Shown here: piece by piece, positions 1-64,000 of the stretch
Layout of the letters: every line of letters begins with the position of its first letter
Numbering within the stretch: the stretch's first letter is position 1
Assembly: GCA_016181405.1 (NCBI GenBank)
Contig: JACOZJ010000003.1
Location: forward strand, 42,749 to 106,748
DNA length: 64,000 nucleotides
Source of the DNA: Candidatus Wildermuthbacteria bacterium
GTDB taxonomy: Bacteria > Patescibacteriota > Minisyncoccia > Minisyncoccales > UBA10102
Direction: 5' to 3'
Notes under the pieces: generated by a model
What the model was told of the DNA's origin: nothing
The model's database searches: none
What the model saw: the letters and a program-made list of their open reading frames with translations, nothing else
Translations under genes and position numbers: made by a program

Positions 1-1
1 A

Positions 2-469
2 ATTTGTTTTGTTGGGGAGGTAAATGTCGTTGATTTCTTAAGGCAGTATATCAAGCCAAAAAAGGGAGAAATTGTAGATACGCAAGGCAGGGTTCTTGGA
101 GCACACGAAGGAGTTATGTACTATACGGTTGGCCAACGGCAGGGGATTGGCCTCGCAGAGGGGCCGTGGTATGTGGTTTCAAAAGATCTCAAGAATAATA
201 GGTTAGTGGTTTCCAAAGATGAGGGCGATTTAATCAAAACCGCGGCAGTTGTGCGCAACGTAAACTGGTTTTCAAGACCCGATACTTTTCCTGCGGATCT
301 TACGGTTCATCTCCGCTATCGGCACGAAGGGATCAAAGCAAAAGTAGAGGATATGGGGAACGGGACATATCGCTTGCAGTTTGCAACACCCCAGCGCGCT
401 GTAACCCCCGGCCAATTTGCCGTGTTTTATCATAGCGAGGAATTACTCGGCGGCGGCGTGATCGCATAA
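2..469 (+). CDS. mnmA: tRNA 2-thiouridine(34) synthase MnmA, C-terminal part (5' end lies outside the window)
   Basis: The frame is open from the window edge. FVGEVNVVDFL...HEGVMYYTVGQRQGIGL... matches the MnmA central and C-terminal region. Confidence 0.8.
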   Translation: MCFVGEVNVVDFLRQYIKPKKGEIVDTQGRVLGAHEGVMYYTVGQRQGIGLAEGPWYVVSKDLKNNRLVVSKDEGDLIKTAAVVRNVNWFSRPDTFPADLTVHLRYRHEGIKAKVEDMGNGTYRLQFATPQRAVTPGQFAVFYHSEELLGGGVIA

Positions 470-544
470 GGTAAACTATTGACTCCATCGCTTGATGGGT
501 TATACTTAAAAAAGCTCTTTTAGTTTATTGAGTTTTTCCCTGGA

Positions 545-866
545 AGCTGTACAAGCAGGTAGAGCTGCGAGGGAAGGGCTTGAGAGGATTCTGCAAGGAG
601 TTCTGGTTGAGCCCTATCAAACTCGAAGGAGAGACCATGACTGGACCTCCGCGATTGAGAGCACGCGATCGAACAGCCTGGCGAGCATCCCCGACGGCAA
701 CGGCGCCCCTCGTTGCGCGCCCCGCTCCAGCGCCACCGACACGGCGGCCATCTGACCACGAGCCGGGTCAGGGCCCACTAGGTGCTGAAGCAGTAGGGGA
801 GTCTGGCATATGCCCGGCTCCCCTGCAACTCTACTCGCAGCCAACGAAGGCTGTTTTTTGTTTTTG
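545..866 (+). ncRNA. GC-rich structured RNA or leader upstream of alaS; identity unresolved (weak SRP-RNA-like GGUCAGG...GAAGCAG element)
   Basis: Three overlapping ORFs in different frames have Arg/Pro/Ala-rich junk translations. Strong helices are present (gagccggg/cccggctc; 564-571 with 834-841). The region ends in a stem plus T-run terminator. Confidence 0.35.
837..866 (+). terminator. Intrinsic terminator: cagcc-aacgaa-ggctg followed by TTTTTTGTTTTT
   Basis: Hairpin plus U-tract read directly from the sequence. Its 5' arm overlaps the 3' strand of the long-range helix 564-571:834-841. Confidence 0.6.
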
Positions 867-933
867 ACTAACTGTACATTTTCTATGTCTTACTCTTTTT
901 CTTTTGGGAAATTTATCGTATGATGATGCAACT

Positions 934-2793
934 ATGAAGTCGGGCGAAATTCGAGCAAAATACCTGGAATTTTTTGAGAAAAAAGGGCATACGGTGATTC
1001 CTTCCTCGGCGCTTGTGCCAGAAAACGATCCCACAACGCTTTTTACCGGTTCTGGCATGCAGCCTTTAATACCGTATTTACTCGGGCAAAAACATCCCTC
1101 GGGCAAACGGCTTACGAATTCTCAAAAATGCTTTCGCGCGGAAGACATCGAAGAAGTGGGCGACAATCGCCATACCACCTTTTTTGAAATGCTGGGCAAC
1201 TGGTCGCTCGGTGATTATTTTAAAGCAGAGCAGCTCCTGTGGTTTTTTGAATTTTTAACATCGGTAGTAGGGTTGGATCCAAACCGCTTGTATGTAACAG
1301 TATTTTCCGGCGATTCTGCAAACAATATTCCAAAAGACGAAGAGTCAATTGGCATTTGGAAACAGCTGTTCGCGCAAAAGGGTATCGAAGCAAAAGATGT
1401 GGAACTTGGTTCAGAGCAACGGGGATATGACCTTGGGATGCAGGGAGGCCGTATTTTTGCGTATGATGTTAAGAAAAACTGGTGGAGTCGCGCCGGGGCG
1501 CCAGAAAACATGCCGGCGGGGGAACCCGGCGGCCCGGATTCTGAAGTATTTTATGATTTTGGAACTCCGCACAATGAAACATTTGGAAAATACTGCCACC
1601 CAAACTGCGACTGCGGAAGATTTTTGGAAATTGGCAACTCTGTATTTATGGAATACCAGAAGCAAGACGATGGAAGTTTCGCGAAACTAGCCCAGCGCAA
1701 CGTGGATTTTGGCGGGGGATTGGAGCGCATTGTGGCGGCTTCAAACGACAATAGCGACATTTTTACAATAGATACGCTCTCTGCGGTTATTAAAAAGATC
1801 GAAGAGCTATCCGGGGCGAGCTATGAGGGCAATCAAACGGCTTTTAGGGTTATTGCCGACCATATTCGGGGAGCTGTGTTTATGATTGGCGACGGCGTGC
1901 TGCCCTCGAATACGGATCGCGGCTATTTCGTGCGGCGGCTTTTACGCCGCGCGGTTCGCTACGCCGATGTTCTCAATATGAAACAGGGGAAATTTGCCGA
2001 ACTTGCCTTGCCTGTTATCGAAAGCTATGCGGACCATTACTCCGAACTTCACGAATATGAAGCGCTTATAAAAGAAACAATCCAAAAAGAGGAATCCCGT
2101 TTTCGCGAAACTTTGGCAAATGGGCTACGCGAGTTCGAGAAGTTGAGTCAAGAAGATATTTCTGCCAGAGATGCTTTTAATTTATATCAAAGCTATGGGT
2201 TTCCCCTTGAGGTTACGGTTGACTTGAGCAAAGAGAAGGGGATTGAGGTTGACGAAAAGGGTTTTGCGGAAGAGTTTAAAAAACATCAGGAAATTTCGCG
2301 GGCAGGCGCAGAAAAGAAATTTAAAGGTGGCCTGGCCGATACCAAAGAGGAAACGGTGCGGCTTCACACGGCGCATCACTTGCTTTTAGCTGCGTTGCGG
2401 CAAGTGCTGGGTATCCATGTACACCAAAGAGGCAGCAATATTACGTCTGAACGCCTGCGTATTGATTTTTCGCATCCCCAAAAAATGGCTACAGAAGAAC
2501 TTAAGCAAGTAGAAGATTTGGTGAACCAGAAAATTGCAGAAAACCTCGATATGATTCGTAAAGAAATGCCAAAGGAAGAAGCAATGAAGCTTGGAGCCGA
2601 AATGGAATTCGGCGTGAAATATGGGGATATGGTTTCTGTGTATATGGCGCAAGACCAGCAAGGGAATGTCTTTAGCAAAGAATTTTGTGGGGGGCCGCAT
2701 GCCGAAGGTACGGGCGAACTTGGACATTTTAAAATTCTCAAGGAAGAAGCAGTGTCTGCGGGCATCCGGCGCATCCGCGCGGTGCTTGAATGA
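934..2793 (+). CDS. alaS: Alanyl-tRNA synthetase, short form (catalytic, tRNA-binding and editing domains; no C-Ala domain)
   Basis: MKSGEIRAKYLEFFEKKGH..., the HTAHHLL editing motif and CGGPH near the C-terminus. I took the ATG at 934 inside the TTG-started track ORF. Confidence 0.93.
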   Translation: MKSGEIRAKYLEFFEKKGHTVIPSSALVPENDPTTLFTGSGMQPLIPYLLGQKHPSGKRLTNSQKCFRAEDIEEVGDNRHTTFFEMLGNWSLGDYFKAEQLLWFFEFLTSVVGLDPNRLYVTVFSGDSANNIPKDEESIGIWKQLFAQKGIEAKDVELGSEQRGYDLGMQGGRIFAYDVKKNWWSRAGAPENMPAGEPGGPDSEVFYDFGTPHNETFGKYCHPNCDCGRFLEIGNSVFMEYQKQDDGSFAKLAQRNVDFGGGLERIVAASNDNSDIFTIDTLSAVIKKIEELSGASYEGNQTAFRVIADHIRGAVFMIGDGVLPSNTDRGYFVRRLLRRAVRYADVLNMKQGKFAELALPVIESYADHYSELHEYEALIKETIQKEESRFRETLANGLREFEKLSQEDISARDAFNLYQSYGFPLEVTVDLSKEKGIEVDEKGFAEEFKKHQEISRAGAEKKFKGGLADTKEETVRLHTAHHLLLAALRQVLGIHVHQRGSNITSERLRIDFSHPQKMATEELKQVEDLVNQKIAENLDMIRKEMPKEEAMKLGAEMEFGVKYGDMVSVYMAQDQQGNVFSKEFCGGPHAEGTGELGHFKILKEEAVSAGIRRIRAVLE

Positions 2794-2805
2794 TAGGAAG
2801 TAGCT

Positions 2806-2939
2806 GTGGAAGTATGTGCTTTTCTCGACACGCTCGCTTGCTCCTGCGGCAAGCTCGCTCCATCCTCGGCAAAATTTTTGCTTTCAGCAAATCCAAGCAA
2901 TTTTGCCTGCGGGGGTCTTCGAAAAGCACATGCTTCCAC
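2806..2939. repeat. 134-nt imperfect inverted repeat (multi-branched hairpin) just 3' of alaS
   Basis: Outer arms are gtggaagtatgtgcttttc and gaaaagcacatgcttccac (19 bp, 1 mismatch). Inner hairpins are gcttgc-tcctgcg-gcaagc and ggcaaaat...attttgcc enclosing tttgct-ttc-agcaaa. Confidence 0.7.
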
Positions 2940-2985
2940 GTCTCCATATAGCTTCTATACGGCATTTGTTGTAGAATAAACAAAT

Positions 2986-4122
2986 ATGGGTTTTGGATTT
3001 TTGAGTTTTGCACCGAAAAAAGGGAACAATGTTCTCGTTTTGCGCGTGGGAGAACGCGAAGTTGATTTTTTATTGTTTAAAAACGCCGGAGAAGGGATAC
3101 GTGTCCTGGCATATGGAAGTGAAGACACTTCGCATTTTCATATAGGGCAGGTATTAGAAAAAATTTTTGCGCAGCTCCCGCGAGAAGAACGTATTCACGA
3201 GCTTCGGGTAACATTTGGAACAAGTTCTTTTAGGGCGCAAGTAATAACGTTGACTCTTCCCCCCAAAACGCCTTCGCACGTTTTCGATGACGGCGAGGCG
3301 TCTTTGATTGAGAAGGAAGTCCGCGCGCGCGCGGCGCGCGCGCTCCAACGCAGTTTATTCCGAGAATCGGGTATCCTGCCCAATGAATTTTCTCTGCGCA
3401 GGGTAAAAATCCTCGGGCGGAGAATTGCCGGGTATTCTGTCCCCAAACTCGCAGGTGCCATAAGCAGAGAGCTTGAGTTTTCGCTCCTTGGAGTATTTTT
3501 GTTGGAATCCGCGTTTGTTCCTATGCGAGAATTCGCCAAAACCCATAGGATAGCCGAGATGAGTGTGATTCATATTGCGGAGGCTTTGGAATCTTTCGCT
3601 CGAAAATCCGGTCGGGAGGGCGTATATCTTTGCATGGGAGAAGAGAGAACTCAAATTGCCGTTCAAACGAAAGATCGCTTTGCGTTTCTTGGTACAGTTT
3701 CTATGGGTGCACAAAGCTTTACCGAGTTTTTTGCCGATCGTTTAGGGATGAGAGAATCTACGGCCCGTGTTTTCCAGCAGCAATACTTTGAGAACAGTCT
3801 TTCTGTGGGAGTACAGGAGAAAATGCAAGCGTATCTGTTGCCCGAAATCCAGAAGTTTGGTACATTGATAAAGCAAAAACTTTTGGAAGCAAAGATTGTG
3901 TTGCCGGGATCTTTATGGGTATTTGGAAGAGGGGATGTTCTACGGAATCTCCAAAGTTTGTTTGCACATGAGACGCTGGAGGATCTTCCGTTTTCCCAAA
4001 AACCGAAGATAAGTTTTCTATTGCCTGAAGATGTTTGGGGCGCCAAAAATTTTCCAGGGGCGCGCAATCCTTTTTATACCGAGCTTTGTTTGTTGAGCGC
4101 TTTTACATTAAATCGGCGATGA
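2986..4122 (+). CDS. Hypothetical protein (an FtsA/PilM actin-like fold is only a weak guess)
   Basis: 378-aa ORF, translationally coupled (ATGA overlap) to the next gene. No motif that I can name with confidence. Confidence 0.55.
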   Translation: MGFGFLSFAPKKGNNVLVLRVGEREVDFLLFKNAGEGIRVLAYGSEDTSHFHIGQVLEKIFAQLPREERIHELRVTFGTSSFRAQVITLTLPPKTPSHVFDDGEASLIEKEVRARAARALQRSLFRESGILPNEFSLRRVKILGRRIAGYSVPKLAGAISRELEFSLLGVFLLESAFVPMREFAKTHRIAEMSVIHIAEALESFARKSGREGVYLCMGEERTQIAVQTKDRFAFLGTVSMGAQSFTEFFADRLGMRESTARVFQQQYFENSLSVGVQEKMQAYLLPEIQKFGTLIKQKLLEAKIVLPGSLWVFGRGDVLRNLQSLFAHETLEDLPFSQKPKISFLLPEDVWGAKNFPGARNPFYTELCLLSAFTLNRR

Positions 4123-5384
4123 AAAAACGAGTCATAGACATTTATCCCCCGCATAGTCGCAGCGAGACTCTTCAGGAGGAAGAGCGGTTTTCTGGCGCGA
4201 TGAGAGAGGTTTCTGAGACGAAGGGGCGACACGCATCAAGAACTGCAGCACTGTTGGTTTTTGTGTTGCTGCTTTTCGTGCTGTCGGTGCCTTTTGTGCA
4301 TTTCTTTTTCGCGCGAGCTACCGTGCAAGTATGGCCGCAAATTACTAAACTGCGCAGTACCGAATATATCGTCGCGCAAGTAGGGTACGACACGCTGAAT
4401 TTGGAGCGAAAGATTATTCGAGCCCGCGTATTCGAAGAGGAAGCAGCACAGACAATGCTTTTTCCCGCATCCGGCAAAAAGTTCAAAGCGGAGAGCGCGC
4501 GCGGCATTATTCGCGTATACAACGAAAATTCCACGCAGCCACAGGCGCTTGTTGCAAATACCCGCTTTATTTCAGAGGACGGGAAAATATTCCACCTTGA
4601 GAGTGCTGCTTCTATTCCCGGAGGGCAAATGGATGGCAGAAAACTCGTGCCTGGATTTCTTGACGTTACTGTAGTGGCAGCAGAACCCGGCGAGGATTAT
4701 AACATTGGTCCTTCCAAATTCTCTTTACCCGGTTTGGTGGGATCTCCTTTGTATACAAAAATTCATGGGGAATCGCTGCGGCCAATGACAGGTGGCGCCC
4801 AACGGGAAGTAGCTGTAGTTCAAGAAGAAGATATTGCCTCTGCGCGGGGACAACTTGTCGAATCGCTTAAGGCTCAGGCAACGAAGTCTCTTCTTGCGAA
4901 AGTCCCTCCGCAATTTCAGGTACTTTCCGACTCACTTGTCACTACCGTTGTAGAGGATAACTCCTTGGTGAAGCCAGAGGCAGAATTGGAACAGTTTAAC
5001 TATACTGCGAAGGTGAGAGTTTCCATGCACGCCTTTCATAAAGACGATGCCGATGTTCTTGCCAAATATCTTCTTGCTACTCATTTAGCGGCGAGTCAGG
5101 CCATTGATGAGAAAACACTACGTATTGACTATCAGATGTCTGGAGCCGCGGCAGGAGCAGGGGTGGTGCCTATCACTGTTCAGATTGCGGCAGATCAATA
5201 CGAAAAGGTCGATACAACCGCTATAGCACGACACATAGGAGGTGTTTCTACTAGTCAACTCCGCCAGTTGATGAAGGAGTATCCGTTTCTGGCGAAAGCG
5301 CAGTTTTCGCTCTGGCCCTTTTGGGTTGCTCGCGTACCCCAGGATATAGAGAAGGTGCATCTCGAAGTGCTTTTGGAAGGTTAA
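4119..5384 (+). CDS. Hypothetical membrane-anchored protein (one N-terminal TM helix, large extracytoplasmic domain)
   Basis: MKKRVIDIYPP..., TM segment AALLVFVLLLFVLSVPFVHFFFA. The start overlaps the upstream stop (ATGA). Confidence 0.6.
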   Translation: MKKRVIDIYPPHSRSETLQEEERFSGAMREVSETKGRHASRTAALLVFVLLLFVLSVPFVHFFFARATVQVWPQITKLRSTEYIVAQVGYDTLNLERKIIRARVFEEEAAQTMLFPASGKKFKAESARGIIRVYNENSTQPQALVANTRFISEDGKIFHLESAASIPGGQMDGRKLVPGFLDVTVVAAEPGEDYNIGPSKFSLPGLVGSPLYTKIHGESLRPMTGGAQREVAVVQEEDIASARGQLVESLKAQATKSLLAKVPPQFQVLSDSLVTTVVEDNSLVKPEAELEQFNYTAKVRVSMHAFHKDDADVLAKYLLATHLAASQAIDEKTLRIDYQMSGAAAGAGVVPITVQIAADQYEKVDTTAIARHIGGVSTSQLRQLMKEYPFLAKAQFSLWPFWVARVPQDIEKVHLEVLLEG

Positions 5385-5412
5385 CTCCGACCCGCGAGCT
5401 GGCGGAGAAGGG

Positions 5413-5441
5413 TTGACCTCTATTATAATTTTTGGTAGGAT
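5413..5441 (+). promoter_or_regulatory. Sigma70-like promoter TTGACC-N17-TAGGAT upstream of infA
   Basis: Hexamers and 17-nt spacing read from the sequence. Confidence 0.4.
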
Positions 5442-5456
5442 AAGCATTACGACAGA

Positions 5457-5681
5457 ATGGAAGAATCAGATTCCAGAGAACTTCGGCAAACGGGCGAGGT
5501 TTTAGAGTCCTTGCCGAGTTTCCAATTTCGTGTTAAGCTTGGTGGTGGCCAGGAGATTCTGGCTTATGTTTCGGGTAAACTTCGGATGCACAAAATCCGT
5601 ATTCTGCCTGGCGACACGGTAACCGTCGAATTGAGCCCCTACGATCCAAAAAGAGGACGGATAGTGTATCGCGGGAAATAG
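5457..5681 (+). CDS. infA: Translation initiation factor IF-1
   Basis: 74 aa; ...[49 protein letters not shown] is the S1-like IF-1 fold sequence. Confidence 0.95.
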
Positions 5682-5685
5682 TTAT

Positions 5686-5802
5686 ATGAAAGTGCAGGCA
5701 TCGGTAAAAAAAATGTGTAAAGATTGTAAGATTGCCAAGCGCGGGCGAAGGCTGTATGTTACGTGCAAAAAAAATCCTAAGCATAAGCAGCGGCAAGGTT
5801 AA
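5686..5802 (+). CDS. rpmJ: 50S ribosomal protein L36
   Basis: Translated by hand (below the track cutoff): [38 protein letters not shown]. It sits in the canonical infA-rpmJ-rpsM position. Confidence 0.92.
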
Positions 5803-5806
5803 TTAT

Positions 5807-6196
5807 ATGCCAAGAGTAGTAGGAGTAAGCATCCCAGACAATAAACAAATCGGAGTTGCCCTCACTTATCTGTATGGGGTGGGCTTGGCTTTGAGCCGCA
5901 AGATATTGAAAGAGGCGAATATTGATGAAACTCGAAAAGCATCGAGCATAACGCTCGATGAGTTGAATAAAATTAAAGAAATTATAGAAAAAAACTACCG
6001 TATTGAAGGCGAGTTACGTCGCGATACCATGATGAATATTCGAAGGTTGCATGACATTGGTTCATGGCGGGGGAGTCGCCATGCCAAACGTTTAACCGTA
6101 AGGGGCCAGCGGACGCGTACCAACAGTAGAACTGTGCGCGGGAACGTTCGAAAAACCGTAACTTCGGGCCGCAAACCCGCTGCAAAACCAACATAA
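5807..6196 (+). CDS. rpsM: 30S ribosomal protein S13
   Basis: MPRVVGVSIPDNKQIGVALTYLYGVG...; ATG at 5807 inside the longer track ORF. Confidence 0.95.
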   Translation: MPRVVGVSIPDNKQIGVALTYLYGVGLALSRKILKEANIDETRKASSITLDELNKIKEIIEKNYRIEGELRRDTMMNIRRLHDIGSWRGSRHAKRLTVRGQRTRTNSRTVRGNVRKTVTSGRKPAAKPT

Positions 6197-6197
6197 T

Positions 6198-6647
6198 ATG
6201 GGGAAGAAACGTATTATAAAAAAGGGGGAGGAGGGAGCAGGAGAGCGGAAGCAGGCAGGAGATGTCGAAACAAGTACGGCGCGAGTTAGTGCCGCCAAAC
6301 GAGTACCCGAAGGGCGGGTATATGTGTATTCCTCATACAACAATACATTAATGTCGCTTTGCGATGCGAAGGGAAACGTATTGGCGCAGGTATCGGCGGG
6401 CGCCATTGGCTTTAAGGGGACGAAAAAATCCACTCCATTTGCCGCCGCGAAAGTTGCGGATGCTGTGTCCCAGATTGCAAGAAACAAGGGTATGGAAAGA
6501 GTTGATATTTTAATTAAAGGGGTGGGTTCAGGGAGAGATTCTGCCTTACGGGCATTGGGTTCAAAAGGATTTGAAATAACTTCGATTCAGGATCTTACGC
6601 CGGTCCCGCATAACGGGCCTCGGCTAAGAAAAGTAAGACGAGTATAA
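6198..6647 (+). CDS. rpsK: 30S ribosomal protein S11
   Basis: ...GRVYVYSSYNNTLMSLCDAKGNVL...TPVPHNGPRLRKVRRV. Confidence 0.95.
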   Translation: MGKKRIIKKGEEGAGERKQAGDVETSTARVSAAKRVPEGRVYVYSSYNNTLMSLCDAKGNVLAQVSAGAIGFKGTKKSTPFAAAKVADAVSQIARNKGMERVDILIKGVGSGRDSALRALGSKGFEITSIQDLTPVPHNGPRLRKVRRV

Positions 6648-6695
6648 CCCATTCGACCCGCTTCGCAGCGAGGCGAGCAATCTTAGAATAAACAT

Positions 6696-7220
6696 ATGCA
6701 AAAAGGAGTTGTAAGAAAAAGGCGTACTTCCCAGCTGTCCGAATACGGAAAACAGCTGCAAGAAAAGCAGGAGTTAAAGAATCAGTATAACTTGCGGGAA
6801 CGTCAGTTTCGTCACTATATTGAGAATGCGCTGGAAAAAAGCGGCGCTCAAAATGCAGAGGAACAACTTTTGCAGCATTTAGAGAGACGTCTGGATAATG
6901 TGGTGTTTCGTATGGGCGTGGCGGAAACACGCAAGCAAGCCCGTCAGTTAGTTTCTCATGGGCATATTCGGGTAAACGAAAAGAGAGTTCTGGTCCCTTC
7001 TTATCAGACAAAACGAGGCGACAAAATATCCGTTCGCCCGAATTCGCAGGAAAACGTATTTTTTAAAAACCGAAAACTGGCGCTTAAAAAATATGAGTCT
7101 CCAAGTTGGCTAGAGCTTCACAAGGAGAATTTGGAGGCAGAAATAAAAGGTGCGCCGGGGCCGGAGGAAATAGGAGTTACGGTCCAGATTCCTTTGGTTT
7201 TTGAGTTTTATTCCAGATAA
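6696..7220 (+). CDS. rpsD: 30S ribosomal protein S4
   Basis: ...YGKQLQEKQELKNQYNLRERQFRHY...LERRLDNVVFRMGVAETRKQARQLVSHGHI (S4 domain). Confidence 0.93.
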   Translation: MQKGVVRKRRTSQLSEYGKQLQEKQELKNQYNLRERQFRHYIENALEKSGAQNAEEQLLQHLERRLDNVVFRMGVAETRKQARQLVSHGHIRVNEKRVLVPSYQTKRGDKISVRPNSQENVFFKNRKLALKKYESPSWLELHKENLEAEIKGAPGPEEIGVTVQIPLVFEFYSR

Positions 7221-7239
7221 TCAATAAGTAATTTTGCAT

Positions 7240-8058
7240 ATGATTCCTTTGTCGCAACCAACAAAAGTGGTCGAAAGCAAGCAGAACTTAGGTGTATTCG
7301 TAATCGAGGGTCTTTATCCGGGCTATGGCATTACCATCGGGAACAGTTTGCGGCGCGTACTGTTGTCTTCCTTGGAGGGCGCTGCAATAACACAGGTAAA
7401 GATCAAGGGAGTAGATCACGAATTTTCTACTCTGCCGGGAGTGCTTGAAGATGTGATTATGATTTTGCTGAATCTCAAGCAAATGCGTTTCCGTATGTAT
7501 GGCGAGGAGCCGCAAACGGCAAGCTTAAAGGTGAAGGGTGAGCGAGAAATAAAGGCCTCCGATTTTAAACTCCCGCCTTCTTTAGAGCTTGCGAATGGCG
7601 ATCTTACAATTGCGCATACCACGGATAAATCAACGGAGTTCGAAATGGAAATTCGGGTGGAGAGAGGTATTGGGTATGTGCCCGCAGGCGATCGCAAAAA
7701 AGAAAAACAAGAAATTGGGAGTATTGCGCTCGATGCTATTTTTACACCCATGAAACGCGTAAGTTCAAAGGTAGAAAATATGCGCGTGGGAGATCGTACC
7801 GATTTTAATCGCCTTACTTTGGAAATCGAGACTGACGGCACCATAACTCCAGAAGAAGCGTTTTATCAGGCCACTGATGTGTTGCTGAAACAATTTGAAG
7901 TAGTAATGAGTGGGGTAAAGGAAATTGCGGAGGAGAAAATGGCAGCTGTGGTCGAGGAAGGAAAAGATGAGGGTGAAAAAAGTCCGAAGAAAGTAGAAAA
8001 GAAAGCAAAAACCTTAAAACAGACAAAGGAGAAAAAAACGACCAAGAGTAAGGCATAG
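7240..8058 (+). CDS. rpoA: DNA-directed RNA polymerase alpha subunit; N-terminal domain only, with a Lys/Glu-rich tail in place of the alpha-CTD
   Basis: ...FVIEGLYPGYGITIGNSLRRVLLSSLEGAAI... is the alpha-NTD. The last ~45 aa (EEKMAAVVEEGKDEGEKSPKKVEKKAKTLKQTKEKKTTKSKA) are low complexity. Position is rpsD-rpoA-rplQ. Confidence 0.9.
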   Translation: MIPLSQPTKVVESKQNLGVFVIEGLYPGYGITIGNSLRRVLLSSLEGAAITQVKIKGVDHEFSTLPGVLEDVIMILLNLKQMRFRMYGEEPQTASLKVKGEREIKASDFKLPPSLELANGDLTIAHTTDKSTEFEMEIRVERGIGYVPAGDRKKEKQEIGSIALDAIFTPMKRVSSKVENMRVGDRTDFNRLTLEIETDGTITPEEAFYQATDVLLKQFEVVMSGVKEIAEEKMAAVVEEGKDEGEKSPKKVEKKAKTLKQTKEKKTTKSKA

Positions 8059-8064
8059 TTTGTT

Positions 8065-8415
8065 ATGAAGAAACGAAAAGCCGGGAGAATACTTTCGAGA
8101 AAGAAAAGCGTGCGTAATGCTCTGCTTATTTCTGTTATGCGTGCGTTAGCGCAGAAAGAAAAGGTGCAACTTACCGAAGCCAAGGCAAAAGAAATAGCCC
8201 CGTTAATGGAACATCTGGTTACGAAAGCGAAAAGCGATAATTTGCATGCGCGCCGTGAGTTGCTTCGGTATTTTCCCGCTTCACTTGTGAAGAAAATGTT
8301 GGAAGAAATAGGCCCGCGGTATCGCGAGCGGCAGGGTGGGTATACCCGAGTTATAAAAACCATTCCTCGAAAGTCTGACGGAGCTAAGATGGCCATAGTG
8401 GAATTTGTGAAATAG
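8065..8415 (+). CDS. rplQ: 50S ribosomal protein L17
   Basis: 116 aa directly after rpoA; ...RELLRYF...GGYTRVIKTIPRKSDGAKMAIVEFV. Confidence 0.92.
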   Translation: MKKRKAGRILSRKKSVRNALLISVMRALAQKEKVQLTEAKAKEIAPLMEHLVTKAKSDNLHARRELLRYFPASLVKKMLEEIGPRYRERQGGYTRVIKTIPRKSDGAKMAIVEFVK

Positions 8416-8419
8416 ATTT

Positions 8420-8776
8420 ATGGAAACGATTGAGAGAAAAACTCATACCATAGACGCGACTGACCAGAAGTTTGGCCGTTTGGCAGTTCGCGTGGCCCTT
8501 TTGCTACGAGGGAAAGCAAAGTCCGCATTTGCTTCTAATAAAGATGTAGGGGATTTTGTGATTGTGAAAAACGTTCAGCGCATGCAGTTTTCCGGAAAGA
8601 AACTCGGCCAAAAATCATATTACTATCATTCAGGTTATATAGGCAGTTTGCGTGAAGCAAAGTTGGGAGAGTTGTTCAACAATCGGCCTAGTGAAGTTTT
8701 GAGAAAATCGGTATGGGGAATGTTGCCAAAAAACAAACTTCGGCCTAAACAAATAAACCGCCTAAGCTTTGAATAA
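8420..8776 (+). CDS. rplM: 50S ribosomal protein L13
   Basis: ...IDATDQKFGRLAVRVALLLRGKAK...YYYHSGYIGSLRE... Confidence 0.92.
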   Translation: METIERKTHTIDATDQKFGRLAVRVALLLRGKAKSAFASNKDVGDFVIVKNVQRMQFSGKKLGQKSYYYHSGYIGSLREAKLGELFNNRPSEVLRKSVWGMLPKNKLRPKQINRLSFE

Positions 8777-8777
8777 T

Positions 8778-9191
8778 ATGTCACGTGTTTTACCCGAAAA
8801 AATCTCATATGTTGAAGCGGTAGGACGGCGCAAAACCTCCACTGCAAGAATTCGGCTTTCCTTGTCCGACAAACCGCAATTCGTGGTGAACGAAAAACCT
8901 CTTGAGGAATATGTGCAGGAGGCTGCGTATCAGACCATTGCTAGAGAATCTTTAGAGAAGGGGAGTCCGGGGAAGAGTTTTGCCGTGAGCGTACTCGTGT
9001 ATGGTGGAGGGCCTCATTCGCAGGCAGAAGCTATTCGTCAAGGGCTTGCGCGGGCGCTTGAAAAAATGGATCCAGAACTTCGGCCGAATTTGAAAACTCT
9101 TGGATTTCTCACGCGCGACTCCAGAATGCGCGAACGGAAAAAGTTCGGCCTCAAGCGCGCCAGAAGAGCGCGTCAGTGGAGAAAACGATAG
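8778..9191 (+). CDS. rpsI: 30S ribosomal protein S9
   Basis: ...AVGRRKTSTARIRL...GGGPHSQAEAIRQGLARAL...KKFGLKRARRARQWRKR; ATG at 8778. Confidence 0.93.
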   Translation: MSRVLPEKISYVEAVGRRKTSTARIRLSLSDKPQFVVNEKPLEEYVQEAAYQTIARESLEKGSPGKSFAVSVLVYGGGPHSQAEAIRQGLARALEKMDPELRPNLKTLGFLTRDSRMRERKKFGLKRARRARQWRKR

Positions 9192-9215
9192 TTTTCGACA
9201 TTATGCTGTTTCACT

Positions 9216-9242
9216 CCCGCCCCTTACGGGCGGGTTTGGTTT
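9216..9242. terminator. Hairpin cccgccc-cttac-gggcggg plus T-run between convergent rpsI and the PEGA gene
   Basis: Read directly from the sequence. It lies between two convergent stop codons. Confidence 0.6.
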
Positions 9243-10557
9243 AAGGCAGGAGTTTTTCGGAGGCGCGGATTTGGGCACCACTATACGCGAGGAGAGTGTT
9301 TTCATTTTCCTGCCAGACGAGTGTGGGGTTGGGAAATGAACCAAGGTCTACGATATTAAGGTGATCTCGCGTATCAATTTCCGATACAACAATTGTATCG
9401 CCGCGCGTAAAAATAAGGTAATGCGAAGTCAACCAAGTGAGATTCTTTATGTCCTCGCTGAATCTGGTAAGAAATATTCGTTCGCCCTTTGCACGCGCAG
9501 GCTGCTCCCGGTCTTCTTCAAAATAGTATAGCCACAATTCTCTTCCGCTTGACAGCGCGATCTTTTTCCCGTCGGGGCTCAGAGCCATTTCAGAAAAAGG
9601 TGTAAAGAATTGTTCAAATGCTTGTGTTTGGCGATTGAGCAGATATAATGTTTGAGCTTCCTGAATAAAGAATTCATTTTTGATCTTATAGATCGCATAC
9701 GATGTTTCCTTGCGCAGAGGGAGTGGTTTTTGGTTCAGTTGCGTAGCTTGAGAAGCGGTGTTTCCTTGCTGCCAGAGAATGCCATTTTGGGCGAGCCACA
9801 CAATGTCGTTTTCACTCTCGAGAAAAGCAGTGGCTTGTTGAACGCGTGGATCAACAATGTATTTCTCACGTAGTTGTGCGGCGGTTTGGAGTGTTTTTTC
9901 AAAAGTTGGCTGCGTGAGCAAGCTGCGGTCGATCCGCTGAACAAAGCTTTGTGTCACTCCTGCGGATGCTATTCGCATAAGGAAAGAATTGGAATCGGAA
10001 GCCCAACGGATCTCCAGAATTTCATCCGTTGCAGAAAGCGATTTATAAAGAGGGTACTCAATGTTTCTGAGCGAATCCCAGAGCGTAAGGGTCCAACCGG
10101 TTTGCTCGCCAGCCCGCGGAGATTTTTGCATGACTGCCTCGATTTTGCGCGGTGAAGGCCAAAAGGCCAGGACTTCATTTTCGAGCACGGTAAACGCAGG
10201 ATCTACAGGCATTAAGGTAATGTGTTTTGCCTCTGTTACTTGCTTGGCAGAAACGCTTAATAGTTTTTCCCAAGGGTGATACCCTTCTTTTTGAATTCGA
10301 ATCAGGTAGGTGTCGGGAGGAAAATTCTCCGTGAGGGTAGTACCCAAAATGCGGGCAGTTCGTCCAGTTAACTGCCCATTTACAAATACCTCCGCGCGTG
10401 TTGGCGTGACGCTAAAGTAAAACGCGCCCACCTGAGAAAACCATTGTTCCCGCCAGTCTAGTCGGTAGCCTTGAGAATATAAGATTAAGAGGGGTGTGGT
10501 GAGAAGAAAAAGGATCCCCAGCAAAATGAATAGCGATGTCCGCGCGCGTTTGCTCAT
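9241..10557 (-). CDS. Membrane-anchored PEGA-domain protein with a TolB-like (SPDGKK...) C-terminal repeat region
   Basis: TM segment SLFILLGILFLLTTPLLIL, then a PEGA-like AEVFVNGQLTGRT...YLIRIQKEGYHPW. I chose the start MSKRAR at 10557, which is 7 nt after a TATAAT on the minus strand. Confidence 0.65.
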   Translation of the reverse strand: MSKRARTSLFILLGILFLLTTPLLILYSQGYRLDWREQWFSQVGAFYFSVTPTRAEVFVNGQLTGRTARILGTTLTENFPPDTYLIRIQKEGYHPWEKLLSVSAKQVTEAKHITLMPVDPAFTVLENEVLAFWPSPRKIEAVMQKSPRAGEQTGWTLTLWDSLRNIEYPLYKSLSATDEILEIRWASDSNSFLMRIASAGVTQSFVQRIDRSLLTQPTFEKTLQTAAQLREKYIVDPRVQQATAFLESENDIVWLAQNGILWQQGNTASQATQLNQKPLPLRKETSYAIYKIKNEFFIQEAQTLYLLNRQTQAFEQFFTPFSEMALSPDGKKIALSSGRELWLYYFEEDREQPARAKGERIFLTRFSEDIKNLTWLTSHYLIFTRGDTIVVSEIDTRDHLNIVDLGSFPNPTLVWQENENTLLAYSGAQIRASEKLLP

Positions 10558-10627
10558 TGCACCCATTATAAACACACACAAGCGCATTTGCAAAAAGGCT
10601 GGACTGCGGGTATAATAAGGCATTCGT

Positions 10628-11911
10628 ATGGAGCAATTTGTTATTCAAGGCGGCAAGCCTTTGCGAGGCGCAATAGATGTGCGCGGCGCGAAAAATGCGG
10701 CATTTCCAATTTTGGCCGCTACTATTTTAACTGATGAAGATTGCATTGTTGAAAATCTGCCTCTCATTGAAGATGTGTACCGTATGCTGGAAATTCTGGA
10801 AGGAATGGGAGCGAAAGTGGAGTGGCTTGGTGAGCGAACAGTCAAGATAAACACACAAGTGCTCGATCCCGCAAAAGTCAAAAAGGATATTGTGGCGCGT
10901 TTTCGCGGATCAGTTCTTTTAATGGGGCCTTTACTCGCCAGGTTTGGAAAAGTAAGTTTGCCTCGGCCCGGGGGCGATATTATCGGCGCTCGCCCCATTG
11001 ATACGCACCTCGACGCTTTTTCACAGCTTGGTGTAAAGATTCTTGCGTCGAACGGAAAAGTAGTATTGGAGAAACCGGAACGTTTGACCGGCGACAGCAT
11101 AATTTTAAATGAATTTTCTGTGACTGCTACGGAAAATGTGCTGTTGTTCGCGGCAGCGTATCCGGGTATTATTACGATAAAAACTGCTGACCAAGATTAC
11201 CCAGTTCAGGAGTTAATAAAGGTATTGGAGTTCATGGGAGCAGACATTAAGTTGTCTGCTCTGCACATGATTGAGGTGCGGGGGAAGCAGCACTTGGGCG
11301 GAATGGCACATAGGCTGATGTTTGATCCAATTGAAGCTGGCACTTTTATCGTGATGGCAGCCGCGGCAAAAGGCGAGGTTCTCGTGCAGAATGTGGAAAC
11401 AAGTTTCCTCGAACTTTTTTTGAAAAAATTGAAAGCATTTGGCGTGCCTATGCAGATTGAGGCGAAAGCGGGTGGCGGAGGTTTGGCAGACGTAAAAGTG
11501 CTGCCGTGGAAAAAGCTCAAGATAGACTCTATACAAACATTTATTTACCCTGGCATCCACACTGATCTGCAAAGTCCTTTGGGGGTGCTGGCAACACAGG
11601 CAGCTGGATCAACATTGCTTCATGATCCCTTGTACCCTGGCCGCTTGAAATATCTTGAAGAACTAAATAAAATGGGGGCTGAAATCTATATCGCCGACCC
11701 GCACCGAGCAATTATTAACGGACCATGCCGCTTGTTTGGCACTGACTTGGGAACATTTGACTTGCGGGGAGGCGCCGCTATGATTATCGCCGCATTAATC
11801 GCGAAAGGGAAGAGTACTATTAGTAATATCTACCAAGTGGATAGGGGATATGAGAAAATCGAAGAAAGATTACAGAAATTGGGTGCGGATATAAAACGAA
11901 TAACCGTTTGA
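10628..11911 (+). CDS. murA: UDP-N-acetylglucosamine 1-carboxyvinyltransferase
   Basis: 427 aa; MEQFVIQGGKPLRGAIDVRGAKNAAFPILAATIL... is the typical MurA N-terminus. Confidence 0.93.
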   Translation: MEQFVIQGGKPLRGAIDVRGAKNAAFPILAATILTDEDCIVENLPLIEDVYRMLEILEGMGAKVEWLGERTVKINTQVLDPAKVKKDIVARFRGSVLLMGPLLARFGKVSLPRPGGDIIGARPIDTHLDAFSQLGVKILASNGKVVLEKPERLTGDSIILNEFSVTATENVLLFAAAYPGIITIKTADQDYPVQELIKVLEFMGADIKLSALHMIEVRGKQHLGGMAHRLMFDPIEAGTFIVMAAAAKGEVLVQNVETSFLELFLKKLKAFGVPMQIEAKAGGGGLADVKVLPWKKLKIDSIQTFIYPGIHTDLQSPLGVLATQAAGSTLLHDPLYPGRLKYLEELNKMGAEIYIADPHRAIINGPCRLFGTDLGTFDLRGGAAMIIAALIAKGKSTISNIYQVDRGYEKIEERLQKLGADIKRITV

Positions 11912-11920
11912 CTGAAAGTT

Positions 11921-12928
11921 ATGTTCATTAGCAAAATCGGCATCGACTTGGGTACATGCAATTCACTGGTTTTTGTTCCCAAAAAGGGAGTGGTGTTGTG
12001 CGAACCTTCGGTTGTTGCAGTTTCTTTGGCCGATAATCGCATTCTGGCGGTAGGGGAAGCGGCCAAAGAGATGACCGGGCGCACTCCAGATACTATTCAG
12101 GTATACCGGCCCTTACGGGATGGCGTGATTGCGGATTACCGGGTGACCTTGGCTATGATTCGATATTTTTTGCGTCGTATTATTCCGAAATACCAATTTA
12201 TAAAGCCGGAAGTATTGGTTTCCGTGCCGGCCGGAATCACCTCAACTGAACGCCGCGCCGTGATTGAAGCTACGCATCAGGCTGGGGCGAGGGCCGCGTA
12301 CGTGGCAAAGGAACCCATACTGGCTGCGATTGGGGCTGGTATTCCAATAAACTCTTCTTCGGGGCATATGATTGTGAATATTGGCGGAGGCACTACCGAG
12401 GTTGCGGTTATCTCCTTGGGGGGCGTTGTGGTGGCAACATCGTTGCGTGTAGCCGGCGACAAGATTGACGAAGCAATTTCAGATTACATCAAAAGAAGCC
12501 ATAACCTTGCGATAGGGGAAACGACCGCCGAAGAAATCAAAATAAAAATTGGGACCGCAATGCCTGAAAAAACAGAAACCGTGATGGAAATCCGTGGGCG
12601 CGACTTGATTCACGGACTCCCCAAAAATATCAAGATTTCTTCCAATGAACTGGCTGTGGCTATCCAAGAACCACTCGATGAGACCATCGCTACTATCAAA
12701 ACAGTACTTCGTGAAACGCCGCCTGAACTCTCAGCCGATATTATGGATAAGGGAATGATTTTATCGGGCGGAGGCGCTCTTTTAAGAAACATTGATCAGC
12801 GAATTTCCCAGGCAATCGGAGTGCCGTGTTTTGTGGCAGATGATCCATTGACATGTGTGGCGCGCGGTGCGGGCGTCGTGCTCGATAGCTTGGATATTTT
12901 CAAACAAAGCATTATGAGCAAGCGGTAA
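11921..12928 (+). CDS. mreB: Rod-shape determining actin homolog MreB (copy 1)
   Basis: IGIDLGTCNSLVFV...EPSVVAV...GGGTTEVAVISLGG... Confidence 0.92.
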   Translation: MFISKIGIDLGTCNSLVFVPKKGVVLCEPSVVAVSLADNRILAVGEAAKEMTGRTPDTIQVYRPLRDGVIADYRVTLAMIRYFLRRIIPKYQFIKPEVLVSVPAGITSTERRAVIEATHQAGARAAYVAKEPILAAIGAGIPINSSSGHMIVNIGGGTTEVAVISLGGVVVATSLRVAGDKIDEAISDYIKRSHNLAIGETTAEEIKIKIGTAMPEKTETVMEIRGRDLIHGLPKNIKISSNELAVAIQEPLDETIATIKTVLRETPPELSADIMDKGMILSGGGALLRNIDQRISQAIGVPCFVADDPLTCVARGAGVVLDSLDIFKQSIMSKR

Positions 12929-12943
12929 TTTTGCAAAACACAA

Positions 12944-13681
12944 ATGGTTCAAAATCCACAAGTGGATAAGCAATCATTGTTAAAGAGATTAGCCGAACGG
13001 GGAGGACTATCGCATGCGTATCTGTTCTCTGGGAACGATGAAAAGCAGAAAGACGCATTGGTAGCAGATCTCGTCGCATCGCTTCACATTCATGCAGAAG
13101 ACCGCATTATTCTTGAACCGGTTCAAGACGAAATCACTATTGTACAGATACGCGAACTCTCTTCGTTTTTCAGTATGACTGCGTGGAACTCCACGCATAA
13201 AGTTGCGCTTCTCCGCCATGTGCATACCATGAATCGAGAAGCGCAGTCGGCCTTCCTAAAGCTTTTGGAAGAACCGAAAGGGGATGCTATATTTTTTTTG
13301 CTTACTGAGTATCCAGATATGCTTTTTGACACTATCCGTTCTCGCGCGCAAGAATTTAAGTTTTACTCATTCGTTCCGCCTGAGGTTTTCGACGATACGA
13401 TTGGTGAACTCCAGAAACTTCAGAAGGCAGATCTCGGCACGCGTTTTGGCTATGCCAAAAAACTTGCTGACGAGCCAGAACGTATTCAGCATCTTTTGCA
13501 TCAATGGTTGCTCGCAATTCGACAGATGCTTCGTACACAACTTGAGAAAAATCCTCAAGATGTCCCCGCGACAGTGCGGGCAATCCGAACTATTCAGGAA
13601 ACCCTTCTGCTTTTGCGGACTACCAATGTCAGTCCACGTCTCGCTCTAGAGCGCGTTATGCTTAACCTCGCGGCAAATTGA
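12944..13681 (+). CDS. holB: DNA polymerase III delta-prime-like clamp-loader subunit
   Basis: ...LSHAYLFSGNDEKQKDAL...NREAQSAFLKLLEEP... are AAA+ clamp-loader motifs. Confidence 0.7.
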   Translation: MVQNPQVDKQSLLKRLAERGGLSHAYLFSGNDEKQKDALVADLVASLHIHAEDRIILEPVQDEITIVQIRELSSFFSMTAWNSTHKVALLRHVHTMNREAQSAFLKLLEEPKGDAIFFLLTEYPDMLFDTIRSRAQEFKFYSFVPPEVFDDTIGELQKLQKADLGTRFGYAKKLADEPERIQHLLHQWLLAIRQMLRTQLEKNPQDVPATVRAIRTIQETLLLLRTTNVSPRLALERVMLNLAAN

Positions 13682-13721
13682 TAGCCTCGACACAGAAGAA
13701 GGACTTTGATACAATGCGGAT

Positions 13722-14279
13722 ATGTATCAAGAGATTCTCCAGACAGTGAAGCCAGAGATGGAGAAAGCCCTAGGTTTTTTTCAGGGTGAGCTGGGGAAAA
13801 TCCGGACCGGGCAAGCAACTCCTTCCTTGGTAGAAGACGTGCAGGTAAACCTGTTTGGCCAAAAGATGCCTTTGAAGCAGTTGGCGGGAATTTCTTGTCC
13901 CGACCGCCGCCAGATTCTTATCCAGCCGTGGGATAAGTCCTATGTGGAATCTATTGAAAAGGCATTGCATGCAGCGTCTTTGGGGACAAGTCCGGTGGTA
14001 GAAGGGGCTACGGTTCGTGTGCACTTGCCTCAACTCACACAGGAATATCGTGAGCAGCTAGCCAAGCTGCTTGGGGAGAAAGCGGAAGAAGCAAAAAAGA
14101 CTATCCGCAGGTGGCGGGAGAGCGCATGGGAAGAAATTCAGGAAAAAGCAAAAGAAGGTGAAGTTCGCGAAGACGATAAGTTTCGTGCGAAAGATGAGCT
14201 GCAGAAGCTCATAGACGAATATAATAAAAAAATTGAGGAGCTGGTAGAGAGGAAAAAACAGGAAATTGAAGTAGTATGA
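13722..14279 (+). CDS. frr: Ribosome recycling factor
   Basis: 185 aa; ...GKIRTGQATPSLVEDVQVNLFGQKMPLKQLAGIS... Confidence 0.93.
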   Translation: MYQEILQTVKPEMEKALGFFQGELGKIRTGQATPSLVEDVQVNLFGQKMPLKQLAGISCPDRRQILIQPWDKSYVESIEKALHAASLGTSPVVEGATVRVHLPQLTQEYREQLAKLLGEKAEEAKKTIRRWRESAWEEIQEKAKEGEVREDDKFRAKDELQKLIDEYNKKIEELVERKKQEIEVV

Positions 14280-15343
14280 CAATTTTTATTGCGCTTCTAT
14301 CCATTGGTATTTTAGTCATCCTGCATGAGCTAGGGCATTTTTTTGCCGCCAAAAAATTCGGAATAAAAGTGGAGGAATTTGGGATTGGCTTGCCTCCGCG
14401 CCTTTTCGGAAAAAAGTACGGGGAAACCATATATTCTGTAAATGCTTTGCCCATAGGAGGGTTTGTGCGCATGGAGGGCGAAGAAAAACGGAGTGACAGT
14501 CCCGACAGTTTCAGCAAAAAGCCTCTCTGGCAGCGATTTTGCGTGGTAGCAGCTGGCGTAGTGGTGTTTTGGGTTGTTGCGGTTGTCATCTTCACTCTTT
14601 TGGGCGCGACTACTGGGATTCCCACCGCACTGAATGATGAGCAAGAAGATGTGATAAATCCGCACGTGCGGGTTATCGGGATTGCGGCCGATTCTCCCGC
14701 TGCTTCTGCGGGTTTGAAAATAGGAGATACAATTACGTATGTTGCCGGCCAGGCGGTTTCCACCGTGCGCGAAGTACAGGAACTTTCTGCCGCACACACC
14801 GGAGAAGAAGTTTTGCTCAATGTTCAACGGGGTGAAAAAACTCTTGAATTATCGCTTGTCCCCCGGGAAACGCCGCCTGCAGGCGAGGGACCTATTGGGA
14901 TAGCGCTCACGAGGGCGGGTTTTGTACGATATGCATGGTATGAAGCTCCTTGGCAGGGATTGGTGCGAACGTGGCATATCACAACCTCTATTTTTGCGAC
15001 GTTTGGTACGCTTATTTCTCAAGTTACGGGTGGGAAAGGGCTTCCTGCTGGGACTCAAGTTTCGGGGCCGGTGGGAGTTGTTGATTTGCTCAAAAATTCT
15101 CTTGCGCTCGGCGTATCTTCATTTCTTAGTTTCGTGGCGATAATCTCGGTCTACCTTGCAATCTTTAATACGCTGCCGATTCCGGCTCTTGACGGGGGGA
15201 GAATGTTCTTTTTGCTGCTCGAGGGGATACGCAGGAAACCCCTTTCTGAAAAACTTGAACAGCGGCTAATTCTTATTTCGTTTTTGGTTCTTATACCGTT
15301 TATCCTTTGGGTTACGGTAAACGATATTCGCCGGCTATTTTAG
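14276..15343 (+). CDS. rseP: RIP metalloprotease RseP (M50 site-2 protease with PDZ)
   Basis: HELGHFFAAKKFGIKVEEFGIGLPP plus the C-terminal NTLPIPALDGG motif. Confidence 0.9.
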   Translation: MTIFIALLSIGILVILHELGHFFAAKKFGIKVEEFGIGLPPRLFGKKYGETIYSVNALPIGGFVRMEGEEKRSDSPDSFSKKPLWQRFCVVAAGVVVFWVVAVVIFTLLGATTGIPTALNDEQEDVINPHVRVIGIAADSPAASAGLKIGDTITYVAGQAVSTVREVQELSAAHTGEEVLLNVQRGEKTLELSLVPRETPPAGEGPIGIALTRAGFVRYAWYEAPWQGLVRTWHITTSIFATFGTLISQVTGGKGLPAGTQVSGPVGVVDLLKNSLALGVSSFLSFVAIISVYLAIFNTLPIPALDGGRMFFLLLEGIRRKPLSEKLEQRLILISFLVLIPFILWVTVNDIRRLF

Positions 15344-15350
15344 TTGTACT

Positions 15351-16595
15351 ATGCGCCAGTCCCAACTTTTTACCAAAACGCAAAAAACGCTTCCGAAAGG
15401 CGAGGAAAGCAAAAATGCCCAGCTTTTAATTCAGGCTGGGTTTATTCACAAAGAAATGGCAGGGGTGTACTCGTACTTGCCACTTGGACTTCGGGTTCTT
15501 AAAAACATAGAGCAAATTATTCGGGAAGAGATGAATGCTATTGGTGGGCAAGAGTTGCTCTTAACCGGGCTTCAAAATCCTGAAATATGGCAAACATCGG
15601 GCCGTTGGGCAGACGAGGCTGTGGACATATGGTTTAAAACAAAGTTAAAAAACGATACGGAAATTGGGTTAAGCTGGACGCACGAAGAGCCTTTAACCGC
15701 GCTTATGCGCAACCATATTTCTTCGTACCGGGATCTGCCAGTGTACGTGTACCAAATGCAAACAAAGTTTCGGAACGAGTTGCGCGCGAAAAGCGGTATT
15801 ATGCGCACGCGCGAATTTATTATGAAAGACTTGTACTCGTTTTGCAAAAATGAAGAAGAGCACAAGGCATTTTATGAAAAGGCAAAGCAAGCATACATAA
15901 AAATATTCGATCACGTTGGCTTGGGGCATGTAACCTATGTTACCATGGCTTCTGGCGGAAGTTTTGCGAAATACTCGCACGAGTTTCAAACGCTAACCGA
16001 GGCAGGTGAAGACATTATTTACATAGACGAACAAACGAAGGAGGCGGTGAACGAAGAAATAATAGACGACAAAGATTTGGGATACGACAAAAACAAGCTG
16101 CGAAAAGAAAAGGCGGTAGAGGTGGGAAATATTTTTACCCTGGGAACTAAATACTCGGAAGTGCTCGGTTTGCAGTATCAAGACGATCAAGGAAATAAAC
16201 GGCCCGTGTTTATGGGCAGTTACGGAATTGGTCCGGCTCGCGTTATGGGTACAATTGCCGAGTTATTCGCCGACGAGAAAGGTCTTGTGTGGCCTTCGTC
16301 AGTAGCGCCTTTCCTCACCCATTTACTTTGTTTGTCGGATTCAACGGAAGAAGCCGACGCGTTGTATGAGCAGTTGCAAAGTGTGGGGATTGAGGTATTG
16401 TATGATGATAGGCACGGCATGAGCGCAGGCGAAAAATTTGCCGATGCCGATTTAATCGGCATTCCCTGGCGCCTTGTTATAAGCGACAAAACACTTGCGT
16501 CAAAAAGCGTGGAAGTGAAAGCACGGCAAAGTAAAGAGATTAAGCTTGTGTCGTTGCGAGAACTGCCAAGCTATCTGCATTCGAAAATTTCTTGA
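15351..16595 (+). CDS. proS: Prolyl-tRNA synthetase, compact form without the INS editing domain
   Basis: MRQSQLFTKTQKTLPK...AGFIHKEMAGVYSYLPLG...FRNELRAKSGIMRTREF... Confidence 0.88.
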   Translation: MRQSQLFTKTQKTLPKGEESKNAQLLIQAGFIHKEMAGVYSYLPLGLRVLKNIEQIIREEMNAIGGQELLLTGLQNPEIWQTSGRWADEAVDIWFKTKLKNDTEIGLSWTHEEPLTALMRNHISSYRDLPVYVYQMQTKFRNELRAKSGIMRTREFIMKDLYSFCKNEEEHKAFYEKAKQAYIKIFDHVGLGHVTYVTMASGGSFAKYSHEFQTLTEAGEDIIYIDEQTKEAVNEEIIDDKDLGYDKNKLRKEKAVEVGNIFTLGTKYSEVLGLQYQDDQGNKRPVFMGSYGIGPARVMGTIAELFADEKGLVWPSSVAPFLTHLLCLSDSTEEADALYEQLQSVGIEVLYDDRHGMSAGEKFADADLIGIPWRLVISDKTLASKSVEVKARQSKEIKLVSLRELPSYLHSKIS

Positions 16596-16602
16596 CTCAT
16601 TT

Positions 16603-17661
16603 ATGCGATTTATCAGAAACACATTATCCCGATTGGGGAATGACATCGCGATTGATTTGGGCACTGCCAATTCGTTGGTTTATGTAAAGGGAAAGGGGAT
16701 TGTAATTCAGGAACCCACGGTAGTTGCTATTAATCAAAAGACTGGAAGGGTACTCGCTATAGGGGAGGAAGCGAAAAAAATGGTGGGGCGTACTCCTATC
16801 CATATTGTAGCAACGCGGCCGTTGGCAAAAGGCGTTATTTCGGACTTCGAGGTTACCGAACAAATGCTTAGGTATTTCATCGCCAAAGCGTGTCCCCGAA
16901 AGTTTATTTTTAGTCCCGGGCCTCGCGTAATTGTGGGGATTCCTTTTGGCGTAACGGAAGTTGAAAAAAAGGCAGTTCGCGATGCCACGCTTTCCGCCGG
17001 CGCACGTGAGGTTTTTCTCATTGAAGAACCAATGGCTTCTGCCATTGGTGCGCGGCTTGCGGTGCAGGAACCCGGAGGGAATTTCATTGTGGATATCGGC
17101 GGGGGCACTACAGAAGTTGCTGTTTTGTCGCTTGGAGGGGTGGTATACGCAAAGTCACTTCGGATTGCGGGCGATAAATTAAACGAAGATATTATTCATT
17201 TTGCGCAGGAAGAATACAAGCTTTTCATTGGAGAACGAACCGCAGAGGCGCTCAAGATTGGAATTGGTTCTGCGTATCCATTGAAAGAGCGGAAAGAAGT
17301 GCCCCTCCGGGGCAGAAATTTGGTTACGGGTTTGCCCGAAGAGATTATGGTTTCCGATACAGATATCCGCCGCGCAATGGAGCGTTCTGTGCGGCAAATA
17401 GTCAACGAAGTTAAAGCCACGGTAGAAGAAACGCCGCCCGAACTCCTCGCAGACATTATGTGCAGAGGAATTTTTCTTGCGGGAGGAGGAGCGCTCCTTC
17501 GTGAACTCGACACGCTCATTACGAAAGAAACAAAAATTCCCACGCGTATTGTAGAGGATCCTTTGACCGCGGTGGTGAGAGGTGCGGGTCTGGTTCTTGA
17601 AAATCTCGATGAACTCTGCGATGTATTGTCGGAAGCAGAAGATCTAGAGCCGCCCAGATAG
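16603..17661 (+). CDS. MreB-family actin homolog (copy 2)
   Basis: IAIDLGTANSLVYV...EPTVVAI...DIGGGTTEVAVLSLGG; ATG at 16603 inside the longer track ORF. Confidence 0.9.
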   Translation: MRFIRNTLSRLGNDIAIDLGTANSLVYVKGKGIVIQEPTVVAINQKTGRVLAIGEEAKKMVGRTPIHIVATRPLAKGVISDFEVTEQMLRYFIAKACPRKFIFSPGPRVIVGIPFGVTEVEKKAVRDATLSAGAREVFLIEEPMASAIGARLAVQEPGGNFIVDIGGGTTEVAVLSLGGVVYAKSLRIAGDKLNEDIIHFAQEEYKLFIGERTAEALKIGIGSAYPLKERKEVPLRGRNLVTGLPEEIMVSDTDIRRAMERSVRQIVNEVKATVEETPPELLADIMCRGIFLAGGGALLRELDTLITKETKIPTRIVEDPLTAVVRGAGLVLENLDELCDVLSEAEDLEPPR

Positions 17662-17664
17662 ACT

Positions 17665-17952
17665 ATGATTTCTCCCAAAGAAGTACAACACATCGCAAAA
17701 CTTGCTCGTATCGAGTTAACCGACAGGGAACTTATACAGTTTCAGAAAGAGCTTGCTGGTGTTTTGGCCTATTTTGAAATCTTGCAGGAAGTCAACGTTT
17801 CTTCCGTGGCGCCCATGACTCATTCGGTACTCTTGGAAAATGTGTATCGAAGTGATGAATTTAAGGCAAAAACCGATGACATTGCGCAGAAACTTCTCCA
17901 GATGGCCCCAGAAACAAAAAACGGATATTTGAAAGTGAAGCAAATTTTATAA
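17665..17952 (+). CDS. gatC: Asp/Glu-tRNA amidotransferase subunit C
   Basis: 95 aa; MISPKEVQHIAKLARIELTDRELIQFQKEL..., directly upstream of gatA. Confidence 0.9.
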   Translation: MISPKEVQHIAKLARIELTDRELIQFQKELAGVLAYFEILQEVNVSSVAPMTHSVLLENVYRSDEFKAKTDDIAQKLLQMAPETKNGYLKVKQIL

Positions 17953-17978
17953 AACCTACGAATTACGAATACTTGCGA

Positions 17979-19394
17979 ATGGACGAATTTACGATTCGAC
18001 AACTGCACGAAAAACTGAAAAACAAAGAATTTTCTGCGCAAGAAATCGTAGAAAGTTTTCTCAAAAACATTGAGCAGAAAGATGCAAATCTGCATGCTTT
18101 TATTACTCCGACAAGGGAACTAGCGCTCGCGCAGGCAAAAGAAATTGATGAAAAAATCGCGCGCGGAGAAAAAGTTTCTCCGCTCGCGGGCGTTCCCTGT
18201 GCAGTGAAAGATTCTATTCTCGTCGATGGCGTGCGTTGCACCGCAGGATCCAAGATTTTGGAAAACTATATTGCGCCTTACGATGCCACGGTTACGCAAA
18301 AACTTCGTACAGAGGGCGTTTTGTTTGTCGGAAAAACAAATCTCGACGAGTTTAATATGGGTGCTTCCACCGAAAACTCGGCTTTCGGCGTTACAAAAAA
18401 CCCTTATGATGAAACAAGGGTGGCCGGAGGAAGTTCCGGAGGATCTGCGGCAAGCGTAGCTGCAAACGAAGCTCTTGTGGCTTTGGGAGCCGATACGGGC
18501 GGCTCTATACGCCTTCCTGCCGCATTTTGCGGCGTGGTGGGGTTAAAACCTACCTACGGCACTGTTTCCCGGCATGGATTAATTGCGATGGCGTCTTCCC
18601 TCGATCAGATAGGGCCGATCGCGAAAACCGCAGAAGACGCAGAAACAGTTTTTGAGACAATCTGCGGAAGGGATGCTTTCGACGCAACCTCCCTTGCGTA
18701 TCAGTACGAATCTCTTTCCGATTTTGATGTGAAAAACCTCCGCATAGGTGTGGCCAAAGAATTTTTTGGCGAAGGGCTTATGCCTCAAATCGCAGAGCTA
18801 GTAAAGGCGGCAATCAAAAAGCTTGAGGATGCTGGCGCTACCGTACAGGAAATAAGCCTTCCTCACGCCAAATACGCCTTAGCGGCCTATTATATCATTA
18901 ACACCTCTGAAGTATCGGCGAACCTCGCTCGTTTTGACGGCATTCGTTATGGCAAATCTGCCAGTAGGGGACAAAACTTGCTCGATGTATACCTGCAAAC
19001 CAGGGGAGAATATCTCGGCGCGGAAGTAAAACGCAGAATTATGCTCGGCACATATGCGCTTTCCGCCGGCTATTACGATGCATATTATCTTAAGGCGCAG
19101 AAAGTTCGCACCCTTCTCCAGCAAGATTTTACGGCCGCCTTTACAGATGTAGATGTAATTATGGGGCCGCCCAGTCCATTTCTCCCTTTTAAGATCGGGG
19201 AGCGCACCGAAGATCCGTTAACCATGTATCTTGTGGATTTGTACACGGTGCCTGTCAATCTCGTTGGATTACCAGCGCTCTCCCTTCCGATAGGATATAC
19301 GCAAGGGCTCCCAGTGGGTTTGCAGATTATTGGGAAGCCGCTCCAAGAAAATTTACTGTTTGCGATTGCAAAGGATTTGGAAAAATTGGCATAG
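17979..19394 (+). CDS. gatA: Asp/Glu-tRNA amidotransferase subunit A
   Basis: Amidase signature ...GGSSGGSAASVAANEA...GADTGGSIRLPAAFCG... Confidence 0.93.
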   Translation: MDEFTIRQLHEKLKNKEFSAQEIVESFLKNIEQKDANLHAFITPTRELALAQAKEIDEKIARGEKVSPLAGVPCAVKDSILVDGVRCTAGSKILENYIAPYDATVTQKLRTEGVLFVGKTNLDEFNMGASTENSAFGVTKNPYDETRVAGGSSGGSAASVAANEALVALGADTGGSIRLPAAFCGVVGLKPTYGTVSRHGLIAMASSLDQIGPIAKTAEDAETVFETICGRDAFDATSLAYQYESLSDFDVKNLRIGVAKEFFGEGLMPQIAELVKAAIKKLEDAGATVQEISLPHAKYALAAYYIINTSEVSANLARFDGIRYGKSASRGQNLLDVYLQTRGEYLGAEVKRRIMLGTYALSAGYYDAYYLKAQKVRTLLQQDFTAAFTDVDVIMGPPSPFLPFKIGERTEDPLTMYLVDLYTVPVNLVGLPALSLPIGYTQGLPVGLQIIGKPLQENLLFAIAKDLEKLA

Positions 19395-19410
19395 GTGCTA
19401 CAATATTGTA

Positions 19411-19935
19411 ATGGAACAGCAAATTTTGGATTTTCTTTCCAAAATAAATTCGCCGGAACTTCAAGCGAAACTTTTTGGGATTAAACTCCTATTCCTTTCG
19501 GTAACGGGGTTTTTTATTGCCATTATAATCATCGCACTTGCCAGAACACCCTATATTAGTTTAAGTATGCTCGCGGACGCCGTAGAAATAGCCACGTTTC
19601 GCCCTTTCGGATTTCCAAAAGTACGGCGGCGATGGCAAAAAATTATGCAGCGTTTGGATGCAGACGACGAGGCCGAATACAAACTTGCTATTATTGAAGC
19701 CGACACTTTGCTGGACGAGATGCTCAAAAAGATGAAGCTCTCCGGGGACAATGTCGACGAACGTTTGCAAAAGGTTACTGCCTTCATGCTTCCTAGCGTA
19801 GAGGAACTCAAAACTGCTCATCGGACGCGCAGCAGTATTGTATACGATGTTGACTATCGCTTAAGCTTACAAGAAGCGCGCCGCGTGCTTTTGGCATATC
19901 AAAAGGCTTTCGAGCAGCTTGATTTTTTCCACTAA
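19411..19935 (+). CDS. Hypothetical membrane protein (one TM helix)
   Basis: MEQQILDFLSK...LLFLSVTGFFIAIIIIALA...; no motif I recognise. Confidence 0.6.
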   Translation: MEQQILDFLSKINSPELQAKLFGIKLLFLSVTGFFIAIIIIALARTPYISLSMLADAVEIATFRPFGFPKVRRRWQKIMQRLDADDEAEYKLAIIEADTLLDEMLKKMKLSGDNVDERLQKVTAFMLPSVEELKTAHRTRSSIVYDVDYRLSLQEARRVLLAYQKAFEQLDFFH

Positions 19936-19952
19936 AAAGGGTAATGTAATTG

Positions 19953-20023
19953 CGCGGGGTAGTGGAGTAGTACCATGCGAGGCCCATAACCTTGTGACGC
20001 CGGTGCAAATCCGGCCCCCGCAA
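19953..20023 (+). tRNA. Initiator tRNA-fMet (CAU), 71 nt, CCA not encoded
   Basis: Hand-folded cloverleaf. It has the C1xA72 mismatch and near-identity to the E. coli tRNA-fMet ends (CGCGGGG...CCGGCCCCCGCAA). Anticodon loop is CCCAUAA. Confidence 0.85.
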
Positions 20024-20050
20024 CATATAGCCTTATCCTGCAAATTGGGA

Positions 20051-20122
20051 GGCTGCGTAGCTCAGTGGTAGAGCGAGGGACTCATAAGCCCTAGGCCGGA
20101 GGTTCGATCCCTCCCGCAGCCA
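20051..20122 (+). tRNA. tRNA with CAU anticodon (elongator Met or Ile2)
   Basis: Cloverleaf GGCUGCG...CGCAGCC-A, anticodon loop CUCAUAA, T-arm GGAGG-UUCGAUC-CCUCC. Confidence 0.88.
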
Positions 20123-20201
20123 CACGATTTTTGTTCCGTCTCTTCGGCGGACCACAAGGATCAGTACGAATAAAAAACGCCTCCCGCTATGGCGGGCAAA
20201 G

Positions 20202-20279
20202 GCGGGCGTAGCTCAGCTGGTTTAAAGCGCTTCCCTGTCACGGAAGAGATCGTGGGTTCGAATCCCATCGCCCGCGCCA
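20202..20279 (+). tRNA. tRNA-Asp (GUC), CCA encoded
   Basis: Acceptor GCGGGCG/CGCCCGC-G-CCA, anticodon loop CUGUCAC, T-arm GUGGG-UUCGAAU-CCCAU. Confidence 0.9.
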
Positions 20280-20285
20280 AAAAAC

Positions 20286-20314
20286 TTGAATAATGCTTCA
20301 GAATGCGGTATGGT
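20286..20314 (+). promoter_or_regulatory. Promoter TTGAAT-N17-TATGGT
   Basis: Read directly from the sequence. It is 7 nt after the tRNA-Asp CCA and upstream of the first islet ORF. Confidence 0.4.
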
Positions 20315-20379
20315 AGCGTCGCCCGTGAAAAGTCCCAAGTATCACGGGAGTACGCACATTTTCGTGGTGGAGGACCGCA

Positions 20380-20823
20380 ATGAACGGCCAAAGGATGCTC
20401 CCTAACTGTTGCGAGGAATGGATTTTGGATCCTGCTTGGAAGTGGGGTTTGAAAATCCCCGTATTGGAGATGTTCTACTGTGCTCCGTGTGGGCACCCGT
20501 GGCAGTGCACGGGGGATGGTGTTTTCATGGAGCTTTCCACGAGGACTTCTTACTTCGTGAAAGAGCGCAACGGTTTCCCATACTTATCCCCAGCAGATGG
20601 ACCGCAGCTTGCGCTTGAGCGCTGCTGCTATCTCAATCTCATCGAGGTGATTCCGGGGAGAGGCGGAGAATTCATCTGCCCGATCTGCGGGGCTCTGTGG
20701 GCAATGAATGAAGAGACGGTGAACGGACTCTTCCGCGAGGTTTACAGCAACACCAAAACGGGTCAGCGTTTTGCAAGGAAGGAGGGAAGCCCTCGCGACT
20801 ATTTCGTTCCTTTGAACCAATAG
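20380..20823 (+). CDS. Hypothetical Cys-rich protein (CxxC...CxxC, zinc-ribbon-like)
   Basis: GGAGGA SD 5 nt before the ATG. Motifs YCAPCGHPWQC and FICPICG. A stem plus T-run follows. Confidence 0.65.
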   Translation: MNGQRMLPNCCEEWILDPAWKWGLKIPVLEMFYCAPCGHPWQCTGDGVFMELSTRTSYFVKERNGFPYLSPADGPQLALERCCYLNLIEVIPGRGGEFICPICGALWAMNEETVNGLFREVYSNTKTGQRFARKEGSPRDYFVPLNQ

Positions 20824-20935
20824 CGCCAGCCGACGCCCAAGAAAAATACCGCGAACCCTTCGAGTTCGTGGTCCTTTTTTTGCGCTGTGGATTGAAACGA
20901 TTTATGAGCTTTTGGATTTTGAACTCCGGTGGGTA

Positions 20936-20964
20936 TTGACGGAACATACTCCCGGGGGTATTCT
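20936..20964 (+). promoter_or_regulatory. Promoter TTGACG-N17-TATTCT
   Basis: Hexamers and spacing read directly from the sequence. Confidence 0.45.
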
Positions 20965-21011
20965 CATGTAATATTCGGATTTCCATTTTATCTGTCTGTT
21001 GGAGGTGAGGA

Positions 21012-21443
21012 ATGTTAGAGGTTCGTACCTTTGAATTCGAGGGCACCGACGCCCAGGAAGTCTACATTCGCCTGCAAGAAAAGTACTGGCCCTTCCCCAA
21101 TCCGTGTCTGCTCATAGATCCAGAGAGATTAAACGACTGGGCAAATGGTGGCTGGCAGCAAATGCCGCATCCTTGTCTCTGCGAGGATGGTGTTCATGGC
21201 TGCCCCAAGCACCTTGTTTACGTCCACGCAGTTGTGGATGCTCTCGCAGAAAGCAGAATTCGGCGCGCTGTGCTACGTTTCATCGCACCCAACTTGCTGG
21301 TCTTGGTTCGCGCAACAGTTTCATTCCCCCGAAGATGGATACCGGCTTCAGTATCCATTATCGCCCTCGAGGTTGATGTCCGAATTGGAGAGGTTCCAAA
21401 GTTCCTCCTGGCGCGAGGCGTCAACAATCAGCGCCCTCCCTGA
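21012..21443 (+). CDS. Hypothetical protein
   Basis: 143 aa with a GGAGGTGAGG SD. No recognisable motif. Confidence 0.6.
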   Translation: MLEVRTFEFEGTDAQEVYIRLQEKYWPFPNPCLLIDPERLNDWANGGWQQMPHPCLCEDGVHGCPKHLVYVHAVVDALAESRIRRAVLRFIAPNLLVLVRATVSFPRRWIPASVSIIALEVDVRIGEVPKFLLARGVNNQRPP

Positions 21444-21529
21444 CACGGAAGGCGCTTTTCTTTTCGGTCTGGAAAATCTGTCGGGGGAATGATAGAAAAT
21501 AGACAGAGTAAGCCGTAGGGAGGAAATCT

Positions 21530-21718
21530 ATGCAGGCCGCTTTTGTTCAAGCACTCAAAGAGCAAATACGGCGGCGGGAGTTTCCGTCGCGAATCACCGA
21601 GGATGCATTCGAGATCAAATATGGCAAACTGTCGCCAGAAATAAGGCAATATGCCCGCAAATTACTCGAGGAAGCCGGCGTAGTAATTGAACCTAGGCGG
21701 AAAGGAGGGAAAAAATGA
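21530..21718 (+). CDS. Hypothetical small protein (62 aa, basic C-terminus)
   Basis: GGGAGG SD. The stop overlaps the next start (ATGA). Confidence 0.55.
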   Translation: MQAAFVQALKEQIRRREFPSRITEDAFEIKYGKLSPEIRQYARKLLEEAGVVIEPRRKGGKK

Positions 21719-22155
21719 TGCCTGAAATACGGCGATTTACTGAAGAGGAATTCCGGCGAAAACTCGCGGACCGAGCATACATACATATTCTTGGACTGTT
21801 TGAACCGCGGCAACTTGGCGTCATGCTCTTTCTTACACGACTCGAGTTCTTTCATTATCCACCTGGTTCGGCACGAAACTCTCTATTCGAGCTCCTCGCA
21901 GTCAACTGGCAGGAAATGCTTTGGGTGGGAGCTTGCATTCCATCCCCGGAGATCACTATCGCTCGCCGTGTTGCTGCCGAAAGTGGACTGCGCGTTACGC
22001 ACAGCGGTCGCGCCCTGCTGTTTCTTCTCTACGAGAATGTTTTCTTGCTCGAAAGCATTCCACACTTGCAGGATTTCAGCTCTACGGCGGAAAGGCTTAG
22101 GGCCGAAGAACGAGAAATTCAACGAATCCAAGCGGGGAGAGCAGCCCGCAACTAG
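21715..22155 (+). CDS. Hypothetical protein (146 aa)
   Basis: Translationally coupled to 21530-21718. A terminator hairpin lies at about 22180-22215. Confidence 0.55.
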   Translation: MMPEIRRFTEEEFRRKLADRAYIHILGLFEPRQLGVMLFLTRLEFFHYPPGSARNSLFELLAVNWQEMLWVGACIPSPEITIARRVAAESGLRVTHSGRALLFLLYENVFLLESIPHLQDFSSTAERLRAEEREIQRIQAGRAARN

Positions 22156-22271
22156 CTCTTTGGAAACATGTGAATAGCAAAGCGGTCGAAAAATACCTCG
22201 TCCGCTTTTCTTTTGCGCATTTTTCATACTCATGAGCCGGCCTAAGGGGAGGACTGGAAAATTTTTGAAGA

Positions 22272-22814
22272 ATGAACTATATTGCAGCATGCCTCCCTAG
22301 GGGAAGTGTGGGGCAGGACGAGGAGGTTGTTGTGATACAAACACCAAGTATGCTTCGAAGGCTTGGGGGGCTTGCGAAGCGTATCTCGCAAAACGGGAGC
22401 GAGAACGAGGCAAGCAGGCTTCTCGACGAAGTGTTCCGCCTGCATCGCGAGGAGAAGCTCACCGAAAACAGCTTCTACACAATACTGGAAGCGCTTCTCG
22501 AAACAGCTGAATCACGCCACGCCGCCAGAGTAGCAGAAATGTTGACGTGGAATATCACGGTGGCTAGCCCGAGACGGCGCACCAGAATTGCGCTTATGGC
22601 ACTCTTCATCCGCGTGGGAACCCGCAAGCACATTCCATGTCTACAGGCATTCGCGGAGTTCGTCAAACAGATTCTGTATCCCGATGAAACGTGGAAACCT
22701 CTTAGCGCCGGACCAATAGCCGCCTCTCCCGAATTCTTCCAACAACTCGATCAGGCAGATATTCGCGCCGCAATCGCCGCCTGCGAGGCGCGCGAAGACA
22801 TACCTGACCACTAA
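22272..22814 (+). CDS. Hypothetical helical protein
   Basis: 180-aa ORF. An alternative GTG start at 22332 has a better SD (GAGGAGG). Confidence 0.55.
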   Translation: MNYIAACLPRGSVGQDEEVVVIQTPSMLRRLGGLAKRISQNGSENEASRLLDEVFRLHREEKLTENSFYTILEALLETAESRHAARVAEMLTWNITVASPRRRTRIALMALFIRVGTRKHIPCLQAFAEFVKQILYPDETWKPLSAGPIAASPEFFQQLDQADIRAAIAACEAREDIPDH

Positions 22815-22942
22815 AGGCACTCAGTGTCTGCAAGAGTCAACGTACGCGCTGGCTCTTTCTTTTTGCGCTGGAAAACTAAACAGAGATGTGGTAAAAGCAA
22901 AGAGGTTATCCTGCGAAAGATTTGACGCAGAGGGAGGTTGCG

Positions 22943-23314
22943 GTGGCAGCATCAACTATCCTCATTAGGTGCGTAGATCCCAGATTCGAAGGCGAGTGGG
23001 CTCCGACCATTCAGAAGGCCATAGGGCCCCACTATAGCCTTACCGAGTTCGGGGGCTTTGATACCTTGGGTGAGGAGGGCTTTCAGCAACTTGCGCGGAA
23101 AATCTCCGCAATACGCAAGATGAACTCCGCCGTTCACCGAATTATCGTTACGTTCCATACGGATTGCGCTTGGTGCGGTGCGCTGCGGATGAATGACGAA
23201 GAGCAGCGGACGCGTGCTTTTGCTCTCGCGCGTCAAATTGCGTATCTGTTTGTCCCGGTGGAAGTTTTTGTAGGCAAAGTTGAGGAGGGTTGGATAACAC
23301 TCCTCAACAGCTAG
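22943..23314 (+). CDS. Hypothetical protein with beta-carbonic-anhydrase-like Cys/His motifs (C-x-D-x-R ... H-x-x-C)
   Basis: GTG start 5 nt after GAGGGAGG. Motifs RCVDPRF and FHTDCAWCG. Confidence 0.5.
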   Translation: MAASTILIRCVDPRFEGEWAPTIQKAIGPHYSLTEFGGFDTLGEEGFQQLARKISAIRKMNSAVHRIIVTFHTDCAWCGALRMNDEEQRTRAFALARQIAYLFVPVEVFVGKVEEGWITLLNS

Positions 23315-23421
23315 GGGCGTAGCTTGACGGCATCGCCTTTTCTTTTTTGTTGTGAAATGTGGTATGCTCCTGTAGGAGAGCGCGCGTAAAGCTCCTACAA
23401 CTCTTAGAGAAGGAACGGAGC

Positions 23422-23784
23422 ATGAAGGAAAATACACTTGTGCTTATAGCCGATCCAACTGATCCGCAAGTTTGGAATCCCACATTGCCTCCTGATCCTT
23501 CCAACCACAAACCTCTGTATGGGATCGTCGAATGTGTACTCGATAAATCTGGTCCCTATGAGGTTCGCCGCTGTCGTGTGAGGCATGATAATAGCGAGGA
23601 ACCCTTAATAGTGCCGATGGCCAGGCTTCTTCTCATTCGGGTATTATCGCCCGAAGATGCACGCGCAGGCACGGTAAATGAGGTATTCAATAGGTGGGCA
23701 CCGATAATTGTAAAGGAGGGAGCGCTGAAGAAAATGCTGTCTAACCAGCGCGATACTCTCCGCAAGATGATCCCTCCAACGTAA
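23422..23784 (+). CDS. Hypothetical protein (120 aa)
   Basis: ATG preceded by GAAGGAACGGAG. A terminator follows at about 23817-23860. Confidence 0.55.
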   Translation: MKENTLVLIADPTDPQVWNPTLPPDPSNHKPLYGIVECVLDKSGPYEVRRCRVRHDNSEEPLIVPMARLLLIRVLSPEDARAGTVNEVFNRWAPIIVKEGALKKMLSNQRDTLRKMIPPT

Positions 23785-23933
23785 AGGTGATAGCTACACG
23801 CTACCGCCCGACAAAAGGCTATGCACGCCTTTGGTGTGCACGGCCCTTTCTTTTTTGGAATAGGGTTTTATTCTGTTAGCAACACCCTTGCTGGCAGACC
23901 GAAGCCCTTTGACCAACGGGGAGGAGGTGGGCA

Positions 23934-24227
23934 GTGACTACAAAATCGAAGGCCGTTGAGGTCGAGGAGGCGTTCGTCAAACTTGTCGAGCTCACTCTTG
24001 CCTGCAGAAGGGGCGGCTTCGGGTGCAATCCCCTTCAGCATAGGGAGGGCCACCCGGTTACCCCGGAAATGATGGTGGCAGTTATGACCCCAATCCGGGT
24101 CTGGCAACTCGAAAACCCCAAACTCCGAACTGAGGAACGTGTCAGCGGTTCGCTGGCATGGCAACTCGCACAAAAGCTGCAGGCCAAACGCAATCCTGCC
24201 CAAAACCCATTGCGTAAGCCCGGGTAG
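23934..24227 (+). CDS. Hypothetical protein (97 aa)
   Basis: GTG start after GGAGGAGGTG. A 9-bp stem terminator lies at 24238-24285. Confidence 0.55.
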   Translation: MTTKSKAVEVEEAFVKLVELTLACRRGGFGCNPLQHREGHPVTPEMMVAVMTPIRVWQLENPKLRTEERVSGSLAWQLAQKLQAKRNPAQNPLRKPG

Positions 24228-24317
24228 CTCCTAGCACCCCATACCGTTACTGCATCTCTGCAGTGAAGGTATGGGGTATTCTTTTGAAAAATTGGAAAAG
24301 TGGAGTTATAGTGAAGT

Positions 24318-24896
24318 ATGAAACGGATTTTTCTTATACATGGCTGGGGTGGTTCGCCGGAAGAAGGTTGGACGCCCTGGTTAAAGGGTAAACTGGAAAA
24401 GCGCGGATTCGAGGTATATGTGCCTGCTATGTCAGATTCGAAGCATCCCAGAATGGACGCGTGGTTGGCGAATTTGCGAGAAACTGTTCGAGTTCCAGAT
24501 CAAAACTGCTACTTTGTTGGCCATAGCTTAGGTTGCATTACTATTCTTCGGTATTTGGAAACTTTGGAAGAAAACCAAAAAGTTGGCGGCGCGGTTCTTG
24601 TGGCTGGTTTTAGCGACATAAACATTACAGTTGGGCCAGATGAAAACGTTCTGGAGATTCAAAGTTTCTTCCAAACCAACGTTGATTTTGCGGCTATCCG
24701 AAAACACTGCGACAAGTTTGTCGCAATTCATTCAGACAACGATCCTTATGTTGATCTGCGGTATGCTGATATTTTCCGCGAAAATCTGGGCGCAAAAGTA
24801 CTGGTGGAGAAGCATAAGGGCCATTTTAGCGGTGATGACGGCATTATGGAACTTCCGAGCGCCCTCGAAAACACTTTGCAGCTAGCATCAGATTAA
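24318..24896 (+). CDS. Alpha/beta serine hydrolase of the YdeN/RBBP9 type
   Basis: MKRIFLIHGWGGSPEEGW...YFVGHSLGC (GxSxG nucleophile elbow). A TTGAAA-N17-TATAGT promoter lies upstream. Confidence 0.75.
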   Translation: MKRIFLIHGWGGSPEEGWTPWLKGKLEKRGFEVYVPAMSDSKHPRMDAWLANLRETVRVPDQNCYFVGHSLGCITILRYLETLEENQKVGGAVLVAGFSDINITVGPDENVLEIQSFFQTNVDFAAIRKHCDKFVAIHSDNDPYVDLRYADIFRENLGAKVLVEKHKGHFSGDDGIMELPSALENTLQLASD

Positions 24897-24991
24897 CACT
24901 CGCGCTGGCTCGAAAAATCAGGCCGCATCCGCTAAAAAATGTGGCGCTAATTCGCCCTTTCGCTCCCGGCTATTTTTGGTATAATTGGTTT

Positions 24992-25318
24992 ATGATTTCT
25001 TTTGAGGAGTTCAAGAAACTGGATATCAAGATAGGGAAAATTGTGAAAGCGGAAAAAATCGCCGATTCAGAAAAACTGGTAAGGCTTATGGTTGATTTGG
25101 GAGAGGGGGAGCCGCGGCAAATTGTGGCCGGAATTGGTTTGACGTGTCCCAACGCAGATGACTTAGTTGACAAAGAGATTCCTGTACTTTGCAATCTCGA
25201 GCCAAAAACCTTTCTGGGCTACACGAGCTATGGTATGTTGCTTGCCGCAGAAGGCGAGGGAATACCGGTGCTGCTGCATCCGGCTGAAGAACTGAAACCC
25301 GGCAGTACTGTGAAATGA
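24992..25318 (+). CDS. Free-standing tRNA-binding (EMAP/Trbp111/CsaA-type OB-fold) protein
   Basis: FEEFKKLDIKIGKIVKAEKIADSEKLVRLMVDLGEGEPRQIVAGI... The ATG is 6 nt after a TGgTATAAT element. Confidence 0.8.
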   Translation: MISFEEFKKLDIKIGKIVKAEKIADSEKLVRLMVDLGEGEPRQIVAGIGLTCPNADDLVDKEIPVLCNLEPKTFLGYTSYGMLLAAEGEGIPVLLHPAEELKPGSTVK

Positions 25319-25869
25319 GGCGAATGATATACGAAATTCCGTACACATTACGATTGAGTAAGCGCGCCCGAAAGGCGCGCATTGCCGTATATCCCGATGG
25401 GAATGTTGTGATTACGTTTCCTAGGTGGGGCAAAGAATTTTTTGCAGAGCGATTCTTGCAAGAGAATGCGCAATGGGTATTGCGAAAACTTTCCTACTTT
25501 CACGACTTGCGAAAGACAGCACCACCTCTTCGAACGGATGCCTCCGTGCAGAATCGAGCAAAAGCGCATAATTTTGCATTAAGCAAAGTGGAGTACTTTA
25601 ATAAGTTCTATGGGTATGCGTACAATAAGATTAGTATCAAAAATCAAAAAACAAGATGGGGGAGTTGTTCTCAAAAAGGAAATTTAAACTTTAACTATAA
25701 AATCTTGTTTCTTCCAGAAACTGCCGCTGAGTATATAATCGTTCATGAACTGTGTCATTTAAAAGAGTTTAATCACTCGAGCAGATTTTGGAAATTAGTG
25801 GCAACAGCGTTCCCGAATTATCGAGAAATAAGAAAAGAATTGCACAAAAGGGGTTTGGAACTTTTGTAA
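25315..25869 (+). CDS. YgjP/DUF45-type (SprT-like) zinc metallohydrolase
   Basis: ...WGSCSQKGNLNFNYKILFLP...IIVHELCHLKEFNHSSRFW (HExxH). Confidence 0.8.
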   Translation: MRRMIYEIPYTLRLSKRARKARIAVYPDGNVVITFPRWGKEFFAERFLQENAQWVLRKLSYFHDLRKTAPPLRTDASVQNRAKAHNFALSKVEYFNKFYGYAYNKISIKNQKTRWGSCSQKGNLNFNYKILFLPETAAEYIIVHELCHLKEFNHSSRFWKLVATAFPNYREIRKELHKRGLELL

Positions 25870-25954
25870 AAGTTGGAAGGAAGAGTAAAAATATATGAAT
25901 GCTAGCTTCGTGAAAGTGACTTTCTAGTGCAGAATAGGAGAAAAATAGGCGACA

Positions 25955-25983
25955 TTGACTATATCAAAAAAATAATGTATACT
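25955..25983 (+). promoter_or_regulatory. Near-consensus promoter TTGACT-N17-TATACT
   Basis: Read directly from the sequence, upstream of the secreted-protein gene. Confidence 0.55.
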
Positions 25984-26014
25984 TTGTCCGGGAACAAATT
26001 TGAGGAGGTATCCC

Positions 26015-26554
26015 ATGCGACCTTTCCGTAACGGTCTCGGGTTCCTGGCGGTTCTCGTGGTGCTCATGGCGACCATTGGCGGTGTGGCTTTGGCCAGCAC
26101 AATCGTCCCGGGCCACGACAAGGACCGGTACGATCAGGATGCGAACGGTTACCCCGACGCTGGCGTGAATAGCGTCGGGAAGTACACTTCCCTCTACGCG
26201 TATGACGCCAACGGCAATTGGTATTGGGACCTCGGCGACGGCCGCATCCAGGGTACCGTCGGATCCGTTGAGGATCTCGACCAAGCTACCCTTACGGCCT
26301 GCGAGTACCAGGTGGAGTACCGCGGGCAGTTTGGGAATGATCCCTACCTGGACAGCGGATGGATCAACAACGAAATCAACTGTGCCGGGTATGGCGACAA
26401 CGGGAACTACGTGTACGTAGTCGTTCACCAATCGGACCCTCGGTACGAGGGCAATCCCGAGTGGGCAATCTGGGGAACGTGGGAGTACCACGTCCTCACT
26501 ATCTCGGGCACGGGCAATCTGGCTCGGCCGGAGAACGCGGCCGGCGTACACTAG
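26015..26554 (+). CDS. Hypothetical secreted protein (signal peptide; Asn/Gly/Tyr/Asp-rich)
   Basis: GAGGAGG SD. MRPFRNGLGFLAVLVVLMATIGGVALAS is a signal-like N-terminus. A 10-bp stem terminator follows. Confidence 0.7.
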   Translation: MRPFRNGLGFLAVLVVLMATIGGVALASTIVPGHDKDRYDQDANGYPDAGVNSVGKYTSLYAYDANGNWYWDLGDGRIQGTVGSVEDLDQATLTACEYQVEYRGQFGNDPYLDSGWINNEINCAGYGDNGNYVYVVVHQSDPRYEGNPEWAIWGTWEYHVLTISGTGNLARPENAAGVH

Positions 26555-26768
26555 TACACAGTAGAAGTTGTTCGCAAACCTCAAGGCGGTCTTCAAAGCT
26601 TCGAAGACCGCCTCTTTCTTTAAAACAATCATCTGCGCAAGGGGGTTGTTAACGAAAGCTATGGCCCTGCTTTTTTTACGATTTTTTGATAATATAAATA
26701 TACTATGCTCCATTGCATTTGCACCGGGAAGGGTCATAATAGAAAAGAGAAGTAATAAATAAACATAT

Positions 26769-27362
26769 ATGAAAAATGTTCTTATAGTGGGGGCCGTTAT
26801 TGTTATCGTCGGCATAATAGCATTTGTAGTTTTCGGAAATCGTGGCGCAAATGGCAATCCTATGGTTACTTTAAAAACAAACAAGGGCGATATTACACTG
26901 GAACTCTTTATGGATAAAACGCCGATTACCGCCGGGAATTTCGTGAAATTAGCGAAAGAAGGATTCTACAACGGCACAAAGTTTCACCGAGTTATCGCGC
27001 AATTTATGATACAAGGCGGGGATCCAAATTCGAAAGGTACCGATCCATCCTTATATGGCACGGGCGGACCCAGATACACTATTCGAGATGAATTTGTGGA
27101 GAGTTTGTCGAATGTGCGGGGGACAATTTCTATGGCAAACACAGGAGCTCCAAATTCCGGCGGAAGCCAATTTTTCATCAACCTTGTGGATAATACCGGC
27201 CTCGATTTTAACAAAGAACCGCTCACAAGCCGACATCCCGTATTTGGCAAGGTAATTGCCGGAATGGATATCGTAGACGCAATCGCACAAGTTCAAACTG
27301 ATTCCCGTGATATTCCGGTAGATCCAGTAGTCATTACCGAGATAATCGTAAAAGAAAAATAA
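26769..27362 (+). CDS. Cyclophilin-type peptidyl-prolyl cis-trans isomerase with an N-terminal membrane anchor
   Basis: ...FHRVIAQFMIQGGDP...GTISMANTGAPNSGGSQFFIN... Confidence 0.9.
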   Translation: MKNVLIVGAVIVIVGIIAFVVFGNRGANGNPMVTLKTNKGDITLELFMDKTPITAGNFVKLAKEGFYNGTKFHRVIAQFMIQGGDPNSKGTDPSLYGTGGPRYTIRDEFVESLSNVRGTISMANTGAPNSGGSQFFINLVDNTGLDFNKEPLTSRHPVFGKVIAGMDIVDAIAQVQTDSRDIPVDPVVITEIIVKEK

Positions 27363-27395
27363 AGGTCGCCCATATAAAACATTTAAATTATATGT

Positions 27396-27854
27396 ATGAA
27401 TAAACTCCTTCTTATTTTAGGTATTGTAGTGGTCGCGGGAATTGGATGGTATCTGTGGAGCACAGGCGCGTTAACCCCATCTCCCGCGGAAACGCCGGGA
27501 AACACGGATCAAGAGGAAACAGTAAAGATTATGGTGGCTCTCGGAGCGCAAAACAATTCAGGTATGAGCGGTACTGCGACGCTCACGGAAGAAAACGGAA
27601 AAACAAAAGTTACGCTAAGTTTGAGCGGAGCTCCCCAAGGCGTAGCCCAGCCGGCACACATTCATATGAATTCTTGCGCGAATATCGGCGCAGTAAAATA
27701 TCCCTTAACGCCTCTCGTAAATGGAAACTCTGAAACTCTTGCTGATGTTTCACTGGCAGAATTGAAAGCGGGCTTGCCTTTGTCGATAAACGCACACAAA
27801 TCTGCTGAAGAAGTTAGCGTATATGTTGCGTGCGGCGATATTTTGATACCCTAA
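27396..27854 (+). CDS. Membrane-anchored or secreted protein, CHRD-like (weak call)
   Basis: N-terminal TM segment; ...GTATLTEENGKTKVTLSLSG...PAHIHMNSC... Confidence 0.45.
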   Translation: MNKLLLILGIVVVAGIGWYLWSTGALTPSPAETPGNTDQEETVKIMVALGAQNNSGMSGTATLTEENGKTKVTLSLSGAPQGVAQPAHIHMNSCANIGAVKYPLTPLVNGNSETLADVSLAELKAGLPLSINAHKSAEEVSVYVACGDILIP

Positions 27855-27866
27855 TAGCAGTAGTAT

Positions 27867-28367
27867 ATGAATATTCGCGTTTTCACTATTCTTGGCATAG
27901 GAGTTTTGTTTATTGGCGTGTTAATGTATATTCTTGCATTTTGGGAGGCGCCAAAAGAAGAGGCGACGGGAAGATTGGTAAAGCTTTTCTATTACAATCC
28001 GGAACTAGACAAAGATGAAAACGGAAATATCATGTGCAGCAGGCAAGGCCTTGTGACGGTTGAACGCGAGATCCCAACGAGCCAAACACCTATTCAAGAT
28101 ACGATTCGCCTTCTACTAAAAGGGGGGCTTACAGCGCAAGAAAAAAATTTGGGCATCTCAAGCGAATACCCGCTCGAGGGAGTTAGTTTGAAAGGAGCTT
28201 CACTAAACAACGGCGTATTGACGCTCGAATTTGAAGATCCCCAAAACAAAACCGGAGGCGGTTCCTGCCGTGTAGGTATTCTTTGGTTCCAGATTGAAGC
28301 TACGGCAAAACAATTTTCAGAAGTTCAACAAGTCCATTTCCTGCCCGAGGAGCTTTTCCAGCCGTAA
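27867..28367 (+). CDS. GerMN-domain-like membrane-anchored protein
   Basis: N-terminal TM segment; ...TPIQDTIRLLLKGGLT...GVLTLEFED... Confidence 0.55.
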   Translation: MNIRVFTILGIGVLFIGVLMYILAFWEAPKEEATGRLVKLFYYNPELDKDENGNIMCSRQGLVTVEREIPTSQTPIQDTIRLLLKGGLTAQEKNLGISSEYPLEGVSLKGASLNNGVLTLEFEDPQNKTGGGSCRVGILWFQIEATAKQFSEVQQVHFLPEELFQP

Positions 28368-28370
28368 AAT

Positions 28371-28976
28371 TTATTCGATAAGCGGGACGAACGTGAAACC
28401 GGGGAATTTTTGAATATCCGTTTTGGTTTCTGAAATTTTGCGCACCCGAAGTATATCTTCTCTTACAGGGATTACTAAAATTCCACCAATTTTCAGCTGT
28501 TGCACCAATTCTTTTGGCAGTGAACTCGCAGTCGCTGAAGCTAAAATTTTGTCGAATGGCGCTTTTTTTGGCATGCCGAGTTTTTTGTGTGCCTGCACTA
28601 TTCGCGCTTGCGGAAGCCGATACTTTGCCAAATTTCGTTGCCCAAATGCCACAAGTTCTGGGATAATTTCTGTTCCATATACATGACCCTTTGAACCCAC
28701 AATGTGGGCCAAAAGGGCCGTTGTCCAGCCGGATCCTGATCCCACATCCAGAATCTTTTCTCCGGATTTTGGTTGGAGCAATTCAAGCATGAATGCTACG
28801 GTATATGGCTGTGATATGGTCTGTCCCGAACTAATGGGAAGGGGATAGTCTTCATACGCGGCATCTCGATATTCGGGTAAAACAAAATCTTTTCTATCAA
28901 TTGCGCCAAATGCCGCGATAATATTTGGTTCCTTGAGCACTCCGACATCTCTAAGATGTTGTATGAGTTTATCCAT
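28371..28976 (-). CDS. pcm: Protein-L-isoaspartate O-methyltransferase
   Basis: ...ISSGQTISQPYTVAFMLELL...ILDVGSGSGWTTALLA... Confidence 0.88.
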   Translation of the reverse strand: MDKLIQHLRDVGVLKEPNIIAAFGAIDRKDFVLPEYRDAAYEDYPLPISSGQTISQPYTVAFMLELLQPKSGEKILDVGSGSGWTTALLAHIVGSKGHVYGTEIIPELVAFGQRNLAKYRLPQARIVQAHKKLGMPKKAPFDKILASATASSLPKELVQQLKIGGILVIPVREDILRVRKISETKTDIQKFPGFTFVPLIE

Positions 28977-29103
28977 TACTCTATACAAACATGTATACCT
29001 CACCCATTCAAGCGTACGCGTGTGTGGACAGAGTACGCTCTACGTGATATGACACGAATAGTTCCCGCCGAAAATCGAATACTGGAAAGAAAGCGAGAGA
29101 GTA

Positions 29104-29820
29104 ATGAACGCGAAAAAGCTGAAGATTATGGCGTTCGCTTGGAGCGTGGGGATCTTTGGACGCCTCGCCGTTCTCGTTCTTCAAGCACTGGGGATAGTGC
29201 GCGTCGAGGGCATACGGAATCTCCGGGCGCTTCTCGCCCGGGATGAAGGTTTCCTGGTGATCCACCGGCACCCCTCCATGCGGGAAACAGTGATGATCCC
29301 GCTTCTATTCGTTCCATGGGCGCTCTGGAACTGGAAGAGAGTTCCAGTAGTCACCCCTGATAAACATAACTACTACGATCCCTGGTGGTGCGCGTCTCTG
29401 CGGCCACTCGCAATTCCCGTGCTAAGGGAGAATCACGACGTAATGCGCGGTGCCGCTTTGAAAATGCGGCGCGCGCTGCTTGCGGGCAGACCGCTCGTTC
29501 TCGCGCCTGAAGGCGGCAGGACCTTCAAGGGTGAAAACTTCAAATACCTAACTTCCGCCGACCAGGTGTACACCTGCGGACGACCGGAAGCAGGAGTAGA
29601 TCTCTCGCAGTGTGTCATCCGGCGCTTCCAACCGAAGGTTGGCGAACTGTGCGGCAACGGAAAGATCCGCATTACCGTGTTGCCCGTATGGGTCGATTCG
29701 AAAGGGTGGCACACAACGATTATATTCGGCAAGCCCACGACACTTCCCCTAAACACACTGGACAAAACAGAGGCACTGGAGAATTTACTTCTCCACACTT
29801 CCAGGCAACGTTCTCGATAG
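29104..29820 (+). CDS. Putative lysophospholipid (PlsC-family) acyltransferase
   Basis: ...VIHRHPSMRET... and ...LAPEGGRTF... resemble acyltransferase blocks I and III. Composition is G+C-rich by eye. Confidence 0.5.
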   Translation: MNAKKLKIMAFAWSVGIFGRLAVLVLQALGIVRVEGIRNLRALLARDEGFLVIHRHPSMRETVMIPLLFVPWALWNWKRVPVVTPDKHNYYDPWWCASLRPLAIPVLRENHDVMRGAALKMRRALLAGRPLVLAPEGGRTFKGENFKYLTSADQVYTCGRPEAGVDLSQCVIRRFQPKVGELCGNGKIRITVLPVWVDSKGWHTTIIFGKPTTLPLNTLDKTEALENLLLHTSRQRSR

Positions 29821-29930
29821 CCACAAACGGCGCAGGGCCACCCTGCGCTTTTCTATTGTTTAAATGGAAATGGGGGATTGTTTTTTGCTTTATTTTCAGG
29901 TATAATAAAACAACTGTGGAATACTTGAAT

Positions 29931-30950
29931 ATGGCAATTTCTCCGCTTAAAAACAGTGCTTTGGAAGCTATTAAAAGAGCTCAAAATCTTGCAGAGCTCG
30001 AGGCCTCGTATAAAGCGTATTTGGGCAAAAAGGGGGAGTTAACCCTTATTTTGCGTTCGCTTGCGAATTTGAGCGAAACAGAACGTAAGGCCCAAGGAAA
30101 AGAGGCAAACGACTTGCGGGATTTACTTGAAAAACGCTTTGCTGAAAGAAAAAAGGAAGTTCAGCGAGAAGAAATCGTAATCCAAGAAAAACTCGCCATC
30201 CGCGAGCATGTCGATGTTACTGCCCCGGGCAAACGACTTCCCAAAGGCCATCTGCACCCACTTACGCTCGTGCAAAAGAAAGCAGAGGAGATTTTCCAGT
30301 CGATGGGATTTGCTATAGCCCAAGGCCCGGAAATTGAAACCGAATGGTACAATTTCGACGCTCTCAACATTCCCGCAAACCATCCAGCTCGCGATATGTG
30401 GGACACGTTTTGGCTCAAACCAAAAAATGCAGGGTATCTTCTGCGCACGCATACGAGCCCCGTGCAGATTCGATACATGGAGAAGCATAATCCGCCGTTG
30501 AGAATTATCGCGCCGGGCCGCATTTTCCGATATGAAGCAACGGATGCAAGCCATGAATTCAACTTTTATCAGCTCGAAGGACTCATGGTAGGGAAAGAAG
30601 TTTCGGTTGCAAACTTCAAAGCCATCATCCAAGAATTTTACCGCCAGTTTTTTGACAAACCCGTATCCATACGCTTGCGCCCAAGTTACTTTCCGTTTAC
30701 CGAACCTTCGTTTGAAGTTGATATGCGCTGGGGCAAAGGCTCGCCTCGCGGCGAAGCGGGAAAATGGCTAGAAATGATGGGAGCCGGCATTGTGCACCCC
30801 AACGTATTTCGAGCAGTTGGATATATCCCAGCAGAATGGCGCGGTTTCGCGTTTGGAATGGGGCTGGATAGATTAGCAATGATGAAATACCAGATACCGG
30901 ACATACGGTTATTATATTCAGGGGATTTACGATTCCTCCAGCAATTTTAG
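29931..30950 (+). CDS. pheS: Phenylalanyl-tRNA synthetase alpha subunit
   Basis: ...HPLTLVQKKAEEIFQSMGF...HPARDMWDTFW...FRYEATDASHEFNFYQLEG... ATG at 29931 inside the longer track ORF. Confidence 0.93.
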   Translation: MAISPLKNSALEAIKRAQNLAELEASYKAYLGKKGELTLILRSLANLSETERKAQGKEANDLRDLLEKRFAERKKEVQREEIVIQEKLAIREHVDVTAPGKRLPKGHLHPLTLVQKKAEEIFQSMGFAIAQGPEIETEWYNFDALNIPANHPARDMWDTFWLKPKNAGYLLRTHTSPVQIRYMEKHNPPLRIIAPGRIFRYEATDASHEFNFYQLEGLMVGKEVSVANFKAIIQEFYRQFFDKPVSIRLRPSYFPFTEPSFEVDMRWGKGSPRGEAGKWLEMMGAGIVHPNVFRAVGYIPAEWRGFAFGMGLDRLAMMKYQIPDIRLLYSGDLRFLQQF

Positions 30951-30951
30951 T

Positions 30952-35075
<4,124 letters not shown>

Positions 35076-35144
35076 ACTGTAATTTGGTATCTTGGAGGCA
35101 CTGATAAAAGAGGCCTCCCAAGGCCTTTTTAAAAACCATTTATC

Positions 35145-35354
35145 ATGAAAATTGTGAATCCGTTAAAGCAATTACCTGGAGCCCTCAATTTTTTACGGGA
35201 AGTAAAAACCGAAGGGATGCGGGTAAACTGGCCCACTCGGGAAAAAACAATCAAAGACACCCTTATCGTTATCGGGTTTGCCGTCGCAGTTGCCGTGTTT
35301 TTAAGTATATCTGACTATATCTTTCAATCTATACTAGATAGATTTCTCTTGTAA
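35145..35354 (+). CDS. secE: Preprotein translocase subunit SecE
   Basis: 69 aa, C-terminal TM helix, ...REVKTEGMRVNWPTREKT..., directly upstream of nusG. Confidence 0.85.
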   Translation: MKIVNPLKQLPGALNFLREVKTEGMRVNWPTREKTIKDTLIVIGFAVAVAVFLSISDYIFQSILDRFLL

Positions 35355-35356
35355 TC

Positions 35357-35902
35357 ATGCCTAAACAACAGACCGCAGGGGAGCGTAACTGGTACGTAAT
35401 CCACACATATTCCGGATACGAAGACGCCGTCGCGCGAAATCTCAAACAAAGAATTGAGTCTTTGGACATGAGCGACAAAATTTTCAACGTGATGGTTCCA
35501 AAGGAAAAAAAGATTAAAATCAAAAATAGCAAGCGCAAAATCGTGGAAGAAAAAATCTATCCAGGATACGTACTCGTAGAAATGGTAGTTACCGATGACT
35601 CCTGGTATGTAGTAAGGAATACTCCGAATGTAACAGGATTTGTAGGCTCTGGCACCGTTCCTATTCCGGTTTCCCAAGAAGAAATTCAATACCTGCAAAA
35701 ACGCATGGGCGTGGAATCTCCGGAGTACGAAATCGTGGTAGCGCCGGGCGACAATGTAAAAATCATCGATGGCCCATTCAAGGATTTCGATGGAAGGGTT
35801 GCGGAAACGGACAAAGAACGTGGCAAGATAAAGGTTTTGGTAAATATGTTTGGCAGAGATACACCCGTCGAGTTAGATTCATTGCAGATCCAAAAATTAT
35901 AA
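35357..35902 (+). CDS. nusG: Transcription termination/antitermination factor NusG
   Basis: ...WYVIHTYSGYEDAV...PGYVLVEM...GDNVKIIDGPFKDFDGRV (KOW). Confidence 0.93.
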   Translation: MPKQQTAGERNWYVIHTYSGYEDAVARNLKQRIESLDMSDKIFNVMVPKEKKIKIKNSKRKIVEEKIYPGYVLVEMVVTDDSWYVVRNTPNVTGFVGSGTVPIPVSQEEIQYLQKRMGVESPEYEIVVAPGDNVKIIDGPFKDFDGRVAETDKERGKIKVLVNMFGRDTPVELDSLQIQKL

Positions 35903-35908
35903 ACAACC

Positions 35909-36331
35909 ATGGCAAAGAAAATTAAGGCAGTCGTAAAACTTCATATCCCGGCAGGCCAAGCCACTCCTGCCCCTCCGGTGGGCCCAGCTTTGGCTCAGCA
36001 CGGCGTGAACATCGGGGAGTTCACGAGACAGTTCAACGAAGCAACCAAAGACAAACAGGGATTCAAACTTCCCTGTGACATTATTGTGTATGAAGACCGG
36101 ACTTTTACGTTCAAGCTTCATCAGCCGCCGGCATCCGCGCTTATCAAAAAAGCTATAGGCGTAGAGAAAGGTTCCGGCACTCCTAACAAGCAAACTGTGG
36201 GCACAATAACCAAAGCCCAGCTCAAAGAAGTAGCGGAGAAAAAAATGAGCGATCTGAACACGAAAGACGTAGAAAGCGCAATGAGGATTGTCGGAGGCAC
36301 CGCCAAAAGCATGGGTATTAAGGTAGAGTGA
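35909..36331 (+). CDS. rplK: 50S ribosomal protein L11
   Basis: [38 protein letters not shown]... Confidence 0.95.
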
Positions 36332-36356
36332 CGCCAATCAACAGGATACTCAAAGA

Positions 36357-36390
36357 AAATCCCCTGTACTACAGGGGATTTTCTTTTATG
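36357..36390 (+). terminator. Intrinsic terminator aaaatcccctgt-act-acaggggatttt plus TCTTTT
   Basis: Perfect 12-bp stem plus T-run read directly from the sequence. Confidence 0.75.
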
Positions 36391-36452
36391 TTTGTTTCTG
36401 AAGGCATTTTATGGTATAGAGTACTCAGAATTCAGTACGGAAAGGAGGCGCG

Positions 36453-37268
36453 ATGAGCATCCTCGTGAACACCATATTCCTCAACGTGGCAGGAGGCAAG
36501 TGGTTCGAGGAGCTCCTCGAGTTCCTCAAGCAGTACATCGAAGTCACCGATCTTTTCTGCTTCCAGGAAGTGCTCGACAGCGTTGGTGAGCAAAAATGGT
36601 CAAAAAGCAATTGGGATGCGGCCCGGGTGAGATCAAGCCTTTGGAACGACTTACGAAAGCAACTTCCAGGGTATTGGTCCATCTTTACTCCGTATTCTCG
36701 GCTCCCGTACGAAATGCAGCATACGAATATGCTAAGCATTGGCAACGCCATCTTTGCGCGCGAGCAAACCTTGCGCGTTGTGGCGTCATGGGATGCCATG
36801 ATTTATCGAACTCGGAATTCCTTTGACGGAAAAGATCTGCTTACTCTTCCGCGCAACATACTCGGCGCCGAACTGGAAACGCGGGAGGGTACGAAATTCA
36901 CCGTGTTCAACGTACACGGCCTCTGGCATCCCGATGGGAAGGAGGATAACTCCCTTCGCACCGCCCAAGCCAGACGGATTGTCGAAGAGATTAGTCGCTG
37001 CCAAGGGCCGAAAATCCTTGGAGGTGACTTTAATGGATTCCCCAACAGCCAGTGGGCAGAAATCATTGAACAGTCGGGAATGATCAACCTGGTGCGGTTA
37101 AACGGCATCACGAGTACCCGCAGTAAGCATTACCCACGAGGAGTGACGAGAGGTAAGCACGCCGATAACGTGTTCATCTCTCGGGAAATACCCCTCGCAG
37201 GATTTCAAGTGCTCCAAGGAGTGGCGGTATCCGACCACCTACCCCTTAGAGTACATTATTATGTTTAA
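36453..37268 (+). CDS. Endonuclease/exonuclease/phosphatase (EEP) family protein
   Basis: ...FCFQEV...ILGGDFNGFPNS...VSDHLPLRV...; G+C-richer than its neighbours by eye. Confidence 0.75.
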   Translation: MSILVNTIFLNVAGGKWFEELLEFLKQYIEVTDLFCFQEVLDSVGEQKWSKSNWDAARVRSSLWNDLRKQLPGYWSIFTPYSRLPYEMQHTNMLSIGNAIFAREQTLRVVASWDAMIYRTRNSFDGKDLLTLPRNILGAELETREGTKFTVFNVHGLWHPDGKEDNSLRTAQARRIVEEISRCQGPKILGGDFNGFPNSQWAEIIEQSGMINLVRLNGITSTRSKHYPRGVTRGKHADNVFISREIPLAGFQVLQGVAVSDHLPLRVHYYV

Positions 37269-37361
37269 CCTCGGAGCCCACCACGTGGCAAACTCCGGGG
37301 TTTTTCTTTTCGTGTACAGCGAATTTGCTTCTCACTCTCTCTTTTTGTATAATGGCAACGT

Positions 37362-37787
37362 ATGAAACTTCGGATCCAACGGCTAAACTTGGATGCAAAA
37401 ATTCCAATTTCACCCTATAGAGGAGATGCAGGGATGGACGTGTTCTCTGTTGAAGAGGTTGATATCCCAGCTGGCGAAAAAATTGCCGTGAAAACCGGGC
37501 TTAAGTTAGCAATCCCCGAAGGATACGCGGGTTTTGTGTGGGATAAATCCGGCCTCGCGCTCAAACATCACCTAAAAACCATGGCCGGTGTGATTGATTC
37601 TAACTATCGGGGTGAACTTATGATTGTGCTTACCAATCTGGGGAAAAAACCTTATCATGTTGAAAAAGGATCAAAAATCGCGCAGCTTGTTATAACCCCT
37701 GTGGCCAGCCCGGAAATTGAAGAGGGCATAGTCGCAGACGATACCGAACGGGGAACCGCAGGCTTTGGAAGCTCAGGAACCGTATAA
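37362..37787 (+). CDS. dut: dUTP diphosphatase
   Basis: ...PYRGDAGMDVFS...GVIDSNYRGEL...ERGTAGFGSSG. Confidence 0.92.
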   Translation: MKLRIQRLNLDAKIPISPYRGDAGMDVFSVEEVDIPAGEKIAVKTGLKLAIPEGYAGFVWDKSGLALKHHLKTMAGVIDSNYRGELMIVLTNLGKKPYHVEKGSKIAQLVITPVASPEIEEGIVADDTERGTAGFGSSGTV

Positions 37788-37798
37788 TACATATATTT

Positions 37799-38296
37799 AT
37801 GGAAAACAACATTCAAGAGCATATTCCGCGGCCGACTTGGGATGAATACTTTATGATGCTTACCAAGCTTGTGGCAGTCATGGCCACATGCCCAAAACGC
37901 AGAGTCGGGGCGGTTATTGTAAAGAACAAACGTATCCTCACGACAGGGTTCAATGGCGCTCCGCCGGGAATGCCTCACTGTACCGAAGCCGGCTGCCTTG
38001 TTTTTGAAGGAGAGGGGAGCTCGTGCCGCCGCGTGCTGCACGCGGAACAAAACGCGGTACTGCAGGATTCCCGAAATCTGGAAGGCGCCACTCTCTATAC
38101 AACATTTCTTCCCTGTGTGGACTGTATGAAAGAAATCGTAACCGCAAAAATCGCGGAGGTTGTATATGAAGAGGAGTATCCAGGTACCAAACCACGCTAT
38201 ACGTATGCCAAAGAATTCGCGCAAACTACGCCGGTACGCCTTCGAAAAATACCTCCTGTCGATATTATGCGCGTCCTCGCTAGATACTATTCATAG
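37799..38296 (+). CDS. Deoxycytidylate (dCMP) deaminase
   Basis: ...CPKRRVGAVIV...HAEQNAVL...PCVDCMKEI (CDA zinc motifs). Confidence 0.88.
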   Translation: MENNIQEHIPRPTWDEYFMMLTKLVAVMATCPKRRVGAVIVKNKRILTTGFNGAPPGMPHCTEAGCLVFEGEGSSCRRVLHAEQNAVLQDSRNLEGATLYTTFLPCVDCMKEIVTAKIAEVVYEEEYPGTKPRYTYAKEFAQTTPVRLRKIPPVDIMRVLARYYS

Positions 38297-38302
38297 CATT
38301 CG

Positions 38303-39124
38303 ATGAAAATTTATCTCGATTTACTTCAAGATGTTCTGGAAAACGGGGTGGATAAGTCAAACCGTACCGGCATCGATCAACGCACCGTGTTCGGCCGCCA
38401 GATGCGTTTCAATATGGCGGACGGTTTCCCGGCAATTACCACGAAAAAACTCGCGTTCAACGCGGTAAAAGCAGAACTGTTGTGGTTTTTGAGCGGAAGC
38501 TCCGACGTAAAAGCTCTCCAAAAACTCGGTTGTCATATTTGGGATGCGAACGCGCAAGCTGATTACTGGAAACCAAAAGCCCGTTTTGAAGGTGATCTTG
38601 GCCGGGTATACGGCGTCCAGTGGCGATCGTGGAATGCTCCGGGCGGGAAAACTATTGATCAGATAAAAAACGTTATCGAAAAAATCAAAACGAATCCCAC
38701 CGATCGGCGACTCCTTGTGAGCGCGTGGAATCCCGGCGAACTCGACCAAATGGCACTTCCTCCCTGCCATGTATTTTTTCAATTTTTTGTGAGCGAAGGC
38801 GCGCTTTCTTTGCAAATGTATCAGCGAAGCTGCGATATGTTTTTGGGCGTTCCATTCAATATCGCGTCCTACGCGCTTTTACTCCATATGGTAGCCCAGG
38901 TTACCAATTTAAAACCCGGCGAATTTATTCACATTCTTGGTGATACCCATATTTATCACAACCATTTTGACCAGGTAAAAGAACAGCTCAAAAGAGTCCC
39001 TTATCCCTTGCCAACACTTTCGCTCAATCCCCAAGTGAAAGATATTGACGCCTTTGGCATGGACGATATCCAACTGCAGAATTACCAGCATCATCCTGCC
39101 TTAAAGGCGGAAATGGCAGTATAA
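38303..39124 (+). CDS. thyA: Thymidylate synthase (ThyA type)
   Basis: MKIYLDLLQDVLENGVDKSNRTG...LPPCHVFFQFFV... Confidence 0.95.
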   Translation: MKIYLDLLQDVLENGVDKSNRTGIDQRTVFGRQMRFNMADGFPAITTKKLAFNAVKAELLWFLSGSSDVKALQKLGCHIWDANAQADYWKPKARFEGDLGRVYGVQWRSWNAPGGKTIDQIKNVIEKIKTNPTDRRLLVSAWNPGELDQMALPPCHVFFQFFVSEGALSLQMYQRSCDMFLGVPFNIASYALLLHMVAQVTNLKPGEFIHILGDTHIYHNHFDQVKEQLKRVPYPLPTLSLNPQVKDIDAFGMDDIQLQNYQHHPALKAEMAV

Positions 39125-39128
39125 ACTC

Positions 39129-39626
39129 ATGACAGTATTTCTTATTGCGGCGCTTACGGCCGATGGGTTTATCGCGCGAGACCCCACCCATACCCCCATG
39201 AGCTGGACAAGCAAAGAAGACAAGCAATTCTTCACCCAGCGCACAAAAGAAGCGAGAGTCGTGGTAATGGGGCTGAATACGTATAAAACCATTGGGAAGC
39301 CCCTTCCCGGGCGCCAAAACATCGTTTATGCGCCCCCTGGGACGCTCCTTGAGGGAGTCCAAATTACTCAAGACGACCCAAAAACTCTTATTTCGAAACT
39401 TTCAGGTGAAGGGTTTCAGGAGGTGGCTATTTGTGGCGGCGCTACGATTTATACAATGTTTATGGAAGCCGGCGTTATAGACAAACTGTATCTTACATTG
39501 GAACCAATACTTTTCGGATCAGGAATCCATTTATTCAATAAAGAACTTCAGGTAAATCTCAAACTCGAGTCAACAAAAAATCTTTCTGAAACCACGGTGT
39601 TATTGGAATACTCCGTGCAAAAATAG
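39129..39626 (+). CDS. folA: Dihydrofolate reductase family protein (RibD_C-like)
   Basis: ...IAALTADGFIA...VVMGLNTYKTIGKPLPGRQNIV...; located between thyA and tmk. Confidence 0.7.
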   Translation: MTVFLIAALTADGFIARDPTHTPMSWTSKEDKQFFTQRTKEARVVVMGLNTYKTIGKPLPGRQNIVYAPPGTLLEGVQITQDDPKTLISKLSGEGFQEVAICGGATIYTMFMEAGVIDKLYLTLEPILFGSGIHLFNKELQVNLKLESTKNLSETTVLLEYSVQK

Positions 39627-39629
39627 ACC

Positions 39630-40313
39630 ATGAGAAAGCAGGCATCAACCGGAAAACTCTTCGCATTTGAGGGTATCGACGGATCTGGAAAATCAACCCA
39701 GGCTGGTTTGTTGATACAGAAAATGACAGAAGAAGGATACACGGTTCGTGCAATTGATTTCCCCCAATACGGGAAAAAGTCTGCAGGCCTTGTGGAGGAA
39801 TATCTGGGAGGAAAATATGGAAGCGCCGATGAAGTGGGACCGCAAATCTCCTCGATATTCTATGCCGCGGATCGCTACGATTTAAGTTTTCAAATCCGCG
39901 AGTGGCTTGCAAAAGGATTCATAGTTGTAACAGACCGCTATGTGGGATCGAATATGGGCCACCAGGGAGCGAAAATCGCTTCCCTCCAGAAAAGACAAGA
40001 GTTTTTCAAATGGTTGTATGATTTGGAATACGGAATTTTTCAAATTCCCAAACCCACTATTTCTCTCTTTCTCGACGTACCCGCCCGCATAGCGCAAGAA
40101 CTCTGCGAAAACCCGGAACGCAGAAAGAAAAAGAAAAAAGATATTCATGAGCGAGATCCCAAACACTTCCAAAAAGCAGAACAGGCATACCGCCACGCCA
40201 TGCGAATGTTTCCAAACGACTTTGTGACTGTTAAAAATATGCAGAGCGGCAAACTTCTTGATCCGCAGGAAGTTCACGGGCGTGTTTGGACAAAAATTGA
40301 GAACTATCTATAA
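39630..40313 (+). CDS. tmk: Thymidylate kinase
   Basis: ...KLFAFEGIDGSGKSTQAGLL...DRYVGSNMGHQGA... Confidence 0.9.
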   Translation: MRKQASTGKLFAFEGIDGSGKSTQAGLLIQKMTEEGYTVRAIDFPQYGKKSAGLVEEYLGGKYGSADEVGPQISSIFYAADRYDLSFQIREWLAKGFIVVTDRYVGSNMGHQGAKIASLQKRQEFFKWLYDLEYGIFQIPKPTISLFLDVPARIAQELCENPERRKKKKKDIHERDPKHFQKAEQAYRHAMRMFPNDFVTVKNMQSGKLLDPQEVHGRVWTKIENYL

Positions 40314-40323
40314 TAGAGCAACT

Positions 40324-41775
40324 ATGCGCTATATTCCTACTATTGGGCTGGAAATTCATGCGGAGCTCAAAACCGAGAGCAAAATGTTTTGTTCATGCAA
40401 GAATGATCCCAATGAAAAGCAGCCAAACGTGAACATTTGCCCAATTTGCATGGGGCATCCGGGCACTTTGCCCGTGCCGAACGAACTGGCAATCCATATG
40501 GTAATAAAAACCGGTCTGGCTTTACAGTGCACCATAGCTCCGTATTCAAAATTCGACCGGAAAAATTATTTTTACCCCGACCTTCCCAAGGGTTATCAAA
40601 TAAGTCAGTATGATTTGCCTCTTTGCCAAAAAGGCAAATTGCGAATAGAGGAGCGCGACATCCAAATTACCAGAATTCATTTGGAAGAAGATACCGGCAG
40701 GTCGCAGCACGCCGAAAACAAAAGCCATTCATTAGTAGATTTTAACCGAGCCGGCGTGCCGCTCATGGAACTTGTTACCGAGCCCGACTTGCATAGCGGC
40801 GAAGAATCTGTCGCGTTTGCCCAAGAGCTGCAAAGGCTATTGCGGTATCTTAGCGTTTCTGATGCTGATATGGAAAAAGGGCAAATGCGCGTGGAAGCGA
40901 ATATTTCCATCCGGCCTGAAGGAACCGAAACCCTCGGCACGAAAGTTGAAGTTAAAAACTTAAACTCGTTTCGCTCTGTTCAGAACGCCATCGACTTTGA
41001 AATAAAGCGACAAACGCAAGTATTGAATGCGGGAGAAGAAATAAACCAAGAAACGCGCGGGTGGAATGAAACCGAAAAAGAAACCTTTTCGCAGCGCGAA
41101 AAAGAATCGGCGCATGATTACCGCTATTTTCCTGAACCCGATATTCCGCCACTCACTTTTACACCCGCGTTCATCGAAATGCGCCGTCTTGAAATCCCGG
41201 AACTCCCACAAGCTAAAAAATTGCGTTTGCAGAAAGAATATAATCTTGGTGAAAAAGAAGCTGCCTTGCTTGTAAAAGATAGGGGATTGGGTGAATACTT
41301 TGAACAAGTGGTAAGCGAGCTTGGCTCCCGGCTGTCTGTCGAAGAGCTCGCGAAACGCGTGAAACTTGTGGGCAACTATATTGTTTCTGATTTACAAGGT
41401 TTGCTTGCCGGCAATTCGGTGGAAGATAAAAACTTCAAGATTACACCCGAGAACTTTGCAGAACTCGTCAACATGATTGCGACAAACAAAATTTCTTCCC
41501 CGGCTGCAAAATCTCTCCTTAGAAAAATGTTCGCAACAGGCGGCGATCCATCCCAGCTCTTGGAATCTGAAGGCCTAACCCAAGTCTCAAACCAGGAAGA
41601 GATTGCGCGTATTGCCAAGGAAATCATTGAGAAAAATCCCAAAGCGGTGCAAGACTACAAAAACGGCAAAGCAAACGCTTTCCAGTTTCTTGTCGGAGAA
41701 ATGATGGCAAAAACCAAGGGTACGGCCAATCCCGAAACCGTCCGCACCAACATTCTCAAAATTATTGAAGGTTAA
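40324..41775 (+). CDS. gatB: Asp/Glu-tRNA amidotransferase subunit B
   Basis: MRYIPTIGLEIHAELKTESKMFCSC...NRAGVPLMELVTEPD...; ATG at 40324. Confidence 0.93.
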   Translation: MRYIPTIGLEIHAELKTESKMFCSCKNDPNEKQPNVNICPICMGHPGTLPVPNELAIHMVIKTGLALQCTIAPYSKFDRKNYFYPDLPKGYQISQYDLPLCQKGKLRIEERDIQITRIHLEEDTGRSQHAENKSHSLVDFNRAGVPLMELVTEPDLHSGEESVAFAQELQRLLRYLSVSDADMEKGQMRVEANISIRPEGTETLGTKVEVKNLNSFRSVQNAIDFEIKRQTQVLNAGEEINQETRGWNETEKETFSQREKESAHDYRYFPEPDIPPLTFTPAFIEMRRLEIPELPQAKKLRLQKEYNLGEKEAALLVKDRGLGEYFEQVVSELGSRLSVEELAKRVKLVGNYIVSDLQGLLAGNSVEDKNFKITPENFAELVNMIATNKISSPAAKSLLRKMFATGGDPSQLLESEGLTQVSNQEEIARIAKEIIEKNPKAVQDYKNGKANAFQFLVGEMMAKTKGTANPETVRTNILKIIEG

Positions 41776-42646
41776 GCTCAACAAGCCGTTTAGCTTCCGC
41801 ATATATGGAGATCCAATGAATGCGGGGATCTTTTTTGAACCAAACCATCTGGCGGCGGACAAAAGCTTCACTTTCTTTTTGAATGCGCGTAATCATTTCT
41901 TGTTTTGTGATTTTCCCCTGAAAGAATTGTGCGATATATCGGTATTCCAAGCCAAATGCCTCGAGCCTACGCCACGATACGCCTTCCCTATGGAGGCGCT
42001 CTACTTCACGTATCATTCCTTGCCTAAGCCGTTTATCCAAACGCTTCTTAATCCGCTTTTTGAGCTCTTCTGGCGAACGCCGAATGCCAAGCATCAAAAC
42101 ATCGAACGATGGAGCATTTTTCTGTAGCGGAGAAATCGGCTTTCCGGTCGTCAGCACAATCTCCAAAGCGCGCACAAGACGCCGTTTGTTTTTCTGTTCA
42201 ATCGTATTAGCGCGCGCAGGATCGAGCGATTTGAGCTTTTCATATAACTCCTCTATCGAAAGCTTTTCGAGTTCTTGCCGCAACTTCGTATTTGGCTTTA
42301 CTTCGGGGATTACAATCCCATCAACAACAGCATAAATATAAAATGGGCTACCGCCAACAAAAAAGGGAAGTTTATTCCGTCGGCTTATTGATGCTATCGC
42401 CTGAATAGCGCGACGCTGATACTGGGCTACGGTAAAGGTGCGCTTCGGCGAAGCTACGTCTAAAAGATGATGGGGAATACCCATCGTTTCTTTCTGCGTA
42501 ATTTTTCCAGAGCCAATGTCGAGACCACGGTAGACCTGCCGTGAATCTGCCGAAACAATTTCTCCATCAAACCGCCTTGCCAGTTTCACCGCAAGCTCCG
42601 ACTTCCCGGAAGCGGTCGGCCCGACAATAACAACAACTTTCCTCAT
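41762..42646 (-). CDS. miaA: tRNA dimethylallyltransferase
   Basis: MRKVVVIVGPTASGKSELAVKLARRF...SADSRQVYRGLDIGSGK... Confidence 0.92.
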   Translation of the reverse strand: MRKVVVIVGPTASGKSELAVKLARRFDGEIVSADSRQVYRGLDIGSGKITQKETMGIPHHLLDVASPKRTFTVAQYQRRAIQAIASISRRNKLPFFVGGSPFYIYAVVDGIVIPEVKPNTKLRQELEKLSIEELYEKLKSLDPARANTIEQKNKRRLVRALEIVLTTGKPISPLQKNAPSFDVLMLGIRRSPEELKKRIKKRLDKRLRQGMIREVERLHREGVSWRRLEAFGLEYRYIAQFFQGKITKQEMITRIQKESEAFVRRQMVWFKKDPRIHWISIYAEAKRLVELNLQ

Positions 42647-42685
42647 ACCTCTATAAAGCGCAAGAAAGAGACATGATGCGAGCGA

Positions 42686-44287
42686 TTAATGGATTTCCTC
42701 TTTTTTCTCGCGAAGGAAACTTCGCCATTGCTCCAAGAATTCTACGAACATCTGGAATGGCGCTTCAATAAGGAAATTGAGTACGAGGACAAGCACATTG
42801 TACCGAACTATCTGCCCTGAAAGCCATCGCCCAACCTGAATCATGGGCAAAGAGAAAATGTCAAACACGTTGTACAGAAACCCCTCTTTAACAGATTCTA
42901 CCATTAGTTCGCGCGCCTGCTGGCGAATTTTGGTTCCGGCAAAAAGCACAAGTGACATAAACATCAAGAAGATAAGCATAGAAAAAGGTGAAAATTCGAG
43001 TTTTTGCAAAATCCATATGAGTGCGCCAAAAGAAATGATAAAACTGAAAAGATAAAACACATAAACTGTGCTCGCCCCAAGTCCGGCTCGTTTGCGTGGC
43101 GGAAAAATGTTATGCGGTTCTTGACTGCCGCGCACCTGAATAATCTTTACGACTTCCATCATCACGCGCTCAAAATTGCGTTGCGTGCTTGTCCGCACAG
43201 TGGTAACCAAACCAAACAGTACAATAGCAGGAACCGCAACGCTCAAACCAATCGCAAGATAATTAAGCTCCGCCTGCAAATATCGATCCACTGGGATTTC
43301 AATTGCGAGCGCAATGAGTATTTTTGTGATAAATATTGATAAAATACTGTAAAAAGCCGCCCGGCCAATACGCCTTCGCAATCTCGCATGGCGCTTATCA
43401 TACGCGTGTCGAATGGCCTCTTCCAAAGCAGGGGGATCATTCGCGAGCTGTTCGAAACGGTCTGTATCGTCACTTAGTATATCGTGTAAAATAAGATAAG
43501 GAGTATCGTATTTCTCCGCAAGCTGGTAAAAACGCTCGCCATACGGGTGGGAAATGATTTTCTCAACATTCTCGCGCAAAGTATCAAGATTCTCCGCGAC
43601 ATAAGTAAGCGTTTCCTGTGATGGAGTTTTCCAATCCGGATAAAACTTTTCGAGGATATGGTAAGCAATGCTAAAATTATCGAGTTTAAACAATGTCTTC
43701 TGCACGGCCACATAAATCTGCAGCCTCTTTTCGCCTTCCTCGAGCGGCCTTTCAAGATCGCGTTTCCGGGCAACCAGATTTATGCTTTTCTCCAAGTCTT
43801 CGGTCATTAACTCGATAAGGGCGCGCTCACGCCGCGGGGCAGAAAGCGCCTCTTCAATTTCCACCGCGGCTATGGAAAGAATCCAATCGGCAGAATTCCT
43901 CCCTCCATTCTGCTGTCCATTTCGCGAATGCTCAGCAATAAATATGTATTTCTCGATAACGGCCTGAATCTCGTCAACCTGCTTAAATGAAATCCTCTTG
44001 TTTGGGAAATGTCCTCCGCGCACAAGCTCGGCAAGAAAATTCTCTGCAAAGCCTTCGCTTACCTTATGTATAGCAAGCCGGCGTTTGAGAATACGTTCAA
44101 TTGCGGTCTTCCGAAGCAAGTGTTCGGCTCTCCAATCCACGATTTCCCGAAGCTTTTCATAAAATAAAGCTACGCGCGCCACGACCTCATCCACAGAGAT
44201 TACCTCCTCTTCTTGCCGAATTTGAGCCCTTTCTTTCCACAATTCATATTCTGCAATAAGTTTTTGTACGCCCGGAGAAATTACCAT
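42686..44287 (-). CDS. Hypothetical integral membrane protein (helical N-terminal domain, about 5 C-terminal TM helices)
   Basis: 533-aa ORF overlapping the thrS stop by 7 nt. No motif that I can name. Confidence 0.6.
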   Translation of the reverse strand: MVISPGVQKLIAEYELWKERAQIRQEEEVISVDEVVARVALFYEKLREIVDWRAEHLLRKTAIERILKRRLAIHKVSEGFAENFLAELVRGGHFPNKRISFKQVDEIQAVIEKYIFIAEHSRNGQQNGGRNSADWILSIAAVEIEEALSAPRRERALIELMTEDLEKSINLVARKRDLERPLEEGEKRLQIYVAVQKTLFKLDNFSIAYHILEKFYPDWKTPSQETLTYVAENLDTLRENVEKIISHPYGERFYQLAEKYDTPYLILHDILSDDTDRFEQLANDPPALEEAIRHAYDKRHARLRRRIGRAAFYSILSIFITKILIALAIEIPVDRYLQAELNYLAIGLSVAVPAIVLFGLVTTVRTSTQRNFERVMMEVVKIIQVRGSQEPHNIFPPRKRAGLGASTVYVFYLFSFIISFGALIWILQKLEFSPFSMLIFLMFMSLVLFAGTKIRQQARELMVESVKEGFLYNVFDIFSLPMIQVGRWLSGQIVRYNVLVLVLNFLIEAPFQMFVEFLEQWRSFLREKKEEIH

Positions 44288-46086
44288 ATACGTATGTGAG
44301 TTTTTTGAACAAACGCTTCAAGTTTCATTGCACCAAGGTCACCCTTGCCGCGTTCGCGCACGCTTATTTCATGGTTACTCATTTCTTTTTCTCCAACTAT
44401 GAGTGAATAGGGTATTTTCATTGTTTCACCTTCCCGAATTCGTTTGCCCAGCGTTTCGTTTTCGCCGTTCATGCGAATACGAAAATCTTTATCTGCGGCC
44501 AGAAGTTTTTGCTGAACCTCTTGCGCGTAGCCCGCAAATTTATCCGATACCGGTAAAATCCAAATCTGTTCGGGCGCTAGCCAAAAAGGAAAGGCACCAG
44601 CGTAGTGTTCAATCAAAAACGCAATAAACCGCTCGTGGGAACCAAGAGGAGCTCGATGTATAACATACAAAGGTTTTTCTGAGCCATCCTTATCGCGATA
44701 CGTGAGATTAAACCGTTCTGTCGCAAGAAAATCAAGCTGGTTAGTGGAAGCTGTCTCTTCGCGGCCAATAACGCTTTTAATTTGGAAATCAACTTTCGGC
44801 CCATAGAACGCGGCTTCACCTTCAGCTTCCTGGTAGGGGAGTCCTGATTTTTTCATCGCGCTTCTGATAATTTCAACAGCCTCTTTCCACGCTTTTGGAA
44901 CCCCGGCATACTTTTTCTTGTCTTTTGCCGGCAGCGAAAGCCGCATATAAAAATTTTCAATTCCAAATACTTTTTTGTACCAAAATTCGTGTAGCTGCAT
45001 TACTTTAAGGAACTCTTCTTCTGCCTGTTCTTTGGTGCAATAGATGTGGGCATCGTTTTGCGTAAATCCGCGCACACGCAAAAGCCCAGCTAGGGTGCCG
45101 GAAAGTTCATACCGATATACAGTGCCAAATTCCGCGTAGCGCAATGGCAGTTCACGATAACTATGAGGTTCTGCCCTGTAAATCATATGAGTATGCGGGC
45201 AATTCATGGCCTTCAAATAGTATTTGCCGTCGTCCAATTCCATCGGAGGATACATACTATCTGCATAGTAGGGGATATGCCCAGACATTTTATACAGGGC
45301 TTCCTTCGCGATATGGGGAGTGGTAACGCGCTGATACCCCCATTCTCGCTCTATTTGTTTTGCGCATTTCTCAATTTCTTCGCGGATAATCGTCCCATTT
45401 GGCAGCCAAAGAGGCAATCCAGGCCCAACTTCTGGGGCGAATGTAAATAGCTTGAGTTTTTCTCCAAGCACGCGATGATCCCGTTTTTTTGCTTCTTCTT
45501 GCCGCCAAAGGTAATCATCGAGTTCCTTCTTAGTGGCAAAAGCCGCCCCATACACGCGGGTAAGCATAGGATTTTTTTCATCACCTCGCCAGTAAGCTCC
45601 AGCAACGCTTGTAAGCTTGAAAGCATCAAGCGGCAATTCGCGCGTATTTTTTACGTGCCCGCCGCGGCACAAATCCAAAAACACGTCGCCGGTATATACC
45701 ATACCTACCTTCAAAAATTTTGGATTTTGGATTTTGGATTTTGAGCTTTGCGCTTTGGATTTTACGAGATCTCGGATGAGCTCGAGCTTATACGGCTGTT
45801 TCAGTTTCTTGTAGTGCAACGTTGCCTTAGGCGCTGGCCACAGTTCCCTTTTGAAAGCCAAGTTTTGTTTTGCGATAAAGCGCATTTCTTCTTCGATTTT
45901 GGCCAAATCCGCCTCGGTAATTTTGAGTTTTCCGAAATCATAATAAAACCCGTTTTCAATCACGGGCCCAATTCCCAATTCCACCTTGGGATAGAGCTTT
46001 TTCACGGCCGCCGCGAGCACATGCGCGAACGAGTGCCGCATATTTTCTATAGCTTCTCTGGAACTTTTCGAAGGAATGTCTGCCAT
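44281..46086 (-). CDS. thrS: Threonyl-tRNA synthetase (no N-terminal TGS domain)
   Basis: ...HSFAHVLAAAVKKLYP...CRGGHV...HRAPLGSHERFIAFLIEH...; ATG at 46086. Confidence 0.93.
   Translation of the reverse strand: MADIPSKSSREAIENMRHSFAHVLAAAVKKLYPKVELGIGPVIENGFYYDFGKLKITEADLAKIEEEMRFIAKQNLAFKRELWPAPKATLHYKKLKQPYKLELIRDLVKSKAQSSKSKIQNPKFLKVGMVYTGDVFLDLCRGGHVKNTRELPLDAFKLTSVAGAYWRGDEKNPMLTRVYGAAFATKKELDDYLWRQEEAKKRDHRVLGEKLKLFTFAPEVGPGLPLWLPNGTIIREEIEKCAKQIEREWGYQRVTTPHIAKEALYKMSGHIPYYADSMYPPMELDDGKYYLKAMNCPHTHMIYRAEPHSYRELPLRYAEFGTVYRYELSGTLAGLLRVRGFTQNDAHIYCTKEQAEEEFLKVMQLHEFWYKKVFGIENFYMRLSLPAKDKKKYAGVPKAWKEAVEIIRSAMKKSGLPYQEAEGEAAFYGPKVDFQIKSVIGREETASTNQLDFLATERFNLTYRDKDGSEKPLYVIHRAPLGSHERFIAFLIEHYAGAFPFWLAPEQIWILPVSDKFAGYAQEVQQKLLAADKDFRIRMNGENETLGKRIREGETMKIPYSLIVGEKEMSNHEISVRERGKGDLGAMKLEAFVQKTHIRIW
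45718..45764. repeat. Short repeat family B inside thrS (tttggattttggattttggattttgagctttgcgctttggatttt); encodes KSKAQSSKSKIQNPK on the minus strand
   Basis: 29 of 31 nt match 50671-50700. Includes a TTTTGGA x3 tandem. Confidence 0.75.
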
Positions 46087-46260
46087 AGCCAATTGACTAG
46101 TTATACCACAAAACAAAAACCCCCTCAACAGGGAAGTACCCCAAGCGCTTAAGCCACGGAAAAGTTTGACTTTTTATCGGTAGCGTGTTAGTGTATCGCC
46201 AGCACTTGCTGGTGGGAAAACCCTTAAATTGTATAGCCAGCAAGAAGGAAGGTGGTTCCG

Positions 46261-46545
46261 ATGTCAAAGAAATTCCTGGTAATCTTGGCGCTCGTAGCCG
46301 TCCTGGCGGCCGTATTGGTTCTTCCAGGACAGGGAGCCGACGCACGGCAGAAGCGTTCGGCCTTCCAGGTGACCTCGGTAGGGATACAGCGCTCTGACAC
46401 GGGCACATGGCTAGAGAGCCACGTTGATCTGAATGTGCTGTCCATCCGGATACGGCCGGCCGCAAACCAGGATGGAGTCGCGGTCACTATCGTAGACACG
46501 TCGGGAAACGTCGTCTACGACGGAACGCCAGGCACCAAGAACTAG
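46261..46545 (+). CDS. Hypothetical small secreted protein (94 aa)
   Basis: AGGAAGGTGG SD; MSKKFLVILALVAVLAAVLVLPGQGA is a signal-like N-terminus. Confidence 0.65.
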   Translation: MSKKFLVILALVAVLAAVLVLPGQGADARQKRSAFQVTSVGIQRSDTGTWLESHVDLNVLSIRIRPAANQDGVAVTIVDTSGNVVYDGTPGTKN

Positions 46546-46584
46546 CTCCAGCGCCCTGTAGTAGAAGCACCTAATACCCAGAAA

Positions 46585-46829
46585 CGGGCAGGGCAGGCGA
46601 CGAGAAGTCCAAACCTTCTTTCGCCTGCTCACTCTCATTGAGTGCATCAAGGAATTGGTGGATTCAACAGGAGTTCCAGTACTTTTAAATACACATCCGC
46701 CGCTTCATAGCGGCGAAACGGACATTACCGCAGAAACGCTTAAAACAATTGATTGAAAGAAGTGAAAACGAGTAGTAGTGTTCGTCTCGCCGCTATGGAG
46801 CAGGCAATCTCTCTAAGGAGAAGACATCT
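46585..46829 (+). promoter_or_regulatory. Structured intergenic RNA module, copy 1
   Basis: Stem-loop 46585-46628. Local GCCGC-TTCATA-GCGGC hairpin. CATAGCGGCGA (46706-16) is complementary to TCGCCGCTATG (46787-97). Homologous to the copies at 54346 and 55091. Confidence 0.6.
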
Positions 46830-46871
46830 ATGGAGAACAAATTTGTGGATTTTTATAGAAACAAAACCTGA
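46830..46871 (+). CDS. Possible 13-aa micro-ORF (MENKFVDFYRNKT) downstream of module copy 1
   Basis: AAGGAG SD 8 nt upstream. The stop lies inside the terminator stem. It may not be translated. Confidence 0.25.
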   Translation: MENKFVDFYRNKT

Positions 46872-46893
46872 CAGTTGCTGTCAGGTTTTGTTT
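46863..46893. terminator. Bidirectional terminator aaaacctgacag-ttg-ctgtcaggtttt shared with dnaE
   Basis: Perfect 12-bp stem flanked by A-run and T-run. Confidence 0.75.
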
Positions 46894-49595
46894 TAGGAGG
46901 CTACGATTTCCTCGACTTCTTCGGCGAGGAATTTTTTTTCGCCGTCGCGGCTATCGAGACGACCAGTTACAAACACCATTTTATTTTCTTGCAGAGCGGT
47001 CGGATAGCGCTCGATAACCGAAGGAAACACCACAACCTCGATACGATCGGTTAAATCCTCCAAGGCAACAAAAAGCATGGGTTTGCCACTTTTGGTAATA
47101 ATTCTTTTCACCGAAGAAATAATACCTCCAATGCGCAAGCGCTCGCGTTGCCGGCTAAACTGAAACTTGTATCGCGTATTTTGAATCTCCTGCACCGCCT
47201 CTTGCAGCGAACGGATCGCCAGCGCCCTACTTTCCAAAATGTTTTTGATCGCTTTCAAAGGATGAGAAGTTACATATAATCCCAGCAATTCCTTTTCCCA
47301 TAGCAAAAGCTCTGACTCTTTTGCGGGTTCTGTAGCTTCCAGCACGAGTGAAGAGTGATTCTGTTCTGCCGGCTGGCTGTCGAACAAGCCTTTTTGCCCG
47401 TTGGCTTTTGTTTTCTGATTTTCACGCGCAACGGTAAGCAATCGCTCCATGTTTTTTAGGAGCTGGTTACGCTCGCCGAACTGATCGAATACGCCGGCTT
47501 TTACCATGCTTTCCATCGATTTCTTGTTCAAATCTTTTGTTGCCACGCGGGTCACAAAATTTTGAATCGCCAGATAAGGGCCATCTGCCTTACGTTCTTG
47601 AATAATAGACGCCACAATCCCTTCGCCCACGTTTTTGATGGCCAATAGCCCAAAGCGAATCTGATTTTTTGCCGGCACGGCAGAAAAAAAGGCGAAGCTC
47701 TCGTTTACGTCGGGAGGCAACACTTCAATACCCATTTTTCGCGTTTCCTCAATCAAGAACGCGATGCGTTCAACATCGTTGCGTTCCGAAGTTAGAAGAG
47801 CAGACATATATTCCAAAGGATAGTTCGCTTTAAGCCACGCGGTTTGGTAGGCGATGGTGGCGTAGCACGCCGCATGGCTCCTATTGAAACCATAGCTCGC
47901 GAAAGGCTCAATAAAATCAAAAACACTCTCCGCGATTTTCTTTGAAGTTCCAGCTGCGACTGCTCTCTCCACAAATTTTACTTTTTGCTCCTCTAAGAGC
48001 GTCTTTATTTTTTTCCCAATGGCCTTGCGGAGAATGTCTGCCTCTCCATAGGAAAATCCGGCGAGTTCACGCGCTATCTGCAGAATTTGTTCCTGGTACA
48101 CGGCAATCCCATACGTATTGCGTAAAATGGGTTCTAGTTTTGGATGCAAATACCGAATTTCTTTTTCTCCATGCTTGCGGGCAATATAGTCGGGTATAAG
48201 TTCCATCGGACCTGGCCGATAGAGCGCAACCATGGCAATAATGTCTTCAAACTCGGTTGGCTTCAATTCTTTTAAGTATCTTCTCATCCCGCCGCTTTCC
48301 AGTTGGAACACCCCGGTTGTATCGCCCGCCTGCAAAAGCTTGTACACTTTTGGATCATTCAAAGGGATAGTATCGATATCAATATTTTTGCCGCGAATGG
48401 CGTATATGCGCTTGAGTGTTTCTTCAATAATGCTCAAGTTTTTCAGCCCCAAAAAATCCATTTTTAAAAGGCCGATGTCTTCCACGCTGTGCATTTCGTA
48501 TTGGGTAACTATCGCCTCATCGTTTTGCGTGGGGTGCTGCAAAGGCACGCGCGTATCCAAGGGTTCTGCCGCAATCACCACCCCGCAAGCGTGCGTGGAA
48601 GCGTGCCGCGCGACACCCTCGAGCTTTTTGCCCAAATCAATTAAACGTTTGGCTTTTTCATCTTCCTCGTATAGAGCTTTGAATTCATCCACTTGCTCCA
48701 ATGCTTCCTCGAGCGAAGAACCAAAGGGAATCAGTTTTGCCGCGCGGTCACAGTATCCATACTCATATTCGAGCGCGCGCCCTACATCGCGTATCACGGC
48801 GCGCGAGGCCATTGTTCCAAATGTAATAATTTGCGCCACGCGATCCCGCCCGTATTTTTGAGCCACGTATTCTATAACTTCGTCGCGCCTTGTGTCTGCA
48901 AAATCCAAATCAATGTCCGGCAGAGAAACGCGTTCTGGATTCAAAAATCGCTCGAACAAAAGTTTATAGCGAATAGGATCAACGTTTGTAATCTTGAGCA
49001 AGTACGCCGCGATAGATCCAGCGGCAGATCCGCGGCCCGGCCCCACCACAATGCGGTTTTGCTTTGCCCAGTTCACAAAATCCTGCACAATTAAGAAGTA
49101 GGCGGCAAATCCGGTTTGGAGAATCACGTCGAGCTCATATTCCAGCCGTTTTACAGCATCTCCCGAATCGGTGTATTGCGGCTTTTCCTTCAACCCCTCG
49201 TAGCAAAGTTCGCGGAGATATGCGTCGGCAGTTTTCCCTTCAGGAAGAGGAAATTTGGGCAAAAGATTTTTCCCAAGTACAAGCTCCAGATTGCAGGCTT
49301 CGGCTATGACTTGCGTATTTGTTAAAGCTTCTGGAACATCTTTGAAAAGCTCTGCCATTTCTTCTGCGCTTTTTAACGAGAAATCATCATGCTTGAGCGT
49401 CAGGCGTTCCTCATCGCTATTCTTCGCCCCGGTATTAATAAGCATTAAAATATCCTGTGCTTCTGCGTCATCTTTTCGCAGATAGTGCGAATCGGCGGTT
49501 GCCACCAACGGAATACCAGTACGCTTGGAAATTGCAATCAATTCTTTGTTTACTGTTTCTTGTTCTTTGATATTCGGATGATTCTGCAGCTCCAA
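46893..49595 (-). CDS. dnaE: DNA polymerase III alpha subunit, main body (from ...YLELQNHP onward)
   Basis: ...ELQNHPNIKEQETVNKELIAISKRTGIPLVATADSHYL...PGPMELIPDY... In this frame the homology extends upstream to IFGKGNYY, but the only in-frame start is a TTG. Confidence 0.85.
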   Translation of the reverse strand: MELQNHPNIKEQETVNKELIAISKRTGIPLVATADSHYLRKDDAEAQDILMLINTGAKNSDEERLTLKHDDFSLKSAEEMAELFKDVPEALTNTQVIAEACNLELVLGKNLLPKFPLPEGKTADAYLRELCYEGLKEKPQYTDSGDAVKRLEYELDVILQTGFAAYFLIVQDFVNWAKQNRIVVGPGRGSAAGSIAAYLLKITNVDPIRYKLLFERFLNPERVSLPDIDLDFADTRRDEVIEYVAQKYGRDRVAQIITFGTMASRAVIRDVGRALEYEYGYCDRAAKLIPFGSSLEEALEQVDEFKALYEEDEKAKRLIDLGKKLEGVARHASTHACGVVIAAEPLDTRVPLQHPTQNDEAIVTQYEMHSVEDIGLLKMDFLGLKNLSIIEETLKRIYAIRGKNIDIDTIPLNDPKVYKLLQAGDTTGVFQLESGGMRRYLKELKPTEFEDIIAMVALYRPGPMELIPDYIARKHGEKEIRYLHPKLEPILRNTYGIAVYQEQILQIARELAGFSYGEADILRKAIGKKIKTLLEEQKVKFVERAVAAGTSKKIAESVFDFIEPFASYGFNRSHAACYATIAYQTAWLKANYPLEYMSALLTSERNDVERIAFLIEETRKMGIEVLPPDVNESFAFFSAVPAKNQIRFGLLAIKNVGEGIVASIIQERKADGPYLAIQNFVTRVATKDLNKKSMESMVKAGVFDQFGERNQLLKNMERLLTVARENQKTKANGQKGLFDSQPAEQNHSSLVLEATEPAKESELLLWEKELLGLYVTSHPLKAIKNILESRALAIRSLQEAVQEIQNTRYKFQFSRQRERLRIGGIISSVKRIITKSGKPMLFVALEDLTDRIEVVVFPSVIERYPTALQENKMVFVTGRLDSRDGEKKFLAEEVEEIVAS

Positions 49596-49972
49596 ATAAT
49601 AATTCCCTTTGCCGAATATATGTAATAGAAACCGTCCAGGTGGGCGCGAGTTAAGAGTTTTACGATATTTTGATATCCCTTTTCGTTTTTAGCTAGAAGA
49701 ATCAAATGGTAAATTGTGTCGTCCACGCCTGGACGCTTGTCTGCCATACTTTCAAACGCCAAATAAATTTCGCATCCCAAAATAGGTTTAATGCCTTTTG
49801 CTTTCGCTTTTTTGTAGAACTCCACCGCGCCATAGAGGTTGCCGTGATCGGTTAGAGCCACCGAGTTCATGGTAAGCTCCTGCACCCTATCCAAAAGCTG
49901 GTCTATTTTCGGCAGACCATCGAGAAGCGAGTAGTGAGAATGGACGTGTAAGTGAGTAAAGCTTTGCCCCAT
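49550..49972 (-). pseudogene. dnaE: dnaE N-terminal PHP-domain fragment in a different frame (frameshift plus internal deletion relative to intact DnaE)
   Basis: MGQSFTHLHVHSHYSLLDG...LLAKNEKGYQNIVKLLTRAHLDGFYY, then out-of-frame junk. It overlaps the main ORF by 46 nt. Confidence 0.7.
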
Positions 49973-50011
49973 AGGTATGTATAATTCTATCTCGTTTGGT
50001 ACAATATCTCA

Positions 50012-50614
50012 ATGCAGAAAATTATCGTTGGCATAGATGAAGCTGGTCGAGGCCCTCTTGCGGGCCCGGTGGTGGCAGCAGCGTTTTGCGTGGTGGGAAA
50101 ACCGAAATTTCGGGCGATAGGGGATTTCGACTCCAAAAAACTCACACCCCAATGGCGGGAAGATTTATATCAAGTTTTTACCTCTCATCCGCAAATAGAA
50201 TGGGGGATAGGGCAAGTTTCAGAAAAACAAATAGACAAGATAAACATTCTCCAGGCAACCCGCCTTGCCATGAAAAAGGCGTTTTACGGGTTGTTTCGAA
50301 AACTGCAAAACAAGGGAGTAACACCAAATCTTCTCATTGTGGATGGAACATCTCTTCTTGATATTCCCATATCCCAAAAAGCGATTCCGAAGGCAGATGC
50401 CACGATATTTCCATGTATGGCGGCTTCCATTATTGCCAAAGTTACCCGCGACCGCCTTATGCTCAAACTTCACGAAAGATATCCTGTCTATGGCTTTGAT
50501 CGTCATAAAGGATATGGAACCAAATTTCATCTACAAGCGCTGGCGCGATTTGGACCCTGTACAATCCATAGAAAAAGCTTTTCACCAATCTCCGATGTCT
50601 TAAAATCCAAATGA
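50012..50614 (+). CDS. rnhB: Ribonuclease HII
   Basis: ...VGIDEAGRGPLAGPVVAAA...DSKKLT... Confidence 0.92.
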   Translation: MQKIIVGIDEAGRGPLAGPVVAAAFCVVGKPKFRAIGDFDSKKLTPQWREDLYQVFTSHPQIEWGIGQVSEKQIDKINILQATRLAMKKAFYGLFRKLQNKGVTPNLLIVDGTSLLDIPISQKAIPKADATIFPCMAASIIAKVTRDRLMLKLHERYPVYGFDRHKGYGTKFHLQALARFGPCTIHRKSFSPISDVLKSK

Positions 50615-50700
50615 CAAAATCCAAATTCCAAAATAAATTACAAATACAAATATATAAATTCAAAACCTGTTTTGGATTTTGAGCTTTGAGTTTTGGATTT
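50602..50700. repeat. Repeat family B, intergenic imperfect inverted pair (aaaatccaaa...aaatccaaa / tttggattttgagctttgagttttggattt) around an AT-rich core
   Basis: Read directly from the sequence. The left arm overlaps the rnhB stop codon. Confidence 0.7.
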
Positions 50701-50743
50701 ACACTCTTGCAGAAAATACTCTTTTCTGCTAGAGTAGGGCATT

Positions 50744-51037
50744 ATGGCGGTTCCAAAACAACATCGGTCAAAATCGAGGCAAGGGCAGCGAAGAATGCAT
50801 TTGTTCATCAAGAACCTTAAACTGGTCGCCTGCAAAAAGTGCGGAAAACCAGTTTTGCCGCATACGCTTTGCGAAAACTGCGGAACCTACCGGAGCAAAA
50901 CATTCCTCGACGTCCTTGCGAAACTCACCAAAAAAGAACGGAAGCAGAAACAAAAAGAATTGGCGGCGCAGGAGGAGCATCCGCCAGCTGGCGGACAGTC
51001 GAAGGATTTAAGCGCAGAAGAGTTATCTAAGCGGTAA
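50744..51037 (+). CDS. rpmF: 50S ribosomal protein L32 with a Lys/Glu-rich C-terminal extension
   Basis: MAVPKQHRSKSRQGQRRMH...CKKCGKPVLPHTLCENCG... Confidence 0.9.
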   Translation: MAVPKQHRSKSRQGQRRMHLFIKNLKLVACKKCGKPVLPHTLCENCGTYRSKTFLDVLAKLTKKERKQKQKELAAQEEHPPAGGQSKDLSAEELSKR

Positions 51038-51040
51038 ACC

Positions 51041-51517
51041 ATGGCTAGCCGGCACCTTGCGCGTTCCATAGCAATGCAGTCCTTGTACGAATGGGACTTT
51101 TACGGCAAGCAAAAGGAATTGGCAGAAACGGTAGAACGCAATATCAAAGAGTTTGGTCCGGGACTGGAAGAAGGAAATAAGGACTTCGTGCGGCGGCTCG
51201 CCTTAGGCGTACGTGAAAATCTGCAGTCGCTCAACGCCATTATTGAAAAGGCGGCGCCCGAATGGCCGCTGGATCAAATAACTCTTGTAGACCGTAACGT
51301 ATTGCGCCTTGGCCTTTATGAACTTATCTACGGCAACAAAGAAGAAGTGCCGCCCAAGGTGGCAATTAACGAAGCAATCGAACTCGCGAAAAACTTTAGC
51401 GGCGAGTCCGCGGGCAAATTCGTCAACGGAGTGCTAGGCACCGTATTTCGCGAATTAGAAGCAACGCAATCCACCGAAAGCCCAAGGGGCATTCAGGCGG
51501 ACCCGCCTCAATCCTGA
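51041..51517 (+). CDS. nusB: Transcription antitermination factor NusB
   Basis: ...[17 protein letters not shown]...[12 protein letters not shown]...[10 protein letters not shown]... Confidence 0.88.
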
Positions 51518-51543
51518 GGTTTGGGCGGGCAACAACCACAATT

Positions 51544-52233
51544 ATGAGTTTATCATCACTCGAAAAGGCACTCGACATTTCATTCAAAAATAAAGACTTA
51601 CTCCAGCAAGCATTCGTTCACCGTTCGTATCTCAACGAAAATCGAGACTTCCATCTTCAACACAATGAAAGGCTCGAGTTTCTGGGAGATGCGGTGCTCG
51701 AACTGGTTGTTACCGAATATCTCTACTCAAAGTACCCCGATAAGCCGGAAGGTGAACTTACTGCCTGGCGCGCCGCGCTGGTAAACACCAAAATGCTTTC
51801 TTCCATTGGCAGGGAACTGAACTTTAGCGATTACTTACTGCTCTCGCACGGAGAGTCAAAAGAAGAAGGCAAGGCAAGAGACTATATTCTGGCAAACACG
51901 GTAGAAGCATTCATTGGTGCCTTATTCCTTGACCAGGGCTTGAAAAACTCCGGAAAGTTTATTACAACATATATACTGTCCAAACTTAAAGAAGTGCTGG
52001 AGGACGAACTATTTTTAGACTCAAAATCCCACTTCCAAGAATTAGCGCAGGAAAAAGCGGCCATTACCCCCACGTACATCGTATTAAAGGAATGGGGGCC
52101 TGACCACGCGAAGCATTTTTACATCGGCGTATATCTGGATAAAGAACTGGTGGCACACGGAGAGGGCTCTTCCAAGCAGGAAGCAGAACAAAACGCAGCC
52201 AAAAATGCCCTCGCGGAGAAAAACTGGAAATAG
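51544..52233 (+). CDS. rnc: Ribonuclease III
   Basis: ...NERLEFLGDAVLELVVTEYLY... plus a C-terminal dsRBD (KSHFQELAQ...). Confidence 0.93.
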   Translation: MSLSSLEKALDISFKNKDLLQQAFVHRSYLNENRDFHLQHNERLEFLGDAVLELVVTEYLYSKYPDKPEGELTAWRAALVNTKMLSSIGRELNFSDYLLLSHGESKEEGKARDYILANTVEAFIGALFLDQGLKNSGKFITTYILSKLKEVLEDELFLDSKSHFQELAQEKAAITPTYIVLKEWGPDHAKHFYIGVYLDKELVAHGEGSSKQEAEQNAAKNALAEKNWK

Positions 52234-52241
52234 TAAATATT

Positions 52242-52706
52242 ATGTTAACAATTCGTTTATTTCGCGTAGGAAGGAAAAATCAGCCGGCGTTTAAGATTGT
52301 CGTCTGCAATAAGCAAAACGCCGCTTCAAGGGGACGCTTCGTGGAGGAAGTGGGTTTTTACGATCCCTTAACTAAACAGCGCAACCTAAAAGGGGATAGG
52401 GTAAAATACTGGTTATCCGTAGGCGCAAAAGCTTCTCCCACGGTTCACAATATGCTTGTGACAGATAAAGTGGTGGAAGGCTCCAAAATCGCCAAACACA
52501 AACTCTCCAAGAAGCCTGCCTCGCCAGCAGGGGAGTCTGTAGCGTCTGAAACAAACCAAAGCGGGAAGTCAGCCGATACGGCCCCGGAAGCACCAAAAGC
52601 CCAGGAATCAGCTCCACAAAGCGCTCCTGCTCAAGAAACCACCCCTGAAGCGCCAAAACCCGCTGAAGAGCCTAAGCCTGCCGAAACGCAGGAAAAACAG
52701 CCTTAA
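52242..52706 (+). CDS. rpsP: 30S ribosomal protein S16 with a Pro/Ala/Glu-rich C-terminal extension
   Basis: MLTIRLFRVGRKNQPAFKIVVCNKQNAASRGRFVEEVGFYDP... Confidence 0.93.
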   Translation: MLTIRLFRVGRKNQPAFKIVVCNKQNAASRGRFVEEVGFYDPLTKQRNLKGDRVKYWLSVGAKASPTVHNMLVTDKVVEGSKIAKHKLSKKPASPAGESVASETNQSGKSADTAPEAPKAQESAPQSAPAQETTPEAPKPAEEPKPAETQEKQP

Positions 52707-52770
52707 AGCTCAAACTCCTCAATTCTTGTCCCGCCGTAGCTTTAAGCCAAGGCGGATAGCCTTATACACT

Positions 52771-52795
52771 CCCACCAACCCTTTGGTGGGTTCTT
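52771..52795 (+). terminator. rpsP terminator cccacca-accctt-tggtggg plus TTCTT
   Basis: 7-bp GC stem followed by a short T-run. Confidence 0.5.
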
Positions 52796-52822
52796 GACAT
52801 TTTTGGGGAAGTATGCTATACT
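52794..52822 (+). promoter_or_regulatory. Consensus promoter TTGACA-N17-TATACT
   Basis: Perfect -35 element, 5 of 6 in the -10 element, 17-nt spacer. Confidence 0.65.
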
Positions 52823-53164
52823 GTGGCTAACAATAAAATACTGGTTTTGCGGGTGGAAGGAGAGAGCCACCGGCAAATAATAAAGACACAGACGATTGCA
52901 CATATCACAATTACCCAATCAGCTCTCCCCAAAAGGAGAGTTGGTTGTTTAGAGAATGTCCTGCCTCTGCGAATATAAAGATACTCCCGGAGGTAGCACA
53001 TTCAAAACATCACAGCACCTTAACCATCAAGCAAGGGGGAAGAGGAACAGAAAATTCTTCCCCCATACCCTTCAGCCCACCACGAGTATCGAATGGCGAA
53101 TTGAAGGGTAACGATAGCACCCAAAAATTTCCTTCCTGTAAAGGGAAGGGGAAAGGAGAGAGCC

Positions 53165-53275
53165 ATGGTGCACCGACCTCCACGCCCGGAGACGGTGATG
53201 ACGCTTCCGCTGCCGCGTTGCGGCTGCGGGGCACGCATCGCCCCGGGTGGCTACTGTACTGGAAAGTGCAAGTAG
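53165..53275 (+). CDS. Cys-rich micro-protein (36 aa: MVHRPPRPETVMTLPLPRCGCGARIAPGGYCTGKCK)
   Basis: Translated by hand. GGAAAGGAGAGAG SD 3 nt upstream. CxC...CxxxC pattern. Confidence 0.45.
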   Translation: MVHRPPRPETVMTLPLPRCGCGARIAPGGYCTGKCK

Positions 53276-53283
53276 CCCTCAAC

Positions 53284-53388
53284 GGAGTCGGAGGAAAAGC
53301 ACTCATTGATTGCACTCATAGCATACTCTCCGACTCCTTAAGTTTAAGACCGTTGCGAAAAGCGCAGATCATAGATTTAAGGAGTCGG
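53284..53388 (+). promoter_or_regulatory. Three-segment alternative-hairpin element (1:2 versus 2:3)
   Basis: ggagtcggag (53284-93) pairs with ctccgactcc (53328-37). ccgactccttaa (53330-41) pairs with ttaaggagtcgg (53377-88). The two pairings are mutually exclusive. Confidence 0.5.
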
Positions 53389-53420
53389 ATAGATTGCGCA
53401 CCTTATGAAAGGAGGACGCC

Positions 53421-53606
53421 ATGGAAAGGCTCAATCAATCCCAAATCCGGGCCGCCCATTGGAAGATTGGAGTGAGGGGACCCGTAAACGGGTTACTCAC
53501 TCCAAGGAAACTCGCCCGGGTTTACGGAGTTAGTCCGAGCGAGACAAGAATCATCGTGTTGTCGGTATTCGTGTACCGCGCGCGGGAATGGCTTTGCCCC
53601 CGATGA
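53421..53606 (+). CDS. Small putative helix-turn-helix protein (61 aa)
   Basis: AAAGGAGG SD; ...LTPRKLARVYGVSPSETRIIV... looks like an HTH. Confidence 0.5.
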   Translation: MERLNQSQIRAAHWKIGVRGPVNGLLTPRKLARVYGVSPSETRIIVLSVFVYRAREWLCPR

Positions 53607-53872
53607 GAGCGTGCACAATCCCAGCAACCAAGCCCTGGCCCTGCGAGATCTACCAAGATTTCGCAGGGCACCCCAACTGAATCCCGAATTCATTTCGAGA
53701 TTCAACAGGGGTTAGTACATAAAAATCCATTCGTCTTCAGCGATTTGGCCAAGGCACTTGACTGAATCGTTGGAGACGAGAAGTATGGTGAGATGCGATT
53801 CGTCGAAGACCTCTTCTTGAGTGTCGAAGAACGACAAAGAAAACTCACGAAGAGTGCCAAGAAAGGCAGAAA

Positions 53873-54307
53873 ATGTCTATGTCTATACCGACGATGCTGG
53901 CGGGGCTGGCGGGGCTGGTGGTAGCGGGGATGCTGGTGGGGATGCTGATCTCCATCATCGTATGGACGGATCGGCGCCCGTCGTTCAAGACCGTGTTTGG
54001 TTTCAAGCCTCAGAACCGCAAGAGGCCTTGGTCGTCAGCGCTTCGTGCAGCGGAACAGAAAAAGGTGGCTACTGTGCTGAGTCGGTTAGCACAGACCTTT
54101 GCCACGTGCGACAAGACCGAGAGGGAGATGAAGATTGAACTCCCTGCGGATGGGGAGTTCGAGAAATGGCATACGGAACAGCGTAAACGCCTCGCGGATT
54201 TGAGGCGGGAGCTGAAAACCGCGAAGGAAGGTTTCTGGCGGGCCTATGCGCTCGCCGAGAAACAGGAATTCAGTGTACAGCGGAAGTACACTGACTACCT
54301 CCCCTAG
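53873..54307 (+). CDS. Hypothetical membrane-anchored protein (N-terminal TM helix, charged coiled C-terminus)
   Basis: MSMSIPTMLAGLAGLVVAGMLVGMLISIIVW... Preferred over the overlapping 53821-54138 frame. Confidence 0.55.
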   Translation: MSMSIPTMLAGLAGLVVAGMLVGMLISIIVWTDRRPSFKTVFGFKPQNRKRPWSSALRAAEQKKVATVLSRLAQTFATCDKTEREMKIELPADGEFEKWHTEQRKRLADLRRELKTAKEGFWRAYALAEKQEFSVQRKYTDYLP

Positions 54308-54345
54308 CGCGACCACTAAGTAGAAGGATGCGTCTCACCACGCAT

Positions 54346-54578
54346 TCTGGGCGGGAGAACAAAGGTTCAATCCCTTTCTCTCCCGCCCCCATACTTGAGC
54401 TCATGAATAAGTTCGTGGGCTGAAGAGTGGATAGCACTTTCAAAACTACAGCCGCTTCATAGCGGCGAAATGCCCTTCCGTAGCTTTATGCGAAGGAGGA
54501 CAGCTCGCTGCTATGGAAAGCGGCCTTCCGTAAACCCTCACCCTCAGCAAAAGGAGAGGTAGGAAGAGGAGAACAAGA
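54346..54578 (+). promoter_or_regulatory. Structured intergenic RNA module, copy 2
   Basis: Stem-loop 54346-54389 with a TTCAATC loop followed by CCA. GATAGCACTTTCAAAAC box. CATAGCGGCGA (54458-68) pairs with TCGCTGCTATG (54505-15). Confidence 0.6.
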
Positions 54579-54962
54579 ATGACCATGAAATCTTTCGCGG
54601 CATTGGACTGGACGTTTTCAGGCCCGGCGCGCCGGGTTACTCTCGAGTTCCCGTGCGAGACCCCTGAGGAGGCGCGGGTCCTCCTGCGGGCGGAGCATGA
54701 GGCCCGCAAGGACAAGGCATTGGAGGAAATCAAGGCCCATCCCCGCATGAAGCAGATTGGATGGGCAGGGGATCACGTCACTCCGGTAATGGGGCCCGTG
54801 CCCCCTTGGGAGGATTCCCGGTACCCAGGGTCCCTCTGCGTCGGCATCCCCAACGTGGATGCCGAGGTCGGGGTCCAAGTCGGATCCGGGATGGGAGAGA
54901 CGGACCGGATATACCGCATTGAGGCGGTGCCGGGGGGCGGCACGCGCGCCGTGCGTGTCTGA
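54579..54962 (+). CDS. Hypothetical protein (127 aa)
   Basis: GGAAGAGGAG SD; no recognisable motif. Confidence 0.55.
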   Translation: MTMKSFAALDWTFSGPARRVTLEFPCETPEEARVLLRAEHEARKDKALEEIKAHPRMKQIGWAGDHVTPVMGPVPPWEDSRYPGSLCVGIPNVDAEVGVQVGSGMGETDRIYRIEAVPGGGTRAVRV

Positions 54963-55090
54963 CGCAAGAGAAGACCAGGCTGGGGGTGAAGCCGGCCAAA
55001 AAGAATAGTTTCCCAGTATCATGAAACTGGGGGCGCTGACCACGGCGCCATACAGCAGTGGGAGGTCGTTCTGCCCGAGGCGGAAGGACC

Positions 55091-55366
55091 TAAGGCGAGA
55101 GAGGAAGGTTAATCCCTTTCTCTCCCGCCCCATACTTGAGCTCATGAATAAATTCGTGGGCTGAAGAGTGGATAGCACTTTCAAAACCACAGCTGCTTCA
55201 TAGCGGCGAAATGAACATTTCCGTCTCATCGACGGATATGCCGACGAGGCATAAACCAGAAACGCTCAAGATGCATGAAAGAAATGATTTGGAGTGGAAA
55301 ACAGAGTTAGTGTTCAGCTCGCTGCTATAAAGTGGCAAATCTTGAGCCTGAGAGCAGGAGGAGAAC
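55091..55366 (+). promoter_or_regulatory. Structured intergenic RNA module, copy 3
   Basis: The first ~120 nt are about 95% identical to copy 2. ATAGCGGCGA (55200-09) pairs with TCGCTGCTAT (55319-28). The insert shares blocks with copy 1. Confidence 0.6.
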
Positions 55367-55561
55367 ATGAAAAAAAACGCCTTGTCGACGATCTTCCTAG
55401 TCGGTTTTTCCCTCGTGGGCGCTTTCGGGGGCGCCCTCGGAGGGGTCAGTGTCAGCGCTCTCATTGGTATTAACCCAAACACTGCCGCCCTATGGGGCGG
55501 TATCGTCGGTGCCATCGCTATGACGGCGGTGGCGGTCCTCAGCATCAATAGGTGGAAATAA
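55367..55561 (+). CDS. Glycine-zipper small hydrophobic protein (64 aa)
   Basis: GGAGGAG SD; ...LVGAFGGALGGVSVSALIG...LWGGIVGAIAMTAVAVL... Confidence 0.65.
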   Translation: MKKNALSTIFLVGFSLVGAFGGALGGVSVSALIGINPNTAALWGGIVGAIAMTAVAVLSINRWK

Positions 55562-55591
55562 AACGCAAGGAGATAACCTTTCGTGCAATAA

Positions 55592-55640
55592 GGTAGGGAG
55601 GCGAACGGTTCTATTCCGCTTCCTCCCTACCACTTTCTTG
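55592..55640 (+). terminator. Stem-loop ggtagggagg..cgg-ttctatt-ccg..cctccctacc, same architecture as the module stem-loops
   Basis: 10-bp stem, internal loop, 3 bp and a 7-nt loop, followed by ACTTTCTT. Confidence 0.5.
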
Positions 55641-55731
55641 CGTACAGCTGTGATCTACTCTCTCCTCCGCCTCACCGGCGGATCCATCATAGCTGTACAC
55701 AAGAGAGAAATACTTTTCCACTTCTCAAATA

Positions 55732-55759
55732 TTGACAGGATGGCACGCAGTGCTAGACT
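55732..55759 (+). promoter_or_regulatory. Promoter TTGACA-N16-TAGACT (TG immediately upstream of the -10 region)
   Basis: Read directly from the sequence. The track ORF 55732-55935 begins at the TTG of this -35 box. Confidence 0.55.
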
Positions 55760-55944
55760 ATCCTAATTTCACAGCATGCACCCTCGAACGTGATGCGGAA
55801 ATGGGGGATGGATTGGCAAGGAGTATTGATTCTTTGGCAATCCCGTCCCTGTTTCGTACCACAATTCAGCGGCAGGGAGGAGAGGAGGTACAACTTGAAA
55901 GTCTAAAATACAAATCAACGCGTTCTTTTTCATAAACGAGGAGG

Positions 55945-56097
55945 ATGACGATGCAATCGAATAGAGGGAGAATCCGGGGATGCCTGGGTCAGACCTATGC
56001 CTCTCCGATTCAGCCGAAGCGCTTTCGGCCGCAGCGCCCCCGCGCGTCGCATCGCCGGAAGCCCATCGTCAAGATCATCCTGATCTCCAACACGTAA
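55945..56097 (+). CDS. Highly basic 50-aa protein (MTMQSNRGRIRGCLGQTYASPIQPKRFRPQRPRASHRRKPIVKIILISNT)
   Basis: Translated by hand. GAGGAGG SD. An 11-bp stem hairpin follows at 56121-56157. Confidence 0.45.
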   Translation: MTMQSNRGRIRGCLGQTYASPIQPKRFRPQRPRASHRRKPIVKIILISNT

Positions 56098-56172
56098 CCT
56101 CGTTGGCGCCCGATAACCCCAACAACCCCTCGGATTGTGGTACATCCGAGGGGTTCATCATTTGTGTGGGGG

Positions 56173-56200
56173 TTGACACTATTTTTTGATCGTGTATACT
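56173..56200 (+). promoter_or_regulatory. Consensus promoter TTGACA-N16-TATACT
   Basis: Read directly from the sequence. Confidence 0.6.
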
Positions 56201-56206
56201 CAATCG

Positions 56207-56342
56207 TACATAAATATGAACTCACGCTATCTTTTCTGCATGTGTCTTTGTGCCAGCCCAGAGAAGAGTCTGCGTGTTTCGCGTTAAGACATTTTGTTAT
56301 TTGAAACCAGCCAGCCTCTTCTCTTCAGGGGCTGGTTTTTTG
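56207..56342 (+). ncRNA. Candidate ~135-nt sRNA bracketed by a consensus promoter and a strong terminator (contains an SD-less 23-codon ORF)
   Basis: Promoter at 56173-56200. Terminator aaccagcc...ggctggtt plus TTTTT at 56305-56342. Confidence 0.4.
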
Positions 56343-56419
56343 TAGCTTGGCAGAGACTCAAAACCCATTGTGCGTCTCTGCCAGGAAACAATCCTGGAAT
56401 ACAGAAAGGAGAAAGGGAA

Positions 56420-56740
56420 ATGGCCAGAATAATAGGAGTGTTTGAAGGCCCAACTTCCCTACAGGAAGTCTTCGGCAGAAACGTGCCGAACAGAAGGTCT
56501 TTTGAATCGTACGAAGACCTTCTCAAAGCCCTCAAGGAGGGGCTGCTTGACGGCATCGTCATACCGGAGAATCTCGTCAGCAGAACTTTCGTGGCAGCGC
56601 AAATGGGGTTGATACAGTGCGTGCGTGGATTCGCGTATATCAAGCCGTCGCTCGAGATACGGGTCCGCCGCGCGCGAAGCCGCATGCACGAACGCCGCGC
56701 TTGGCGAGAGTATACGCCGCCCCGGCGCCTTCCCTGTTAA
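56420..56740 (+). CDS. Hypothetical 106-aa protein resembling the N-terminal part of a prephenate-dehydratase or periplasmic-binding-protein type-2 fold (fragment?)
   Basis: AAAGGAGAAAGGG SD; MARIIGVFEGPTSLQEVF...SFESYEDLLKALKEGLLDGIVIPENLVS... Confidence 0.45.
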   Translation: MARIIGVFEGPTSLQEVFGRNVPNRRSFESYEDLLKALKEGLLDGIVIPENLVSRTFVAAQMGLIQCVRGFAYIKPSLEIRVRRARSRMHERRAWREYTPPRRLPC

Positions 56741-56759
56741 CCTGCACCTTACAACGTAG

Positions 56760-56792
56760 AAGCCCCGCCTTTATGGCAGGGGCTTTCTTTTT
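56760..56792 (+). terminator. Intrinsic terminator aagccccgcc-tttat-ggcaggggctt plus TTCTTTTT
   Basis: GC stem with one bulged A, followed by a T-run. Confidence 0.65.
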
Positions 56793-56796
56793 GGGG

Positions 56797-56825
56797 TTGA
56801 CAAACCCGAGAGACAGAAATAACAT
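56797..56825 (+). promoter_or_regulatory. Promoter TTGACA-N17-TAACAT upstream of khpA
   Basis: Read directly from the sequence. Confidence 0.5.
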
Positions 56826-56869
56826 AAAGAAAAGTCGAATAGCAGAAAGTTACAGAATTCAGAATTCAA

Positions 56870-57178
56870 ATGGCAGAAGAGACACCTCAGTACCAAGCAT
56901 TGCTCGAGTATATCGTGAAATCCTTGGTGGACAATCCGAACGACGTAACGGTAGAACGCAAAGTAGATGAAATGGGCGTACTGCTTTCTTTGAAAGTGCA
57001 CGCTCAAGACATGGGTCAAATAGTCGGCCGACAGGGTTCTACCGCGCGAGCAATTCGCACATTGGTTCGCATCGCGGGCCTCAAAGCTCACGCACGGGTA
57101 AACCTCAAGATTGAAGAGCCAGAAGGCGGCCGCGGCCCCCGAAAGAGCGAAGAACCTCTTGCGGGGTTGAACATCTAA
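56870..57178 (+). CDS. khpA: KH-domain RNA-binding protein (KhpA/YlqC, UPF0109)
   Basis: ...LLEYIVKSLVDNPNDVTVERKVDEMGVLLSLKVHAQDMGQIVGRQGSTARAIRTLV... Confidence 0.88.
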   Translation: MAEETPQYQALLEYIVKSLVDNPNDVTVERKVDEMGVLLSLKVHAQDMGQIVGRQGSTARAIRTLVRIAGLKAHARVNLKIEEPEGGRGPRKSEEPLAGLNI

Positions 57179-57243
57179 ACGAAAATTAGAACTTGAAATC
57201 TGCAAGAACGGTGTTACGATAGGGTAATGCCGTTTTTGTTTAT

Positions 57244-57945
57244 ATGAAATTCGATATCATCACCATATTTCCGCAAATTTTTGATTCCTATTTTGCCGAG
57301 TCACTTTTGAAACGCGCCCAAGAAAAAAAACTTCTTGAGATTCGCGTACACAATCTGCGCGATTGGACCGAAGACTCCCACAAAACAGTGGACGACAGCC
57401 CATTCGGCGGGGGATTGGGAATGGTAATGAAAATTGAGCCGATCTACAAGGCCGTAATAGGCCTAAAGTCTCAAGGATCAAACTCCAAGGCCCAAGCAAA
57501 CCCTAAGTTTCCAAACCTCAAACAACGCGTTATCCTTTTCACGCCGAGGGGAAAGAAATTTACGCAACGAAAGGCGCACGAATATGCAAAGCTCGACCAA
57601 CTTATTATGATCTGCGGCCGATACGAGGGAGTCGATGAGAGAGTAGGGAAGTATATTGCAGACGAGCAACTCTCTATAGGGGATTATGACTTAATGGGTG
57701 GGGAGCTTCCTGCAATGATTGTAGTGGAAACTGTTTCGCGCTTAATTCCCGGCGTTATTGGCAAAGAAGAATTTCTGAAAGAGCATATAAAAGATGGGGG
57801 ATTTATAGAATATCCACAGTACACGCGGCCTGAAGTATTTGTGGATGCAAAAAGGAAAAAACGAACTGTACCACAAGTATTGCTATCCGGAAATCACAAA
57901 AAAATTGAAGAGTGGCGGCAAAGACACGAAAAGCTCATCAAATGA
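57244..57945 (+). CDS. trmD: tRNA (guanine37-N1)-methyltransferase
   Basis: MKFDIITIFPQIFDSYF...DDSPFGGGLGMVMK...CGRYEGVDERV... Confidence 0.93.
   Translation: MKFDIITIFPQIFDSYFAESLLKRAQEKKLLEIRVHNLRDWTEDSHKTVDDSPFGGGLGMVMKIEPIYKAVIGLKSQGSNSKAQANPKFPNLKQRVILFTPRGKKFTQRKAHEYAKLDQLIMICGRYEGVDERVGKYIADEQLSIGDYDLMGGELPAMIVVETVSRLIPGVIGKEEFLKEHIKDGGFIEYPQYTRPEVFVDAKRKKRTVPQVLLSGNHKKIEEWRQRHEKLIK
57464..57525. repeat. Possible degenerate family-B-like insertion in trmD (encodes KSQGSNSKAQANPKFPNLKQ)
   Basis: Extra loop relative to the usual TrmD ...AV....VILLSP... spacing. The peptide resembles the thrS insert. DNA similarity is weak. Confidence 0.35.
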
Positions 57946-57986
57946 TTGAAAAATGCGGGAAAACGTGGTAGGATATGCGAGGTAAA

Positions 57987-58069
57987 GCGTGGATGGCAGA
58001 GCGGTCAATTGCATGTGGCTGTAAACCACACGCCTTCGGGCTACGGGGGTTCGAATCCCTCTCCACGCA
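57987..58069 (+). tRNA. tRNA-Tyr (GUA) with long variable arm, CCA not encoded
   Basis: Acceptor GCGUGGA/UCCACGC-A, anticodon loop CUGUAAA, 14-nt variable arm, T-loop UUCGAAU. Confidence 0.9.
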
Positions 58070-58162
58070 CAAAAAGGGACCCATAGGACCCGGGCAATTC
58101 TTACGTCCGCCAACTGGCGGATCCGCCTAAATTGCCCCTTAAAGCAAAACAGTTTGCTTCAA

Positions 58163-58235
58163 GCCAATGTAGCTCAGTCGGCAGAGCAACTCCATGGTAA
58201 GGAGTAGGTCGCCGGTTCGATTCCGGCCATTGGCT
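58163..58235 (+). tRNA. tRNA-Thr (GGU)
   Basis: Acceptor GCCAAUG/CAUUGGC-U, anticodon loop AUGGUAA, T-arm GCCGG-UUCGAUU-CCGGC. Confidence 0.9.
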
Positions 58236-58262
58236 CAATATAAATAAGTTTAATAACACAGT

Positions 58263-58427
58263 ATGGCAGCAAAGAAAAAGCCATTTATCAAATTTCAGTG
58301 CGCCTCGTGCAAGGAGGTCAATTACTTTATCAAAAAGTCAAAGGAGAAGGCCGAAACAAAGCTGGAATTGAAGAAATTTTGCAGGAACTGCAGGAAACGC
58401 ACCGCGCACAAAGAAACAAAGAAGTAA
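58263..58427 (+). CDS. rpmG: 50S ribosomal protein L33
   Basis: Translated by hand: MAAKKKPFIKFQCASCKEVNYFIKKSKEKAETKLELKKFCRNCRKRTAHKETKK. Confidence 0.9.
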   Translation: MAAKKKPFIKFQCASCKEVNYFIKKSKEKAETKLELKKFCRNCRKRTAHKETKK

Positions 58428-58465
58428 CCGCAATAGTCTACCCTGCCAGTCGCAGAGCAGATTAG

Positions 58466-58539
58466 AGGGGTGTGGTGAAGTGGTATCACGGAGGTCTCCA
58501 AAACCTTCGTCGGGGGTTCGATTCCCTCCACCCCTGCCA
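58466..58539 (+). tRNA. tRNA-Trp (CCA anticodon), 3' CCA encoded
   Basis: Acceptor AGGGGUG/CACCCCU-G-CCA, anticodon loop CUCCAAA. Confidence 0.9.
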
Positions 58540-58546
58540 CCGACGT

Positions 58547-59113
58547 ATGGCTACACTTTCCATAGTTATCTATCCCGCAAAAATCCTCAGACAAGAGGCG
58601 GTAGAAGTTTCGCCAATTACTTCCGAGATCAAACGCCTCATCCCACAGATGATCGAAACGATGTACGGAAGTCAGGGCATTGGGCTCGCCGCTCCCCAAG
58701 TTGGCATATCAAAGAAACTTATTATCGTAGAAACTTCTGATGACCCGCGCGCTACCGTACGAGAAACGACCCGACACATACGTGGCAAACCCGCCTTGCC
58801 GAATCGAGGCAGGCCTCTTGCGTTTTTGAATCCGGTTATTGTAAAAAAATCAAAGGAAACAGCCATCGATGAAGAAGGATGCTTAAGTCTTCCGGGAATT
58901 TTTGTTCCGGTAAAACGAGCTGAATCCATAGAAATTCTCTGCCAAACAGCAGACGGCTCGAAGGTAAGGGTTGAAGCCGGAGGCCTTACTGCCAGAATTT
59001 TTCAGCATGAAATTGATCACCTCAACGGGAAGCTTATTATAAACCACCTTGATCCGCTTAAGAAACTCAAGGTTCGTCGCCAACTCAAAGAACTCGTTCA
59101 CAAAACGAGATGA
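58547..59113 (+). CDS. def: Peptide deformylase
   Basis: ...GIGLAAPQVG...EGCLSLPG...QHEIDHLNG... The ATG is 8 nt after the tRNA-Trp CCA. Confidence 0.92.
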   Translation: MATLSIVIYPAKILRQEAVEVSPITSEIKRLIPQMIETMYGSQGIGLAAPQVGISKKLIIVETSDDPRATVRETTRHIRGKPALPNRGRPLAFLNPVIVKKSKETAIDEEGCLSLPGIFVPVKRAESIEILCQTADGSKVRVEAGGLTARIFQHEIDHLNGKLIINHLDPLKKLKVRRQLKELVHKTR

Positions 59114-60156
59114 AGATACCATTACTCTTTTACGAACTCGTCTTAACCTTCGCCGCGATAGTTGCGGTTTTTGGGTTTGTCCATATTTTCCTCCCCGTTG
59201 ACCCTGCCAACTCCAACCCAATCGTCTTTCGAGTTGAAAGTGGGGAGGGAAGCTATGAGACAGCTTTCAACCTTGAGAAGGCGAATCTTATTCGCTCGCG
59301 CGCCAGCTTCTTTCTGTATGTCATAGTAACCGGCCAGGCTCAAAAACTTCAAAGCGGCGACTATCTTCTCGCGCCTGGCATGAATGCCTACACGATTATT
59401 CGCGCACTGGCGAGTGGCGATATTATACGAGAATACATAACCATCAAAGAAGGATGGAACCTGCGCGATATTGCGACTGAATTTGAGAAACGTGGCTTCT
59501 TTACCCAGGAGGAATTCTTTGCGGTTACCGGATATCCTACAGTTGATTATCGCGAAAAAACCGCCCTACCCCGGCCAAGAGATTTTTCTCATGAGTTTGC
59601 TTTTTTGCGGGACAAACCGCTCTATGTAAGCCTCGAGGGTTACATTTTCCCGGACACCTACCAAGTCACCGCAAACGAAACAGCCGAAACTTTTGTGCGC
59701 CACGCGCTCCGGAATTTTGGAGCCAACCTCACGCCCGAACTTCTCTACAAAATTGAGGCCCAAGGGAAAAGCATATACGAAGTAGTAACTTGGGCCGCAA
59801 TGATTGAAAAGGAGGTACGAAACTTTGAAGACAAGCAACTTGTGGCAGGACTTCTGCAAAAGCGCCTGGAAGAAGGCATGCGCCTGCAAACAGATTCTCC
59901 CATAGTGTATATTCGCGATGGAAACTATTACAAAGTTTCCATCGAGGAGACACAAATAGAATCGCCCTACAACACATACCGCATATATGGCCTGCCCCTA
60001 GGCCCCATTTCAAACCCGGGGATAGAAAGCATTCGAGCCGCAGTGGAACCGGTCGCAAGCCCTTACTGGTATTACCTTTCTGCGCGCGGCGGCGCAACCA
60101 TTTTTTCCCGCACGTTCGCAGAACACCTCGCCGCCAAAGCACTCTACTTGCGATAG
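59110..60156 (+). CDS. mltG: Endolytic murein transglycosylase MltG (YceG-like)
   Basis: N-terminal TM segment; ...LEGYIFPDTYQV...SPYNTYRIYGLPLGPISNPG... Confidence 0.88.
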   Translation: MKIPLLFYELVLTFAAIVAVFGFVHIFLPVDPANSNPIVFRVESGEGSYETAFNLEKANLIRSRASFFLYVIVTGQAQKLQSGDYLLAPGMNAYTIIRALASGDIIREYITIKEGWNLRDIATEFEKRGFFTQEEFFAVTGYPTVDYREKTALPRPRDFSHEFAFLRDKPLYVSLEGYIFPDTYQVTANETAETFVRHALRNFGANLTPELLYKIEAQGKSIYEVVTWAAMIEKEVRNFEDKQLVAGLLQKRLEEGMRLQTDSPIVYIRDGNYYKVSIEETQIESPYNTYRIYGLPLGPISNPGIESIRAAVEPVASPYWYYLSARGGATIFSRTFAEHLAAKALYLR

Positions 60157-60159
60157 AAC

Positions 60160-60188
60160 TTTACAACCACCCCCATAAATGCTATAGT
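60160..60188 (+). promoter_or_regulatory. Promoter TTTACA-N17-TATAGT
   Basis: Read directly from the sequence, 4 nt after the mltG stop. Confidence 0.5.
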
Positions 60189-60256
60189 ATTGTATCCTTG
60201 GGATGATCTCAAGGGAAGCTCTTTCACAATCCAATCCTGGAAGGAGAACAGCACGC

Positions 60257-60535
60257 ATGCGGACCGCAGAAGAAATCACAATGCGCTCCAAACCCATCCT
60301 TGATCAACCGGACATTGTCTCGCTGGTTGAGAAGAGTAGCAGTCCCACGGCGGTCTATGACATGGTTATGGACGCCACGGGAAATGACGAAACCGCGAAA
60401 GCAGCTCGTTGGCTCGGGGTGTTGCGTAGGGATTATCCCGATCGTTACGTTGAGCTTATCCGCAGCACGACCCATCATGTTCCGGAGAATACGATGAAGA
60501 AAGAAGATGATGATGAAACTACTGAATTCTGCTGA
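60257..60535 (+). CDS. Hypothetical acidic protein (92 aa)
   Basis: GGAAGGAG SD. The 3' end overlaps the ATGATGATG start of the next gene by 29 nt. Confidence 0.5.
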   Translation: MRTAEEITMRSKPILDQPDIVSLVEKSSSPTAVYDMVMDATGNDETAKAARWLGVLRRDYPDRYVELIRSTTHHVPENTMKKEDDDETTEFC

Positions 60536-61835
60536 ACTCTTGAGTTACGTTGCAAGCGGAACTCGGGTTGAATTCTGCGGTTGGGTGAAAGCCCGACGCA
60601 AATACAAAGAAATCGTTTTCTTGGATGTTTGCGATTCCGCAGGAGTAGTCCAGGTCGTGATCGATAAAACCAATGAAGAATTGTTCGAACTGGCAAGACA
60701 GATCAACCAGGAAACGGCAGTAAAGATTGCTGGAATCCTCACGGAGACTGGACGACCCAGTCCCCCAAAGGAAATTTGTGTTCAGGAGATCGAAATCCTC
60801 GGCGCTAGCACAATAAACGTGTCGCCCTATCCACGTTCAAACATTGATATTTTTGATCCAAGGCTTCAAGAACAGCTTTTGGAGAATCGACATTTCTATC
60901 TTCGCAATGAAAAGATTGCGGCGATTCTGAAATTCCGGTACATGCTCACGCGGATCGTGCATCAATGGTTCTATGAGAATGGATTCATCGAGATTCACGC
61001 TCCCGTGCTTACTCCTACTCCATTGTACGATGATAGTACTGCGATCGGGCTTACGGTGCATGAACAGGAGGTGTATCTTACGCAATGCGTTGGATTCTAT
61101 CTTGAACAAGCAGTCCACGCCTTCGAAAAAATCTACAACATCGGCCCCAGCTTCAGAGCCGAAGAGAGTCGCTCCAAAAGACATCTCATGGAGTACTGGC
61201 ATGTCAAGGCCGAGCTGGCGTTCGTGGATTTCGAGGACATGGTTGCAACAGTGGAACGGTTCATCCGAGACGTTAGTGAACAAAGCATCCGTCAAGGAAA
61301 CGAGTTTACCCGTGTTATTGGCACTGAAATGTGCCGTGACGGACTGAAAACTCCGTTTCCGCGTATTGACTACGGGGAGGCGATAGATTGGCTCAAGAAA
61401 CAAGGATCTGATATCGAGTTTGGTAAAAGTTTGGGCTCCGATGAGGAATCCTTGCTTAGCAATCGATTCGGCGAAACTCCGTTTTGGGTTGTTAGTATTC
61501 CGCGTTCCATCGAACCTTTTCCGTATGTGCTTAATCCGAACGATCCTCGTTGTACGAAGACAGCTGACTTGATCGCAAGTAGGGGGTTCGGTGAACTTCT
61601 CGGAGTTGCAGAGAAAATTCATACTCTCCCCATGCTTGACGAACGTCTCCAGGAAAAAGGGAAAGGCGACGACCCGCGCTATGAATGGCTGCGGGAATTA
61701 CGTCAGTATGGTTGTGTGCCTCATGGCGGATTCGGTATGGGACTGGAACGACTCATTCGTTGGTTTTTGCAGATTCCGCATGTAAGGGACACCATTCCTT
61801 TCCATCGAGCGTTCGGCAGAAGGATTAACCCCTGA
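60507..61835 (+). CDS. asnS: Asparaginyl-tRNA synthetase (class IIb)
   Basis: N-terminal OB-fold (VEFCGWVKARRKYKEIVFLDV...). Motif 2 FRAEESRSKRHLMEYWHVKAELAF. Motif 3 GGFGMGLERLIRW. An alternative TTG start lies at 60540. Confidence 0.8.
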   Translation: MMMKLLNSAELLSYVASGTRVEFCGWVKARRKYKEIVFLDVCDSAGVVQVVIDKTNEELFELARQINQETAVKIAGILTETGRPSPPKEICVQEIEILGASTINVSPYPRSNIDIFDPRLQEQLLENRHFYLRNEKIAAILKFRYMLTRIVHQWFYENGFIEIHAPVLTPTPLYDDSTAIGLTVHEQEVYLTQCVGFYLEQAVHAFEKIYNIGPSFRAEESRSKRHLMEYWHVKAELAFVDFEDMVATVERFIRDVSEQSIRQGNEFTRVIGTEMCRDGLKTPFPRIDYGEAIDWLKKQGSDIEFGKSLGSDEESLLSNRFGETPFWVVSIPRSIEPFPYVLNPNDPRCTKTADLIASRGFGELLGVAEKIHTLPMLDERLQEKGKGDDPRYEWLRELRQYGCVPHGGFGMGLERLIRWFLQIPHVRDTIPFHRAFGRRINP

Positions 61836-61888
61836 AACCTCTTATACACCAAACCAAATAAGGCAAAGCGCAGTGAAAGGAGAAAGTA

Positions 61889-63196
61889 ATGGAACGAACT
61901 TTGATCAAAGAACTCGGATCTAAGGATGGTGAAACCATTCGGATCTGCGGATGGGTAGAAGTCATCCGTGACCAAAAGCGAATGCAGTTTCTCATCGTCC
62001 GTGACCACACCGGCAGCGTCCAGGTGATCCATGACAAGTCGGCGAACTCTGAGCTGACGGCAATCATTGGTGGCCTTACTTCCGAAAGCGCCGTCGAAAT
62101 TACGGGCAGAGTCATTCTGAACCCAATGGTCAAGCTGGGCGGTCTGGAAGTGGAGGCTAAATCGGTATCCGTCGTCAATAAGGCGGACTCTCTGTTGCCG
62201 CTTGGCGATAACCCAAGCAGCGATACCCGACTGGACTGGAGATTCTTGGATCTGCGATCTCCACGAAACCTGTTGGTCTTCAAGATCCAGACCCTGGCTG
62301 AACACGCCATGCGTTCGTTCTGGAAATCGGAGGGATTCATCGAAATCCATTCTCCGAAGTTCATGGGCAGCGCGAGCGAATCGGGCGCGGAGCTCTTCGA
62401 AGTGAAGTACTTCGATCGTAAGGCGTATCTCGCTCAGTCGCCGCAGTTCTACAAGCAAATGGGGATGGCGGCTGGTTTCGACCGCGTGTTCGAGATTGGC
62501 CCTGTGTTCCGCGCAAACCCCTCATTCACGTCTCGCCACGACACCGAGTTCACGAGCGTTGACGTCGAAATCTCGTGGATTGACTCCCACGAGGACGTCA
62601 TGCAGCTTGAAGAGCGTTGGCTTCGCCACGTGCTTCAGGCGGTGAAAGCCGAGTACGGCGAGAAGGTCAAGGCGATGTTTGGCACGGAGATCATGGTTCC
62701 CGAGCTTCCGTTTCCGCGCGTGACAATGGCCGAGGCGTACGAAATCCTCGACCAGATAGGTCATCATATCGAGCGGGGCGAAAAGGGCGACCTCGATCCA
62801 GAGGGTGAACGGCTTTTGTGTCGGCACTTTCATGAGAAGACCGGCCATGAGTTCGTTTTCGTCACGGAGTATCCCTCGGTGGTCCGGGCGTTCTACCACA
62901 TGCGTCCCGAAGGCAAACCCCATCTCACCAAGAGCTTCGACCTTCTCTGGAAGGGGCTTGAAGTGACGACGGGGGCGCAACGGGAGCATCGCTACGAGAT
63001 CCTGGTGGAGCAAGCCAAGGAGAAGGGACTCTCGCTTGAGCCCATCCAGTACTATCTGGATTTCTTCCGCTACGGCTGCCCACCTCATGGCGGCTACGGC
63101 TTCGGCCTTACCCGCATGCTCATGGTGATGCTGGGTGCGAAAAGCGTGCGCGAAGTGACGTACCTCTATCGAGGCGTCAACCGACTCACTCCGTAA
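61889..63196 (+). CDS. aspS: Aspartyl-tRNA synthetase, archaeal/eukaryal-type short form
   Basis: ...IRICGWVEVIRDQKRMQFLIVRD...QSPQFYKQM...FRANPSFTSRHDTEFTSVDVE...GGYGFGLTRMLM... Confidence 0.85.
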   Translation: MERTLIKELGSKDGETIRICGWVEVIRDQKRMQFLIVRDHTGSVQVIHDKSANSELTAIIGGLTSESAVEITGRVILNPMVKLGGLEVEAKSVSVVNKADSLLPLGDNPSSDTRLDWRFLDLRSPRNLLVFKIQTLAEHAMRSFWKSEGFIEIHSPKFMGSASESGAELFEVKYFDRKAYLAQSPQFYKQMGMAAGFDRVFEIGPVFRANPSFTSRHDTEFTSVDVEISWIDSHEDVMQLEERWLRHVLQAVKAEYGEKVKAMFGTEIMVPELPFPRVTMAEAYEILDQIGHHIERGEKGDLDPEGERLLCRHFHEKTGHEFVFVTEYPSVVRAFYHMRPEGKPHLTKSFDLLWKGLEVTTGAQREHRYEILVEQAKEKGLSLEPIQYYLDFFRYGCPPHGGYGFGLTRMLMVMLGAKSVREVTYLYRGVNRLTP

Positions 63197-63215
63197 CTTG
63201 GAAGCAAAGAAACCC

Positions 63216-63250
63216 GGTGGCTGAGATGCACAATGTGCATCTCAGCCACC
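63216..63250 (+). terminator. Perfect 16-bp hairpin ggtggctgagatgcac-aat-gtgcatctcagccacc after aspS (no T-run)
   Basis: Read directly from the sequence. Confidence 0.5.
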
Positions 63251-63287
63251 CCTATATCACATCTCATTAGGAAGGAGGACGAGCCAC

Positions 63288-63929
63288 ATGAACTGGGATG
63301 ATCTCTACAAGGACCCGAGGTTCTGTCTAAAGAATCCGGCGGAGGAAGTGGTGAAAATTGTACCTATCCTCCAATCACGCGGAACCAAGCGGATACTCGA
63401 TCTTGGATTTGGTGCCGGACGTCACATCATCTATCTCGCAAAGCTGGGATTTACGATGTACGGAACCGACTTATCCAAGAGAGGTGAGCAAATCACGAAA
63501 GAGTGGCTTGAACAAGAGAAACTTCAAGCTAAACTCGTGATGAGCGACATGACAGTGATCCCTTATCCGGATGATTTCTTCGACGCCTGCATCTGTCGAG
63601 GAGTCATTACTCACAATGTCGTAAATGGCATACGTACCTGTATCACGGAGATGCATCGTACGTTGTCGCCGGGAGGAGTTGTTATGTGCACATTCATCTC
63701 CCGCGAAAGTTCCGAGTACCGAAAAGGCGAAGAGGTAGAACCGCACACTTTTGCTCCCGATGAGGGAATCGAAGCTGGCGTGCCTCATCACTTTGTAGAT
63801 GAAGAAGAGGCGCGCTCACTCATGCAGTGCTTCAAAACCATCGAGGTTTACCATATGAAACACGGTGGCCTGATTGATATGGGAACCCCCTACGTCTCTG
63901 CGCATTGGGTGTTTCTGGGAGAGAAGTAG
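63288..63929 (+). CDS. Class I SAM-dependent methyltransferase
   Basis: ...ILDLGFGAGRHIIYLAKLGFTMYGTDLS... (motif I) ...LSPGGVVMCTF... Confidence 0.8.
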   Translation: MNWDDLYKDPRFCLKNPAEEVVKIVPILQSRGTKRILDLGFGAGRHIIYLAKLGFTMYGTDLSKRGEQITKEWLEQEKLQAKLVMSDMTVIPYPDDFFDACICRGVITHNVVNGIRTCITEMHRTLSPGGVVMCTFISRESSEYRKGEEVEPHTFAPDEGIEAGVPHHFVDEEEARSLMQCFKTIEVYHMKHGGLIDMGTPYVSAHWVFLGEK

Positions 63930-64000
63930 CTCTCGCAAACGCTACCGCACAACCGCCCGGGAGATTTTGAGGCTTAAGCTTCATACTTCTCGGGCTTCTT

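Follow-up and report, generated by a model that had tools for sequence, protein, structure and literature searches.

A conserved promoter and a hairpin-rich leader of lineage-specific repeats open a fast-changing ORFan island in Candidatus Wildermuthbacteria

Which product, if any, is served by a consensus-like promoter followed by several hundred nucleotides of hairpins and a very short reading frame? The question is raised by positions 52794-53275 of the window, the whole stretch of 64 kb analysed here, which comes from the groundwater genome of a Candidatus Wildermuthbacteria (CPR) bacterium. An earlier note on this DNA had drawn attention to the Cys-rich 36-aa micro-ORF at the end of the leader. 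Most bacteria of the CPR have yet to be cultured, and their genomes are streamlined and very small; to our knowledge, neither their regulatory RNAs nor the ways in which they acquire new genes are well understood. The answer to the original question is deflationary: relatives show no conservation of the Cys-rich peptide, which is probably not what the stretch is for. The stretch is a conserved strong promoter with a hairpin-rich leader of lineage-specific repeats, and it opens a fast-changing island of ORFan genes.

An ORFan island in a ribosomal-protein operon

The flagged stretch forms the left end of an ORF-poor island of higher GC content and approximately 4.1 kb (52707-56796, + strand), inserted in the conserved rpsP-khpA-trmD operon. 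Its left neighbour is rpsP (52242-52706) and its right neighbour khpA (promoter at 56797, gene at 56870-57178), then trmD; rnhB, rpmF, nusB and rnc also lie on the rpsP side, and the remaining neighbours that we tested are housekeeping genes. We compared five to six lineages of one genus-level group, taking the neighbourhood of this locus in each genome. The island measures 4.1 kb in the window and around 8-10 kb in its closest relative, the L004 lineage; it spans approximately 10 kb in L030, 3.2 kb in L037 and 1.6 kb in L027, while in L033 a gap of only 0.6 kb separates rpsP from khpA. The sets of small ORFan genes are wholly different in each lineage, and several of their products look like membrane or secreted proteins. 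An all-against-all comparison of the island ORFs found no cassette shared across lineages except a membrane protein and an ancestral block. Cassette content differs between the window and L004 genomes despite flanks that are approximately 94% identical. Exact look-ups of S16 and KhpA returned only identical short contigs, broken inside repeats, and population variation within the L004 lineage amounts to one SNP across 13 contigs.

The small genes of the window's island include a 61-aa HTH-like ORF (53421-53606), a gene for a 144-aa membrane protein (53873-54307), a 127-aa ORF (54579-54962) and a 64-aa membrane ORF (55367-55561). Canonical terminators were placed by a terminator scan at 56124, 56309 and 56767. 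The island proteins of the window and L004 lineages have no significant match in Pfam, PHROGs, PADLOC or NCBIfam, the island ORFs giving sub-threshold Pfam and PHROG matches only (E 0.05-0.09). At the RNA level, the gathering score of Rfam 15 is reached by tRNAs only in the whole window, and an E-value scan of 52600-58000 yielded matches at chance level only (best E 0.85). No tmRNA or tRNA-like gene was detected here by ARAGORN, and a literature search found nothing relevant.

The left boundary of the first repeated element, which we call PL, is a predicted sigma-70-type promoter, CTTGACA-N17-(TGc)TATACT (52794-52822, + strand). The TTGACA-N17-TATACT string singled out by the earlier note is indeed present, conserved and consensus-like: with 11/12 positions and a TG extension, the promoter ties for the best match in the 12 kb scanned, and the predicted transcription start is at approximately 52829-52830. 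The L004 promoter is identical, and similarity falls off abruptly 5' of the -35 box. Both the -35 and the extended -10 recur in L027 (8491 and 6263) and in L030 (1014). Two hairpins follow. H-a (52846-52877, + strand) has the stem UUGC.GGUGG/CCACC.GCAA (GGTGG and CCACC at 52852-52856 and 52867-52871) and a purine-rich, SD-like loop, AAGGAGAGAG; in L027 the stem has changed in a compensatory manner to UUGCUGUUGG/CCAAUAGCAA, with the GGAGAGA loop retained. H-b (52916-52947, + strand) is a 13-bp stem around CUCUCC-CCAAAA-GGAGAG (CTCTCC-CCAAAA-GGAGAG at 52923-52940 in the DNA), with the homologues AGCUCUCUCC/GGUGAGAGCU in L027 and ACAGCUCUC/GAGGGCUGU in L030.

On sequence comparison, the promoter, H-a and H-b together appear to be a portable unit, which is 95% identical in L004. 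PL is also found in three other Wildermuthbacteria lineages, with one copy directly after rpsP and a second after a further insertion; it always stands before unrelated genes, and the changes in H-a and H-b are compensatory in both L027 and L030. Putative mobile promoters are homologous segments of promoter and 5'-UTR found upstream of unrelated genes, and in at least four lineages PL similarly stands ahead of first genes that are unrelated. Unlike them, it lies mostly at one locus, downstream of rpsP, and so may be local and ancestral instead of mobile.

A repeated two-hairpin module on the gene strand

The proposal of a structured leader of some 340 nt without a gene is borne out by our analysis, and the hairpins that had been listed are all in place. 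The features go beyond what chance would give: promoter and hairpins recur in other lineages with compensatory changes, and the segment 52829-53175 folds with z = -7.9 on the + strand versus -4.9 on the - strand. In L004, the leader and the type-B module have no such + strand advantage. Beyond H-b, the leader is composed of copies of a module, M. An 83-nt 3' fragment of M (52955-53037, + strand), with its own hairpin, occurs in the window lineage only and is absent from L004; its GGTAGCACATTCAAAACATCACAGC resembles GATAGCACTTTCAAAACTACAGC, and it carries the box at 52992. It is followed by a complete M of type B (53035-53127, + strand), made up of the hairpins H1 (53035-53064, GGGGGAAGA-N12-TCTTCCCCC) and H2 (53066-53110) and the unpaired tail AACGAUAGCACCCAAAA. 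This copy is 88% identical to L004 3525-3614. The module-box copies that the earlier note saw in the leader thus resolve into one 3' fragment and one complete M. Its two GRTAGCAC boxes, at 52992 and 53113, are among only four in the whole window, all on the + strand and within 2.2 kb, and our analysis confirms the parallel that it drew to the repeats at 54349-54472 and 55097-55213. When the window was scanned with a covariance model of the module built without the leader copy (R1), a match was obtained at 53029-53130 (E 0.005). A further hairpin, H3 (UUUCCUUCCU/GGGAAGGGGA, 53128-53152, + strand; core CCTTCC-TGTAAAG-GGAAGG at 53131-53149), lies just 5' of the SD and is an indel relative to L004, present in the window lineage only.

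Further copies of M on the + strand punctuate the island. One of the '46k' type (53637-53728; R1, E 0.004) comes after the 61-aa HTH-like ORF, copy C (54349-54447; R1, 105 bits) begins 41 nt past the stop of the 144-aa membrane protein gene, and copy D (55093-55188; R1, 94 bits) follows the 127-aa ORF. Another copy (46591-46692; R1, 81 bits) belongs to a second, smaller island between thrS and dnaE (46591-46800, + strand), where it comes after a 94-aa secreted-looking ORF and is followed by a copy of the third repeated element, the long-hairpin element LH (46706-46800). In the main island LH occupies 55199-55330 (+ strand; nhmmer E 8e-21), in the 5' region of the 64-aa membrane ORF, and forms the stems P1, AGCGGCGA/TCGCUGCU, and P2, GAACAUU/AGUGUUC; a short copy lies at 54450-54520. 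In total, the 64-kb window holds five copies of M and three of LH, with many more in the related loci, and within the window M is confined to the two ORFan islands. Searches with a strict module pattern found one genome among genome contigs and the same lineage only among metagenome contigs. Scans of viral contigs found no true copy, the seven matches to an 18-nt LH box covering that box alone.

In M, hairpin H1 abuts hairpin H2, and behind them comes a conserved unpaired tail, RAUAGCAC...CAAAA, which takes the form AUAGCAC/AGUAC and then an A/U-rich run. The same H1-H2-tail fold is found in 16 copies from four lineages (window, L012, L030 and L037), some of which are paralogues, so that these counts are not independent. 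The sequence of H1 is free, with about eight unrelated versions among the 16 copies. H2, by comparison, is conserved: 87% of cells pair versus 32-46% with the partner slid, two-sided changes occur in 8 of 17 pairs, and the covariation score of 0.357 (versus 0.158 in shuffles) was reached by none of 500. Several H2 pairs are U-G in most copies, which on the opposite strand become A-C mismatches, and for 21 of 25 elements the + strand gives the better fold. Full-length significant copies are all on the gene strand, matches on the - strand being weaker, partial and located inside those same copies. M begins at a median of approximately 40 nt after the upstream stop codon and usually stands behind ORFan genes; in L037, a full-length M follows four of five small ORFs and a partial match the fifth. 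According to the terminator scan, neither any copy of M nor the stretch 52794-53400 has a + strand terminator, and M, having no U-tract, is not a canonical one.

Other identities considered for M were dropped. A promoter inside M was set aside because the -35/-10 spacing is not fixed, and a likeness to hammerhead or C/D-box RNAs because the motifs are missing from the type-B copies. Mimicry of tRNA was suggested by H1 of copy C, which has a T-loop-like GGUUCAAUCC followed by CCA; the loops of other copies differ.

The micro-ORF and the pairings beyond it

The 36-aa ORF, with four Cys in its C-terminal half, is present at 53165-53275 (+ strand) behind a strong SD (AAGGAGAG, 53153-53160), and its last 30 nt or so fall in a conserved hairpin (53249-53277). 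The earlier note had offered it as a zinc-knuckle protein or a RiPP precursor and had pointed to conservation in relatives as the check. Neither the sequence nor the Cys positions are conserved. No homologue was found among 1.84 billion representative proteins, the single match being a repetitive 532-aa protein (E 6e-5), and in L004 the site is occupied by an unrelated 26-aa ORF with one Cys and a different Cys pattern. No maturation, transport or export, or immunity genes are found nearby, and modifying enzymes are likewise absent. The 176-aa frame that overlaps the leader was rejected as a product, since it has no family match and is broken in L004 by the 83-nt indel and another of approximately 19 nt.

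Past the ORF, three arms on the + strand, X (GGAGTCGGAG, 53284-53293), Y (CTCCGACTCC, 53328-53337) and Z (GGAGTCGGA, 53381-53389), allow alternative pairings. Y:Z extends to an 18-bp hairpin (53329-53346 with 53372-53389), to which X:Y is the alternative. The corresponding arms in L004 read GGGATCGGGG, CTCCGATCCC and GGGATCGGA, and the Y:Z stem has undergone four two-sided compensatory and two wobble changes between the two lineages. Both pairings covary; no U-tract follows them and no SD or start codon lies inside.

Proposed RNA punctuation and its alternatives

Our best reading, to which we give about an even chance, is that of sense-strand RNA punctuation in variable small genes arrayed behind one promoter. 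Promoter, polycistron and possible cleavage are here predictions from sequence. PL would start sense-strand transcription into the island, and in the window lineage the leader would have been lengthened by repeats, the 3' fragment of M and then the complete M. As sense-strand RNA, M might punctuate the polycistronic transcript, with H1 and H2 shielding the 3' end of the upstream RNA and the unpaired tail as a putative site of cleavage or protein binding. Downstream hairpins, H3 or LH, could then shield, or exert control over, the 5' end of the cistron that follows. In such a scheme the RNA from approximately 52829 to 53127 might represent a processed leader or a small RNA, and the 36-aa ORF, as the first translatable frame past M, would be incidental or a non-specific upstream ORF. 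Precedents are found in the REP/BIME elements of enterobacteria and in BOX, Correia and ERIC elements, hairpin repeats of roughly 30-150 nt, mosaic in structure, which lie between or after genes in operons and are co-transcribed; stabilisation of the upstream mRNA, or cleavage by RNase III or RNase E, is known or has been proposed for such elements.

Two other readings give the micro-ORF a part. That it encodes a functional peptide regulated by the leader, whether zinc knuckle or RiPP precursor, agrees with the strong SD and ATG, with the clustered Cys and with another Cys-rich ORF, of 38 aa, in the L004 island; it is nevertheless largely refuted by the lack of conservation described above and must be regarded as very improbable. 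In the other, the ORF would be a regulatory uORF whose terminating ribosome covers X, 8 nt on, so that Y pairs with Z and the stability or expression of the downstream RNA changes. A free peptide sequence is what would be expected if the act of translation alone matters. In both lineages an SD (GAAAGGAG) and a start codon (ATG in the window, GTG in L004) are retained right after M, the two ORFs share the ending TGCAAGTAG, which lies 7-8 nt ahead of X, and the three arms co-vary, the Y:Z pairs in a compensatory manner. The trp, erm and cat leaders likewise place an SD and a short ORF in a long leader, with mutually exclusive pairings near the stop. The present leader differs from these attenuators in having no U-tract terminator, no sequestered downstream SD or start codon and no conserved regulatory codons, and in L004 nothing translatable lies past Z. 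Moreover, the ORF region itself folds strongly (z = -3.1 and -6.1), occluding SD and start codon in L004. The triple covariation can also be explained by concerted evolution of a palindromic repeat unit, and chance could account for a pair of SD-preceded ORFs of 26-36 codons, jointly at a few per thousand by a rough estimate that was not computed. We thus consider this uORF unlikely, though credible.

The remaining alternatives concern the repeats as DNA. M might be a recombination site, and the island an array of integron-like mobile cassettes (an ORF with its 3' M) expressed from PL and moved by a recombinase encoded elsewhere. In integrons, a Pc promoter precedes ORF-attC cassettes, accompanied by IntI and attI, and CALINs are related arrays. 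The island likewise has one strong promoter at one end, small ORFans all in the same orientation, a structured repeat of approximately 100 nt for each and variable content. The regular alternation of ORF and M and the cassette differences fit this equally well, M being kept at the boundaries while the cassettes between nearly identical flanks differ. Homology between lineages stops at the CAAAA box of the tail, M adjoins ORFan genes only, and in L004 a 4.3-kb segment of five genes is flanked by two copies 95% identical over 229 nt. On the other hand, neither the tyrosine recombinase IntI nor an attI site is found at the locus, no integrase or recombinase was seen among the ten larger neighbouring ORFs of the window or in the gene tables of related loci, and no cassette occupies two positions or is common to distant lineages. 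Inspection of 16 copies of M by eye revealed no attC-type RYYYAAC...GTTRRRY cores, with the AAC/GTT core pair on neither strand. An attC site is a single imperfect palindrome, bulged and with extrahelical bases, whereas M has two hairpins that are separate, and its sense-strand G-U pairs and better + strand folds indicate an RNA. A recombination site is thus conceivable but not probable. A further possibility, which we find quite unlikely, regards PL, M and LH as palindromic repeats of the REP/BIME, BOX or MITE kind, selfish or neutral, that have built up in a tolerant hotspot and do nothing for the cell, and the leader as their debris behind a promoter. M shares with REP/BIME, pneumococcal BOX, Neisseria Correia and ERIC elements its multi-copy palindromic unit, its mosaics and its intergenic position; fragments and complete copies are intermixed, indels end inside repeats, and copies are restricted to variable regions. 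LH has inverted ends of approximately 25 nt, identical at 21 of 25 positions, and a deletion derivative of it exists. However, orthologous copies retain pairing through compensatory changes after divergence, every full-length copy is on the gene strand, and the spacing to upstream stops is regular. Compared with REP/BIME, M is unrelated in sequence, is restricted in the DNA examined to ORFan islands and to the gene strand, and has a conserved unpaired tail and a sequence-free H1; neither a transposase (RAYT or another) nor a target-site duplication nor a copy in a core intergenic region was seen.

The locus combines one fixed hotspot and differing ORFan sets with the same three structured sense-strand repeats and a conserved promoter as organisers. 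If the repeats are signals of RNA processing or stability, they would form a motif family that is new and a possible tool for expressing genes in the CPR; as recombination sites, they would make up a cassette system of a new kind. Only tentatively, as something we rather doubt, do we put forward that PL, M and LH together are a previously undescribed CPR system, either a structured-RNA punctuation motif that would process and insulate every cistron in an array of small genes with fast turnover, or integrase-independent, integron-like cassettes with M as the exchange site. Either form, if true, would explain how small membrane and secreted proteins specific to a lineage are gained and expressed at a hotspot in a ribosomal-protein operon. 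Two minor observations concern LH outside the window: in L027 a promoter related to that of PL appears to drive an LH element upstream of rpmF, and L037 carries a mini copy (9226-9279) in which two stems only remain.

A variable locus and its promoter-leader unit

The flagged stretch (52794-53275) is no housekeeping-gene leader. It lies in a gap of about 4.1 kb, flanked on the left by rnhB, rpmF, nusB, rnc and rpsP (52242-52706) and on the right by khpA (56870-57178), trmD (57244-57945) and a tRNA cluster. The gap has few long ORFs and reaches 66% G+C versus about 47% in the flanks, and the small ORFs of this island (52707-56796) gave no significant match in Pfam, PHROGs, PADLOC or NCBIfam, only sub-threshold ones (E 0.05-0.09). 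The nearest other genome is MHTS01000024.1 (Ca. Wildermuthbacteria RIFCSPHIGHO2_01_FULL_48_27b), which is about 94% identical over rpmF-rpsP. Related contigs fetched via homologs of the island's membrane protein and of KhpA provided five further Wildermuthbacteria lineages, a small and closely related set. The rpsP-khpA gap measures about 10 kb in lineage R (L004-L026; an AbiEii toxin-antitoxin pair, then the island), 1.6 kb in S (L027/28; two ORFs), about 10 kb in T (L030; many small ORFs), 0.6 kb in U (L033-35; spacer only) and 3.2 kb in V (L036-38; five small ORFs). The locus is a hotspot. The membrane protein is common to the window and R (51% amino-acid identity), and a comparison of island proteins across lineages found no other in common. 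An ancestral block (55686-56177) is shared between lineages and forms approximately the whole spacer in U.

The insertion in R places an AbiEii-type nucleotidyltransferase toxin and a small upstream ORF between rpsP and the leader promoter (L004 1880-3310, equal to L011 7850-9300), with a DUF4325/STAS-like gene on the opposite strand; the hotspot therefore also takes up toxin-antitoxin or defense genes. In the window, a 127-aa ORF (54579-54962) with a strong SD and 66% G+C, versus about 47% in the genome, sits between two copies (C and D) of the repeat module M described below. In the sister lineage its position is occupied by a 38-aa Cys-rich ORF. This points clearly to a foreign origin or to replacement of a cassette. 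The ancestral block, together with 56369-56416, is 77-80% conserved in R and U (U copy L033 9389-9872). Its promoter (TTGACA-N16-TAGACT) stands at 55732 and its terminator at 56124; it also includes the long hairpin GGGGATGGATTG...CAATCCCGTCCC and, at 55945-56097, a small ORF rich in Pro and Arg. It may represent a separate small RNA or leader.

All features listed in the earlier note, which had been made from the sequence alone, are present at their positions. The promoter TTGACA-N17-TATACT (52794-52822) carries a TG extension and, with 11 of 12 matching positions, is joint best in the 12 kb scanned. The four perfect hairpins (52852-71, 52923-40, 53035-64, 53131-49), the GRTAGCAC boxes at 52992 and 53113, and the 36-aa ORF (53165-53275) with its strong SD are likewise there. 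GRTAGCAC occurs four times in the whole window, always on the + strand and within 2.2 kb. The fold of 52829-53175 has z = -7.9 on the + strand versus -4.9 on the - strand. SD-like GGAGAG occurs three times in the leader, namely in the H-a loop (52852-52869), in the 3' arm of H-b (52935-52940) and as the micro-ORF SD (53148-53165), whose region is identical to that of the H-a loop at 16 of 18 positions. Its complement CUCUCC occurs once, in the 5' arm of H-b, and the set may work as a mimic of the SD or as an anti-SD device.

Alignment with R reveals a composite leader. Similarity falls sharply upstream of the C preceding the -35 box, and from that C through 52954 identity is 95%. An 83-nt insertion in the window (52955-53037), missing in R, is followed by 88% identity over 53038-53129, a window insertion of about 19 nt (hairpin H3) and an SD common to both. 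Past the SD the two cannot be aligned; similarity resumes in the final ~30 nt of the micro-ORF and the structures that follow.

Using nhmmer profiles and a covariance model, we defined three repeat families. The first, PL, consists of the promoter and hairpins H-a (52846-52877) and H-b (52916-52947). It follows rpsP in the window and in lineages S and V (with a weak copy in V, nhmmer E 0.003), lies behind the AbiEii insertion in R and is also present in T. The first genes behind it are unrelated from lineage to lineage. No variation occurs in the -35 and extended -10 boxes; the two stems show compensatory changes, and the H-a loop remains GGAGAG-rich. Upstream of rpmF in lineage S (L027 6263-6470), a stand-alone unit combines a promoter of the same type (CTTGACA-N17-TGcTATACT), the long-hairpin element described below and a canonical terminator, and resembles a self-contained small-RNA gene about 170 nt long.

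Module M and the long-hairpin element

The second family, M, is made up of two abutting hairpins, H1 and H2, and an unpaired tail. The tail carries (G)AUAGCAC, AAAGUAC, UUAGUAC or CCAGUAC and then an A/U-rich stretch, for example UUUCAAAA. The flagged stretch holds one complete copy (H1 53035-53064, H2 53066-53110, tail to 53127), and the insertion at 52955-53037 is a 3' fragment of another, its GGTAGCACATTCAAAACATCACAGC being similar to GATAGCACTTTCAAAACTACAGC. The parallel drawn earlier between a leader string and the repeats at 54349-54472 and 55097-55213 is real; these two are 97% identical over 86 nt.

Sixteen copies were compared, drawn from the window, R, T and V. Each folds alone to H1, H2 and tail, with about eight unrelated sequence versions of H1 among them. 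In an alignment of 11 copies (A7), H2 forms standard pairs in 87% of cells versus 32-46% after a shift of the partner by 1-3 columns. Two-sided changes occur in 8 of its 17 pairs, and its covariation score of 0.357 versus 0.158 in shuffles was reached by 0 of 500 shuffles. Three H2 pairs are U-G in most copies and would be A-C mismatches on the opposite strand. The + strand fold is the more stable in 21 of 25 elements; the exceptions include the R leader and the R type-B module, so the strand argument is weakest for the M copy of the finding itself. Full-length significant copies are all on the gene strand, - strand matches being weaker, partial and within the same copies. Judged from these sequence patterns, M is a real sense-strand structure.

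The covariance-model search suggested in the earlier note recovered the leader (type-B) copy (E 0.005) and that at 53637 (E 0.004), although both had been left out of the model. Besides these, the 64-kb window yielded no matches beyond those at 54349, 55093 and 46591, and M is therefore tied to two ORFan islands. That the repeats seem confined to the hotspot may in part be an effect of sampling, one genomic neighborhood having been examined per genome. The median distance from the upstream stop codon to the start of M is about 40 nt, and in V a full-length copy stands behind four of five small ORFs and a partial match behind the fifth. No U-tract and, in the terminator scan, no terminator call was found for M; canonical terminators lie nearby.

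The third family, LH, is a long hairpin whose stems, P1 and P2, are conserved and whose apical part is variable and deletable. It is located in the 5' region of downstream ORFs; its profiles found no copy in the flagged stretch. The second island (46130-46893) lies between the - strand genes thrS and dnaE. On its + strand are a promoter-like site, a 94-aa ORF (46261-46545) with a signal-peptide-like N-terminus, M (46591-46692), LH (46706-46800), a 13-aa ORF and a bidirectional terminator. The arrangement also occurs in R (L012 719-928).

The micro-ORF and the readings of the island

The island has a promoter-leader unit that is conserved, a gene content that is variable and, between and after its genes, structured repeats on the sense strand. 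On comparative evidence, we consider it an even bet that PL drives a polycistronic + strand transcript in which each M serves as RNA punctuation, H1 and H2 shielding the 3' end of the upstream RNA. The conserved unpaired tail would be a site for cleavage or protein binding, and H3 or LH would shield or regulate the following cistron at its 5' end. The transcript would in this genome open with a processed leader or small RNA, spanning the first 300 nt and ending in M, with the 36-aa ORF as the first frame behind it. The specific cleavage model is more tentative than this overall reading.

In organization the elements come closest to integron cassette arrays, but no IntI was recognized among the neighboring genes tested and no attC cores on inspection of the copies, and they do not qualify as integrons. 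That M is nonetheless an integron-like DNA-level cassette element, working without either, is unlikely. In behavior they most resemble mosaic intergenic repeats of the REP/BIME, BOX and Correia types, and that they are selfish palindromic repeats of no use to the cell seems slightly less probable still. They fall outside intrinsic terminators and, as no effector hairpin was seen, probably outside attenuators; they match no Rfam family, and the literature searched offered no description. They are best called lineage-specific structured intergenic repeats. That they constitute a new motif for RNA punctuation, or else a cassette system of a new kind, is less likely and, if true, would be considerably more interesting.

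The earlier note had proposed that the Cys-rich peptide might be a zinc-knuckle protein or RiPP-like precursor. Among 1.84 billion representative proteins it has no homolog, the sole match being a repetitive 532-aa protein (E 6e-5), and in R its position is taken by an unrelated 26-aa ORF, VNTYFVVNGLVFTKREDAVAYKQSCK, with a GTG start and the same SD; a conserved Cys-rich product is therefore unsupported. We regard a functional peptide as highly improbable. The overlapping 176-aa frame, named earlier as the possible real product, fares no better, as it matches no family and is interrupted by the 83-nt and ~19-nt indels. The start codon of a 51-aa GTG frame at 52823 is missing in R.

The micro-ORF might instead be a genuine upstream-ORF switch, which is compatible with the punctuation reading and which we rate as improbable, on a par with the DNA-level cassette. 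Several points speak for a non-specific upstream ORF. The SD and a start codon hold the same position in the window and R, both ORFs end in TGCAAGTAG, and 7-8 nt past the micro-ORF stop begins the first of three segments, X (53284-93), Y (53328-37) and Z (53381-89), that co-vary from GGAGTCGGAG/CTCCGACTCC/GGAGTCGGA in the window to GGGATCGGGG/CTCCGATCCC/GGGATCGGA in R. Y and Z form a hairpin of 18 bp, in which four pairs have changed on both sides in a compensatory way, and X and Y an alternative pairing of 11-12 bp. However, there is no terminator or sequestered SD as target and, in R, no gene behind Z. Both ORF regions fold strongly (z -3.1 and -6.1), and the TGCAAGTAG that they have in common forms the 3' side of a conserved hairpin. 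The joint change of X, Y and Z could also be mimicked by a palindromic repeat evolving in concert.

Neighboring genes

The dnaE gene (46893-49972, - strand) is seemingly split into a 900-aa ORF (46893-49595) and an overlapping 140-aa PHP-domain ORF (49550-49972). Related genomes carry it undivided, with a length of 1039-1218 aa (mostly 1073). The split might reflect a frameshift, faulty assembly or programmed frameshifting. Ribosomal protein S16 (52242-52706; 154 aa, Pfam S16 domain at residues 8-65) carries a long, low-complexity, Pro/Ala/Glu/Lys-rich C-terminal tail that diverges between lineages. Two class II aminoacyl-tRNA synthetase paralogs of the Asp/Asn/Lys type (tRNA-synt_2 plus OB fold) stand in tandem at 60507-61835 and 61889-63196.

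Follow-up and report, generated by a model that had tools for sequence, protein, structure and literature searches.

A conserved promoter-to-terminator unit upstream of an orphan gene in Candidatus Wildermuthbacteria, a candidate 5' leader or small RNA element

The locus described here lies in a 64-kb window, which is the whole stretch of DNA that was analysed (64,000 nucleotides), from a metagenome-assembled genome (MAG) of Candidatus Wildermuthbacteria, a member of the CPR/Patescibacteria. The nearest relatives of its TrmD protein come from other Candidatus Wildermuthbacteria MAGs, L001 and L002, with amino-acid identities of 84% and 73%, respectively. The unit of interest is found within a variable, indel-rich region that has rpsP on one side and khpA-trmD on the other. 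The gene order consists of rnc (51544-52233), rpsP (52242-52706), ∼4.1 kb of short orphan ORFs with raised G+C (52707-56869), khpA (56870-57178), and trmD (57244-57945), followed by tRNAs, rpmG, def, and mltG. Six tRNAs are the sole Rfam matches in the window at the gathering threshold, and a scan of positions 55300-57300 against Rfam 15 returned no credible match for the unit even at E-values up to 10. The best permissive match was Phe_leader (E = 9.3), which scored 17.8 bits where the gathering score is 55; its match covered essentially the terminator only.

The unit and the other features of the module are on the forward strand. It begins with a σ70-type promoter (56173-56200) that matches 11 of 12 consensus positions and consists of the -35 hexamer TTGACA (56173-56178), a 16-nt spacer, and the -10 hexamer TATACT (56195-56200), which places the predicted transcription start near 56206-56208. 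On the two strands of the 64-kb window together, only three sites match the consensus at 11/12 or better (40287, 52794, and 56173). The unit ends with the intrinsic terminator T1 (56305-56343), which is composed of a stem-loop at 56309-56337 and a run of six T residues (56336-56341). The T1 stem-loop reads AGCCAGCCTCT / TCTCTTC / AGGGGCTGGTT and has 11 pairs, six of which are G-C, and a loop of seven. Both elements had been proposed in a first-pass annotation made from the sequence alone, which placed a strong terminator ∼105 nt downstream of the promoter; the promoter and the terminator were recovered as described, and the inverted repeat aaccagcc...ggctggtt that had been quoted for the terminator (56305-56337) is another register of the 56309-56337 hairpin. 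The same annotation named a single internal ORF without a Shine-Dalgarno (SD) sequence. We likewise found one ORF, from ATG to TAA at 56216-56287 (stop included), which encodes the 23-residue sequence MNSRYLFCMCLCASPEKSLRVSR and has no SD motif upstream of 56216. This ORF, hereafter ORF23, may encode a leader peptide.

Beyond T1, the sequence contains an inverted repeat, H2 (CTTGGCAGAGAC / GTCTCTGCCAGG, 56346-56385), which is predicted in four of four folds of the post-T1 RNA and whose 3' arm, TCTCTGCCAGGAAA, is invariant among the copies. A small alternative hairpin, H3 (CCAGG-N7-CCTGG, 56381-56397), overlaps H2, so that the two together span 56346-56397. These are followed by the SD sequence AAAGGAGAA (56405-56413), which has GGAG/GAGG equivalents in the related loci L083, L163, and L166, and by ORF106 (56420-56740), a conserved orphan annotated at NCBI, on a 264-kb contig, as hypothetical protein HYT49_01870. 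The module closes with a second terminator, T2 (56762-56793), which was detected by the terminator scan and is conserved in L083, L163, and L166. The khpA promoter (56797-56825) lies directly after T2. A short direct repeat, GGGTTGAC, occurs in the -35 region of the unit (56170-56177) and again in that of khpA (56794-56801), and thus brackets the whole module. Between T1 and the ATG of ORF106, neither a promoter scan nor a reading of the alignments revealed a σ70-like promoter, although ORF106 could have a promoter of a type that the scan does not recognise.

ORF106 belongs to a very small protein family. Single-sequence and profile searches of 5.8 billion proteins returned relatives in only four clusters at 90% identity; the homologues are 104 to 106 residues long, and ORF106 shares 47 to 51% amino-acid identity with three of them (P0002-P0004). 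In an exhaustive HMM search of 1.84 billion representatives, only the three representatives of the family itself were credible, and the weak, heterogeneous HMM matches to ORF106 (E ∼1e-5) were judged to be spurious. ORF106 and its homologues have no match in Pfam, NCBIfam, PADLOC, or PHROGs, and readings of ORF106 as part of a defence system or a phage family were rejected with the lack of PADLOC and PHROGs matches. An AlphaFold2 model of ORF106 (pLDDT 78) was compared by Foldseek, and the top matches were a prephenate dehydratase and many lobes of MetQ-type methionine binders (E ∼0.03-0.3, TM 0.4-0.5). Based on this model, ORF106 bears a weak likeness to one lobe of the type-2 periplasmic-binding fold. 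In addition, an Arg-rich C-terminal helix is predicted at residues 78-98. That ORF106 might bind RNA or a ligand is speculation on our part.

The unit is present in at least five distinct metagenomic haplotypes from one narrow clade of uncultivated groundwater bacteria. A metagenome scan identified it in L083 (TrmD 78% identical), at 81.5% identity over 227 nt, and look-ups of ORF106 homologues led to L163-L165, to the more diverged L166, and to L167 and L168-L175, which include Rifle groundwater assemblies. Two Logan contigs are identical to the window (100%) and are uninformative on conservation. The -35 and -10 hexamers and their 16-nt spacing are identical in all homologous copies, whereas the window and the L083 group share no related sequence 5' of the -35 box. 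The distance from the end of the -10 box to the ATG of ORF23 is 15 nt in the window and 10 nt in the L083, L163, and L166 copies, which makes the 5'-UTR of the window copy 5 nt longer than the others. The start of ORF23, the position of its stop (TAA or TAG), and its length of 23 codons are common to all copies.

T1 is likewise found in all copies, in four sequence types, in which one pair is present as UG, GC, or UA and is therefore compensatory; the L083 stem is perfect over 13 bp. A hairpin of this kind is not rare by itself, and a loose terminator scan of 4.5 kb gave 14 matches against 6.0 ± 2.7 expected. Because the promoter hexamers and their spacing, the ORF length, and the terminator are all kept in independent metagenomic relatives, a chance origin of the unit can be ruled out. 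Conservation in relatives had been set as one check on the first-pass annotation, and both the structure and the reading frame are kept in L083, L163, L166, and L168-L175. To that extent the annotation is borne out, and the promoter-to-terminator unit of ∼130 to 135 nt is genuine and conserved.

The description of the unit as stand-alone, by contrast, is not supported. In every haplotype the module has the order promoter, unit, T1, H2, SD, ORF106 homolog, T2, and khpA, and in every genome that has the unit, a hairpin, a strong SD, and an ORF of 104 to 106 residues follow within ∼80 nt with no σ70-like promoter in between. The unit and ORF106 are also lost together, as both are missing from the nearest species representatives, L001 and L002. 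In L001, which lacks the entire module, the alignment covers 55686-56177 and picks up again at 56793; the two GGGGTTGAC copies of L001 are separated by 45 nt of unrelated sequence. L002 retains the upstream terminator hairpin, then only the segment corresponding to 56369-56416, in which the 3' arm of H2, H3, and the SD persist as a relic, and then the khpA promoter. Elsewhere, neither a blastn-short search of the window and L001-L080 nor a covariance model of the unit (R1) run on the window and 81 loci (1.07 Mb) found a second or diverged copy. The model matched the known copies only, with E-values below 1e-28 and a next best match of E ∼0.09, and the unit is therefore regarded as single-copy and confined to a narrow clade. 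Two conserved motifs also had no match in viral contigs.

Within the module, conservation is uneven. Comparison of the window with L083 gave nucleotide identities of 82% for the unit, 74% for the spacer from T1 to the ATG, and 59.5% for the coding DNA of ORF106, with the neighbouring khpA and trmD at 86% and 78%. The difference between 82% and 59.5% indicates that the leader is under much stronger nucleotide constraint than ORF106.

The predicted ∼135-nt transcript folds into a more stable structure than its shuffled versions do; the z-score is -3.15 in the window and -5.6 in the L083 copy. The RNAalifold consensus consists of a long imperfect hairpin, SL1 (56212-56286), an A/U-rich linker (56287-56308), and T1. 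SL1 encloses the whole of ORF23; its 5' half, composed of the start-codon region and UCUUUUCUG, pairs with the 3' half, CAGAGAAGA ... GCGUG, UUCG, and GUU at the stop codon. ORF23 both starts and stops within the basal helix of SL1, where its ATG is paired. In the alignments, conservation of the unit is lowest in the linker, which differs by indels from copy to copy. For the 5' domain, SL1 is the predicted structure of lowest free energy in both the window and the L083 copy. For the complete unit, this is SL1 together with T1 in L083 (-50.3 kcal/mol), L163, and L166, three of the four copies. The window is the exception; there, an extended fold (-40.8 kcal/mol) is favoured over SL1 plus T1 (-39.0 kcal/mol) by 1.8 kcal/mol. 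The extended fold was rejected as a conserved switch; it is the minimum-free-energy fold in the window only and is ∼10 kcal/mol worse in L083 and L166.

Covariation within the structure is thin. In the alignment, 95% of the SL1 cells are paired and the changes are one-sided but compatible (UG/CG/UA at one pair), and no double compensatory change was found in SL1 among the aligned copies. The one double-compensatory pair is in T1, and on four sequences 99 of 500 shuffles reach the same score, which is not significant. On a ten-row alignment, the paired fraction of 96.3% exceeds that of every shuffle, with the reservation that the rows are close relatives and that the alignment was fitted to the model.

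One part of the structure has two potential partners. The purine block AGAGAAGAG (56260-56268) can pair either with UCUUUUCUG, inside SL1, or with the invariant CUCUUCUCU of T1 (56317-56325), and this complementarity is present in all copies. In T1, the 5' arm and loop, CCAGCC(T/G)CTTCTCT, are invariant and the 3' arm varies across the four sequence types. This contrast between the two arms, together with the two possible partners of the purine block, suggests that the invariant part of T1 has a second pairing function. In the alternative fold, the upstream CCAGCCC also pairs with the 3' arm of T1, and as a result a helix still abuts the U-tract. The alternative extended helix may therefore itself terminate transcription.

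Taken as a whole, the sequence has the architecture of a transcription attenuator, with a promoter, a structured leader that contains a short ORF, an intrinsic terminator, and a gene without a recognisable promoter. Since the unit always directly precedes an orphan gene that appears to have no promoter of its own, the most likely reading is that the unit is a promoter-proximal 5' leader/attenuator of ORF106 and not an isolated gene, a reading for which we consider the chances to be about evenly balanced. Transcription would then begin ∼7 nt past TATACT, and the first ∼80 nt of the transcript would form SL1. Past the A/U-rich linker, T1 would halt most polymerases and release a ∼130-nt RNA, and H2, the SD, and ORF106 would be carried by read-through transcripts only. 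Because ORF106 would be carried by these transcripts alone, T1 would set, and would probably regulate, ORF106 expression through transcription attenuation.

We infer that read-through of T1 is regulated, and the leading candidate for the trigger is a ribosome that translates the Cys-rich ORF23. By occupying the 5' strand of SL1, the ribosome would leave the purine block AGAGAAGAG available to pair with CUCUUCUCU in T1, which would follow the 1:2 / 2:3 / 3:4 logic of trpL with the Cys codons on or just after segment 1. In favour of this trigger, ORF23 keeps its length and frame, for which the probabilities by chance are ∼0.32 in L083 and ∼0.13 in L166. The synonymous polymorphisms of the L083 group, the clustered Cys codons, the 10 nt from the -10 box to the ATG in most copies, the frequency of SD-less genes in this genome, and the mycobacterial analogue, all described below, also speak for it. 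Several observations weaken this scheme. There is no clean, conserved antiterminator, and the 3' arm of T1 next to the U-tract is still paired in the alternative helix. In models in which a stalled ribosome masks the leader, the T1 end comes unpaired for two of the four copies (the window and L163) and stays paired for the other two (L083 and L166). The codon-level signal of ORF23 is ambiguous, and its start codon is paired. Finally, the ORF106 SD has a different partner in each of the four full-leader folds and is left unpaired when the post-T1 RNA is folded. It is because of these pairing, masking, and SD results that we hold the leader reading no higher than an even balance and the ribosome-triggered mechanism at a tentative level, as something that may well not apply. 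Alternative triggers are binding of the leader by the Arg-rich helix of ORF106, which would constitute autoregulation, or a fixed, unregulated leak through T1.

The putative leader can be compared with several known systems. In the trpL, pheL, and hisL attenuators too, the structural gene is preceded by a strong promoter, by a short ORF in which one rare amino acid is frequent (in ORF23, two to four Cys in 23 codons), and by a terminator. The likeness to the trpL type extends to the purine block with its two alternative partners, to the regulatory (here Cys) codons on or just after segment 1, and to a conserved terminator followed by a gene with no σ70-like promoter in between. In contrast to the trpL type, the locus has no clean antiterminator, as the alternative helix still pairs the terminator 3' arm, and the stop codon of ORF23 comes after segment 2. 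Moreover, ORF106 is an orphan with no link to Cys metabolism; its weak fold likeness includes the methionine-binding MetQ.

Small RNAs derived from 5'-UTRs by premature termination are known, for example the riboswitch-derived SreA and SreB of Listeria. These resemble the locus in that a terminated leader of ∼100 to 200 nt could act in cis, by attenuation, and in trans. They differ in that the locus has no recognisable ligand-binding aptamer fold or Rfam match.

A known parallel to ORF23 itself is with mycobacterial polycysteine short ORFs, which are leaderless and in which ribosome stalling at Cys codons remodels the leader structure (Canestrari et al., bioRxiv 10.1101/834739). In both systems, a short, Cys-rich ORF without an SD precedes an operonic gene and lies close to the 5' end of the (here predicted) transcript, if not directly at it. 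The mycobacterial mechanism is translational, with an RNA duplex that sequesters the downstream ribosome-binding site (bioRxiv 10.1101/834739), whereas at this locus sequestration of the ORF106 SD is not consistent and a strong terminator separates the short ORF from ORF106. Sequestration of the SD in the mycobacterial manner was therefore rejected for ORF106, as the pairing of its SD is inconsistent between copies. Furthermore, the Cys codons of ORF23 are interspersed (C-M-C) and do not form a run, the window mRNA would not be strictly leaderless, and the phylum is unrelated. A search of the literature on small RNAs and leaderless translation in CPR bacteria found nothing directly relevant.

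The main competitor of the leader reading is that the ∼130-nt RNA is an independent, trans-acting sRNA that base-pairs with other mRNAs, with ORF106 expressed from leakage through T1 or from an unrecognised promoter. This was also a proposal of the first-pass annotation, and the layout is indeed typical of an sRNA, with a strong promoter, a 5' hairpin, a single-stranded A/U-rich linker, and a strong terminator. The higher nucleotide conservation of the unit as compared to the neighbouring coding gene is in line with such a function, and the observation that both alternative folds hold a helix beside the U-tract suggests that termination is robust rather than switchable. However, the single-stranded linker, which would be the usual site of a seed, is the least conserved and indel-bearing part of the unit. 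The unit was also never seen without ORF106, with which it was lost, the σ70-like scan found no promoter for ORF106, and the RNA would be present as one copy in a very narrow clade. We consider an independent sRNA to be a minority possibility, one that is distinctly less probable than the leader reading.

A less probable explanation is that ORF23 encodes a functional, Cys-containing micro-protein, in which case ORF23 and ORF106 would form a bicistronic unit whose first gene is read from an mRNA with little or no leader. The product of ORF23 is MNARYLFCMCLSTSPEKSLRVSS in the L083 group and MITSCLCCMCSATSPKKRLRVSY in L166. In addition to the common start, stop position, and length in all haplotypes, a Cys-Met-Cys motif at codons 8-10 is invariant, the two to four Cys codons cluster at codons 5-12, and the C-terminal half, SP(E/K)K(S/R)LRVS, is conserved. 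Copies of the L083 group differ from one another at three ORF23 positions; all of these polymorphisms are synonymous, and one, CTT to CTC, costs SL1 a pair. The first-pass annotation had remarked on the missing SD, which says little about ORF23 because many bona fide genes in the genome are SD-less, among them trmD, rnc, khpA, and mltG. Some genes in the window also have a -10-like box 6 to 11 nt before the ATG, which would be compatible with translation of an mRNA that has almost no leader.

Against a micro-protein, comparison of the window with L166 revealed 11 non-synonymous codon changes and one synonymous change, the differences fall on the three codon positions 7, 6, and 5 times with no third-position bias, and the amino-acid identity equals the random expectation. 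Frame +3 is equally free of stops across this stretch in all copies. Because 15 nt separate the -10 box from the ATG in the window, as opposed to 10 nt in the others, the mRNA would not be uniformly leaderless. Retention of the ATG and of the stop could be explained by their place in the SL1 basal helix alone, and a strong terminator between two cistrons would be unusual for a simple operon. A functional micro-protein is thus improbable, though it has more in its favor than the remaining explanation.

A toxin-antitoxin system, either of type I (ORF23 as a membrane toxin repressed by an antisense RNA, much as the first-pass annotation had suggested with its type I toxin-like peptide) or of a type III-like kind (the RNA as antitoxin and ORF106 as toxin), is very improbable: the order of promoter, non-coding RNA, leaky terminator, and small protein gene superficially recalls ToxIN, and the module is dispensable, being missing in L001 and L002, and lies in a variable, indel-rich region, but the longest hydrophobic run of ORF23 is YLFCMCLCA (∼9 residues versus the ∼18 or more required; SCLCCMCSA in L166), the peptide sequence is labile and changes freely in L166, no antisense promoter is near the unit (the closest minus-strand promoter-like site is at 56934), Tandem Repeats Finder detected no tandem repeats in 56173-56420, ORF106 and its homologues have no database match and bear no relation to ToxN-, CptN-, or TenpN-like toxins, and no copies occur in viral contigs.

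Non-coding RNAs and gene regulation are poorly characterised in the CPR/Patescibacteria because almost no members have been cultivated. The locus is a real, conserved, and previously unclassified leader or small RNA element that is tied to an orphan gene in a CPR bacterium. Since this kind of element is ordinary, its distribution is very narrow, and ORF106 is an orphan, the finding is useful for annotation rather than surprising. The rpsP-khpA region of Wildermuthbacteria gathers small, self-contained transcription units that are gained and lost between close relatives, and the unit itself, with its promoter, structured leader, terminator, and orphan gene, is compact, well delimited, and conserved, which makes it amenable to heterologous or in vitro work. 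The most specific version of the leader reading is that the unit is a Cys-codon leader-peptide attenuator that controls ORF106, a protein with a ligand-fold lobe and possibly an RNA-binding helix, and that also releases a stable ∼130-nt RNA. We consider this version rather unlikely in full, somewhat more so than the ribosome trigger taken by itself. If true, it would be, as far as a limited search of the literature shows, the first Cys-codon leader-peptide attenuator described in the CPR radiation, and it would point to translation-based amino-acid sensing in organisms that are thought to be minimally regulated.

The interval between rpsP and khpA (52707-56869) is a hotspot of variation, spanning ~4.1 kb in the window as compared to ~0.64 kb in L002, one of the two nearest species representatives. 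Its G+C content is higher, at 0.51-0.55 versus ~0.47, and in the window it contains several small self-contained units, each consisting of a promoter, an ORF, and a terminator. The upstream neighbors of the unit at 56173-56342 vary as well, even between close contigs of the L083 group, metagenomic relatives that carry it.

Besides this unit, a second promoter-proximal conserved element was found at 55732-55930. It opens with the promoter-like site TTGACA-N16-TAGACT (55732-55759), and the ~150 nt downstream of this site are 77-80% conserved in L002 and in the other nearest representative, L001. The element contains a purine-rich tract, GGGAGGAGAGGAGG, and a long hairpin at about 55793-55865 with a few compensatory pairs; no match to it was found in Rfam. 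It is followed by an Arg-rich ORF of 50 aa (55945-56097), which is kept in L001 but not in L002, where the counterpart of the element sits immediately 3' of rpsP.

Directly 3' of rpsP in the window, at 52794, is a third such site, a very strong promoter-like sequence (TTGACA-N17-TATACT, 11/12). The ~1 kb downstream, to 53870, contains no convincing ORF, and the region may encode a non-coding RNA or represent a decayed gene. Conserved patches are shared with distant loci: 53148-53291 with L109 (77.5% identity) and 52718-52869 with L084 (69.5% identity). The interval also harbors a direct repeat of ~105 nt (54369-54472 and 55111-55213, spaced by 741-742 nt), the copies of which share 21 nt at 100% and 86 nt at 97% identity. 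The start of each copy adjoins a GGGCGGGAGA...TCTCCCGCCC hairpin, and a segment of 28-64 nt (54455-54518) is found repeatedly in the comparison loci L049, L132, and L133.

The orphan protein ORF106 (56420-56740) is predicted to adopt a periplasmic-binding-protein-type fold reduced to a single lobe, after which comes a long Arg-rich helix. This predicted architecture is unusual and very small, and the family is confined to one narrow clade.

Further downstream, the longest peptide deformylase ORF (58472-59113) begins within tRNA-Trp (58466-58539); the true start must lie further downstream than 58472 and is probably the Met of MATLSIVIYPAK....

Many bona fide genes in the window lack a Shine-Dalgarno motif, including khpA (start at 56870), trmD (57244), rnc, and mltG, and in some genes a -10-like box lies just 6-11 nt upstream of the ATG (TACAAT before 50012, TATAAT before 10628). 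Taken together, these sequence features suggest that leaderless or Shine-Dalgarno-independent initiation is frequent in this organism.
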